From contig NC_011297.1 in the NCBI RefSeq assembly GCF_000020965.1, forward strand, positions 1,428,525 to 1,460,524: DNA of 32,000 nt, given 5' to 3'. Every line of letters starts with the position of its first letter. Position 1 is the stretch's first letter. The stretch comes from Dictyoglomus thermophilum H-6-12 (GTDB lineage Bacteria > Dictyoglomota > Dictyoglomia > Dictyoglomales > Dictyoglomaceae). A program made the translations under genes and the position numbers. Below the pieces are notes generated by a model. The model saw only the letters and a program-made list of their open reading frames with translations, was not told the origin of the DNA and searched no databases. This document shows positions 1 to 32,000 of this stretch, piece after piece.

Positions 1-693
1 CTCCACTGGACTCATCCTCAAAGATTCTTTAAAAAGTCTACACAAATAAAATTTACTCATATCAACCTGTCTGCTAAGCTCATCAAGAGATAAGTTTTTG
101 TTGTAATTTTGATTTATATAGTTAAGAACATCTTTAATCCTCTCAATCTTATATCCAAGCCTTCCATCTTGATTTCGTCTTTCAGCATAATACTTAAAAA
201 CTCTCCAGAATATGTCAAATAAGAGACTCTTTATATAAAGCTCATATCCATAACTCTTTTCCTTAAAAACTTCTATTATTCTACAAATATCATTTCTTAT
301 ATGTTCATCATTAAGATTTGAAGGAATATGATATCTCTTATTTATAAGAGGTAAAAAATACTCATGTTTACAATAATCAGGTTCCTCCGAATAAAGCAGC
401 CTTAAATCAAACACGATAGCGTACCCTATGCTCCTTTTAATCATCTCCAAACCTGAATGTATTGAGCCTGAATTTACAAAAAGATACTCTCCCTCATTCA
501 ATTTGTACTCATACCCATCTACATAAAACTTACCTATTCCCCTCTCCATATATAAAATCTCAAATTCATTATGCCAATGAGGATTTACAACTCCATTTCT
601 ATATACGAAAATGTCCTCATGAACAAATAATGGAAAATCTGGAGTTCCGTGAGATACATCCGATTCTATTAATTCTTTCTTTCTTACTCTCAT
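1..693 (-). CDS. AraC family transcriptional regulator (partial; C-terminus cut by window edge)
   Basis: Absent from the ORF track because it runs off the window. The reverse complement of 1..693 is one open frame. It starts MRVRKKELIESDVSHGTPDFPLFVHEDIFVYRNGVVNPHWHNEFEILYMERG (cupin-type sensor) and ends ...NLSLDELSRQVDMSKFYLCRLFKESLRMSPVE (AraC-type HTH). The ATG is the complement of 691..693. Confidence 0.8.
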   Translation of the reverse strand, partial: MRVRKKELIESDVSHGTPDFPLFVHEDIFVYRNGVVNPHWHNEFEILYMERGIGKFYVDGYEYKLNEGEYLFVNSGSIHSGLEMIKRSIGYAIVFDLRLLYSEEPDYCKHEYFLPLINKRYHIPSNLNDEHIRNDICRIIEVFKEKSYGYELYIKSLLFDIFWRVFKYYAERRNQDGRLGYKIERIKDVLNYINQNYNKNLSLDELSRQVDMSKFYLCRLFKESLRMSPVE

Positions 694-700
694 AATTAAA

Positions 701-709
701 ATTATAACA
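701..709 (-). promoter_or_regulatory. candidate extended -10 (TGtTATAAT) for the AraC-like gene
   Basis: The minus strand reads tttTGtTATAATtttaattATG. The hexamer ends 7 nt before the ATG and no Shine-Dalgarno sequence lies between them. Confidence 0.4.
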
Positions 710-726
710 AAAATTTAAAATTATTT

Positions 727-735
727 TGCTAAAAT
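727..735 (+). promoter_or_regulatory. candidate extended -10 (TGcTAAAAT) for the histidine phosphatase gene
   Basis: The plus strand reads tttTGcTAAAATtaatacgacATG. There is a 9-nt gap to the ATG at 745 and no SD. Confidence 0.4.
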
Positions 736-744
736 TAATACGAC

Positions 745-1365
745 ATGGGTGAAATATACTTAATAAGACATGGAGAAACAGATTGGAATAAAGAGGCTAA
801 ATTTCAAGGTAGAACTGATATTCCCCTAAATTCCAAGGGGAAAAACCAAGCCGAATTATTATCAAAATATCTTGCTAAAGAAAATTTTGACTATATATAT
901 TCAAGTCCCCTAAAAAGAGCTATTGAAACGGCGATTCCCCTATCTAAAAAGCTAAATAAAGAAATCTTAATTCGAGAAAACTGGATAGAATTTAATTTTG
1001 GTGAATGGGAAGGCCTAACTGTAAAAGAAGTACATGAAAAATATCCTATAGAAAGAGATCTATGGCTTTATCATACTGAAAAGGGAAAAATTCCAAAAGG
1101 CGAAAGCTTCAAAGAAGCTTACGAAAGGTTATCCATTGAGAAAAAGTATATCTTAGAACATCACAAAGATCATAAAATAGCAATCTTTACCCATGGAGCG
1201 ATAATAAGAGCAGCACTATACGTCTTTTTAGATCTTCCCCACTTGGGATTTGGAAAGATCACCATAAGTTCATGTTCTATAACTCACTTCAAGATCAAAG
1301 ATAATAGATTTATACTTGTGAGACTCAATTATCTATATCCTGATGAGATTTTTTCATACTTTTGA
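745..1365 (+). CDS. histidine phosphatase family protein (phosphoglycerate mutase / alpha-ribazole phosphatase-like)
   Basis: The N-terminus IYLIRHGETDWN carries the RHG catalytic motif. A later FTHGAIIR supplies the second His. The length (206 aa) is typical of the family. Confidence 0.85.
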   Translation: MGEIYLIRHGETDWNKEAKFQGRTDIPLNSKGKNQAELLSKYLAKENFDYIYSSPLKRAIETAIPLSKKLNKEILIRENWIEFNFGEWEGLTVKEVHEKYPIERDLWLYHTEKGKIPKGESFKEAYERLSIEKKYILEHHKDHKIAIFTHGAIIRAALYVFLDLPHLGFGKITISSCSITHFKIKDNRFILVRLNYLYPDEIFSYF

Positions 1366-1368
1366 TGA

Positions 1369-1463
<95 letters not shown>

Positions 1464-1474
1464 AAGCAAAAAAA

Positions 1475-1503
1475 ATTATACCAAGGAATTAATTTATAAG
1501 CAA
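1475..1503 (-). promoter_or_regulatory. candidate promoter of tRNA-Ser (TTGCTT-17 nt-TGgTATAAT)
   Basis: The minus strand reads TTGCTTataaattaattccTTGgTATAAT followed by 11 nt to the mature tRNA 5' end. The -35 lies just downstream of the Clp-N gene stop codon (1506-1508) on the minus strand. Confidence 0.5.
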
Positions 1504-1505
1504 TA

Positions 1506-1925
1506 TCAACTTTTTATTTCTTTTAATACCTTCTCGATGCTTACACCGTTATCAAGGAGTAGTTTTGAGGCAAAAGAGGTACTCTCTTTAAGTATTCCTA
1601 AAAGAAGATGCTCTGCATCAATTATTTCCTTTCCCATTTCTTTTGCAAAACTCTGTGCATAATCAAGAATTTTAAAGACTTTTTGACTTATAGGAGAAAG
1701 GTCATATTGATTAGTTTTTTGAGCTTTTAGTTCCCTTTCCAATTCTGCTTTTATCCTTCCCAGATCAATTCCAATCTTCTTCAGAATCTTACATGCCCCA
1801 TTGTTTTTATCGTTAATTATACTAAGAAGTAAATGCTCTGCATCCATAGAAGGAGAACTAAAACTCAGTACTAATTCTTCAGCACTTGAAATAATAGACT
1901 CAGACCTAAATTTAAGAGTCTTCAT
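1506..1925 (-). CDS. standalone Clp N-terminal (double Clp_N repeat) domain protein
   Basis: There are two copies of the Clp_N repeat signature (DAEHLLLSIINDKNNGACKILKKIGIDL and DAEHLLLGILKESTSFASKLLLDNGVSI). The protein is 139 aa with no AAA+ module. A strong SD (GAGGGGAGGA) sits upstream. Confidence 0.75.
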   Translation of the reverse strand: MKTLKFRSESIISSAEELVLSFSSPSMDAEHLLLSIINDKNNGACKILKKIGIDLGRIKAELERELKAQKTNQYDLSPISQKVFKILDYAQSFAKEMGKEIIDAEHLLLGILKESTSFASKLLLDNGVSIEKVLKEIKS

Positions 1926-1962
1926 GGAAATATCCTCCCCTCAACCCATCAAGTTTTGGATT

Positions 1963-1991
1963 ATTTTATAATATTTTGAAAATAATTACAA
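1963..1991 (-). promoter_or_regulatory. candidate promoter of the Clp-N gene (TTGTAA-17 nt-TAAAAT)
   Basis: Hexamer match with 17-nt spacing on the minus strand. This predicts a leader of about 30 nt containing the SD. Confidence 0.35.
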
Positions 1992-2045
1992 GTATATGTG
2001 AATTAGGTATATAATAATAAAAAAACTATTAGGGGGGAAGGAATA

Positions 2046-2777
2046 ATGAAGAAGATAGTTTTTATATTTTTGATTTTAAGTATCCTATACAGCATTAGCT
2101 TAGCCTTAGAAATTAACTATTATGGACATGCATGCATAAAATTGTCTTTCGAAAATCAATATTCCATAATAATAGATCCCTTCTCTTCAAACTATCCTAT
2201 CTCCTCCACTGACGCAGATTTGATAATAAGTACTCATGAGCATCCAGACCATTTTAATCCAAATTTTTTAAACAAAAAAGTTGAGATAATCGTAGGAACT
2301 AAAAATAATGGAAAGGACTGGAATATAATAAATAGGGAGACCAAAGGGATCAAAATCTGGAATATTCCTGTATATCATGACAACTCGAAGGGTTCTCAAA
2401 GAGGTAAAAACAGTATCATCGTTATAGAAGGAGATGGGTTAAAAATAGTTCATATGGGAGATATAGGGCACCTTCTGAACAAAGAGGAGCTATCAAAACT
2501 CAAAAATGTAGACCTCTTATTCATTCCTGTAGGAGGATTTTTTACTTTAGATATAAAAGATGTAATTACGACAATAAAAGAGATAAGCCCTAAAGTAGTA
2601 ATACCTATACACTATAAAACAGAATATACAAAAGACTGGCCAATACTACCCCTTTCTAATTTCCTGAAAGAAGCAGAAAAAGATTTTAAAATCGTAAGCC
2701 TAAACACCAACAACATCAAGCTATCTCCAAGAGATTTACCTAATAAAACAGAGATCTGGATATTAAATTATAAATAG
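2046..2777 (+). CDS. MBL-fold metallo-hydrolase with N-terminal signal/anchor
   Basis: Carries a THEHPDH metal-binding motif, a later HMGDIGH, and a hydrophobic N-terminus (KKIVFIFLILSILYSISLA). The SD GGGGGGAAGG lies 5 nt upstream. Confidence 0.8.
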   Translation: MKKIVFIFLILSILYSISLALEINYYGHACIKLSFENQYSIIIDPFSSNYPISSTDADLIISTHEHPDHFNPNFLNKKVEIIVGTKNNGKDWNIINRETKGIKIWNIPVYHDNSKGSQRGKNSIIVIEGDGLKIVHMGDIGHLLNKEELSKLKNVDLLFIPVGGFFTLDIKDVITTIKEISPKVVIPIHYKTEYTKDWPILPLSNFLKEAEKDFKIVSLNTNNIKLSPRDLPNKTEIWILNYK

Positions 2778-2788
2778 CTTTACTGTTA

Positions 2789-2797
2789 TGGTATAAT
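2789..2797 (+). promoter_or_regulatory. candidate extended -10 (TGgTATAAT) immediately upstream of polX
   Basis: The plus strand reads ttaTGgTATAATaaagccATG. The 6-nt gap places the expected +1 on the A of the ATG at 2804. No SD is present. Confidence 0.4.
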
Positions 2798-2803
2798 AAA
2801 GCC

Positions 2804-4546
2804 ATGAAAAATAAGGAAGTTGCTCAAATTTTAGATGAAATAGCAACTCTCCTTGAAATAAAAGGAGAGAATAAATATAAAATTGCAGCCTATCAGGAGG
2901 CTGCAAGAAGAATAGAAAATCTTCCCGAAGATATAGAAAAATTATTTAAACAAGGCAAGTTATATCAAATCAAAGGCATTGGAGAAAGCATTGGACAAAA
3001 AATCAAGGAATATCTTACTACAGGTAAAGTAACATATTTAGAAGAATTAAGAAGAGAAATTCCACCAGAAATTCTTGAACTTCTAAAAATACCTGGCATT
3101 GGTCCTAAACTTGCTTATAGATTATATACTGAGCTTGGAATAAAAGACATTGATTCTCTGGAAAAAGCAGCAAGAGAAGGGAAAATAAGATTATTACCTA
3201 GGTTAGGACCTAAAGTTGAGCAAAACATCTTAGAAGCTATAAAAGAATATAGAGAAAAACAAAATGTGCCTGAAAGAATACCTTTAGGAGTAGCTCTACC
3301 ACTTACTGAAGAAATTGTAAATTATTTATCCCAATATCCCTTCATAGAAAATATAGTCCCTGCTGGAAGTTTAAGAAGAAGAAAAGAAACCATAGGTGAT
3401 ATAGATATATTGATCACAACCTCAGACATGGATAAAGTAAATCAGGTTTTAAAGAATCTTCCAATTCTAAGAAATATCCTTGCTGCAGGAACCACTAAAA
3501 CTAGTATCATTGTCGAACCAGGAATTCAAGTTGATTTTAGAGTGGTAGACAAAAGTTCTTTTGGAGCCGCATTGCAATATTTTACAGGCTCAAAACAGCA
3601 CAATATAAAATTAAGAGAATTAGCTATAAAGAAAGGATTAAAGATAAACGAATATGGAGTTTTTAGAATAAGTGACAACAGAAAAATAGGAGGAGAAAAA
3701 GAAGAAGAGGTATATGAGATCCTTGGTCTTCAATATATACCTCCAGAATTAAGAGAAGATCAAGGTGAGATCGAAGCTGCGATGGAAGGAAAACTGCCAG
3801 AACTCATAGAAGAAAAAGACATCTTAGGAGATATGCATGTACATACTGATTGGAGTGATGGAGCTAATACCCTTGAAGAAATGGTGGAAACTGCCTATAG
3901 ACTTGGATATAAATATGTGGTAATTTCAGATCATAGCCAAGCTTTAGGAGTTGCAGGAGGCTTAACTCCTGAACAGATTGAAAAACAAAGACTAAGAATT
4001 CAAGAATTGAATAAAAAATATAGAGATTTCAAAATTCTCCATAGTATTGAGGCAAATATATTAAGTGATGGTGCTATTGATCTTCCCGAAGAAGTACTAA
4101 AAAAATTTGATCTTGTTATTGCAGGACTCCATTCAGGCTTTAAACAACCCAAAGAAAAGATTACAGAAAGACTTATTTCTGCTATTAAAAATCCATGGGT
4201 TGATATTATAAGCCACCCTACAGGAAGATTGATAAATAAAAGACCTGCTTATGAAGTAGACTTGCCAGCTATTCTCTACTGGGCAAAAGAAACAGGAACA
4301 GTTTTAGAAATAAATGCCCAACCTGATAGACTTGATCTTTGTGACATAGATGCCAAAATAGCAAGAGAAAAATACGGAATATATCTTTCAATTGGCACTG
4401 ACAGCCATGATATTAGAAGTTATTCACTAATAAAATATGGAATAGCTGTGGCAAGAAGAGCCTGGCTCAAAAAAGAAGATGTTATAAATACCTATCCCTG
4501 GGAAGAGGCAAAAACTAAACTAAAGAGATATAAAAACCAGAAATGA
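2804..4546 (+). CDS. polX: DNA polymerase/3'-5' exonuclease PolX (family X polymerase + PHP domain)
   Basis: Contains HhH motifs (IKGIGESIG, IPGIGPKLA), the nucleotidyltransferase motif GSLRRRKETIGDIDILI, and a C-terminal PHP domain (GDMHVHTDWSDG...ISDHS...GTDSHD). Length is 580 aa. Confidence 0.9.
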   Translation: MKNKEVAQILDEIATLLEIKGENKYKIAAYQEAARRIENLPEDIEKLFKQGKLYQIKGIGESIGQKIKEYLTTGKVTYLEELRREIPPEILELLKIPGIGPKLAYRLYTELGIKDIDSLEKAAREGKIRLLPRLGPKVEQNILEAIKEYREKQNVPERIPLGVALPLTEEIVNYLSQYPFIENIVPAGSLRRRKETIGDIDILITTSDMDKVNQVLKNLPILRNILAAGTTKTSIIVEPGIQVDFRVVDKSSFGAALQYFTGSKQHNIKLRELAIKKGLKINEYGVFRISDNRKIGGEKEEEVYEILGLQYIPPELREDQGEIEAAMEGKLPELIEEKDILGDMHVHTDWSDGANTLEEMVETAYRLGYKYVVISDHSQALGVAGGLTPEQIEKQRLRIQELNKKYRDFKILHSIEANILSDGAIDLPEEVLKKFDLVIAGLHSGFKQPKEKITERLISAIKNPWVDIISHPTGRLINKRPAYEVDLPAILYWAKETGTVLEINAQPDRLDLCDIDAKIAREKYGIYLSIGTDSHDIRSYSLIKYGIAVARRAWLKKEDVINTYPWEEAKTKLKRYKNQK

Positions 4547-5397
4547 AAATACGGAGAAAAGGAAAAATCTCAGAAGGCGAATGGATTATCCTCTTAGATA
4601 ACAAAAAAAGATACCTAATACAAGTTGAGAGAGAAAAAGTATTTCATTTTCACAAAGGATATATAAAACATGAGGATATCATAGGAATAGAAGAGGGAAG
4701 CATTGTAAAATCCTCTCAAGGGGCAAACCTTCTTGTACTAAGACCTACTTACTCAGATTTTATTCTTGAGATGCCTCGTGGTGCTCAAATAATTTATCCT
4801 AAAGACATAGCAACCATATTAGTCTTTGCAGATATCTATCCTGGAGCAAGAGTTCTTGAGGCAGGAATCGGATCAGGAGCTCTAACTATTGCTCTTCTCC
4901 AAGCTGTAGGTGAAACAGGTACGGTAATATCTTACGAGATAAGAGAAGATTTTGCTAAGAGAGCCTTAGCTAATATAGAAAATTTTTTAGGAAGAAGAGA
5001 AAACCATATATTAAGATTGAAAGACATTTATGAGGAAATTGAAGACGAAAATATAGACAGGATAATTTTGGACTTACCAGAACCATGGAGAGCTATTGAT
5101 AAAGTCTTAAAGGCTTTAAGACCAGGAGGAATATTCTTAGCCTATACCCCTACCATAATTCAAGCTCAAAAAACCGTTGAAGCTCTAAAGACCACAAAAT
5201 CTTTTGTATTAATAGAAACCATTGAAACTCTCCTTAGGCCATGGCAAATTGAGGGTTTATCTGTAAGGCCTTTTCACAGAATGGTAGCTCATACTGCATT
5301 TTTGACAATAGCAAGAAAAATAATTACACAAGAAGAGAGTATATCTCCGATGGTTTTGCCTTCTGAAGAAATAGAAGAAAATTATGAGATTGAGTAA
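4543..5397 (+). CDS. trmI: tRNA (adenine(58)-N(1))-methyltransferase TrmI/GCD14 family
   Basis: Shows GAQIIYPKDIA and the SAM-binding motif VLEAGIGSGALT, followed by LDLPEPW. The start overlaps the polX stop (ATGA). Confidence 0.85.
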   Translation: MKIRRKGKISEGEWIILLDNKKRYLIQVEREKVFHFHKGYIKHEDIIGIEEGSIVKSSQGANLLVLRPTYSDFILEMPRGAQIIYPKDIATILVFADIYPGARVLEAGIGSGALTIALLQAVGETGTVISYEIREDFAKRALANIENFLGRRENHILRLKDIYEEIEDENIDRIILDLPEPWRAIDKVLKALRPGGIFLAYTPTIIQAQKTVEALKTTKSFVLIETIETLLRPWQIEGLSVRPFHRMVAHTAFLTIARKIITQEESISPMVLPSEEIEENYEIE

Positions 5398-7798
5398 TAA
5401 AGAAATTCCTCTCTTCTTTTAAAAGATCCATTGCAATCTCTTGAACTTTTTTGTAACTATACACAAAATCTTCTTTTCCAAATAAAAGAATTATATTTTG
5501 TCCAAACTTTGACCACTTTAAAAATTCAACTTCCATTAACGGTGGCTTAAGAAAGATTAAATACTTATATACTCTTAATGGCATCTTATCGGGATAAAAA
5601 TATACATCTTTTCCTTCAAAAAACTGTAGATCTTTTTCCCTACTCTTAGAAAAGCGTGCATCAACAAAAGCAGGATTAAAAGATCTTTTAGGAATTCTTA
5701 AATTTTTAATACCAAGCAAATCTGACAAACTTAGTCTTCTATCCTCCTTTTTAAGGTTAGAGAGGAAAATAGTAGGATTATTTATAGTCTTTACTAATTT
5801 TAAAAACTCTGTGGAAAATTTCTCATCTAAAAACCATTCTGCATCATCCCATATAACAATCTTATCTTTTTCCAGAGGCTTTGTTTTAAGCTCCCAAGGA
5901 GATATAGTCTCTTCGTTCCAATAAAATCTATTCCACCCAGGAGAGACAATAATATACTCTTTGCCTCTCTTTTTAACTTCATCTATAAGAAAGTCCTTTT
6001 CGGATTCATTTTCGAGGAAATAGAGAATTGCCTTTGTTTTTTCTCTTTTAGTTTCCTTTATTGCTTTTTCAGCCTCTCTCCACTCTTCTAAGTAGAAGTT
6101 AAAATACTCTCTTCCCTGATATCCTTCCTTCTCTATTCTCAAAATAATATCTAACGTTTGAGGAGATTCCTTAAAAGCATCTTCCTCAATACCAATAGAG
6201 AAAATAGGAGTTGATAAAACTTTCCCAGAGATATCCCCAATTTTAATCTTATATCTTCCCCCATTACCCATTTTTTCAAAATAAGCAATAACTGTTGAAC
6301 TTATCTTAAACCTTGGCTCCTCATTGCCCGGTCCAAAGGGAGGAAGTAAATCAAGTTCAGAGAGAAATTTACCAATATTCTCACTTTTAATCTTATCCAA
6401 AGATATCTCAGCATCTATTTTAACTTTTGGAGTAAAATCCACGTCTTTCCAAAGTTCATTTGCAAGCTTTATTGCATTAATCTTAAAAATTTCATAATCT
6501 TTTTCGAATAGGGAAAAACCAACTGCGCCTCTGTGTCCACCAAAATTTACCAAGTAGCTTGACAAATTAGATATAAAGTCAAATAAATTTACATCTTCTA
6601 CTCCTCTTCCAGAAAAAACGACAAAATCTCCTTCCTTCCTACCCAGAAAGAAGGGTACGTTATATTCCTCCACAAGCATAGAAGCAACAATTCCCATTAC
6701 CCCTCCCACATCCCTTCCCCACAAAGGATTATATAAAAATACTGCCTTATTATTCTCTATCTCTTCCTCTCTCAACATTTCCTTTGCTATTTCATAAACC
6801 CTCTCTACCTCTTCTCTCCTCTTCCTGTTAAATTCATCAAGCTTTTCACAAAGTATTTCTGCCTCTTCTACATTATCTGTAAGGAGCAGTCTAATTGCTT
6901 CTTCTACCTCTTTAAACCTACCTATGGAATTTATTCTCGGCGTTATATTAAAGATGACATCCTTTGTATTTATAATAGTATTTTTATCAAGCCCTACCTT
7001 TCTGATGAGAGTTTTGATCCCTACTAAGTCGGGATTTAAGAATTTTTCAAGACCAAATTTAACTAAGATTCTATTTTCATCTTTAAGTTCCATTAAATCT
7101 CCTAAGGTTCCTAAGGTTACCAACTCCAATATACCCTTTTCTTCATAAATATCTTTACCTATAAAATCTCCTAAAGCTTTTAAGAATTTAAAGGCAACCC
7201 CAACACCTGCCATATATGGATAAGGGTAATTATTTAAATAAGGATTAAATACAAGTAGGGCTTCTGGGATGTTTCCTTCCTCAGGTATATGGTGATCCGT
7301 CACAATAACCTCTACACCATTTTTCCTTAAATATTCAATCTCTTTTCTGCTTTTAATTCCACAATCCACAGTAATTAAAAGACTTACAAACTCATTTTGA
7401 GAAAGAGCTTTCTTAATACTTTTCTCCTTTAATCCATAACCCTCTTCCAACCTGTGAGGTATATAAAAACTTACATCCCATCCCCAATTAGATAAAACTC
7501 TATACATTATAGTTGTAGCCGTTATACCATCTACATCGTAATCTCCAAATATAAGTACTTTTCTTTTTGAATCTCTAAGCTTGACAAGAAAATTCATTGC
7601 TTTTTCTAAATCAGGAAAGTATAAAAATGGGTCATATAAGTCCTCTATCTTAGGATTTAAGAATCTCTTTGCCTGTAAAGAATCTTTTATTCCCCTATTC
7701 AAAAGGAGACGGGCAAGAAGAGGTGATACTCCAATTTCTTTTGCAAAAACCTCCTCTTGCCCTTTGTTTTCCTCAAAAAGGAGAATCCACCTTCTCAT
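5324..7798 (-). CDS. recJ: single-stranded-DNA-specific exonuclease RecJ with long C-terminal extension
   Basis: Carries DHH motifs (FGDYDVDGITA, VDCG, VTDHH) and DHHA1 (GGHRGAVGF). At 824 aa it runs about 250 residues past the part I recognise as the RecJ core. Confidence 0.9.
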   Translation of the reverse strand: MRRWILLFEENKGQEEVFAKEIGVSPLLARLLLNRGIKDSLQAKRFLNPKIEDLYDPFLYFPDLEKAMNFLVKLRDSKRKVLIFGDYDVDGITATTIMYRVLSNWGWDVSFYIPHRLEEGYGLKEKSIKKALSQNEFVSLLITVDCGIKSRKEIEYLRKNGVEVIVTDHHIPEEGNIPEALLVFNPYLNNYPYPYMAGVGVAFKFLKALGDFIGKDIYEEKGILELVTLGTLGDLMELKDENRILVKFGLEKFLNPDLVGIKTLIRKVGLDKNTIINTKDVIFNITPRINSIGRFKEVEEAIRLLLTDNVEEAEILCEKLDEFNRKRREEVERVYEIAKEMLREEEIENNKAVFLYNPLWGRDVGGVMGIVASMLVEEYNVPFFLGRKEGDFVVFSGRGVEDVNLFDFISNLSSYLVNFGGHRGAVGFSLFEKDYEIFKINAIKLANELWKDVDFTPKVKIDAEISLDKIKSENIGKFLSELDLLPPFGPGNEEPRFKISSTVIAYFEKMGNGGRYKIKIGDISGKVLSTPIFSIGIEEDAFKESPQTLDIILRIEKEGYQGREYFNFYLEEWREAEKAIKETKREKTKAILYFLENESEKDFLIDEVKKRGKEYIIVSPGWNRFYWNEETISPWELKTKPLEKDKIVIWDDAEWFLDEKFSTEFLKLVKTINNPTIFLSNLKKEDRRLSLSDLLGIKNLRIPKRSFNPAFVDARFSKSREKDLQFFEGKDVYFYPDKMPLRVYKYLIFLKPPLMEVEFLKWSKFGQNIILLFGKEDFVYSYKKVQEIAMDLLKEERNFFITQSHNFLLFLQKAKPSEIYSLLV

Positions 7799-7801
7799 AT
7801 T

Positions 7802-8674
7802 CTATTTCTGTAGCTCTCTCCACTCACAAAGTATAGCAGAAGCAATATAAATAGTAGAGTAAGTTCCAATTATTATCCCAAGATATATAGCAAGAATAAA
7901 AGGTCTTAAGACTACACCGCCCCAGAATAAGAGAGGAGTAATTGCAAGCAATGTAGTTAATATCGTATATATAGTTCTTGCTAAGGTCTGGTTAATACTT
8001 CTATTAGCAAGAACTGTAAAATCTTCTTTAGGATATTTTTTAAGATTTTCTCTTATCCTGTCAAAGACTATTATGTTATCATTAATGGCATATCCAAGTA
8101 AGGTAAGAATTGCAGCAATAAAAGACGGGCTAACTTCCCACTGAGATATAGCAAAAATGGAAATAGTAGCAAGTAAAACAAAAGCTTCATTTATAATAGC
8201 AGAAATAGCAAAATCAAATCTAAATCTTATAGTTATGTAAACCAGCATAACTATTATTGCAAGAACCGAAGCCAAAATAGCTTTTTCCCTTAGCTCTTTA
8301 CTTATAGTAGGCTCAATAGTGGTTATTTCTCTGCCTTCATACTTACCAACTACTCTCTCTACTTCAGAAGTTAACTTCTTAAGCTCATCTTCTTCCAAAA
8401 ACTTAGTTCTTATCCATACTTCTTTTCCATTTGATCCAGTTTGGATGGTAGATTTATCATAGAACCTTTTAGCAATGTCTCTCAAGGTTGAAATTTGAGA
8501 AGTGCTCAAAGGAGATGAGAGTTTATAGTAAACTACACTACCACTTTGGAAATCAATACTATAATTTAAACCCTTAGTAAAGAAGAAGTATATTCCAACA
8601 ATGATGAAGATAAGGGATAATAACATAAATGTTCTTCTTACCTTTTTACCCAAAAAATTAATTTCTTTTTTCAC
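7802..8674 (-). CDS. secF: protein translocase subunit SecF
   Basis: Has a six-TM SecF pattern with DFQSG, INDNIIVFDRIRE and YSTIYIAS. It starts at GTG, preceded by the SD GGGAGGA. Confidence 0.9.
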   Translation of the reverse strand: MKKEINFLGKKVRRTFMLLSLIFIIVGIYFFFTKGLNYSIDFQSGSVVYYKLSSPLSTSQISTLRDIAKRFYDKSTIQTGSNGKEVWIRTKFLEEDELKKLTSEVERVVGKYEGREITTIEPTISKELREKAILASVLAIIVMLVYITIRFRFDFAISAIINEAFVLLATISIFAISQWEVSPSFIAAILTLLGYAINDNIIVFDRIRENLKKYPKEDFTVLANRSINQTLARTIYTILTTLLAITPLLFWGGVVLRPFILAIYLGIIIGTYSTIYIASAILCEWRELQK

Positions 8675-8691
8675 AAATCTTCCTCCCTTCC

Positions 8692-9891
8692 TTATAAGCC
8701 CAAAAACTTCGTAGCCTTCTTAAAAACAGGTAAAGACAACAAATTTTCAAGAAGAGTACGTGTCACAACTATCTGAGTGAACATTGAAAGAGCTACACCA
8801 AGAGATAATGTCACAGCAAAACCTCTTATAGGACCCGTCCCAAAATAGAATAAAATCAACGCCGCAAGTATAGTAGTTACGTTACTATCAATAATAGCTC
8901 TCAAGGCATTTCTAAAACCAGCATCAAGAGAAGCCATAGGAGTCTTCTTCTGTGCATATTCTTCTCTCATTCTTGTAAATATTAGACAATTTGCATCAAC
9001 GGCCATACCGATTGAGAGGATAATTCCTGCAATACCAGGAAGAGTCAAAGTAGCATTCAGTAACTTCAACACAGCAAGATCAAGAATCACATAAATCAAT
9101 AATGCTATATCCGCTACTAAACCTAAAAATCTAAATACGAGTATCATAAATATTACTACAAGAATAGCTCCAATAACTCCTGCCTTATATGCAGCCTCCA
9201 TAGTATCTTTACCAAGAGTAGGATCAATAGTCCTATTTTCTATCACTTTTACAGGTACAGGAAGAGCACCTGCTCTCAAAAGAATTGCAAGCTTCTGAGC
9301 CTCATCAATAGTAAATCTACCTGTAATTACTCCTGTTCCTTCAGTTATAGGTTCTTTAATTACAGGATTTGATATCACTTTTCCATCAAGTACTATAAAT
9401 ACCTGTTTTCCTACATTCTTGGAGGTAAAATCTGCAAAAATTTTTGCTCCTTCAGGATTCATTTCTACCCTTACCATAGGTTGCCCTACTTGATCAAACT
9501 CAACCTTAGCGCTTTTAAGGGCAGAACCTGTAAGAATAGTCTTTCCTGTTTCATCCTTAAATTCTAAAAGAGCAGTCTGTCCTATAATTTCAAGAGCCCT
9601 TTCTGGATCTTTTATACCAGGAAGCTCCACTACAATTTTGTCACTTCCTTCTTTATATATGGAAGGTTCGGTAACTCCCAACTGATCTATACGATTTCTT
9701 ATAACCTCTATAGTCCTTCTTACAGCATCATCAGTAATTTCTACTCCTTCAGCCTTTTGACACTGTAAAGTTACCCTTATACCGCCTCTTATATCCAAAC
9801 CATATCTAAATGGGACAGTAAGAAGCACCCATATAGCAATTCCTAAGAGAACTACTATAAAGGCTGTTTTAATTTCTGGTCTTATATTCAT
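8692..9891 (-). CDS. secD: protein translocase subunit SecD
   Basis: Contains GLDIRGG, a periplasmic domain, and the C-terminal TM bundle with GMAVDANCLIFTRMREE. Confidence 0.9.
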   Translation of the reverse strand: MNIRPEIKTAFIVVLLGIAIWVLLTVPFRYGLDIRGGIRVTLQCQKAEGVEITDDAVRRTIEVIRNRIDQLGVTEPSIYKEGSDKIVVELPGIKDPERALEIIGQTALLEFKDETGKTILTGSALKSAKVEFDQVGQPMVRVEMNPEGAKIFADFTSKNVGKQVFIVLDGKVISNPVIKEPITEGTGVITGRFTIDEAQKLAILLRAGALPVPVKVIENRTIDPTLGKDTMEAAYKAGVIGAILVVIFMILVFRFLGLVADIALLIYVILDLAVLKLLNATLTLPGIAGIILSIGMAVDANCLIFTRMREEYAQKKTPMASLDAGFRNALRAIIDSNVTTILAALILFYFGTGPIRGFAVTLSLGVALSMFTQIVVTRTLLENLLSLPVFKKATKFLGL

Positions 9892-9915
9892 AAATCTTCC
9901 ATCTCTCCTTTCTCT

Positions 9916-10194
9916 TTAATCTTTCAAAGGATAAGCAACACCTTCGAGAAGCATCTCAAAAACAACACCTTTTGCAAAAGCAACTTGTATAGTTTTTTTC
10001 TGCTTATTAATTGCAACTATCTGCCCTATCAATCCCCCCTTTGTAACAATCTTATCTCCAACCTTCAAAGAGTCGAGCATTTCTTGTCTTCTTTTTGCCT
10101 CTCTCTTTTGAGGAATAACTAGAATAAAATAAAAAACAGCTAAAAATACTCCCCAAACCAAAATTATACTTATTAGATTAACAGCCTGTTCCAT
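9916..10194 (-). CDS. yajC: preprotein translocase subunit YajC
   Basis: A 92-aa single-TM protein with [29 protein letters not shown], the typical YajC core. The SD AAGGAGG lies upstream. Its position between tgt and secD matches the conserved gene order. Confidence 0.85.
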
Positions 10195-11339
10195 ACTTCC
10201 TCCTTCTCCAATCTATTTTCTCGATCATTTGCCAAGTACTGAGTTAAAAACTCTTTCTTAAATTCCTCCAACCTCCCTTCCCTAATACTTCTTCTAACAT
10301 CCTCCATTAATCTAAAAAGAAATCTTAGATTATGAATAGTTAAAAGTCTATAAGAAAAAGTCTCATGCTGCAAAAATAAATGCCTAATGTAGGCCTTAGT
10401 GAATCTCCTACACGTATAACAATCACAATCTTCCTCAAGAGGAGAAAAATCCTCTTTATATTGTGCATTTTTTATATTCCTTCTCCCTGTTTTAGTGTAA
10501 AAAACACCATGCCTCGCAAGTCTTGTAGGTAAGACACAATCAAACATATCTATCCCCATAGAAACTCCCATCACTAAATCCTCTGGAGCTCCAACTCCCA
10601 TGAGATATCTTGGTTTTTCTTCAGGAAGCAAACTCACTGTATAATCTGTTATCTCATACATTTTATCTTTTGGTTCTCCTACGCTTATTCCCCCAAGAGC
10701 AAAACCTGGAAGTTCCATATCAAGCATTCTTTCAACTGCCTCTTTTCTCAACTCTCTATAAAATCCACCTTGAATAATTCCAAAAAGGAGTTGAGTCTCC
10801 ATATTATTATTCTTTTTGTAATCTATACTCCTTTTAAGCCATCTCAGAGTAATCTCAAGAGCCTCTTTGGTTTCCCAATAAGAAGCTCCGTATCCTAGAC
10901 ATATATCTAAAGGCATTATAATATCAGACCCAAGAGCCTTCTGCACCTCCATAACAAGTTCAGGGGTAAAAAAATACTGACTTCCATCAATGTGAGAGTT
11001 AAAATATATACCATCCTCTTCAATCTTTCTTAATCTTGCAAGACTAAATACCTGATATCCTCCACTATCGGTAAGAATGGGTTTATCCCAACCTATAAAT
11101 CTATGAAGTCCACCACCCTTTTTAATAATCTCTTGACCTGGTCTTAAGAAAAGATGATATGTATTAGAAAGGATTATTTCTGCCCCAACCTCTTCTACTT
11201 CCTCTGGAGAAAGGGTTTTTACTGCTCCTTGGGTGCCTACAGGCATAAAAACAGGAGTATTAACTTCTCCATGAAAAGTCTTAAGTCTACCTAATCTTGC
11301 TCTTGTATTTTTATCTCTTTGGATAACTTCAAAACTCAT
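10173..11339 (-). CDS. tgt: queuine tRNA-ribosyltransferase Tgt
   Basis: Carries [24 protein letters not shown] and the zinc motif [18 protein letters not shown] place the start at the ATG at 11339 (MSFEV...), which follows GAGGTGGAAA. The track's upstream start at 11351 is a TTG inside that SD. Confidence 0.92.
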
Positions 11340-11347
11340 TTTCCACC

Positions 11348-12367
11348 TCAATAGATAAACATAGCATCCCCAAAACTATAAAATCTCATTCTCTCCTCAA
11401 TAGCTTTGTTATAAGCCTTTTTCATAAGATCATACCCCATAAAGGCAGCCACAAGCATAAGTAAAGTGGACTTAGGAAGATGAAAGTTAGTTATCAATCC
11501 ATCTATTATCTTAAACTCAAATCCGGGATATATAAAAAGATCTACAAGACCAGATCCAGGTTCTACCTTACCAGATCTTCCTTGAGCCTCTAACACTCTT
11601 GTTACCGTTGTTCCTACAGCTATAACTCTTCTTCTTTCTTCTTTTGCTTTATTTATTCTTTCTGCCACCTCGTCACTTACCTCAAAATACTCAGGATCTA
11701 ATTTATGTTTAGTGATATCCTCCACTACTACAGGCCTAAAAGTTCCAAGCCCTACATGGAGAGTAATATACAAAATTTCAACACCCATTTCCCCTAAAGT
11801 TTTTAAAAGCTCTTCAGTAAAGTGAAGACCAGCAGTAGGAGCTGCAACAGCACCTTCCTTTTGAGCATAAACAGTTTGATATTTATTAGGATCATCAATA
11901 GGCTTTTTTATGTAGGGAGGGAGAGGTATATTCCCAATTTCTGGAAGAATCTTATCTAAATCTTCCTGAGAAAACTTCAGTACAAAAATCCCTTCCTCAT
12001 TCCTCTCTACAACCTCAGCATAAATATCCTCAAGGAAATGTATTTTCGTACCAATCTTCGCTCTTTTGCCAGGCTTTAATAAGGCCTCATATTTTCCTTC
12101 TCCTATCTTTTTGAGAAGTAAGACCTCTATCTTCGCCCCTGTCTCCTTTTTTCCATAAAGCCTTGCAGGTATTACCTTTGTGTTATTTAAAACCAGTACA
12201 TCTCCAGCCTTCAAATAATTTTTAATCTCCCTAAATATGGTAATATTGATTTCACCAGTTTTCCGGTTTACCAACATCAAACGCGATGTATCCCTTGGCT
12301 CAGCAGGTTCCTGAGCAATTAATTCCTCTGGTAAGTAGTAATCATAATCTGACAATTTTAGTACCAT
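11348..12367 (-). CDS. queA: S-adenosylmethionine:tRNA ribosyltransferase-isomerase QueA
   Basis: The N-terminus [17 protein letters not shown], then [12 protein letters not shown](T)R and a C-terminal [10 protein letters not shown] are hallmark QueA strings. Confidence 0.92.
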
Positions 12368-13449
12368 TTTGCCACCCCTACTCCCTGATAATAAAACTTT
12401 AAGATTTCTTTATAATTATAACCTTTTTCCGCAAGAAATTTTGCTCCCTTTTGAGAAAGACCTACCCCATGACCATTTCCTCTACCTGAAAAGATTATGT
12501 AATCACCATTTATCACTATATCAAATAAAGTACTGGGAAGGTTAAATAAATTTCTAAAAGTTGTTCCCTTAATGTAATAAATTCCTTCGCTACTCTTAAA
12601 GTACATCATATATATCCTACCTGAGCTTGTCTTTTCAAGCTCTATAGAAAAATTTCCACCAATGTTTATATCCGCAGAACTTAACTTATTAATAAATTCA
12701 GAGAAATTTACCGTCCTACTCCAAGTATCATTCAGTAATTCCTCGGAGTCCTTAACACCCTTTAGATAAGGAAGATCTTCTCCCCAAACGTATTTGCAAT
12801 CTTCTGTGAATCCCCCAGAAGAAGAATGAAAAAAAGCCTTTATAGGTTGATTATTATAAACAACTACTTCACCTATAGTTTCCATAACAGCTCTGGTACT
12901 TCTCTCATTTTCCACCCTCATCCCTTTATAAACTTGACAATGGGTAGTGTTACAAAGATCAAATTCTCCATGCTTCCTTTTATTCACTAAAGCATAAGTT
13001 CTAGATGCTACTGCCTGGGCTTTTAAAGCCTCTAAAGGATAAGATGCTGGCATTTCTGAAGGAACTACCGACATTAGATATTCTTCTATGTTCAAAACAT
13101 TTACTAGCCACCCTGAAGGAAGAATCTCAAAATATCCTCTATAATAATTGGAATTATAGTTTACATAATAGCCATCAGGATAAATTCTCAAAGGTAAAGT
13201 TACTCCTAAAATCCCATTATTTGTCTCTATAAAACCAGATCCATTCTTCACTTTAATCTTAACATAACCTTTGCCCTCAACTTTCATGTCGAGAAAATCT
13301 GTAGCCATTCTCCCTACATTTGAAAAATATGCATCTCCATCAATTTTAGCAATACCTATTCTTATCAAAGGAATATCTTGAGAACGAGAGTTATTTATAA
13401 AAATAAAAAGAAAGACTAAAAATAGGGTAATAACAACTTTTCTAAACAT
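12358..13449 (-). CDS. SpoIID/LytB domain-containing protein
   Basis: Has a signal/anchor N-terminus plus EEYLMSVVPSEMPASYPLEALKAQAVASRTYAL, FFHSSSGGFTE and GHGVGLSQKGA. Confidence 0.8.
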   Translation of the reverse strand: MFRKVVITLFLVFLFIFINNSRSQDIPLIRIGIAKIDGDAYFSNVGRMATDFLDMKVEGKGYVKIKVKNGSGFIETNNGILGVTLPLRIYPDGYYVNYNSNYYRGYFEILPSGWLVNVLNIEEYLMSVVPSEMPASYPLEALKAQAVASRTYALVNKRKHGEFDLCNTTHCQVYKGMRVENERSTRAVMETIGEVVVYNNQPIKAFFHSSSGGFTEDCKYVWGEDLPYLKGVKDSEELLNDTWSRTVNFSEFINKLSSADINIGGNFSIELEKTSSGRIYMMYFKSSEGIYYIKGTTFRNLFNLPSTLFDIVINGDYIIFSGRGNGHGVGLSQKGAKFLAEKGYNYKEILKFYYQGVGVAKWY

Positions 13450-13450
13450 A

Positions 13451-13672
13451 CTACTTTCTTAATCGAAGGATTATATTAAGTATAATTGTAAGAAGAAGAC
13501 TTAAAAGAATAGACGTGGTTATTGGAAAATAGAATACAAAATTTTTCTTCTCTATCCTTATATCTCCAGGAAGTCTTCCTAAAAAAGGTATCTTGTCTAT
13601 AAAGACAAAGATTAAACCAAGAATTATCAAGATGATTCCAAAAATTATCAACCATTTCCCCATAAAAGACAT
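13451..13672 (-). CDS. DUF2905 family small membrane protein
   Basis: A 73-aa protein with two hydrophobic helices flanking GRLPGDIRIEKKNFVFYFPITT, as I remember for DUF2905 proteins. Confidence 0.6.
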   Translation of the reverse strand: MSFMGKWLIIFGIILIILGLIFVFIDKIPFLGRLPGDIRIEKKNFVFYFPITTSILLSLLLTIILNIILRLRK

Positions 13673-13678
13673 AAATAT

Positions 13679-14542
13679 CTACCCCCTAATTACTTTTTGA
13701 AACTTTGGAACATTGACAAATTTTATCTCCTTACTCATAATCATTTCTCCATCAAAGCTTATTATAAGTTCATGGTCTGAAACAATCTTAACCTCTCTAC
13801 CTCTATATATTTTAATATGAGGGTTTATAGTATGTTTTCCTACATATACTAAGGGAAAGGTTGCTACTAATTCTAAAGGATGTATTTTTTGAACAATACC
13901 TATATCAAAGTATCCATCCTCAGGATCAGAATTAGGAAGTAATTTCATACCTCCGCCATAATAGGAAGTGTTTCCAAGAGCAATAAGAGTAATTCTACCC
14001 CTCCAAGATACCCCATCAAAGGAAACCTCACATTCTGGATATTTAAAGCCTTTCAAAGTGGTAAAAACTGAAATTATATAACCTTTAAATCCTGTCAAGT
14101 TTAACTTATTTGAATTATAATTTACATCTCCTACAAAGCCAGTACCAGCAATACCTACAAAGTATCTTCCATCAAGAAGCCCCATATCAACTTCCCTTAT
14201 AACTCCATTCTTCAACAATTTTACCGCTCCTCTAAGATCTCTTGGAATTCTATAAGATATAGCAATATCGTTACCCCTTCCCAAGGGAATAATTCCTAAA
14301 ATTCCTCTACCCTTGAGACCATTTACCACTTCATTTATAGTACCATCACCACCTGCTGCAACCACTACATCTGCTCCTTTTTTCAGAGCCTCTTCCACCT
14401 GCCTAATGGTTCCTTCCTTGCCTAAAGTAAACTCAACAGTATAATCAATTTCCTCTTCATTGAGAATTTTAATAAGTTCATTATATTTTTTCTCCGCTTT
14501 TCCGCGGTTTGAGGTTGGATTAAAAAGAATATGGTATTTCAC
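13679..14542 (-). CDS. diacylglycerol kinase-family lipid kinase (YegS/BmrU type)
   Basis: Contains NPTSNRGKA, AAGGDGTINEV and PLGRGND. It starts at GTG, preceded by the SD GGAGGT. Confidence 0.8.
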   Translation of the reverse strand: MKYHILFNPTSNRGKAEKKYNELIKILNEEEIDYTVEFTLGKEGTIRQVEEALKKGADVVVAAGGDGTINEVVNGLKGRGILGIIPLGRGNDIAISYRIPRDLRGAVKLLKNGVIREVDMGLLDGRYFVGIAGTGFVGDVNYNSNKLNLTGFKGYIISVFTTLKGFKYPECEVSFDGVSWRGRITLIALGNTSYYGGGMKLLPNSDPEDGYFDIGIVQKIHPLELVATFPLVYVGKHTINPHIKIYRGREVKIVSDHELIISFDGEMIMSKEIKFVNVPKFQKVIRG

Positions 14543-15087
14543 TTTTTACCTCCTTTATAATATCTATCTTTCTCACTATATATACAACCACAATATTTTT
14601 GTCTATATAGGCCATACTCCTTAGACAAATTAACTCCCTCTCTATAACCCACTCTGAAATCTTCATAGTAAAACTCTATCTTATATTCATTAGCAAGGTA
14701 ATTTGCAATATCCTTAATAAGGTCGTGCCTCTGATAAGGACTCACAAGCATTGTAGTAGAAAAAAGATTAAATCCAAGCTCTTTTGCTTTTTCTACTGTT
14801 TTCTTTAAACGCATATAATAACACACAGGACATCTTTCTTTTTCTCTATAGACTACCTGCCTTATAAACTCTTCAAGAGCATAGTCATCTTCATAAACTA
14901 CCGGTAAATTTTGGTTCTCAGCAAAATCCTTTAGAGTATTTAAACGCATTGAATATTCTGTATAGGGATGAATGTTAGGATTATACCAAAAACCTGTAAC
15001 ATCAAAATTTTTTTCCCTCAATACCTTAAGAGGATAAGTAAGACAAGGAGCACAACAAATATGAATAAAGATTTTCTTATTGGTCAT
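14539..15087 (-). CDS. queH: epoxyqueuosine reductase QueH (DUF208)
   Basis: The N-terminal HICCAPC, the internal CPVCY and the C-terminal YCGC form the cysteine pattern of QueH/DUF208. It shares an operon with tgt and queA. Confidence 0.8.
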   Translation of the reverse strand: MTNKKIFIHICCAPCLTYPLKVLREKNFDVTGFWYNPNIHPYTEYSMRLNTLKDFAENQNLPVVYEDDYALEEFIRQVVYREKERCPVCYYMRLKKTVEKAKELGFNLFSTTMLVSPYQRHDLIKDIANYLANEYKIEFYYEDFRVGYREGVNLSKEYGLYRQKYCGCIYSEKDRYYKGGKK

Positions 15088-16081
15088 GATAATACCTCAT
15101 TATATGAGCTAAACCGAGAGGAGTTATAACTCTTCCCCTTGAAGTCCTCTGAATAAAACCAATTCTTAAAAGATAAGGTTCATATATAGACTCAATAGTT
15201 TCAGGAGACTCATTGAGAACTGCTGCCAGAGTTTTCAACCCCACAGGTCCTCCTGAGAATTTATCTTTTAAAGTAAAAAGAATCTTTCTATCTAACTCAT
15301 CAAGACCATTTTCATCAATACCAATTAATTCAAGAACTTTTTTAGTTTCTGTTAAATCAATATTTTTATTATCCCTTAAATCAACATAATCTTTTATCCT
15401 CTTTAAAATCCTATTTGCAATTCTGGGAACACCTCTTGATCTCTTAGCAACTTCATAAATAGATTCATAGGAAAGATTTAATCCAAGAATTTTTTGGGAT
15501 CTTTCAATAATCTTAACCATCTCTTCATGAGTATAAAAGTCAAGAGTTGCTATAAAGCCAAAACGATCTCTCAGAGGAGTACTAAGCAATGCAGGCCTTG
15601 TGGTTGCACCTATTAGGGTAAAGGGGGGAAGTTTTAGACTCAAAACTTTACCGCCTGGACCCTTTCCAGCCACAATGCTTATACTTCCGTCTTCTAAAGC
15701 AGAATAAAGTATTTCTTCCAAGGAAGGACTTAATCTGTGAATTTCATCTATAAAAATAACTCCCTTCTCTTCAATCCCTGTAAGTAAAGCTATCAAGTCA
15801 CCACTTTTTTGTATTGATGGAGCAGATATCATTTTAATCTGAGTATTTTGTTCTTCTGCTATTATCAAAGCAAGGGTAGTTTTTCCTACGCCGGGAGGTC
15901 CTACAAAAAGAATATGGTCTATGGCTTCCTCTCTTTTTTTAGCAGCATTAATTATTAAAGCTAATCTTTCTTTTATCTTTTCTTGCCCTATAAATTCCGA
16001 TAAACTTTTGGGCCTTAAAGCATTATCAAGAGCTGGCTCTCTTTGTACAATAGAAAAATTAGGAAACTTCTTCATTTTCAT
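15077..16081 (-). CDS. ruvB: Holliday junction branch migration DNA helicase RuvB
   Basis: Contains LRPKSLSEFIGQ, Walker A GPPGVGKTT, Walker B FIDEIHRL, RGVPRIANR, and a winged-helix C-terminus. The start could instead be the ATG at 16075, which has better SD spacing. Confidence 0.95.
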   Translation of the reverse strand: MKMKKFPNFSIVQREPALDNALRPKSLSEFIGQEKIKERLALIINAAKKREEAIDHILFVGPPGVGKTTLALIIAEEQNTQIKMISAPSIQKSGDLIALLTGIEEKGVIFIDEIHRLSPSLEEILYSALEDGSISIVAGKGPGGKVLSLKLPPFTLIGATTRPALLSTPLRDRFGFIATLDFYTHEEMVKIIERSQKILGLNLSYESIYEVAKRSRGVPRIANRILKRIKDYVDLRDNKNIDLTETKKVLELIGIDENGLDELDRKILFTLKDKFSGGPVGLKTLAAVLNESPETIESIYEPYLLRIGFIQRTSRGRVITPLGLAHIMRYYHDQ

Positions 16082-16668
16082 GGCTCCTGAGATAACCTCT
16101 TTAGAGCAAACTTTATAATCTCTTCAAGATTATCTAAACTTTTAAATTCTTTCCTTATATCTCTCATAACCAATTCTATATCCTTCTTATCATATCCTAA
16201 ATTCAAAAGAGCATTTTTTATTACATTTTCTTCGTCATTATAAACCCTCTTAGGAATAACACCTTTTATTTCAAGAAAAATCTTTTGAGCAATCTTCTTT
16301 CCAATTCCAGGTATATTTAAAAGTGTATTCAAATCTTCTTTTTCAAGCACCTCATAAAACTCTTTAGGAGGAAGCGTAGAAACAATCCTTAAAGCAATTT
16401 TTACCCCAACCCCCGTAATATTTTTAAGACTTTCAAACAAATCTCTTTCTTCTTCAGACAAAAAACCAAAAAGCTTTACATTATCTTTCTCTATAACCTC
16501 TGCCACATAGAGCAATACATTATCACCCAATTTTTCATTAAGCTTTAAAGCCAAATTCTTTCCAATATAAATCTTAAAACCAAAAGCTCCTGTATCAACT
16601 ACAACAAAATCTTCAGCTATCCTTAAAAGTTTTCCATAGATATGGTTTAAAAATACCAAAATCAACAA
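16078..16668 (-). CDS. ruvA: Holliday junction DNA helicase RuvA
   Basis: Has an OB-fold N-terminus (IYGKL...VVVDTGAFGFKIYI), two HhH motifs (ITGVGVKIA, IPGIGKKIA), and C-terminal domain III. The track start is a TTG. The in-frame TTG at 16662 has better spacing from the SD GGAAGG, so the 5' end is uncertain by 6 nt. Confidence 0.9.
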   Translation of the reverse strand: MLILVFLNHIYGKLLRIAEDFVVVDTGAFGFKIYIGKNLALKLNEKLGDNVLLYVAEVIEKDNVKLFGFLSEEERDLFESLKNITGVGVKIALRIVSTLPPKEFYEVLEKEDLNTLLNIPGIGKKIAQKIFLEIKGVIPKRVYNDEENVIKNALLNLGYDKKDIELVMRDIRKEFKSLDNLEEIIKFALKRLSQEP

Positions 16669-17138
16669 CCTTCCTGTTTATAAATGTAAGAAATACATAA
16701 AGCTAAAGCATCGGCTACATCATCTGGTTTAGGAATATCTTTTAATTTCAATACTTCTTTTACCATATACTGTACTTGATCTTTAGTAGCCCTACCGTAA
16801 CCTACCACCGAGAGTTTTACCTCAAGAGGAGTTAATATGGAAACCTCCCTCTGATGTTGTTGAGCTGCAAGAATTATAACACCCTGCGCCTGTCCTATAC
16901 TGATGGCAGTCTTGATATTTTTATTGAAAAAAACCTCTTCCATTACAACAGCATCGGGATTGTATAAATCTAAAAGAGAAGAGACTTGATCAAATAAATA
17001 ATTCAATCTCCTTCCAATACTCCAATTGGAAGGAGTAGTCAAAGCTCCATACTCAATTACAGCTATTTTGTCATCCTCTTTATTCAAAATGCCATAACCT
17101 GTTATTGCTGTTCCAGGATCAAACCCTATAACAATCAT
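16662..17138 (-). CDS. ruvC: crossover junction endodeoxyribonuclease RuvC
   Basis: Contains IIGFDPGTAITGYG, MEEVFF and DDVADALALC, the RuvC catalytic acidic residues. Length is 158 aa. Confidence 0.92.
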   Translation of the reverse strand: MIVIGFDPGTAITGYGILNKEDDKIAVIEYGALTTPSNWSIGRRLNYLFDQVSSLLDLYNPDAVVMEEVFFNKNIKTAISIGQAQGVIILAAQQHQREVSILTPLEVKLSVVGYGRATKDQVQYMVKEVLKLKDIPKPDDVADALALCISYIYKQEGC

Positions 17139-17888
17139 CTATGAGAGAGACTGCAAAATTTCATCGGGTATATCAAAATTAGCATAAGTCTTTTGCACAT
17201 CATCATGATCTTCAAGCTCTTCCATAAGTTTTAGAACCTTTTCAGCGTCGGGCCCATCTACAGGTACTACATTCTTAGGAACTTTTGTTACCTCAGCTTG
17301 GGTAATTTTATATCCCTTTTCCTCAAGTACATTCTTTACCTCAGAAAAGTTTTCAGGACTTGTTATAATCTCAACACTATCTCCGCTTATCTGCACATCT
17401 TCAGCCCCAGCCTCAAGAGCATCCGCTATCAATTGATCTTCATCTTTTACACTCTCTTTTTCAATGAATATACTCCCTTTATCCTCAAAAATCCAAGCAA
17501 CACAGCCTGCCTCTCCAAGGCTTCCTCCATGTTTAGTAAATATCCTTCTTATCTCAGCCGCAGTTCTATTTTTATTATCCGTAACCACCTCTACCATTAT
17601 TGCAACTCCGCCAGGTCCATATCCCTCATAGGTTACTTCCTCATAAGCAACCCCAGGAATAGCTCCTATTCCCCTCATTATAGCCTTCTCTATATTTTCT
17701 TTAGGCATATTTGCCTCTTTAGCCCTTTCAATGGCAGCTCTCAAACGAGGATTAGTCTCAGGATTTCCTCCACCATGTTTTGCTGCTATTATAATTTCCT
17801 TACTCAATTGAGAGAAAAGTTTACCCTTTTTAGCATCCGCTGCTGCCTTTCTATGTTTAATATTTGCCCACTTAGAGTGTCCTGACAT
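17139..17888 (-). CDS. yebC: YebC/PmpR family DNA-binding transcriptional regulator
   Basis: The N-terminus [25 protein letters not shown] is near-invariant in the family. The SD AAGGAGG lies upstream. Confidence 0.92.
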
Positions 17889-17934
17889 TATTCCGCCTCC
17901 TTCTTAAGTCAAAGATTTGCTATGTTTCATAAGC

Positions 17935-17963
17935 ATTCTACAACATTTTATTAAGTTTGACAA
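17935..17963 (-). promoter_or_regulatory. candidate promoter of the yebC-...-recJ transcription unit (TTGTCA-17 nt-TAGAAT)
   Basis: The minus strand reads TTGTCAaacttaataaaatgttgTAGAAT. This predicts a leader of about 40 nt ending in AAGGAGGcggaataATG. Confidence 0.5.
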
Positions 17964-17985
17964 GAATAGCACTTTTAATTAAACT
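17957..17985 (+). promoter_or_regulatory. candidate promoter of the HAD gene (TTGACA-17 nt-TAAACT)
   Basis: A consensus -35, a 17-nt spacer and a TAnnnT -10, followed by 8 nt to the ATG at 17994 with no SD. Its -35 overlaps the -35 of the divergent yebC promoter. Confidence 0.5.
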
Positions 17986-17993
17986 ATCTTACT

Positions 17994-18707
17994 ATGGATA
18001 TAAAATTGATTCTGACAGATATAGAAGGTTGTATCACAAAAGACAAAGGATATCCTTTAGACCTTTGTTCTCTTCAATGGATAAGAGACAACATTAAAAA
18101 ATTACCTCCCATATCCCTGAATACAGGCAGGTCAAAACCATATATTGAGGCGATACTACAAGCCATAGGAGAGTTTCAAGATTCGATAGGGGAAAATGGA
18201 TGTACTATATTTTTGGTTGACAAAGATGATATTATCTTCCACCCTATGCTAAACGAAGAGATCCTTAAGCAAAAGGATGAACTTAAAAAATTCTTGAAAG
18301 AGAAAATTAAAAATTTAGGTCACATAGAGCCAGGGAAAGAAGTATGTGTATCTATATTTCCAGAAAAGGGAGTTTCAGTAAAAGATCTTGCCGAGTACAC
18401 TCAGGAACTTATTAAAGATAGATTTCCAGAGTTTCATTTAGTATATTCGTCAGTAGCTGTTGATATCACACCCAAGGGCATAGATAAAGGTGCAGGAATG
18501 GATGTACTATTGGAAATAAAGAATTTATCCTATGATGAGGTACTTGGAATTGGAGACAGCCTTGGAGACTATCCCTTCTTGAGTAAATTGAAACACAAGG
18601 CTACTCCTGCCAATGGTCATCCTAAAATAAAAGAGATAGCAACCTATATAGCTAAAGAGGAAGACATAAAGGGATTAATTGAGATATTTAAACACTTTTT
18701 CTTCTAA
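17994..18707 (+). CDS. HAD-superfamily hydrolase (subfamily IIB-like)
   Basis: Motif I is LILTDIEGCIT, motif II is NTGRS, and motif III/IV is DITPKGIDKG...GIGDSLGDYPF. The substrate cannot be called from sequence alone. Confidence 0.7.
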   Translation: MDIKLILTDIEGCITKDKGYPLDLCSLQWIRDNIKKLPPISLNTGRSKPYIEAILQAIGEFQDSIGENGCTIFLVDKDDIIFHPMLNEEILKQKDELKKFLKEKIKNLGHIEPGKEVCVSIFPEKGVSVKDLAEYTQELIKDRFPEFHLVYSSVAVDITPKGIDKGAGMDVLLEIKNLSYDEVLGIGDSLGDYPFLSKLKHKATPANGHPKIKEIATYIAKEEDIKGLIEIFKHFFF

Positions 18708-20232
18708 TAATCTCCTCTACGGAATAGGGGATCATTTCAACTATATCTAAAGCCTTTAAACCAATATTACCTTTATGCTCTTTCCATAACACCGAAGTAT
18801 ATCCATGAACAAAATTACCCAAGATACAAGCCTCCCTCAAAGTATACCCCTGAGCAACTAAGCCCGCAATTATTCCTGTAAGAACATCTCCTGAGCCAGC
18901 CGTTGCAAGCAAAGAATTGGCAAAAGGATTAACATATACATTACCCTCTTGATCAAAAAATAAAGAATAGGGACCTTTAAGTATCAAGTTTAATTGATGT
19001 TCTTTTACAAATAACCTACCTAATTCAACTCTCTTTCTCATAATTACATCTATACTTTCTCCCGTAACCCTTGACATCTCTCCATAATGAGGGGTAAGTA
19101 CTATACTCTTTTTCGAAATCTCCTTAAGAATGTCCTTTATAAAGGAAAGAGCATCTGCATCCACCACTACACTTTTATCTACTTTTCTCAAAAATTCTTG
19201 AACAAGTTTTTTAGTATCCTCACTTATGCCTATGCCAGGTCCAATAGCTATAGAATCAATACCGTAATCCTCTACTATATTTAAGAGATAATCTAAATTA
19301 TCATAAGAAATATAACCCTCTGTATCTTTTAACGAAATATAGATGATTTCAGGATAATTTCCCCTATATAACATATTAATTTTCTCTGGAACCGCAAGAT
19401 AAACCATTCCTGCACCTATTCTCAATGCTGATAGAGCAGATAGAATAGGTGCTCCAGTATACTTAAAAGACCCTCCAATAATCAGTACTCTGCCCTTTTT
19501 TCCTTTATGAACCCTTTTGGAGGGAATACGAATAATATCCTTTACAAAATTCCAATCAACAAGATTTAAAGAAGATTCCACAATATTCTCAATAACCTCT
19601 TTGGGAATTCCTAAATTACCTACAATAACTTCTCCCACATAATCTACAGCTTCGACCTCAAAAAGACCAATCTTAGGGAGAAACATAGTCAAAACATAGT
19701 TCGCTCTTATAGCTTCCCCCATTACCTCCCCAGTATCAGAATTTATTCCTGAGGGTACATCGATAGAAATTACCATCTTGTTTAAGCCATTAATATATTT
19801 GAAGACCCTCTTTAAATCCTCCTCAATTTCTCTTTTTAAGCCTATTCCAAAAATTCCATCAATTATTAGATCATACTCTTTAAGCTCTAGATAGTTTTGT
19901 AAAAGATTCCTTATCTCAACCAAACTTTGTAAAAGATTTAGTTGAATTTTCAAAAGATCTGATACTTTTCTATTCCACAAATAAGAAAATATAGTAACTT
20001 TCTTAACTCCATTTGTGTACAAATACCTTGCTAAAGCAACCCCATCGCCCCCATTATTTCCTGGACCACAAAGAATGGCAATTCTTTTATTATTTAAATC
20101 ATCAAAATTTTCTTTGATAAAACTAAATAAAAAAGATGCAGCATTCTCCATTAACAATAAGGGTGGTACACCATAATCCTTTTCTAACCTATATTCAAAC
20201 TTTCTAATATCCTCCGAACTTACTAACTTCAC
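18688..20232 (-). CDS. nnr: bifunctional NAD(P)H-hydrate repair enzyme Nnr (epimerase + ADP-dependent dehydratase)
   Basis: The N-terminal YjeF_N domain has CGPGNNGGDG. The C-terminal carbohydrate-kinase domain has KGKKGRVLIIGGS...GSGDVLTGII. It starts at GTG, preceded by the SD GGAGG, and overlaps the upstream gene stop (GTGA). Confidence 0.9.
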   Translation of the reverse strand: MKLVSSEDIRKFEYRLEKDYGVPPLLLMENAASFLFSFIKENFDDLNNKRIAILCGPGNNGGDGVALARYLYTNGVKKVTIFSYLWNRKVSDLLKIQLNLLQSLVEIRNLLQNYLELKEYDLIIDGIFGIGLKREIEEDLKRVFKYINGLNKMVISIDVPSGINSDTGEVMGEAIRANYVLTMFLPKIGLFEVEAVDYVGEVIVGNLGIPKEVIENIVESSLNLVDWNFVKDIIRIPSKRVHKGKKGRVLIIGGSFKYTGAPILSALSALRIGAGMVYLAVPEKINMLYRGNYPEIIYISLKDTEGYISYDNLDYLLNIVEDYGIDSIAIGPGIGISEDTKKLVQEFLRKVDKSVVVDADALSFIKDILKEISKKSIVLTPHYGEMSRVTGESIDVIMRKRVELGRLFVKEHQLNLILKGPYSLFFDQEGNVYVNPFANSLLATAGSGDVLTGIIAGLVAQGYTLREACILGNFVHGYTSVLWKEHKGNIGLKALDIVEMIPYSVEEIIRRKSV

Positions 20233-20576
20233 TCTTTTGCCTCCAGAGTAATAATTATTTTATTGGGAAGACAAATAATGCTTTCTTCCTTTTTGTTTAT
20301 AAATCCCTGTTTAACACAAAGTTTATCAGGACAAGGAGAAGAAATCATATGTACCCCTTTACCTTTTACATATTCAAAAATGCTTATCCCCAAAGGACCC
20401 TTAACCTCAAATCTATCTCCATCTTTTATTTCAATTAAAGATTTTGATAAAACTTCTTTATTATTAACATAAACTTTTAGAATAGTACCTTCACCTTTAG
20501 TATAATTAAAATAAAACAACAACAATGCTAGCAAAAGAAAAATCACTATCACTACTATATCATACTTCCTTAGCAT
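20229..20576 (-). CDS. NusG domain II-containing protein (DUF1312-like), membrane-anchored
   Basis: A 115-aa protein with an N-terminal TM helix followed by SSPCPDKLCVKQGFI...IICLPNKIII, the Cys-containing beta-rich module I associate with NusG_II/DUF1312. Confidence 0.6.
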   Translation of the reverse strand: MLRKYDIVVIVIFLLLALLLFYFNYTKGEGTILKVYVNNKEVLSKSLIEIKDGDRFEVKGPLGISIFEYVKGKGVHMISSPCPDKLCVKQGFINKKEESIICLPNKIIITLEAKE

Positions 20577-20582
20577 GTTTTA

Positions 20583-20591
20583 AGTATATCA
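20583..20591 (-). promoter_or_regulatory. candidate extended -10 (TGaTATACT) for the NusG-II/nnr operon
   Basis: The minus strand reads attgTGaTATACTtaaaacATG. There is a 6-nt gap to the ATG at 20576 and no SD. Confidence 0.45.
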
Positions 20592-20597
20592 CAATTT

Positions 20598-20606
20598 TGA
20601 TATAAT
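20598..20606 (+). promoter_or_regulatory. candidate extended -10 (TGaTATAAT) for the SagB-like gene
   Basis: The plus strand reads tttTGaTATAATatgatgcactATG. There is a 10-nt gap to the ATG at 20617 and no SD. Confidence 0.45.
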
Positions 20607-20616
20607 ATGATGCACT

Positions 20617-21282
20617 ATGGAATGGATAGCAATGTTCATTTTAATAATAATTTTATTAATAAGGTTTACTTATGCTAATAATGGTAAAACCATAAAACTA
20701 CCAAGCCCACTTTTAAAAAGTAGTATTTCAATTGAGGAAGCTCTGCTTTTAAGAAGATCTAAAAGATTTTATAAAGATAACCCTCTCACCCTCCAAGAAT
20801 TGTCCCAAATACTTTGGGCTTCCCAAGGAATATCAGACCCTGATTATAAGTTTAGGACATGCCCTTCTGCTGGAGCCTTATACCCTTTAGAAATTTATGT
20901 CTCAGTTCTAAGGGTAGATGGTATTGAGAGTGGTATTTACAAGTATAATCCAGAAAAACATGAGATAGTACAAATCTATAAAAGTTCCAAAAGAGAAGAA
21001 CTCTACGAAGCATCCTTAAAACAAGAATGGATAAAAAGAGCCCCCGTAGTGATTATAATATGTGCCTCCTTTTATAAAACAAAGGCTAGGTATGGAGAAA
21101 GAGGAATAAGGTACATCTACATAGAAACAGGTCACTGTGCTCAGAATATTTATTTACAATGTGTCTCCTTAAACTTAGGAACCGTAGCTATAGGTGCTTT
21201 TGATGATGATGAAATAAAAAGAATTCTCAACTTACCCAAATTTGAATTCCCTACTTATCTAATGCCTATTGGCAAGATTTAG
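20617..21282 (+). CDS. SagB/ThcOx-type nitroreductase-family dehydrogenase with N-terminal TM anchor
   Basis: Contains RRSKRFY, ILWASQGI, PSAGALYPLEIY, YIETGHCAQNIYLQ and GAFDD, the nitroreductase/SagB-family pattern. The N-terminus is hydrophobic. Confidence 0.7.
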   Translation: MEWIAMFILIIILLIRFTYANNGKTIKLPSPLLKSSISIEEALLLRRSKRFYKDNPLTLQELSQILWASQGISDPDYKFRTCPSAGALYPLEIYVSVLRVDGIESGIYKYNPEKHEIVQIYKSSKREELYEASLKQEWIKRAPVVIIICASFYKTKARYGERGIRYIYIETGHCAQNIYLQCVSLNLGTVAIGAFDDDEIKRILNLPKFEFPTYLMPIGKI

Positions 21283-21291
21283 TCATCTTTG

Positions 21292-21348
21292 TTGACAAAT
21301 TTTTAATCGTAATGTTAGACTCTTTTAAAAAATATATAATCCGAGGTG
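21292..21348 (+). promoter_or_regulatory. candidate promoter (TTGACA-18 nt-TAGACT) and SD (GAGGTG) of the 7-gene plus-strand operon
   Basis: TTGACA lies at 21292-21297, TAGACT at 21316-21321, and GAGGTG at 21343-21348, which is 8 nt before the ATG at 21357. A second TATAAT at 21335-21340 is an alternative -10. Confidence 0.35.
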
Positions 21349-21356
21349 AATAAAAA

Positions 21357-22391
21357 ATGTCCGAAAAGTTTATGATTAAAGAAATAAGAGAAGGGCTCCA
21401 TATAATCAAGAATTACAAAAATCGCTGGGAAGAATTTGTGGAAGTTTCAAATAAAATAAAATCTTTTGAATTTCATAATATTATTTTTGTGGCAAGAGGA
21501 TCGTCAGATAACGCTGCTACATGGGGAAAATATTATATGGAATCCCATTTGAATATTCCTGTATCCTTATGTGCTCCATCTTTATTTACTATCTACAAAC
21601 TCCCTCCTAATCTTAAATCTTCCCTTGTTATTGCCATCTCCCAGTCTGGAGAAAGTGATGACATCTGTGAAGTCGTGAGAAAAGCCAATGAACAAGGAGC
21701 TTTGACTATTGGTATAACCAATAATCCTCAAGGAAAGCTAGCTCAAATAGCCCAAATAAATATTTTTCTAAACTCAGGAGTAGAAAGAAGTGTTGCAGCC
21801 ACCAAAACCTATTTATCCCAATTGGTCTCTATCTATTTTTTAACAAATTCAATTATAGGTAGAAGTGCATTAGAAGAATTTGATAAAATATTAAACGCTA
21901 TGGAAGATATACAAAAGAGAGAAGAGGAAATAAAAGAAAAAGTAAAACCATATAAATACATGGAACACTGTGCAATCCTTGGAAGAGGGTTTAATTTATC
22001 TACAGCTTTAGAAACTGCTCTAAAGCTCAAGGAAACCTCTTATATTATTGCTCAAGCCTACTCCTCAGCAGATTTTATGCATGGTCCCCTTGCTCTTGCC
22101 TCGGAAGGATTTCCTGTATTTTTCTTCGTTCCTAAAGGAGAAAGTATGGAACATTCCTTGGAAGTTTTAGGAACCTTAAAGGAAAAGAGAAGCGATATAT
22201 TTATATTTACCAATGAAGCTGAGCTTACAAAAGAGTATGAGGGAATCTATATAGATTGTGATGTACCAGAATACGTCACCCCTATACCTTTTATTTACCC
22301 AGCTCAAATTTTTGCTTACTATCTTGCTGAGATTAAAGGAAGAGACCCTGACAATCCTAGAAACATAAGAAAGGTTACTATTACAAGATGA
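21357..22391 (+). CDS. double-SIS-domain protein resembling the isomerase half of GlmS (no glutaminase domain)
   Basis: Contains VARGSSDNAA and AISQSGESDD (SIS phosphosugar loops), a second SIS with LGRG...LETALKLKETSYI, and a C-terminus DNPRNIRKVTITR resembling the GlmS C-terminal tail. Length is 344 aa. Confidence 0.8.
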   Translation: MSEKFMIKEIREGLHIIKNYKNRWEEFVEVSNKIKSFEFHNIIFVARGSSDNAATWGKYYMESHLNIPVSLCAPSLFTIYKLPPNLKSSLVIAISQSGESDDICEVVRKANEQGALTIGITNNPQGKLAQIAQINIFLNSGVERSVAATKTYLSQLVSIYFLTNSIIGRSALEEFDKILNAMEDIQKREEEIKEKVKPYKYMEHCAILGRGFNLSTALETALKLKETSYIIAQAYSSADFMHGPLALASEGFPVFFFVPKGESMEHSLEVLGTLKEKRSDIFIFTNEAELTKEYEGIYIDCDVPEYVTPIPFIYPAQIFAYYLAEIKGRDPDNPRNIRKVTITR

Positions 22392-22861
22392 ACCACATAT
22401 TTCAAATATTAAAAGATTTATCACAAAATCCAATATTCATAATCCCCATATTGGTAGCTATCATCACGCAAGGAATAAAAGGGTTAATAAGAAGTCTTCA
22501 GGAGAAAAAATTCCTCTGGAGAGCCTTTTTTGAGTGGGGCGGAATGCCAAGTTCTCACTCAGCCCTTGTAGTATCACTATCTCTCATAATTGGCATAAAA
22601 GAAGGCTTCAATTCTACTCTATATATTCTTTCCATGTTCTTTGCAGGTATAGTAATAGCAGATGCCATTGGTGTGAGACTTGCCACCGAGGAACAAGCAA
22701 AAGTTATAAACAAAATTATACAAAAGGAATTAAAAGATCCTGAGTTAAAAGAGATCTACTTAAAGGAGTCTATAGGGCATACGCCCATAGAGGCTATAAC
22801 TGGAGGAATTATCGGCCTCATCTTAGCCCATGTTATATACTACACATTTTTTGTAAAATGA
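22388..22861 (+). CDS. divergent PAP2 family membrane protein (DUF212)
   Basis: Contains GGMPSSHSALV and IGHTPIEAITGG in a four-TM 157-aa protein. The start overlaps the SIS gene stop (ATGA). Confidence 0.75.
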   Translation: MNHIFQILKDLSQNPIFIIPILVAIITQGIKGLIRSLQEKKFLWRAFFEWGGMPSSHSALVVSLSLIIGIKEGFNSTLYILSMFFAGIVIADAIGVRLATEEQAKVINKIIQKELKDPELKEIYLKESIGHTPIEAITGGIIGLILAHVIYYTFFVK

Positions 22862-24057
22862 AAATAGCATTCTTTAGTGATACCTATATTCCTCAGAAGA
22901 ATGGCGTAGCTACCTCTTTAAATTTTCTAAAGAAGACTTTAGAAGAGGAGAATCACTCCATTTACCTTTTTATACCCAATATTCCCAACCTTCCTAAAGA
23001 AAAAAATATATATATCCTTCCATCCATAACATTTCCCTTTCAGAAAGAGCACCGAGTTGCCCTACCCTACTCTCTAAAATATGACTTTATGATAAGAAAA
23101 ATAAATCCTCATGTAATACACACCCACTCTCCTTTTTCTCTCGGAATCTTTGGACTATACGAAGGGAAAAGGATAAAAAGACCAATAATCCATACTTATC
23201 ATACACTTCTTCCAGATTATGCCTATTACATATGGGATCACTTTCCAAATTTTATAAAGCAAAACATAATAGATGAAGAAAAAGCTAGAAAAATAGCTAT
23301 CTGGATAAGCAGAGAATACTGTAATCATTCCGATTTAGTTATTGCTCCCTCAACTAAAATAAAGAGACTTCTTAAAGAATTTGGGGTAAAAAAACCCATA
23401 GAAGTACTTCCTAATGGCATAGATTTGGATAAATTTAGGAAAATTCCTAAAAATGAAGCAAGAAAAGATTTAAATCTCCCCCTTAATGCAGTACTACTTC
23501 TTTTTGTAGGAAGACTTGGAAAGGAAAAAAATATTGAATTTCTCATCGAAGTACTAGAAATTATTAAGAATAATACAGATAAATTGATCTATCTGGTTAT
23601 CGTGGGAGATAATCCCGATAAAAGAGTAATGGAAGAGCTAAAAAATAAAGCTAAGGCTCTAAACGTCTACGATAGGACTATTTTTACTGGATATTTGGAT
23701 TATGATAAAGTTATTAAAGCCTATTACGCCTCTGATATATTTGTATTTTCTTCAATTACAGAAACTCAAGGCTTAGTCATTCTTGAAGCGATGGCATCAG
23801 GACTTCCTGTGGTGGCTATAGAAGATGATGCAATTTCAGATTTTGTTAAAAATGGAATAAATGGTTTTTTAATACCCAATAATCAAGAAGCTAAGAAAAT
23901 ATTTTCAGAAAAAATAATAACCCTCATTGAGAATAGGGATTTATATGAAAAAATGTCTATAAATGCCCTTGATAACTCAAAGCTTTTCCATATAAAAATC
24001 CTTAATAAAAAACTTCTCTCCTTGTATGAATACCTGATAAAAGAATATAATATATAA
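22858..24057 (+). CDS. GT4-family glycosyltransferase (resembles glycolipid/diacylglycerol glycosyltransferases)
   Basis: The N-terminus is MKIAFFSDTYIPQKNGVATSL. The protein also has GRLGKEKN and the E-x7-E motif (ETQGLVILEAMASGLPVV). The start overlaps the PAP2 gene stop (ATGA). Confidence 0.85.
   Translation: MKIAFFSDTYIPQKNGVATSLNFLKKTLEEENHSIYLFIPNIPNLPKEKNIYILPSITFPFQKEHRVALPYSLKYDFMIRKINPHVIHTHSPFSLGIFGLYEGKRIKRPIIHTYHTLLPDYAYYIWDHFPNFIKQNIIDEEKARKIAIWISREYCNHSDLVIAPSTKIKRLLKEFGVKKPIEVLPNGIDLDKFRKIPKNEARKDLNLPLNAVLLLFVGRLGKEKNIEFLIEVLEIIKNNTDKLIYLVIVGDNPDKRVMEELKNKAKALNVYDRTIFTGYLDYDKVIKAYYASDIFVFSSITETQGLVILEAMASGLPVVAIEDDAISDFVKNGINGFLIPNNQEAKKIFSEKIITLIENRDLYEKMSINALDNSKLFHIKILNKKLLSLYEYLIKEYNI
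24022..24051 (+). promoter_or_regulatory. weak candidate internal promoter (TTGTAT-18 nt-TATAAT) ahead of nurA
   Basis: The -10 ends 8 nt before the SD-less ATG at 24060. The element lies inside the AT-rich 3' end of the GT4 gene, so a chance match is quite possible. Confidence 0.25.
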
Positions 24058-24059
24058 TA

Positions 24060-25169
24060 ATGCCCGATTTTATATCTCTCTTTATATCCGAAATAAAGAA
24101 AAAAAGACCCATTCTTGAGGAACTTCTTATTAAAAGAAGTCTTAGTGACAAATCTTTTGTTTCAGAGTTTATTGGGAAGATTTGGAATAAACTTTCAGAC
24201 TCCTATCAGTTTACCAACAAACCAACATTTGCCGTAGATGCTTCCCAAAGAACCCTATCCTTCTCTTTAGGACCTTATTTAATAATAACCCAAGCTCTTG
24301 CCATAGGCTCCAATGGATATGAAAAAGCTCTTGTATCTCTCGAGCCTGTATGGGGTTCTATACCAGAAACTCAACTGGGGCTCTTAAGAGACCTTTTAAT
24401 GCAAGATTTGGAAATTAGGCTTGCCCTTCAAATTATTAAAGAAAACAAAGCTCCTTTGATATTATTTATCGATGGCTCTTTATTATCAAGAATCTCATAC
24501 CTTTTGAGGTATTTATACAGTTTTGAAGATGAAAATTACAAAAACCTTGCTCGAGAAGTACTAATAAACACTTTAGATCTTATAAATTCTTCCAAGAACA
24601 ATGTAGATGTCATCTCTATTTCTAAGTCTTCCCGAAATACTTTTCTTTTCCAAATCCTATCTCTTGACAATCCTGATATAGATAAAACAACACCTTACAA
24701 ACCCACTGATAGCGAGATCTTAAGCATATTTACTTCAGAGCCCGGATATACAACTCCACTATTGATAGGAGCAGAGATGGGGCTTGGTCACAAACAATTA
24801 GAGATCATAGAAAAGGACCCAAACCTTCAAAATATTCTTAATAATTCTCCAGCCTTTTATACCTTCTATATAAGACTTATGCCAAGAGATCAGTTCCTAA
24901 GGATAGACTTCCCAGCCAATATGGTAGGAGAAAAGTCGAGTATACTCTCCGTAAATTACTTTTGGGGGAAAGATATAAATATAGATCAAATCTTAGGAGT
25001 ATTAAGAGAAAATTGTGTAAATACGAAGATATATCAAACTCCTTTGTATTTTGTGGACCAAATTGTTAGAATAAAAAGAGAACCTGACTTAGAAAGGTAT
25101 ATAATGATTTTGAAAACTGAATTTCCAGGAATTATTGAACTTGACAGAAGTCAAGGGAGGTTCTACTAA
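24060..25169 (+). CDS. nurA: NurA-domain 5'-3' nuclease
   Basis: A D-E-D catalytic pattern appears in NurA-like context: TFAVDASQ (D60), QDLEIRLAL (E118) and LILFIDGSLL (D138). The protein is 369 aa and lies directly upstream of herA. Confidence 0.7.
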   Translation: MPDFISLFISEIKKKRPILEELLIKRSLSDKSFVSEFIGKIWNKLSDSYQFTNKPTFAVDASQRTLSFSLGPYLIITQALAIGSNGYEKALVSLEPVWGSIPETQLGLLRDLLMQDLEIRLALQIIKENKAPLILFIDGSLLSRISYLLRYLYSFEDENYKNLAREVLINTLDLINSSKNNVDVISISKSSRNTFLFQILSLDNPDIDKTTPYKPTDSEILSIFTSEPGYTTPLLIGAEMGLGHKQLEIIEKDPNLQNILNNSPAFYTFYIRLMPRDQFLRIDFPANMVGEKSSILSVNYFWGKDINIDQILGVLRENCVNTKIYQTPLYFVDQIVRIKREPDLERYIMILKTEFPGIIELDRSQGRFY

Positions 25170-25172
25170 TAA

Positions 25173-26855
25173 ATGGAATTAAAATGTGTAGGATACTTAG
25201 TAGGAGAAAGCTATTGTGATAATTTCCAATTTATTACCAACGAAGAATTAGCTCCTAAAAGGCTCGAATATGTGGTAATCAAAGGGATTGCCTCTTCAAA
25301 TGAGGAAGTAGAAGTATTAGCTCAAGTAGAAAGTCTAAAAGCCTTTTCAGATGTACTCTCAGAAGATCAAGAATACGATGCTACAACAAAACTTTTGGAA
25401 TTAAACTACAAGATTCCTCTAAAACTTATAGCTTCTGCAAGAGTACTAGGATATTTGGACAAAGATGGAAATATTCTTCTTCCTAGATCTGTATCTCTCC
25501 CAGGTTCTCCTGTATACCTTGCCCCCGATGACCTTCTTCAAAGATTCTTTACCCACAATAAAAGCACTGCTATTGAAATAGGTACTCTTCTTTACAGACC
25601 TAACGTAAAAGTTACCCTTGACCCTAACGGCCTTAGAAGGCACCTTGCCATAATAGCTCAAACAGGGGCAGGAAAATCTTATCTCACAGGACTTCTTTTA
25701 GAGAAACTTGTAAAGTTAGGAGCAACTATACTGGTCTTTGATCCTAATAGTGATTATGTACTTTTAAGAAGAAAAAGAAACAATTTAAAAGAATTCTCGT
25801 CTATTGCCCATAATGTCACTATTTATAGAATTCCTAAAGTACAAGGAAGATTTTCCGATGATATGATAGGTGGTGTGGAACCTTACTCCATAAGGTTTAG
25901 CGAATTAGAAAATGAACAAATAGCAGAAATTCTTGGAATATCCGAATATAGCAATATAAGAGATGCCGTTGAAAAAGCAATTGAAGAATTAAGAGAGTCA
26001 AGAATAGATTTCACTCCCAATGAGTTATATGAGAAACTTAAGGATATGGCAGGAATAGAAGAAAAAGATGAAGAAGATTTTAGTCTGGACTTTGATGACT
26101 ACGAAAGAAAAATTATAGAAAAAATGGAAAAAAAGAATAAGAAAAAATATCCTGAGGAAACTATGATTGGAGCAAGGAAGGCACTAAAATATGTAAAATG
26201 GATAAAGGATTATCCTATATGGGGATTTAAAGATATCTCTCCTGAAAAAATATTAAAACCTGCCCACATATCAGTCATTGATCTTGCAGGAATAGAAAAA
26301 AATCTTCAAGATCTTGTAGTTAGTAAACTCTTAAATGATATATGGACAAAAGCAAAGTCTGAGGGTCTTCCCTATCCTTTGTTTATAGTACTCGAAGAGG
26401 CCCATAACTTAGTGCCAAAAGAAAAGGGAGAAAAATTAAAAAGTGCAAGAATAATAAACTCCATCGCTGCAGAGGGTAGAAAATTTAAAGTATTTCTTAT
26501 AGTAGTTACCCAAAGACCTTATAAAATAAGCAGTAATACTCTTTCTCAATGCGGAAGTCAAATCATTATGAGACTCACAAATCCCACTGATCAGACTGCA
26601 GTGAAAGAAGCTTCCGAAGCTCTCTCTGAGAATCTATTCCAGGATCTTCCAGGATTAAATATTGGAGAAGCAATAATTCTAGGAAGATTAACCAAAATAC
26701 CTGTAATGGTAAAGATTGGAGAAAGAGAAACTGCAGAGGGTGGATTTGATATTGACTTAGAAGAAGAATTCCAAAAAGCTTTAGACAACATAGAAAGTAC
26801 TATGATAGAAAAGAATGATACAGAAATTCTACCTGACTTTGGGAGTGAAATCTAA
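25173..26855 (+). CDS. herA: HerA-type (FtsK/HerA superfamily, DUF87) hexameric DNA translocase/helicase
   Basis: Has a HAS-barrel-like N-terminus, RRHLAIIAQTGAGKSY (Walker A, K168), PLFIVLEEAHNL (Walker B), and RKFKVFLIVVTQRP...IIMRLTNPTD. The SD GGGAGG lies upstream. Confidence 0.85.
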   Translation: MELKCVGYLVGESYCDNFQFITNEELAPKRLEYVVIKGIASSNEEVEVLAQVESLKAFSDVLSEDQEYDATTKLLELNYKIPLKLIASARVLGYLDKDGNILLPRSVSLPGSPVYLAPDDLLQRFFTHNKSTAIEIGTLLYRPNVKVTLDPNGLRRHLAIIAQTGAGKSYLTGLLLEKLVKLGATILVFDPNSDYVLLRRKRNNLKEFSSIAHNVTIYRIPKVQGRFSDDMIGGVEPYSIRFSELENEQIAEILGISEYSNIRDAVEKAIEELRESRIDFTPNELYEKLKDMAGIEEKDEEDFSLDFDDYERKIIEKMEKKNKKKYPEETMIGARKALKYVKWIKDYPIWGFKDISPEKILKPAHISVIDLAGIEKNLQDLVVSKLLNDIWTKAKSEGLPYPLFIVLEEAHNLVPKEKGEKLKSARIINSIAAEGRKFKVFLIVVTQRPYKISSNTLSQCGSQIIMRLTNPTDQTAVKEASEALSENLFQDLPGLNIGEAIILGRLTKIPVMVKIGERETAEGGFDIDLEEEFQKALDNIESTMIEKNDTEILPDFGSEI

Positions 26856-28036
26856 TGATCAAAATCGTGATTACTGCAGACAATCACTTGGGAAAGTATT
26901 ACAAGAAACTGCTTCCAGAAAGATTGCAAGAACGAAGAAAAAGGTTAAGAAATGTCTTTGAGGAAGTAGTAAATTACGCTATAGAAGAAAAAGCAGATAT
27001 CTTTATCCATGCTGGAGACTTATTTGATTCCTCAACTCCCAGGAACCAAGATCTAACTTTTATTGCTCGTGAATTTTCAAAAATGGTAAAAAATAACATA
27101 AAAATATACGCTATTGGAGGAAATCATGATGCTCCAAATATGCTTGAGTCTGACTCTTACCCTATAAGGATTTTTGAAGAAGCAGGATTAATAAAGACCT
27201 TTTCCTCGCAGTCTACAATAAGCTATGAAATCTTCGAAAAAGATAACATAAGTATACTTGTTTCTGGCCTATCTCATGACCCAAGAAAAAAGGGAAAAAT
27301 AGACCCATTAGAAAAAAATGTAATAGTTCCTCCAGATTTCCCTAAGGAAAACAATTTATTCAAGATCCTAATTCTTCACTACTCCTTTGAAAAATTTGCT
27401 CACCCCAAAGCCCAAGAGCCCCAAGTCTCCACTAACACTCTTTACGATTTGCCTTTTGATCTTTATATATTAGGTCACTTACATGAACAAAACACCTATC
27501 GCTTTGCCAACAAACATGTAATTATTCCTGGCAGTACAGAAAGATTTGATTTTGGAGAAGAAAATCTTAAACCAGGATTTTATCTCTTAACTATTGAAAA
27601 GGGAAGGATAAATTATGAACATATAGAGCTGAACGTTCAGCCAATGAAAAATTTAGAAATTAAATTAACAGAAATACCACAAAAAGAACCTACAAATTCC
27701 ATTATAGAGAGAATAATAAAAAACTCCCACAAAGACCTACTTTTAAAATGCAAACTTGTGGGAGAGATTCCACTCTCCATGTATCAGTCTATTAACTTTA
27801 GTAAAATTCTCGAGGCAGGAATAAACTCTAACTTTTTGTTTGATCTTGATACCCAAAACTTAAGAATAAAGGGTGAAGAGATAAATACCCTCCCTGCTCC
27901 AGAGCTTAGTGTTGACAAAAATCTTGAAATAATTACAAAAAAATATATAGAAGAAGTTCCTGAAGACAGAGAGATAATATTAGAGGCTTTGAAATGGATA
28001 AAAGAAGAATTAAAAAGTAGAGAAATAATACTATGA
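26855..28036 (+). CDS. mre11: Mre11/SbcD-type metallophosphoesterase nuclease
   Basis: All calcineurin-like phosphoesterase motifs are present: ITADNHLG, HAGDLFD, GGNHD, ILHYS and LGHLHE. A C-terminal helical tail is plausible for Rad50 binding. The start overlaps the herA stop (TAATG). Confidence 0.85.
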   Translation: MIKIVITADNHLGKYYKKLLPERLQERRKRLRNVFEEVVNYAIEEKADIFIHAGDLFDSSTPRNQDLTFIAREFSKMVKNNIKIYAIGGNHDAPNMLESDSYPIRIFEEAGLIKTFSSQSTISYEIFEKDNISILVSGLSHDPRKKGKIDPLEKNVIVPPDFPKENNLFKILILHYSFEKFAHPKAQEPQVSTNTLYDLPFDLYILGHLHEQNTYRFANKHVIIPGSTERFDFGEENLKPGFYLLTIEKGRINYEHIELNVQPMKNLEIKLTEIPQKEPTNSIIERIIKNSHKDLLLKCKLVGEIPLSMYQSINFSKILEAGINSNFLFDLDTQNLRIKGEEINTLPAPELSVDKNLEIITKKYIEEVPEDREIILEALKWIKEELKSREIIL

Positions 28037-30984
28037 TTAAACTTGTAAGTCTTACTCTTAGGAACTTTAAACAATATCGAACTGCTCATATAAACTTTCC
28101 TGAAAAAGGTAAGATCCTTATCAAGGGAAAAAATGAGGCAGGAAAAAGCACCATATTTGAAGCTATAGGCTTTGCCCTATTTGGGAAACCGGTATATGTG
28201 GGTACCATTTCAAACCTGATAAAGTTTAATACAGAAAAAGCAGAAATTGAACTTGTAGTAAAAACTGAAGATAAAATCTTAACTATAAGCAGAACACTTA
28301 AGAAAAACCCTCAAGGTAGTACCTCTCAGGAAGCTACACTTCGCATAAAGCAAAATAATAATCCAACTCCTATTATCGTAACAAACCCTAGCAGTGTAAA
28401 TCCAAGAATTATAAAAGAAATAGGCATAGACCAAGATATATTCATAAATACCTGCTTCATAGGGCAGAAAAGGTTAGAAACATTAGAGAATTTAGGAGCT
28501 AAAGAAAGACAACAACTTATATCTAAACTATTTAATTTAGATTACTTTGTAAATCTAATAGAAAAGGCAAAAGATACAAGAAAGGAATTTATAAGTCAAA
28601 AAGAGAACTATGAACTTATTAGAAAAGCAGCAGAAGCCAAGAAAGAACTCCCTGAAATTAAGGAAAGAATTAATGAAATAGAAAACAGAATAAAGGAAAT
28701 CGAAAAGATAGAATTATCTCAAAATATTGTAAAAAAAGAGGAACTCTTACATAACTTAGAAGAAGAGATTAAAAAATTAGAGGAAGAATTTGATAAAGTA
28801 AAAAAGGATGTGGAACTATTAGAAAAGTGCAAAGAAGAGGAGAAAATTATAAGCGAAATAAAAAGTATTGAGGAAAAAATCAAAGTACTGGAAAGACAGA
28901 AGAGTGAAAACTTACAAAGAATTAAAAATTTAGAGGAAAGGATAAAAGAAGAAGGAGAGATAAGAGAAAAAATAAGGTTTTTGGAGGAAGTAAAAAATAT
29001 AAAATCTCAAATTGATGAAATCACAAAAACAATAAATGAGGAAAAATTAAAAATCTCAAAACTGGAAGAGATAATCCCAAATCTGTCAGAAAAGGTAGAA
29101 AAATATAAAGAAACAATTAAGGAAATAGAAAAAGAAAAAACTTTATTAGATGAAATTAACAAAGTAGAAAATGAAATCCAGAAACTTGAAGAAAGAAAAA
29201 GAAATCTTGAAAAAAGAAAAGAAAGGTTAGAAAAAATATTAAATAACTTTTCAAATACCAAAGAAATTCTTGATCCTTATAAAAAAGCATTAGAGTACAA
29301 AGAAAAAGAAATCCAAATTTTCTCATTACAAAAAGATTTCTCAAAGGCTAAAAATAGACTAATTCTTACTTCTACCTTAACTATCCTTTCCTTTGTTTTA
29401 TCCTTTGCTTTAAACTACTTTTTCCTAATACCCTCCTTGGTACTCCTAATCTTTAGTTTTCTTACCTATAGAAATTATTCTCAAACCAATAAAGATCTCA
29501 CTAAACAATTAAGCATTTTGGAATTTATAAAAAAAGACATTCCTGACCATCTTAAAGATAAAAATCAAAAAGAGTTAGAACAAGAGCTCCAAAATCTTGA
29601 AAAAGAACTTGAAGCTAAGAAAATTAAAACAGAAAAAATAATAGAATCGTTAAAGACAAAAGCCTCAAGTATAGACACTTTAACCTTAATAGAGGAAAGG
29701 ACAAAGCTAAAAAGAGAAATTGACAACATAAACTCACTAAAAACTGAGGCTGAAAGATTAATCTCCGAGCTTGCCTCAAGGCTTAGTTGTAATAAAGATA
29801 TTAAATCTGTAGAAGAAAAATTACTAAAGGCACAAGAGATCTTAGAAAAGAAAAAGCAAGAACTTAAAGAAAAAGAAACAGAAATGGAAAATCTAAAAAA
29901 ATCCGATCCCCTTCCTGACAAGGAACTTTTAGTTTTAAGCTCTGAAAAAGGCTCTTTGGAAAATAGGCTTAAAAATATAGAGGAAGATAAAAAAGAGTTA
30001 GCTGATAAAGAGAAGAGAAAAATAGAGCTTGAAGAAGATATCAAAAGAGCACAAGATGAAATTGAAAGGCTATCGAAAAAATTACCTTCATTAAGCGAAG
30101 ATTATATAAATAAATTGAAGGATACTATAAAAGACTTAGAGGAAAGAAAGGTAAAAGAAAAATACGACAGTATATCATCCCAACTGAACAATAAGAGGGG
30201 ACAAAGAGAGGCTGTAGAAAAAGAATATACCAAACTTATCGAAGAATTCAAAAATCGTTTTAAGGAAGAAAATTGGAAAGACTATGCTTCAATAAGCATA
30301 GACCCTAAGGAAAAAGAAATGCTTTTGAGTCAAAAAGAAGAACTTATCAAAACCCTCGGAGAAAAGGAGGCTATACTTGAAGAGTATGAGAGCAAAACAG
30401 GACAAAAAAGGGATGACTTGATACCAGAAAAAGTAGAAGAAGACTATAAAGAGATAGAAAGAAAAATACAAAAAATGGATTATGCTATCAAGATTGCTGA
30501 AAGTACAAGAGAAAGCATATTAAAATCTATACTTCCAAGAACCATGGCTTTTATGCAAAGAATATTACCTATCTTAACATCAGATAGATACCATTACGCC
30601 GAGATTGATGAAGATTATAAACTAAGAGTATACACCAGCGATACTAAAGATCCATTAGGAAAAGAAAGATTCAGTGGTGGAACTCAGGACCAGATCTCTT
30701 TAGCTTTAAGGCTTGCTTTTGCTATGGCAACTCTTCCCCAAGATAAAGGAGTACAACCTAAATTCATATTCTTAGATGAACCTTTAGGGTCCTTTGATGA
30801 AGACAGAGCAAAAGGACTATTATATCTCATAACCCAAGGAGAAGTATCAGAATTTTTTGATCAAATATTTGTAGTAACTCACGTACCGATAGACGAAGAC
30901 CTATTCGATGAAGTCTATTACATAGATAATGGACAAATAACAAAAATAGATAATGATAATCCTAATCTAAATTTAGAGTTTTAA
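28033..30984 (+). CDS. rad50: Rad50/SbcC-like SMC-family ATPase, hook-less, with central hydrophobic hairpin
   Basis: Carries Walker A GKNEAGKST (K38), the Q-loop region FIGQ, signature FSGGTQDQ (S881), Walker B FIFLDEP (D915 E916), and the H-loop VVTHV. K/E-rich heptad-like arms several hundred aa long lie on each side of residues 443-479. The start overlaps the mre11 stop (ATGA). Confidence 0.85.
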   Translation: MIKLVSLTLRNFKQYRTAHINFPEKGKILIKGKNEAGKSTIFEAIGFALFGKPVYVGTISNLIKFNTEKAEIELVVKTEDKILTISRTLKKNPQGSTSQEATLRIKQNNNPTPIIVTNPSSVNPRIIKEIGIDQDIFINTCFIGQKRLETLENLGAKERQQLISKLFNLDYFVNLIEKAKDTRKEFISQKENYELIRKAAEAKKELPEIKERINEIENRIKEIEKIELSQNIVKKEELLHNLEEEIKKLEEEFDKVKKDVELLEKCKEEEKIISEIKSIEEKIKVLERQKSENLQRIKNLEERIKEEGEIREKIRFLEEVKNIKSQIDEITKTINEEKLKISKLEEIIPNLSEKVEKYKETIKEIEKEKTLLDEINKVENEIQKLEERKRNLEKRKERLEKILNNFSNTKEILDPYKKALEYKEKEIQIFSLQKDFSKAKNRLILTSTLTILSFVLSFALNYFFLIPSLVLLIFSFLTYRNYSQTNKDLTKQLSILEFIKKDIPDHLKDKNQKELEQELQNLEKELEAKKIKTEKIIESLKTKASSIDTLTLIEERTKLKREIDNINSLKTEAERLISELASRLSCNKDIKSVEEKLLKAQEILEKKKQELKEKETEMENLKKSDPLPDKELLVLSSEKGSLENRLKNIEEDKKELADKEKRKIELEEDIKRAQDEIERLSKKLPSLSEDYINKLKDTIKDLEERKVKEKYDSISSQLNNKRGQREAVEKEYTKLIEEFKNRFKEENWKDYASISIDPKEKEMLLSQKEELIKTLGEKEAILEEYESKTGQKRDDLIPEKVEEDYKEIERKIQKMDYAIKIAESTRESILKSILPRTMAFMQRILPILTSDRYHYAEIDEDYKLRVYTSDTKDPLGKERFSGGTQDQISLALRLAFAMATLPQDKGVQPKFIFLDEPLGSFDEDRAKGLLYLITQGEVSEFFDQIFVVTHVPIDEDLFDEVYYIDNGQITKIDNDNPNLNLEF
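29359..29469 (+). other. predicted helical-hairpin membrane anchor at the Rad50 coiled-coil apex (aa 443-479)
   Basis: The segment reads KAKNR-LILTSTLTILSFVLSFAL-NY-FFLIPSLVLLIFSFLTY-RNYSQTNK. Two hydrophobic stretches of about 17-18 aa are joined by a short turn, with basic residues on both flanks. Confidence 0.6.
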
Positions 30985-31828
30985 GATATTCTTTAAATTG
31001 TTCTCCAAGTCCTTCTCTTTTAAGAGCAAGCTCTACTGAGGCTATTAAAAATCCAAGTTTACTACCTGTATCATACCTCTTACCTTTAAATTCATAAGCA
31101 TATATGGCTTCTTTCTCCAAAAGCATTTTCAACCCATCCGTAAGCTGTATTTCTCCCCCTCTTCCAGGCTTAACTTTCTCAAGCATAGGAAATATCTCAG
31201 GAGTTAATATATACCTTCCTACAATAGCAAGATCAGAAGGTGCCTCATCTACCGACGGTTTCTCTACAAGATCAGTTACTTGATATATACCCTCATCAAT
31301 CTTCTTACCTGCTATAACCCCATAATTTTTAACCTCGTCTTTTGGAACTCTCTCTACAGCTATGACTGAGCATTTGTATCTTTCATATATCTCTATCATC
31401 TGTTTCATACAAGGCACATCACTTACAATAAGATCATCGCTCAAAATTACAGCAAAAGGTTCATTCTTAACAAGTTCTTTGGTAACCAAAACAGCATGAC
31501 CAAGCCCAAGAGGTTCTTTCTGCCTAATATAATAGACAGTAGCAAGCTCTGAGATCTCCCTTACCTGTCTCAGTAAGTCCAATTCTCCTTTTTTCTGTAA
31601 GAAATATTCCAGTTCAAAAGATATATCAAAATGATCTTCGATCGCCCTCTTATTCCTGCCTGTGACAATAATTATCTCGTCAATTCCAGAATTTACAGCC
31701 TCCTCTACTGCATATTGAATTATAGGCTTATCCACTACAGGAAGCATCTCCTTAGGTTGCGCCTTTGTAGCTGGAAGAAATCTAGTACCAAGACCTGCAG
31801 CAGGAAAGACAGCCTTATTTATAGACAT
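30962..31828 (-). CDS. galU: UTP--glucose-1-phosphate uridylyltransferase GalU
   Basis: The N-terminus AVFPAAGLGTRFLPATKAQPKEMLPVVDKP, then LGLGHAV and VEKP, are classic GalU strings. The SD GGGGG lies upstream. Confidence 0.92.
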   Translation of the reverse strand: MSINKAVFPAAGLGTRFLPATKAQPKEMLPVVDKPIIQYAVEEAVNSGIDEIIIVTGRNKRAIEDHFDISFELEYFLQKKGELDLLRQVREISELATVYYIRQKEPLGLGHAVLVTKELVKNEPFAVILSDDLIVSDVPCMKQMIEIYERYKCSVIAVERVPKDEVKNYGVIAGKKIDEGIYQVTDLVEKPSVDEAPSDLAIVGRYILTPEIFPMLEKVKPGRGGEIQLTDGLKMLLEKEAIYAYEFKGKRYDTGSKLGFLIASVELALKREGLGEQFKEYLKTLNLD

Positions 31829-31839
31829 AGCAATACCCC

Positions 31840-32000
31840 CTATTCCTCTGGAATCTTTATAATTACAATAGTCAAAGAGCCTTCTTCCACTAAAAGTTGG
31901 TGAGAGGTATTAGCAGGAATAAAAAGTACATCACCACTTTTCATATCAATAGTCTCATAGTTTAAAATATTACACCCTCTAATCTCGTATGGTTCAACTT
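31840..32000 (-). CDS. cupin-domain protein (partial; N-terminus beyond window)
   Basis: The reverse complement reads ...VEPYEIRGCNILNYETIDMKSGDVLFIPANTSHQLLVEEGSLTIVIIKIPEE*, where GD..FIPA...H is a cupin motif-2-like string. The stop codon is the complement of 31840-31842. Confidence 0.55.
   Translation of the reverse strand, partial: VEPYEIRGCNILNYETIDMKSGDVLFIPANTSHQLLVEEGSLTIVIIKIPEE

Follow-up and report, generated by a model that had tools for sequence, protein, structure and literature searches.

A bacterial nurA-herA-mre11-rad50 operon of Dictyoglomus thermophilum with a hook-less Rad50 carrying a hydrophobic hairpin

Four consecutive plus-strand genes at positions 24060-30984 of the 32,000-nucleotide stretch of the Dictyoglomus thermophilum H-6-12 chromosome analysed here (the window) encode NurA, HerA, an Mre11-type phosphoesterase and a Rad50-type ATPase, the last of which carries a hydrophobic hairpin at the zinc-hook site. 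This hairpin defines a separate, widespread bacterial Rad50 clade. It is considered fairly probable that the four genes form a chromosomal, vertically kept operon for DNA-end processing, in which the hairpin would lie in the cytoplasmic membrane in place of the hook. Bacterial nurA-herA-mre11-rad50 clusters as such are not unprecedented; what appears to be new is the hairpin-type Rad50 within them, and no description of its linkage to HerA-NurA was found in the literature.

The identities of the four genes, proposed earlier from the sequence, were upheld by profile searches, with matches well above chance level, and by the fold of NurA, and all motifs named for the four proteins were located. 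The first gene, nurA (24060..25169, plus strand), encodes a predicted NurA-family 5'-3' nuclease of 369 aa with an RNase H-like fold, which matches Pfam NurA (PF09376) with E 3.9e-18 and is 98% identical to the RefSeq entry 'DNA double-strand break repair nuclease NurA [Dictyoglomus thermophilum]'. Its residues D60, E118 and D138 are invariant in an alignment of 16 Dictyoglomaceae sequences, and its AlphaFold2 model (pLDDT 82.7) finds the best structure matches in archaeal NurA (2ygk, 9x1m and 3taz; E 2e-14 to 3e-11). The herA gene (25173..26855, plus strand) encodes a predicted hexameric DNA translocase of the HerA/FtsK class with 560 aa, Walker A TGAGKS at 164-169, Walker B LEEAH at 407-411 and a HAS barrel. 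The protein matches Pfam DUF87 with E 1e-37, the HAS-barrel match being weak, and reaches 232 (NF040819) and 197 bits with NCBIfam archaeal HerA models; all four proteins score far below curated equivalog cut-offs (for HerA, 232 vs 970 bits). The best PDB matches of HerA are 9x1l and 4d2i, and it aligns with HerA of T. kodakarensis and Sulfolobus at 161 and 155 bits, against 23 bits for Deinococcus HerA (7f6d). The product of mre11 (26855..28036, plus strand) is an Mre11/SbcD-type phosphoesterase of 393 aa with five complete motifs, DNH (9-11), GDLFD (53-57), GNHD (89-92), H175 and GHLH (207-210), matching Metallophos with E 3.7e-15 and Mre11_Sulfo with 102 bits; its best PDB matches are the Mre11 proteins of M. 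jannaschii and P. furiosus, the former being the closest characterised.

The fourth gene, rad50 (28033..30984, plus strand), encodes a Rad50/SbcC-type ABC ATPase of 983 aa with a long coiled coil, which matches AAA_23 with E 9.7e-23 and Rad50_Sulf with 108 bits and has Rad50 of M. jannaschii as its best PDB match. It also scores 31 bits, above the gathering score, with AAA_27, a Pfam family which we take to be seeded from YhaN. The N-terminal half of the ATPase (28033..28527, plus strand) contains Walker A GKNEAGKS at 32-39 and the Q-loop, while the C-terminal half (30430..30981, plus strand), the best-conserved region of the clade, contains the signature FSGGT at 880-884, Walker B FIFLDE at 911-916 and the H-loop.

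The genes are tightly packed, and the junctions given in the earlier note proved exact: a 3-nt gap between nurA and herA, the gap itself being a second TAA, a 1-nt overlap (TAATG) between herA and mre11 and a 4-nt overlap (ATGA) between mre11 and rad50. The tight gene coupling deduced from them stands, but the term 'co-translation' does not, because overlaps of this kind imply translational coupling. The first reading overlooked that three plus-strand genes upstream (21357..24057) are coupled to nurA as tightly as the four genes are to each other. The SIS gene (21357-22391) overlaps the DUF212 gene (22388-22861) by 4 nt, the latter overlaps the GT4 glycosyltransferase gene (22858-24057) by 4 nt, and GT4 ends 2 nt before nurA. 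The three are probable co-transcribed partners and probably lengthen the operon at its 5' end; nevertheless, their linkage to the module is seen in Dictyoglomota only, so that they are lineage-specific and outside the conserved module. The best sigma-70-like promoter match, TTGACA-18-TAGACT with TG (21292..21321, plus strand), lies upstream of the SIS gene and, as a consensus match, may possibly mark the start of a seven-gene transcript; such sites are no more numerous in the region than chance would give. Downstream, the module is bounded by a convergent NTP_transferase (GalU-like) gene (30962..31828, minus strand), kept in Dictyoglomaceae, the 3' end of which overlaps that of rad50 by 23 nt.

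No CxxC motif occurs anywhere in the Rad50 protein, whose sole cysteines are at 141, 266 and 586, so the earlier description of it as hook-less was right; what had been missed is the conserved hydrophobic hairpin at the hook site (29359..29469, plus strand; aa 443-479, LILTSTLTILSFVLSFALNYFFLIPSLVLLIFSFLTY). The stretch of about 37 residues is free of charge, has a central proline and basic residues on both flanks, and reaches a Kyte-Doolittle mean of up to 2.23 over 19 aa; the AlphaFold2 model shows two helices separated by a break at 460-461, halfway along the stretch. The helices have 17-18 residues, which is short for a full span of the bilayer. Hairpins of the clade keep a Kyte-Doolittle mean of about 2 across 36-54 charge-free residues, with flank net charges of +2.2 and +2.8 and a central proline in 84% of sequences, and between phyla their sequence varies while the hydrophobic character is kept. 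Among 112 Rad50 relatives 55 were of the hairpin type, 57 of the CxxC type and none had both, and a tree of the head domains alone separates the two types into two clades (92/100 bootstraps). The closest full-length cluster representatives had a hydrophobic centre in 124/139 cases and a hook in 0/139, the other 15 having neither.

Judged by hydropathy and flank charge, the Rad50 hairpin is probably a membrane anchor. Insertion into the cytoplasmic membrane with both coiled-coil arms and the ATPase head left in the cytoplasm is the most likely arrangement, and two hairpins might pair inside the bilayer, standing in for hook-mediated dimerisation. As for the mechanism, Mre11-Rad50 would recognise and clip DNA ends, and a HerA hexamer would feed the duplex to a NurA dimer, which would resect it processively in the 5'-3' direction. 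RecA would use the resulting 3' tails for recombinational repair, the course known from thermophilic archaea. If the hairpin does insert, end processing would be tethered to the cell envelope.

Apex dimerisation is the known function of the zinc hook, and the hairpin could serve the same job as a soluble element, with the apices of two Rad50 molecules packing into a buried four-helix bundle. This is unlikely, but in its favour are the shortness of the helices and the 15 of 139 relatives with neither hook nor hydrophobic centre, from which it follows that the chemistry of the apex is evolvable. The foci that SbcE-YFP forms on nucleoids in growing B. subtilis cells (Krishnamurthy et al. 2010, PMC2811018) would suit it as well. 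Several features speak against a soluble bundle: the hydropathy of the 36-54 charge-free residues is above the threshold classically set by Kyte and Doolittle for transmembrane segments, both flanks are net-positive, in accord with the positive-inside rule, and the sequence varies while staying hydrophobic, as is typical of lipid-facing helices and not of a specific protein interface. Membrane insertion is preferred. A precedent for the hairpin is B. subtilis SbcE (YhaN), an SbcC/Rad50-like ATPase without CxxC whose central domain is hydrophobic and insoluble and has a conserved proline; the study did not read this domain as a membrane hairpin (PMC2811018). SbcE, compared here by its published description, shares with the Dictyoglomus Rad50 the absence of a hook, the hydrophobic centre with proline and an adjoining gene for an Mre11/SbcD-like nuclease, SbcF (YhaO; PMC2811018). 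The published operon, however, consists of yhaO, yhaN and yhaM without HerA or NurA, whereas in Dictyoglomus the pair is joined to nurA-herA. In the head tree, a Clostridial pair from Monoglobus that shares this architecture groups with the hairpin type, its head being very divergent (distance about 2.1).

The cluster was found in more than 20 loci of Dictyoglomota, Chloroflexota and unclassified bacteria and in a few archaea. With a hairpin-type Rad50 and unchanged gene order it was seen in Chloroflexota, among them the cultured Ktedonobacter sp. SOSP1-85, as well as in unclassified bacteria, metagenomic contigs and a Bathyarchaeia MAG; in Caldisericota there is a variant with nurA displaced. 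The premise of the earlier note that HerA/NurA and Mre11/Rad50 genes stand apart in bacteria is not borne out: the HerA clade of the module has 302 matches in reference genomes, the best 80 of which are nearly all bacterial, and linked clusters of the hook type are present in other bacteria. In Oceanithermus profundus SbcD/SbcC lie downstream of nurA-hepA (Blesa et al. 2017, PMC5448004), the RefSeq annotation of Pontibacillus gives NurA, ATP-binding protein, metallophosphoesterase and SMC ATPase in the order found here, and Priestia has four ORFs matching the Pontibacillus cluster. The four families and the nurA-first order are common to these clusters and the Dictyoglomus module, but their Rad50 has the canonical central CxxC (PCPICERPLG in Pontibacillus) and lacks the hydrophobic stretch. 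Identity to the Dictyoglomus proteins is 25% for HerA, 21% for Mre11 and 26-31% for Rad50, and NurA gave no BLAST match. The Deinococcus-Thermus NurA-HerA (HepA) pair is likewise bacterial and active in end resection in vitro (PMC9960219). It differs in that neither Deinococcus nor Thermus has it linked to Mre11-Rad50 genes, in the remote similarity of its HerA and in the absence of its NurA structures from the top fold matches. When nurA or herA was deleted in these genera, damage resistance changed modestly or even improved (PMC9960219), which leaves the part of bacterial HerA-NurA in repair under debate.

As an alternative to chromosome repair, a membrane-tethered Mre11-Rad50 with HerA-NurA might destroy incoming linear foreign DNA as an anti-phage or anti-plasmid system. 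Such repurposing, suggested in the earlier note, found no contextual support in Dictyoglomaceae and is held to be improbable. HerA and SMC-like ATPases do recur in defence, PADLOC models reach up to 174 bits on HerA and 98 bits for LmuB, and solved anti-phage HerA structures match at 85-119 bits. The HerA hexameric ATPase fold is common to Sir2-HerA and DUF4297-HerA, and the Rad50-like ABC head with coiled coil to Lamassu LmuB and Wadjet JetC. Some relatives adjoin defence-like or mobile genes (integrase, DUF2971 and TerB_N at GC 24% in L004; BrxL_N in L003; an OLD-family nuclease in L048), an anchored end degrader would be well sited at points of DNA entry, and the destruction of extrachromosomal DNA by HerA-NurA has been raised as a speculation by Blackwood et al. 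(PMC3326311). Nevertheless, NCBIfam anti-phage HerA models give 128 and 120 bits, far under their cut-offs and below the archaeal repair models, the effectors Sir2, DUF4297, LmuA and JetABD are absent, and the partners are a complete Mre11 and NurA, for which no PADLOC match was obtained. No close relatives were found among the plasmids, phages and viral contigs searched, and the flanks of the module in other bacterial phyla are for the most part metabolic. Unlike the defence systems, the Dictyoglomus module stands in a core, syntenic context: it is present in 6/6 Dictyoglomota genomes recovered, and the whole block from SIS to rad50 has identical flanks in D. turgidum and divergent Dictyoglomota. 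The synteny and housekeeping neighbours in Dictyoglomaceae therefore favour DNA repair over mobile defence.

The module shares its four families and a single tightly coupled operon with the archaeal HerA-Mre11-Rad50-NurA operon of Sulfolobus, Pyrococcus and Thermococcus, to which HerA, Mre11 and Rad50 are nearest in sequence and NurA in fold, with catalytic motifs intact. The host is bacterial, however, nurA comes first, as had been remarked, and Rad50 has the hairpin and a separate head-domain clade where characterised archaeal Rad50s bear hooks. Recent single transfer of the archaeal operon into Dictyoglomus is very unlikely. Archaeal homologues, the habitats shared by this thermophile with archaea and hairpin-type modules in archaea themselves (Bathyarchaeia L048, archaeon L082, name matches to Fervidicoccus, Korarchaeota and MSBL1) would suit it, but the module has a GC of 0.33-0.34, with GC and skew equal to the flanks, and besides the differences in order and Rad50 type it is syntenic across Dictyoglomaceae and its divergence tracks the host. 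Identity declines in parallel across Dictyoglomota (HerA 93 then 71%, NurA 83 then 46%, Mre11 83 then 50%), and among the matches listed bacteria make up the great majority of the nearest relatives outside the family (HerA identity 54% in Caldisericota, 41-51% in Chloroflexota, Armatimonadota and Acidobacteriota).

It is also highly improbable that the module chiefly processes membrane-crossing DNA in natural transformation or cell-to-cell transfer, with anchored Mre11-Rad50 and a HerA pump at an uptake or export site: a membrane hairpin would suit an envelope-associated role, HerA relatives drive DNA transfer (CedD, 82 bits in NCBIfam; Thermus TdtA in the literature) and SbcE and SbcF gather at the competence pole (PMC2811018), yet no competence, pilus or conjugation genes occur in the window or related loci inspected, no transmembrane segment was found in HerA, the reduced transformation of sbcE mutants is a mild effect (PMC2811018), and HerA scores far higher on repair-type HerA than on CedD or TraD-type models.

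The four genes nurA (24060-25169), herA (25173-26855), mre11 (26855-28036) and rad50 (28033-30984) follow each other on the plus strand of the window, a low-GC (0.33) piece of bacterial chromosome. Their identities, as proposed in the earlier note, were borne out by Pfam and NCBIfam profile searches (Pfam NurA, E 3.9e-18; HerA/DUF87, E 1e-37; Metallophos, E 3.7e-15; AAA_23, E 9.7e-23), and all of the motifs named there were found in the four proteins. The junctions are likewise as described: nurA and herA stand 3 nt apart, herA and mre11 share 1 nt (TAATG), and mre11 and rad50 share 4 nt (ATGA). All four lie next to or overlap one another on a single strand, and a sequence scan of the block from the upstream SIS gene to rad50 gave no plus-strand terminator-like site between them; by this layout they form one predicted operon. 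The nurA gene ends with tandem in-frame TAATAA stops (25167-25172), directly followed by the herA ATG. A good GGAGG Shine-Dalgarno sequence is present at herA, while nurA and rad50 are without an obvious one, a pattern which fits coupling of both to the preceding gene.

Compared with the archaeal end-resection module, the window proteins show most of the expected features. NurA (PF09376, 66 bits; cut-off 21) has the invariant catalytic residues D60, E118 and D138, and its AlphaFold2 model (pLDDT 82.7, pTM 0.83) has its top Foldseek matches in 2ygk, 9x1m and 3taz, the NurA proteins of S. solfataricus, T. kodakarensis and P. furiosus; next in rank come the related folds of EndoV, PIWI and RNase H. 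Searches of PDB sequences with the single sequence and with a profile returned no match for NurA, which was matched by the fold search only; it is a NurA-domain, predicted nuclease with an RNase H-like fold and conserved acidic residues, as in archaea. HerA combines a HAS barrel (18.8 bits, under the cut-off of 25.2) with an FtsK/RecA-like ATPase (DUF87, 131 bits) in which TGAGKS of Walker A and LEEAH of Walker B are invariant, and its best PDB matches are archaeal HerA structures (9x1l, 4d2i). All five phosphoesterase motifs were located in Mre11 (Metallophos, 57 bits). Rad50 possesses Walker A, signature and Walker B motifs, with a match to AAA_23 and a sub-threshold one to SbcC_Walker_B, and in the AlphaFold2 model long helices over residues 170-848 join the two head halves, so that the ABC head is split by a long antiparallel coiled coil just as in the archaeal protein. 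The best NCBIfam models were archaeal in each case, namely NurA_Sulf (34 bits, cut-off 400), archaeal HerA (232, cut-off 970), Mre11_Sulfo (102 across residues 7-306, cut-off 500) and Rad50_Sulf (108, cut-off 1000); scores below these equivalog cut-offs mean that the window proteins are homologues and not equivalogs.

The difference from the archaeal module is found at the coiled-coil apex of Rad50, where a hydrophobic hairpin stands in place of the CxxC zinc hook. No CxxC occurs anywhere in the window protein, in agreement with the earlier note, which missed the central charge-free stretch of 37 residues (amino acids 443-479 of 983, LILTSTLTILSFVLSFALNYFFLIPSLVLLIFSFLTY) with a 19-residue hydropathy of up to 2.2. 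In the AlphaFold2 model this region is a helix (410-459), a break at 460-461 and a second helix (462-500), continuous with both arms of the coiled coil. Each of 82 homologues from the first search had either a central hydrophobic stretch without CxxC or a central CxxC without such a stretch, and with the compared loci added there were 55 hairpin-type and 57 hook-type Rad50 proteins, none of them carrying both. In relatives the stretch is 36-54 residues long (median 38), its flanks are both net positive (+2.2 and +2.8 per 12 residues) and a central proline is present in 84% of the sequences; between phyla the hydrophobic character is kept and the sequence is not conserved. Hydropathy, length, positive flanks and conservation independent of sequence all speak for a helical hairpin inserted in the membrane, its two arms presumably lying in the cytoplasm. 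The apex helices, of 17-18 residues, are short for a hairpin of this kind.

The two types are separated, in 92 of 100 bootstraps, in a neighbour-joining tree of 74 non-redundant sequences built from the N- and C-terminal head halves only. An exhaustive phmmer search of 1.84 billion cluster representatives yielded 306 proteins at E <= 1e-30; among the best 150 of these 139 were full-length, of which 124 had a hydrophobic centre as scored by a hydropathy window, none had a central CxxC and 15 had neither. The hairpin-type class comprises at least 124 clusters at 50% identity and spans both domains, with members in Dictyoglomota, Chloroflexota and Caldisericota, in further bacteria and in several lineages of archaea. 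Some of the hydrophobic-centre proteins carry one lysine in the turn. The relatives found in this search bear unspecific names in the databases (SMC family ATPase, exonuclease SbcC, Smc). An alignment of the C-terminal head run against a large protein index returned short fragments and taxon names, with no full-length architectures. Most of the 15 Rad50 relatives with neither feature (P0224, P0235, P0244, P0250 and 11 more) appear rich in alanine and arginine, which suggests high-GC hosts, and their apex may represent a third solution.

The closest known counterpart of the hairpin protein is SbcE (YhaN) of B. subtilis, which was described by Krishnamurthy et al. in 2010 as SbcC-like, without CxxC, and with a “unique central domain”, hydrophobic and completely insoluble, in which a proline is conserved; its gene adjoins that of the SbcD-like SbcF (YhaO) (PMC2811018). 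The window Rad50 agrees with this description in its lack of CxxC and its hydrophobic, proline-containing centre, as well as in the position of its gene, overlapped by 4 nt by that of an Mre11-like nuclease. In contrast to the yhaO-yhaN-yhaM operon, the window has no YhaM-like gene, nurA and herA precede the pair and a convergent NTP_transferase gene follows it. The window Rad50 reaches 31 bits with Pfam AAA_27 (gathering score 22), a match covering residues 3-92 only, and the JGI label “YhaN” is attached to some of its relatives. A clostridial SbcE-like pair (Monoglobus) groups with the hairpin clade in 92 of 100 bootstraps, but on a very long branch. If the class is read correctly, SbcE of B. 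subtilis would belong to it in a pared-down form, and the hairpin would offer a structural reading both of the “unique central domain” and of the polar localisation of SbcE in competent cells.

An alignment scan for HerA, in which each species was represented by a single genome, gave 302 relatives. Among the best 80 are Dictyoglomota, Caldisericota, many Chloroflexota (the cultured Ktedonobacter sp. SOSP1-85 is one of them), Armatimonadota and Acidobacteriota, along with unclassified bacteria and two archaea. When the flanks were annotated with HMMs made from the module proteins, the order nurA-herA-mre11-rad50 was seen in more than 20 loci, linkage statistics of this survey being lower bounds, and every complete Rad50 linked to the module was hairpin-type. 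Chloroflexota and related phyla commonly carry the four-gene module, which in Dictyoglomaceae is a syntenic locus of the core genome; it is also present on three metagenomic contigs (L006, L008, L101). Between modules all four proteins are homologous, with identities of about 40% for HerA, about 30% for Mre11, 26-35% for Rad50 and about 23% for NurA. Variants exist as well. In a Caldisericota-type arrangement herA has a radical-SAM gene upstream and is separated from mre11 by a gene of the histone-deacetylase family; this sub-architecture recurs in two of the compared loci (L016, 11677-12585; L100, 2946-3854), the former having nurA about 4 kb downstream of rad50. Hairpin-type Mre11-Rad50 pairs without HerA-NurA occur in locus L102 and in Monoglobus. 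Directly upstream of nurA in the Ktedonobacter sp. SOSP1-85 locus (L045, 4431-8296) are genes for a UvrD-like helicase and an Hsp70/MreB-like ATPase on the same strand.

The earlier premise that bacterial HerA/NurA genes are not linked to Mre11/Rad50 proved wrong, since a Pontibacillus RefSeq locus has the same order (NurA, ATP-binding protein, metallophosphoesterase, SMC family ATPase), an unannotated Priestia megaterium locus holds the same four ORFs, and Blesa et al. in 2017 recorded that nurA-hepA of Oceanithermus profundus has homologues of SbcD and SbcC downstream (PMC5448004). The view of HerA-NurA as rare in bacteria and unlinked to Mre11-Rad50 is hereby corrected. The Pontibacillus and Priestia clusters differ from the window in having the canonical CxxC hook, and their proteins share only about 21-31% identity with those encoded in it. 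No description of hairpin-type Rad50 or of its linkage to HerA-NurA was found in the searchable literature, and what is new is one variant within an already known system, a Rad50 clade that lacks the hook, is probably anchored in the membrane and is hard-wired to HerA-NurA. The window NurA is 98% identical to the RefSeq-named D. thermophilum NurA, and the other proteins are 66-93% identical to their D. turgidum counterparts. A recent import of the cluster from archaea was considered and rejected as unlikely, because its GC content equals that of the flanks, its divergence tracks the host and, among the best 80 of the 302 HerA relatives, the nearest ones outside Dictyoglomaceae are bacterial.

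The best-supported reading of the module, by analogy, is an archaeal-like DNA-end-processing machine, with which the intact catalytic motifs and the archaeal repair proteins as closest characterised homologues are consistent. According to established knowledge of these families (PMC3326311, PMC9960219), Mre11-Rad50 would recognise and clip DNA ends, and a HerA hexamer would push the duplex into a dimer of NurA, where 5'-3' resection would take place. An archaeal-type module would be expected to form a HerA6-NurA2 complex, with ATP-dependent resection that Mre11-Rad50 stimulates. The Rad50 hairpins would probably dimerise inside the bilayer, taking the place of the hook. The broader proposal is a widespread and unrecognised class of Mre11-Rad50 in which a transmembrane hairpin replaces the zinc hook, the apex is anchored in the membrane and the genes are often operon-linked to HerA-NurA; the case for it we regard as evenly balanced. 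Were it true, the apex of a coiled coil of roughly 40 nm would be tied to the cell membrane, and the processing of DNA ends, be it in repair, on incoming DNA or in defence, would be spatially tethered to the envelope.

In Mre11-Rad50 complexes, the zinc hook of Rad50 is regarded as near-universal and as essential for function. A large natural clade with a probable membrane hairpin in its place could serve as a natural experiment on whether the apex is for dimerisation or tethering, and its existence suggests membrane anchoring of double-strand-break processing in some prokaryotes. Carriers of the module could also be a source of thermostable proteins for studying the structure of an entire Mre11-Rad50-HerA-NurA machine.

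Repair is the role which the module rather probably serves in the first place, though it and the two other roles considered, defence and action on DNA crossing the membrane, are not mutually exclusive. A function in defence, which the earlier note offered as one of two options in the form of foreign-DNA destruction, is unlikely. HerA and SMC-like ATPases are recurrent components of immune systems, PADLOC models were matched, and a few relatives have an integrase and TerB_N, BrxL_N or an OLD-family nuclease close by; but the Dictyoglomaceae locus is core and syntenic with housekeeping flanks, flanks in other phyla are mostly metabolic and effector partners are absent. Unlike anti-phage HerA systems with a Sir2 or DUF4297 effector, the window HerA is partnered by NurA and no such domains are present in the cluster, while its scores with the anti-phage equivalogs (NF042944, 128 bits against a cut-off of 850; NF042943, 120 against 800) are both below those with repair HerA models. 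Similarly, one Lamassu LmuB model (PDLC03859) gave 98 bits, yet neither LmuA nor LmuC accompanies it and a full Mre11 partner does. Searches of plasmids, phages and viral contigs gave nothing closely related to the module, although the plasmid search happened to bring up the Bacillaceae clusters of hook type and the Monoglobus pair. On these grounds the cluster was rejected as a defence island. Of the earlier note as a whole, the gene-level finding is real and rightly identified, whereas its interpretation is supported only in part. Two very divergent hairpin-type relatives in island-like contexts may be offshoots recruited for defence: L004 (6335-13924, GC 24%, Rad50 of 1307 aa), adjoining integrase, DUF2971 and TerB_N genes, and L003 from Promethearchaeota (3803-9773, Rad50 of 1574 aa), adjoining a BrxL_N gene. 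That the module acts chiefly on DNA crossing the membrane is quite improbable.

Upstream of the module, genes for SIS, DUF212 (divergent PAP2) and GT4 glycosyltransferase proteins (21357-24057, plus strand) have mutual 4-nt overlaps and end 2 nt before nurA, creating a seven-gene same-strand block. Its sole strong promoter-like site is upstream of the SIS gene, and together with the absence of plus-strand terminator-like sites this makes a seven-gene transcript plausible. At the other end, the 3' end of a convergent NTP_transferase (GalU-like) gene on the minus strand overlaps that of rad50 by 23 nt (30962-30984), which leaves no space for an intergenic terminator. The whole arrangement, including the convergent gene, is conserved throughout Dictyoglomaceae. 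The linkage of the three upstream genes is kept in Dictyoglomota only, hence they are a lineage-specific neighbourhood and were rejected as part of the module. Envelope or sugar-metabolism genes are in this way joined to a module for processing DNA ends that probably has a membrane anchor. The same window also contains tgt, queA, secDF, yebC-ruvC-ruvA-ruvB (15077-17888), a gene for PolX with a PHP domain (2804-4546) and one for an unusually long RecJ of 824 aa (5324-7798, minus strand); in Deinococcus, an additional C-terminal domain of RecJ binds HerA (PMC4663267).

What the first reader, a model, noticed from the sequence alone, without database searches (positions are those of the whole stretch)
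29359..29469. Rad50-like ATPase has a transmembrane-type hairpin where the zinc hook should be
Seen directly:
- The 983-aa Rad50/SbcC-like protein has an intact ABC head (Walker A, signature, Walker B, H-loop) and long K/E-rich arms.
- It contains only three isolated cysteines (NTCFIG, LEKCKEE, RLSCNKD), so it has no CxxC hook.
- Near the sequence midpoint (aa 443-479 of 983) lies LILTSTLTILSFVLSFAL-NY-FFLIPSLVLLIFSFLTY, bracketed by KAKNR and RNY..K.

Established knowledge: in Rad50/SbcC the two arms fold back as an antiparallel coiled coil, and the apex carries the CxxC zinc hook that bridges two complexes.

Inference: two short hydrophobic helices with positive charge on both flanks are the topology needed to insert the apex into the membrane while both arms return to the cytoplasm. 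This would give a membrane-tethered Mre11-Rad50 instead of a hook-dimerised one. Such a machine could act on DNA at the membrane, for example incoming DNA, segregating chromosomes or envelope-proximal breaks.

Caveat from memory: B. subtilis has a second Mre11/Rad50-like pair (YhaO/YhaN, also called SbcF/SbcE), and I recall YhaN being annotated as a membrane protein. If this gene is an orthologue, the trait is a poorly explained family feature rather than unique.
Basis: partly seen in the sequence, partly recalled or inferred. Interest (0 to 1): 0.85.

Follow-up and report, generated by a model that had tools for sequence, protein, structure and literature searches.

The report
Rad50 with membrane hairpin, no hook
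The Rad50 DNA-repair ATPase of Dictyoglomus thermophilum has no zinc hook at the tip of its long arm; it carries a two-helix, membrane-type hydrophobic hairpin instead, which turns out to be a widespread but essentially undescribed trait shared with the Bacillus SbcE/YhaN family and probably tethers the Mre11-Rad50 nuclease to the cell membrane.

Summary
The 983-aa protein (28033-30984, identical to D. thermophilum H-6-12 B5YA63) has all the ABC head motifs, only three isolated cysteines and no CxxC. It has a 37-residue uncharged stretch (aa 443-479) flanked by K/R. AlphaFold2 places the coiled-coil turn at N461, in the middle of that stretch. Hydrophobicity matches the membrane proteins in the window and none of its other proteins.

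The trait is not unique. Among 104 homologues, a central CxxC and a central hydrophobic hairpin are mutually exclusive. Of 65 full-length relatives from genome contigs, 57 carry the hairpin (Dictyoglomota, Chloroflexota, Bathyarchaeia, Caldisericota, Asgard and others). Sixteen of the 65 lie in the same NurA-HerA-Mre11-Rad50 operon.

A Listeria YhaN/SbcE homologue that I located, and 148 of 149 YhaN-family representatives, have the same element. The 2009 SbcE paper called it an insoluble "unique central domain" and never a membrane segment.

By head sequence the window protein is much closer to hooked Rad50 than to YhaN, so strict orthology is not supported and common origin is unresolved.

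Best reading: a membrane-anchored Mre11-Rad50 whose hairpin replaces the hook. Membrane insertion and function remain untested inference. This is a new variant of a known kind, of moderately high interest.

The parts
24060..25169 (+). NurA nuclease gene, first gene of the four-gene repair operon
   Evidence: Pfam NurA PF09376, 3.9e-18. Its stop lies 3 nt before the herA start.
25173..26855 (+). HerA hexameric helicase/translocase gene
   Evidence: Pfam DUF87/HerA 1e-37 and HAS-barrel. NCBIfam helicase_HerA 9e-69, below the equivalog cut-off. No hydrophobic segment.
26855..28036 (+). Mre11/SbcD-type nuclease gene, which overlaps the rad50 start by 4 nt
   Evidence: Pfam Metallophos 3.7e-15. NCBIfam Mre11_Sulfo 3e-29. 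The phosphoesterase motifs DNH, GDLFD, GNHD and GHLH are readable in the translation.
28033..30984 (+). Rad50-like ABC ATPase, 983 aa, with no hook and a central hydrophobic hairpin; identical to D. thermophilum B5YA63 / WP_012547458.1
   Evidence: The closest solved sequences are the M. jannaschii, T. maritima and P. furiosus Rad50 heads. Foldseek finds Rad50 heads at rmsd 2.5-3 A.
28123..28149 (+). Walker A loop GKNEAGKST (aa 31-39), with Glu where hooked relatives have Gly
   Evidence: Among the 104 homologues, NE[AS]GKS occurs in all but one of the hairpin-bearing proteins and NG[AS]GKS in the hooked ones. The same P-loop occurs in Listeria YhaN and in 145 of 149 YhaN representatives. It is not exclusive, because viral hooked proteins also carry NEAGKS.
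28540..29358 (+). Ascending coiled-coil arm (aa 170-442), K/E-rich
   Evidence: AlphaFold2 helices 170-304, 307-365 and 368-460. 51% charged residues and heptad periodicity.
29359..29412 (+). Hairpin helix 1 (aa 443-460, LILTSTLTILSFVLSFAL), predicted membrane-spanning
   Evidence: Continuous with the arm helix in the AlphaFold2 model. Hessa-scale sum -1.26. K439, K441 and R442 lie immediately upstream.
29413..29415 (+). Apex turn, N461
   Evidence: The only non-helical residue between helices 368-460 and 462-501 in the AlphaFold2 model, with pLDDT 76-84 in this region. P, G or N occurs in the central 12 residues of the hairpin in 96% of the clade.
29416..29469 (+). Hairpin helix 2 (aa 462-479, YFFLIPSLVLLIFSFLTY), predicted membrane-spanning
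   Evidence: Followed by R480.
29470..30576 (+). Descending coiled-coil arm (aa 480-848) with several short breaks
   Evidence: AlphaFold2 helices 462-501 through 798-848. 45% charged residues.
30673..30693 (+). ABC signature motif SGGTQDQ (aa 881-887)
   Evidence: S881, G882, G883, D886 and Q887 are invariant in the clade alignment. Listeria YhaN has a degenerate LSQATKEQ at this position.
30763..30882 (+). Walker B FIFLDE (aa 911-916), D-loop D922 and H-loop H950
   Evidence: Invariant columns F913, L914, D915, E916, D922 and H950.

Best explanation
The gene encodes the Rad50 subunit of a NurA-HerA-Mre11-Rad50 end-processing machine. In this Rad50 the zinc hook at the coiled-coil apex has been replaced by a transmembrane-type helical hairpin: two helices of about 18 residues joined by a one-residue turn at N461.

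Shown here: the hook is absent. The apex falls inside a 37-residue uncharged segment as hydrophobic as those of the window's membrane proteins. K/R residues flank it on both sides. The ATPase head is intact. The feature is conserved in a large clade and in SbcE/YhaN.

Inferred: the hairpin inserts into the cytoplasmic membrane with both flanks, both arms, the heads and Mre11 on the cytoplasmic side. The complex would hang from the membrane on a rod of roughly 40 nm. Hairpins of two Rad50 chains would pack against each other in the bilayer and so supply the apex-joining function normally given by Zn-(CxxC)2. The machine would then act on DNA ends that come close to the membrane, for example incoming DNA or envelope-proximal breaks, and hand them to HerA-NurA for resection.
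For: - No CxxC, and a single hydrophobic segment at relative position 0.47.
- Internal calibration: this protein scores -1.26, the other proteins without a predicted membrane segment score at least +2.5, and membrane proteins in the window score down to -3.4.
- AlphaFold2 (mean pLDDT 83) gives helices 368-460 and 462-501, broken only at N461.
- Among 104 homologues, a central CxxC and a central hairpin are mutually exclusive: 27 hairpin, about 73 CxxC, none with both.
- 57 of 65 full-length genome-derived relatives have the hairpin. Uncharged runs are mostly 36-61 residues, which fits two passes and is the only topology that returns both arms to one side.
- The residue directly flanking the hairpin is K/R in 65 of 72 cases on the N side and 63 of 72 on the C side. 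Flank net charge is +1.7 and +0.8, against -0.15 in the arms.
- Hairpin sequence is poorly conserved while its hydrophobicity, length and position are conserved.
- The operon NurA-HerA-Mre11-Rad50 is conserved with the hairpin form in Dictyoglomota, Bathyarchaeia, an Asgard MAG, Chloroflexota and others.
- Listeria YhaN has the same element, as do 148 of 149 YhaN representatives.
- The SbcE central domain is hydrophobic and insoluble in E. coli. [quoted passage not shown]
Against: - No dedicated transmembrane predictor and no experiment was available. The hydrophobicity scales were applied by hand, and the Hessa values came from memory.
- Two 18-residue helices with a one-residue turn are short for a full double pass, so a re-entrant hairpin is possible.
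- AlphaFold2 cannot distinguish a membrane from a buried protein core.
- B. subtilis SbcE-YFP foci are described as lying 'on the nucleoid' and as moving pole to pole within a minute. That behaviour is not typical of an integral membrane assembly.
- Six Chloroflexota relatives with the same P-loop have neither hairpin nor hook, so an apex element is not indispensable.
- Hairpin-hairpin pairing and the DNA substrate are pure inference.
Confidence: 0.6

Rival explanations
1. The hydrophobic apex is a membrane-independent oligomerisation core. Hairpins from two or more Rad50 chains would bury each other in a soluble helical bundle that simply substitutes for the zinc hook.
For: The hook's role is apex joining, and the hairpin sits exactly where the hook would be. 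S/T-rich or G/A-rich faces suggest helix-helix packing. The insolubility of the isolated SbcE central domain fits an exposed core as well as a membrane segment.
Against: The WIN hairpin has no charged residue in 37 positions and low amphipathicity (hydrophobic moment 0.7-0.9 against a mean hydrophobicity of 2.2). Clade members have uncharged runs of mostly 36-61 residues. A four-helix bundle would leave about half of each helix exposed to solvent. The K/R collars on both flanks follow the positive-inside pattern of membrane hairpins. Sequence drifts freely as long as hydrophobicity is kept, which is typical of lipid-facing helices.
Confidence: 0.12
2. The hairpin is a monotopic, re-entrant wedge that dips into the cytoplasmic leaflet without crossing the bilayer. 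It would still localise the complex to the membrane.
For: The helices are only about 18 residues long, with a one-residue turn and Pro467 near the turn. The shortest clade members have 36-38 uncharged residues.
Against: Many relatives have uncharged runs of 45-61 residues, enough for two full passes plus a loop. An 18-residue helix (about 27 A) can span a hydrophobic core.
Confidence: 0.15
3. The operon is not chiefly a chromosomal break-repair system. It would be a membrane-stationed nuclease/translocase set that acts on DNA crossing the envelope, either transforming DNA or invading phage and plasmid DNA, that is, uptake processing or defence.
For: SbcE is recruited to the competence pole in a ComK-dependent manner, and its loss lowers transformation 20-fold. 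HerA belongs to the FtsK/VirB4-like translocases and has antiphage relatives. One Asgard hairpin-type homologue lies next to a BrxL_N gene.
Against: PADLOC gives only generic SMC/HerA similarity and no system context. The gene order is that of the housekeeping archaeal repair operon, and it sits among housekeeping genes alongside PolX and RecJ in the same window. No viral contig carried the hairpin form. There is no competence or defence neighbour here.
Confidence: 0.2
4. The stretch is an artefact, such as a frameshift, an insertion or a decaying gene.
For: None found.
Against: The ORF is intact with all catalytic motifs. The identical protein is present in the complete D. thermophilum genome and in independent assemblies. 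The feature is conserved in homologues down to 23% identity.
Confidence: 0.01

Closest known systems
SbcE/YhaN with SbcF/YhaO (Bacillus subtilis and Bacillota; Pfam PF13514, 'YhaN AAA domain')
   Same: Both are SMC-like ABC ATPases with long arms, no CxxC and a central hydrophobic element about 40 residues long at the midpoint, flanked by K/R. Both have an NE[AS]GK[ST] Walker A and an adjacent SbcD/Mre11-type nuclease gene. The window protein passes the PF13514 gathering score, 31 versus 22 bits.
   Different: Overall similarity is poor. phmmer of the window protein finds Listeria SbcC but not Listeria YhaN, and head HMM scores are 20-45 bits. YhaN has a degenerate signature motif (LSQATKEQ), whereas here it is the canonical SGGTQDQ. 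YhaN sits in a yhaM-yhaN-yhaO neighbourhood and coexists with a hooked SbcC; here the gene occupies the Rad50 slot of a NurA-HerA-Mre11-Rad50 operon. The published description never interpreted the central domain as a membrane segment.
Canonical archaeal-type Rad50-Mre11 of NurA-HerA-Mre11-Rad50 operons (e.g. Sulfolobus, Pyrococcus, Methanocaldococcus; Thermotoga Rad50)
   Same: Head sequence and fold match: best NCBIfam hits are archaeal Rad50 equivalogs at 1e-24 to 1e-31, PDB sequence hits are M. jannaschii, T. maritima and P. furiosus Rad50, and Foldseek rmsd is 2.5-3 A. The arms are an antiparallel coiled coil. The four-gene operon has overlapping or near-abutting start and stop codons.
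   Different: There is no CPxC zinc hook; a hydrophobic hairpin takes its place. The Walker A has Glu instead of Gly. All NCBIfam Rad50 scores are far below the equivalog cut-offs, about 100 versus 700-1087 bits.
Hooked Rad50 in NurA-HerA-Mre11-Rad50 operons of Bacillales megaplasmids and haloarchaeal plasmids
   Same: The same four genes occur next to each other.
   Different: These carry CPVC, CPIC or CPTC hooks and an NG[AGV]GK[ST] P-loop, with no hydrophobic segment. They show that the operon exists with either apex type.

Membership tests
Rad50/SbcC (Mre11-Rad50 complex) | Bipartite ABC ATPase head with Walker A, Q-loop, signature, Walker B, D-loop and H-loop | tested here: met
   K38, Q145, SGG 881-883, DE 915-916, D922 and H950 are invariant in the alignment. 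Pfam AAA_23 scores 82 bits. Rad50 heads are the best PDB matches.
Rad50/SbcC (Mre11-Rad50 complex) | Long intramolecular antiparallel coiled coil between the head halves | tested here: met
   The AlphaFold2 model is helical from 170 to 848 with one reversal at residue 461, mean pLDDT 83. Heptad periodicity is present.
Rad50/SbcC (Mre11-Rad50 complex) | Adjacent, co-transcribed Mre11/SbcD nuclease | tested here: met
   26855-28036 is a metallophosphoesterase of the Mre11 type and overlaps the rad50 start by 4 nt.
Rad50/SbcC (Mre11-Rad50 complex) | CxxC zinc hook at the coiled-coil apex | tested here: not met
   There are only three isolated Cys and no CxxC anywhere. 72 hooked homologues align CPxC in one central column, whereas this clade has none.
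Archaeal-type NurA-HerA-Mre11-Rad50 operon | The four genes are clustered | tested here: met
   The same order occurs in 16 related loci with the hairpin form.
SbcE/YhaN | No CxxC; central hydrophobic domain between the two heptad regions | tested here: met
   Window protein. Listeria YhaN has an uncharged stretch at aa 429-470. 148 of 149 representatives have it.
SbcE/YhaN | Deviant Walker A, NE[AS]GK[ST] | tested here: met
   GKNEAGKST here, GENEAGKST in Listeria YhaN, and 145 of 149 representatives. It is not exclusive to the family, because hooked viral proteins also carry it.
SbcE/YhaN | Significant overall sequence similarity to YhaN, closer than to SbcC/Rad50 | tested here: not met
   phmmer gives no hit to Listeria YhaN at E<=10 but 6e-10 to Listeria SbcC. 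Head HMM scores are 20-45 bits to YhaN versus 86-118 bits to hooked Rad50.
SbcE/YhaN | Common ancestry with YhaN, forming one clade apart from hooked Rad50 | tested here: inconclusive
   In NJ bootstrap the hooked class separates from hairpin class plus YhaN in 126 of 200 replicates. YhaN attaches mainly to the longest hairpin-class branch, and distances are saturated.
SbcE/YhaN | yhaM-yhaN-yhaO neighbourhood, coexisting with a hooked SbcC | tested here: not met
   The neighbourhood here is NurA-HerA-Mre11. In Listeria it is YhaM/YhaN/YhaO next to PrsA2, with a separate SbcCD locus. Whether D. thermophilum has a second, hooked paralogue could not be tested.
Lamassu LmuB / Wadjet JetC defence ATPases | Cognate partner genes (LmuA/LmuC or JetA/B/D) next to the SMC-like ATPase | tested here: not met
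   There is only generic SMC-like similarity (LmuB model 98 bits), and none of the neighbouring genes is a Lamassu or Wadjet partner; the only neighbour with strong PADLOC hits is HerA.
Integral membrane protein (helical hairpin) | Experimentally or predictor-verified membrane insertion and topology | not testable with these tools
   Only hydrophobicity scales, flank charges and an AlphaFold2 model were available.

The most novel reading that the evidence does not exclude
A single ancient lineage of Mre11-Rad50 machines, spanning Dictyoglomota, Chloroflexota, Bathyarchaeia, Asgard archaea and, as a fast-evolving offshoot, the SbcE/YhaN proteins of Bacillota, swapped the zinc hook for a transmembrane hairpin. 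Apex joining would then happen inside the lipid bilayer. The whole end-resection apparatus, together with HerA-NurA, would work as a membrane-stationed device for DNA that arrives at or is held at the envelope. This would mean the hook is not a universal requirement of Mre11-Rad50 function.
Probability: 0.3. Interest if true: 0.8.

Novelty: new variant of a known kind. Interest (0 to 1): 0.6.

Why it matters
The zinc hook is treated as a defining and functionally essential part of Rad50/SbcC in all domains of life. What the apex contributes is still debated: closing one complex, bridging two DNA ends, or long-range allostery.

Here a large natural clade, including a cultured and fully sequenced thermophile, keeps the canonical head, arms, Mre11 partner and HerA-NurA operon but replaces the hook with a membrane-type hairpin. 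That is a ready-made experiment of nature on what the apex must do. It also offers a concrete reading of the unexplained 'unique central domain' of B. subtilis SbcE. And it predicts a spatial restriction of end processing to the membrane-proximal zone that can be tested directly.

If the hairpin proved soluble or dispensable, the finding would reduce to an annotation note.

Tried and rejected
- **Plasmid collection for YhaN.** A tblastn of the window protein returned only hooked Rad50/SbcC from Priestia, Pontibacillus, Listeria, Streptomyces, Halocatena and Acetoanaerobium. This was useful as contrast but gave no YhaN.
- **Locating Listeria YhaN.** I walked along a Listeria chromosome that is mislabelled as a plasmid. 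The first two 50-kb guesses missed. ClpB served as a landmark and the third fetch succeeded.
- **Homologue search with Listeria YhaN.** The homologous-protein search listed only near-identical Listeria sequences and added little beyond the UniRef name 'YhaN AAA domain-containing protein'.
- **hhalign profile-profile comparisons.** My script printed no hhalign scores, so I used HMM-to-sequence scores instead.
- **Walker A as a marker.** I considered NEAGKS a clean synapomorphy of the hairpin clade. I rejected it as exclusive after finding NEAGKS together with central CxxC in viral contigs.
- **Defence-system reading.** PADLOC gave only generic hits.
- **Literature.** Searches for a transmembrane or hook-less Rad50, SbcEF or PF13514 found nothing relevant beyond the 2009 SbcE paper.
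- **Supplement.** The SbcE paper's supplementary alignment is not held.
- **Second paralogue.** The absence of any hooked Dictyoglomus protein among the hits is only weak evidence.
Full report
**What is in the window.** Coordinates 24060-30984 on the + strand hold four genes whose start and stop codons overlap or lie within 3 nt of each other.
- 24060-25169 is NurA (Pfam PF09376).
- 25173-26855 is HerA (DUF87/HerA plus HAS-barrel).
- 26855-28036 is an Mre11/SbcD-type metallophosphoesterase.
- 28033-30984 is a 983-aa SMC-like ABC ATPase whose best curated matches are archaeal Rad50 equivalogs (1e-24 to 1e-31). All of these fall far below the equivalog cut-offs.

The protein is identical to ACI18826.1 / WP_012547458.1 / UniProt B5YA63 of Dictyoglomus thermophilum H-6-12, deposited as 'DNA double-strand break repair Rad50 ATPase, putative'. 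So the window comes from that cultured thermophile. PolX and RecJ genes lie in the same window.

**Checking the observation.**
- Residues 443-479 map to nt 29359-29469 and read LILTSTLTILSFVLSFALNYFFLIPSLVLLIFSFLTY, with KAKNR before and RNY after.
- Cysteines are only at 141, 266 and 586, so no CxxC exists.
- The catalytic motifs are intact and conserved: K38, Q145, SGG 881-883, DE 915-916, D922 and H950.
- This is the only hydrophobic segment in the protein. Kyte-Doolittle 19-residue windows reach 2.23. Summed Hessa-scale values are -1.26 and -1.1 kcal/mol for the two halves, against +7.2 for the best segment elsewhere.
- As an internal control, the other window ORFs of at least 120 aa with no predicted membrane segment score +2.5 or higher on the same measure. 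The membrane proteins in the window score as low as -3.4.
- With about 39% charged residues overall, a 37-residue run free of D/E/K/R is expected about 1e-5 times per such protein (my arithmetic).

**Structure.** AlphaFold2 was run with a 104-sequence alignment and gave mean pLDDT 83.
- The model has a canonical split ABC head.
- It has a helical ascending arm (170-460) and a descending arm (462-848).
- The only reversal is the single residue N461, with pLDDT 76-84 there.
- The apex of the antiparallel coiled coil therefore lies in the middle of the hydrophobic stretch: helix 443-460, turn, helix 462-479.

Foldseek against the PDB retrieves SMC5/6, full-length Chaetomium Rad50 and archaeal or Thermotoga Rad50 heads at 2.5-3 A rmsd. 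Sequence search of the PDB finds only Rad50 heads.

**The trait is a clade character, not a curiosity of one gene.**
- *The 104 homologues.* A central CxxC and a central hydrophobic hairpin are mutually exclusive. Twenty-seven have the hairpin, about 73 a central CxxC (mostly CPxC), four neither and none both. The 72 CPxC hooks align in one column.
- *The genome scan.* A pattern-guided scan of one genome per GTDB species returned 80 related loci. Of 65 full-length proteins, 57 have a strong central hairpin, 2 a weak one, and 6 (all Chloroflexota) neither hairpin nor hook.
- *Taxa with the hairpin.* Dictyoglomota, Chloroflexota (Anaerolineae, Ktedonobacteria), Nitrospirota, Acidobacteriota, Armatimonadota, Caldisericota, Bathyarchaeia, Geoglobus and an Asgard MAG.
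- *Operon context.* Sixteen loci keep the full NurA-HerA-Mre11-Rad50 order and others keep Mre11-Rad50. Many Chloroflexota copies stand alone.
- *Hairpin properties.* Sequences are barely alignable between lineages, but length, midpoint position (median 0.47), hydrophobicity and a central P/G/N (96%) are kept. Uncharged runs are mostly 36-61 residues. The residue directly abutting the hairpin is K or R in 65 of 72 (N side) and 63 of 72 (C side) members. The flanks carry net positive charge, whereas the arms are slightly negative.

An even number of passes is the only topology that lets both arms return to the head. The lengths fit two helices and not one.

**Bias caveat.** The scan patterns (NEAGKS..., PxFLFLDEPL) were derived from hairpin-bearing sequences. 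The 80 loci therefore measure the size of this clade, not the frequency of hairpins among all Rad50.

**Relation to SbcE/YhaN.**
- *The literature.* The 2009 paper on B. subtilis SbcE (PMC2811018) reports no CxxC and a deviant Walker A. It describes a 'unique central domain' with a conserved proline and a hydrophobic first half, completely insoluble in E. coli. The word 'transmembrane' does not occur in the paper.
- *A YhaN sequence.* I obtained one by walking a Listeria monocytogenes chromosome that is filed as a plasmid. L093:12042-14765(-) encodes a 907-aa protein between YhaM and YhaO homologues, next to PrsA2. It has Walker A GENEAGKST, one cysteine, and an uncharged stretch at aa 429-470 (TMVSLGIFAVAFVLMIVFQAIWSVALVFVSALIVGYAFITTG) with lysines on both sides. 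UniRef names this cluster 'YhaN AAA domain-containing protein'.
- *Family size.* An exhaustive phmmer search of 1.84 billion representatives found 1865 clusters at E<=1e-30. Of the best 149 full-length representatives, 148 have the central hairpin and 145 the NE[AS]GK[ST] loop.

The SbcE 'central domain' is therefore the same kind of element, and it is a universal family feature.

**Is the window protein a YhaN?** Not by sequence.
- phmmer of the window protein hits Listeria SbcC (6e-10) but not Listeria YhaN at E<=10.
- HMMs of the hairpin clade's head halves score about 117 bits (N half) and 86-100 bits (C half) on hooked relatives. They score only 20-28 and 38-45 bits on YhaN proteins. Hooked Rad50 is just as far from YhaN.
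- YhaN has a degenerate signature motif, whereas the window protein has SGGTQDQ.
- A neighbour-joining bootstrap of head domains gives YhaN as a clan in 200 of 200 replicates. Hairpin clade plus YhaN separate from hooked proteins in 126 of 200. However, YhaN mostly attaches to the longest hairpin-clade branch and the distances are saturated.
- The shared NEAGKS loop is suggestive but not exclusive. Thirty-eight of 39 viral-contig relatives carry NEAGKS (these hits were collected with an NEAGKS pattern and a Walker B pattern), 26 of those 38 have a central CxxC, and none has a hairpin.

Common origin versus convergence therefore stays open.

**Mechanism.**
- *Shown.* The hook is lost. The apex is a two-helix, uncharged, K/R-collared hairpin. 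The ATPase and the nuclease partner are intact. The operon is conserved.
- *Inferred.* The hairpin inserts into the cytoplasmic membrane with an in-in topology, so heads and Mre11 hang about 40 nm into the cytoplasm (273-residue arm at about 1.5 A per residue). Hairpins of the two Rad50 chains pack in the bilayer, where S/T- or G/A-rich faces are common, and replace Zn-mediated apex joining. The complex would then act on DNA ends near the membrane and feed HerA-NurA.
- *Against.* SbcE foci are also reported 'on the nucleoid' and are highly mobile. The helices are short. Six relatives have no apex element. No transmembrane predictor or experiment was available.

Rivals are a soluble hydrophobic oligomerisation core, a re-entrant monotopic wedge, and a primary role in uptake or defence. 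A sequence artefact is excluded by conservation.

**Novelty and verdict.** Seven full-text searches found no paper that describes a transmembrane hairpin in Rad50, SbcC or SbcE, or a hook-less Rad50 in a NurA-HerA operon. The library is incomplete, and automatic database annotation of the helices probably exists (from memory, not checked). The hydrophobic central domain of SbcE is published, so the kind is known. New here are three points:
- its reading as an apex membrane hairpin;
- its presence in proteins whose heads are canonical Rad50 and which occupy the Rad50 slot of the archaeal-type operon;
- its breadth across bacterial and archaeal phyla.

I rate it a new variant of a known kind, with interest 0.6.

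Noticed in passing
L014, L021, L022, L028, L045, L071 (Chloroflexota loci; Rad50-like ORFs as listed): Six full-length relatives with the NEAGKS P-loop have neither a central hydrophobic hairpin nor a CxxC. Their mid-regions are A/R/E-rich and helical-looking with a conserved 'PPKS...VGYLEG' patch. This may be a third apex type or a secondary loss.
   Followed up: partly
L001:5049-9773 (Promethearchaeota MAG, P0020): A 1574-aa hairpin-type homologue lies downstream of a weak Mre11-like gene and directly upstream of a BrxL_N-domain gene. This hints at a defence-island context for one divergent member. It is also the long branch that attracts YhaN in the tree.
   Followed up: partly
L085 (Priestia megaterium pFDU301A) and L087 (Pontibacillus plasmid): Bacillales megaplasmids carry complete archaeal-style NurA-HerA-Mre11-Rad50 operons with ordinary CPVC/CPIC hooks, followed by murA. 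The operon therefore exists in bacteria with either apex type.
   Followed up: partly
L094-L132 (IMG/VR viral contigs): Viral Rad50/SbcC-like proteins of 400-740 aa combine the NEAGKS Walker A with central CxxC motifs (CGLC, CPKC, CSFC and others). None has a hydrophobic hairpin. About a dozen have neither element.
   Followed up: partly
PLSDB records NZ_CP030101.1 (Listeria, 2.9 Mb) and NZ_CP154629.1 (Acetoanaerobium, 2.6 Mb): These 'plasmid' records are whole chromosomes mislabelled as plasmids and are almost unannotated in the collection. That was useful here, but it is a trap for plasmid statistics.
   Followed up: no
window 2804-4546 (+) and 5324-7798 (-): A PolX-family polymerase with a PHP domain and a RecJ-like DHH/OB exonuclease lie about 20 kb upstream of the operon. 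Several DNA-end-processing genes are thus loosely grouped in this part of the genome.
   Followed up: no
window 21357-24057 (+): A SIS-domain protein, a DUF212 (divergent PAP2, membrane) protein and a GT4 glycosyltransferase run head-to-tail into nurA, with overlapping or near-abutting start and stop codons. The GT4 gives a sub-threshold hit to 'GT4-conflict' (25.4 versus 26 bits). Co-transcription with the repair operon is possible but was not examined.
   Followed up: no
window 29565-30044 (-) and 29007-29261 (-), 27784-28089 (-): Antisense ORFs of 84-159 aa rich in S/F/L lie inside rad50 and mre11. They are the mirror image of the K/E-rich codons (AAA/GAA read as TTT/TTC) and are almost certainly not genes.
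   Followed up: no
window 30962-30984: The rad50 stop region overlaps by 23 nt the 3' end of the convergent UTP-glucose-1-phosphate uridylyltransferase-like gene (30962-31828, - strand). No terminator-like site was found between them.
   Followed up: no
window 20617-21282 (+): A nitroreductase-family ORF has a strongly hydrophobic segment (Kyte-Doolittle 19-residue window 2.04, 18-residue sum -1.69). This is unusual for the family and may reflect a membrane anchor or a wrong start codon.
   Followed up: no
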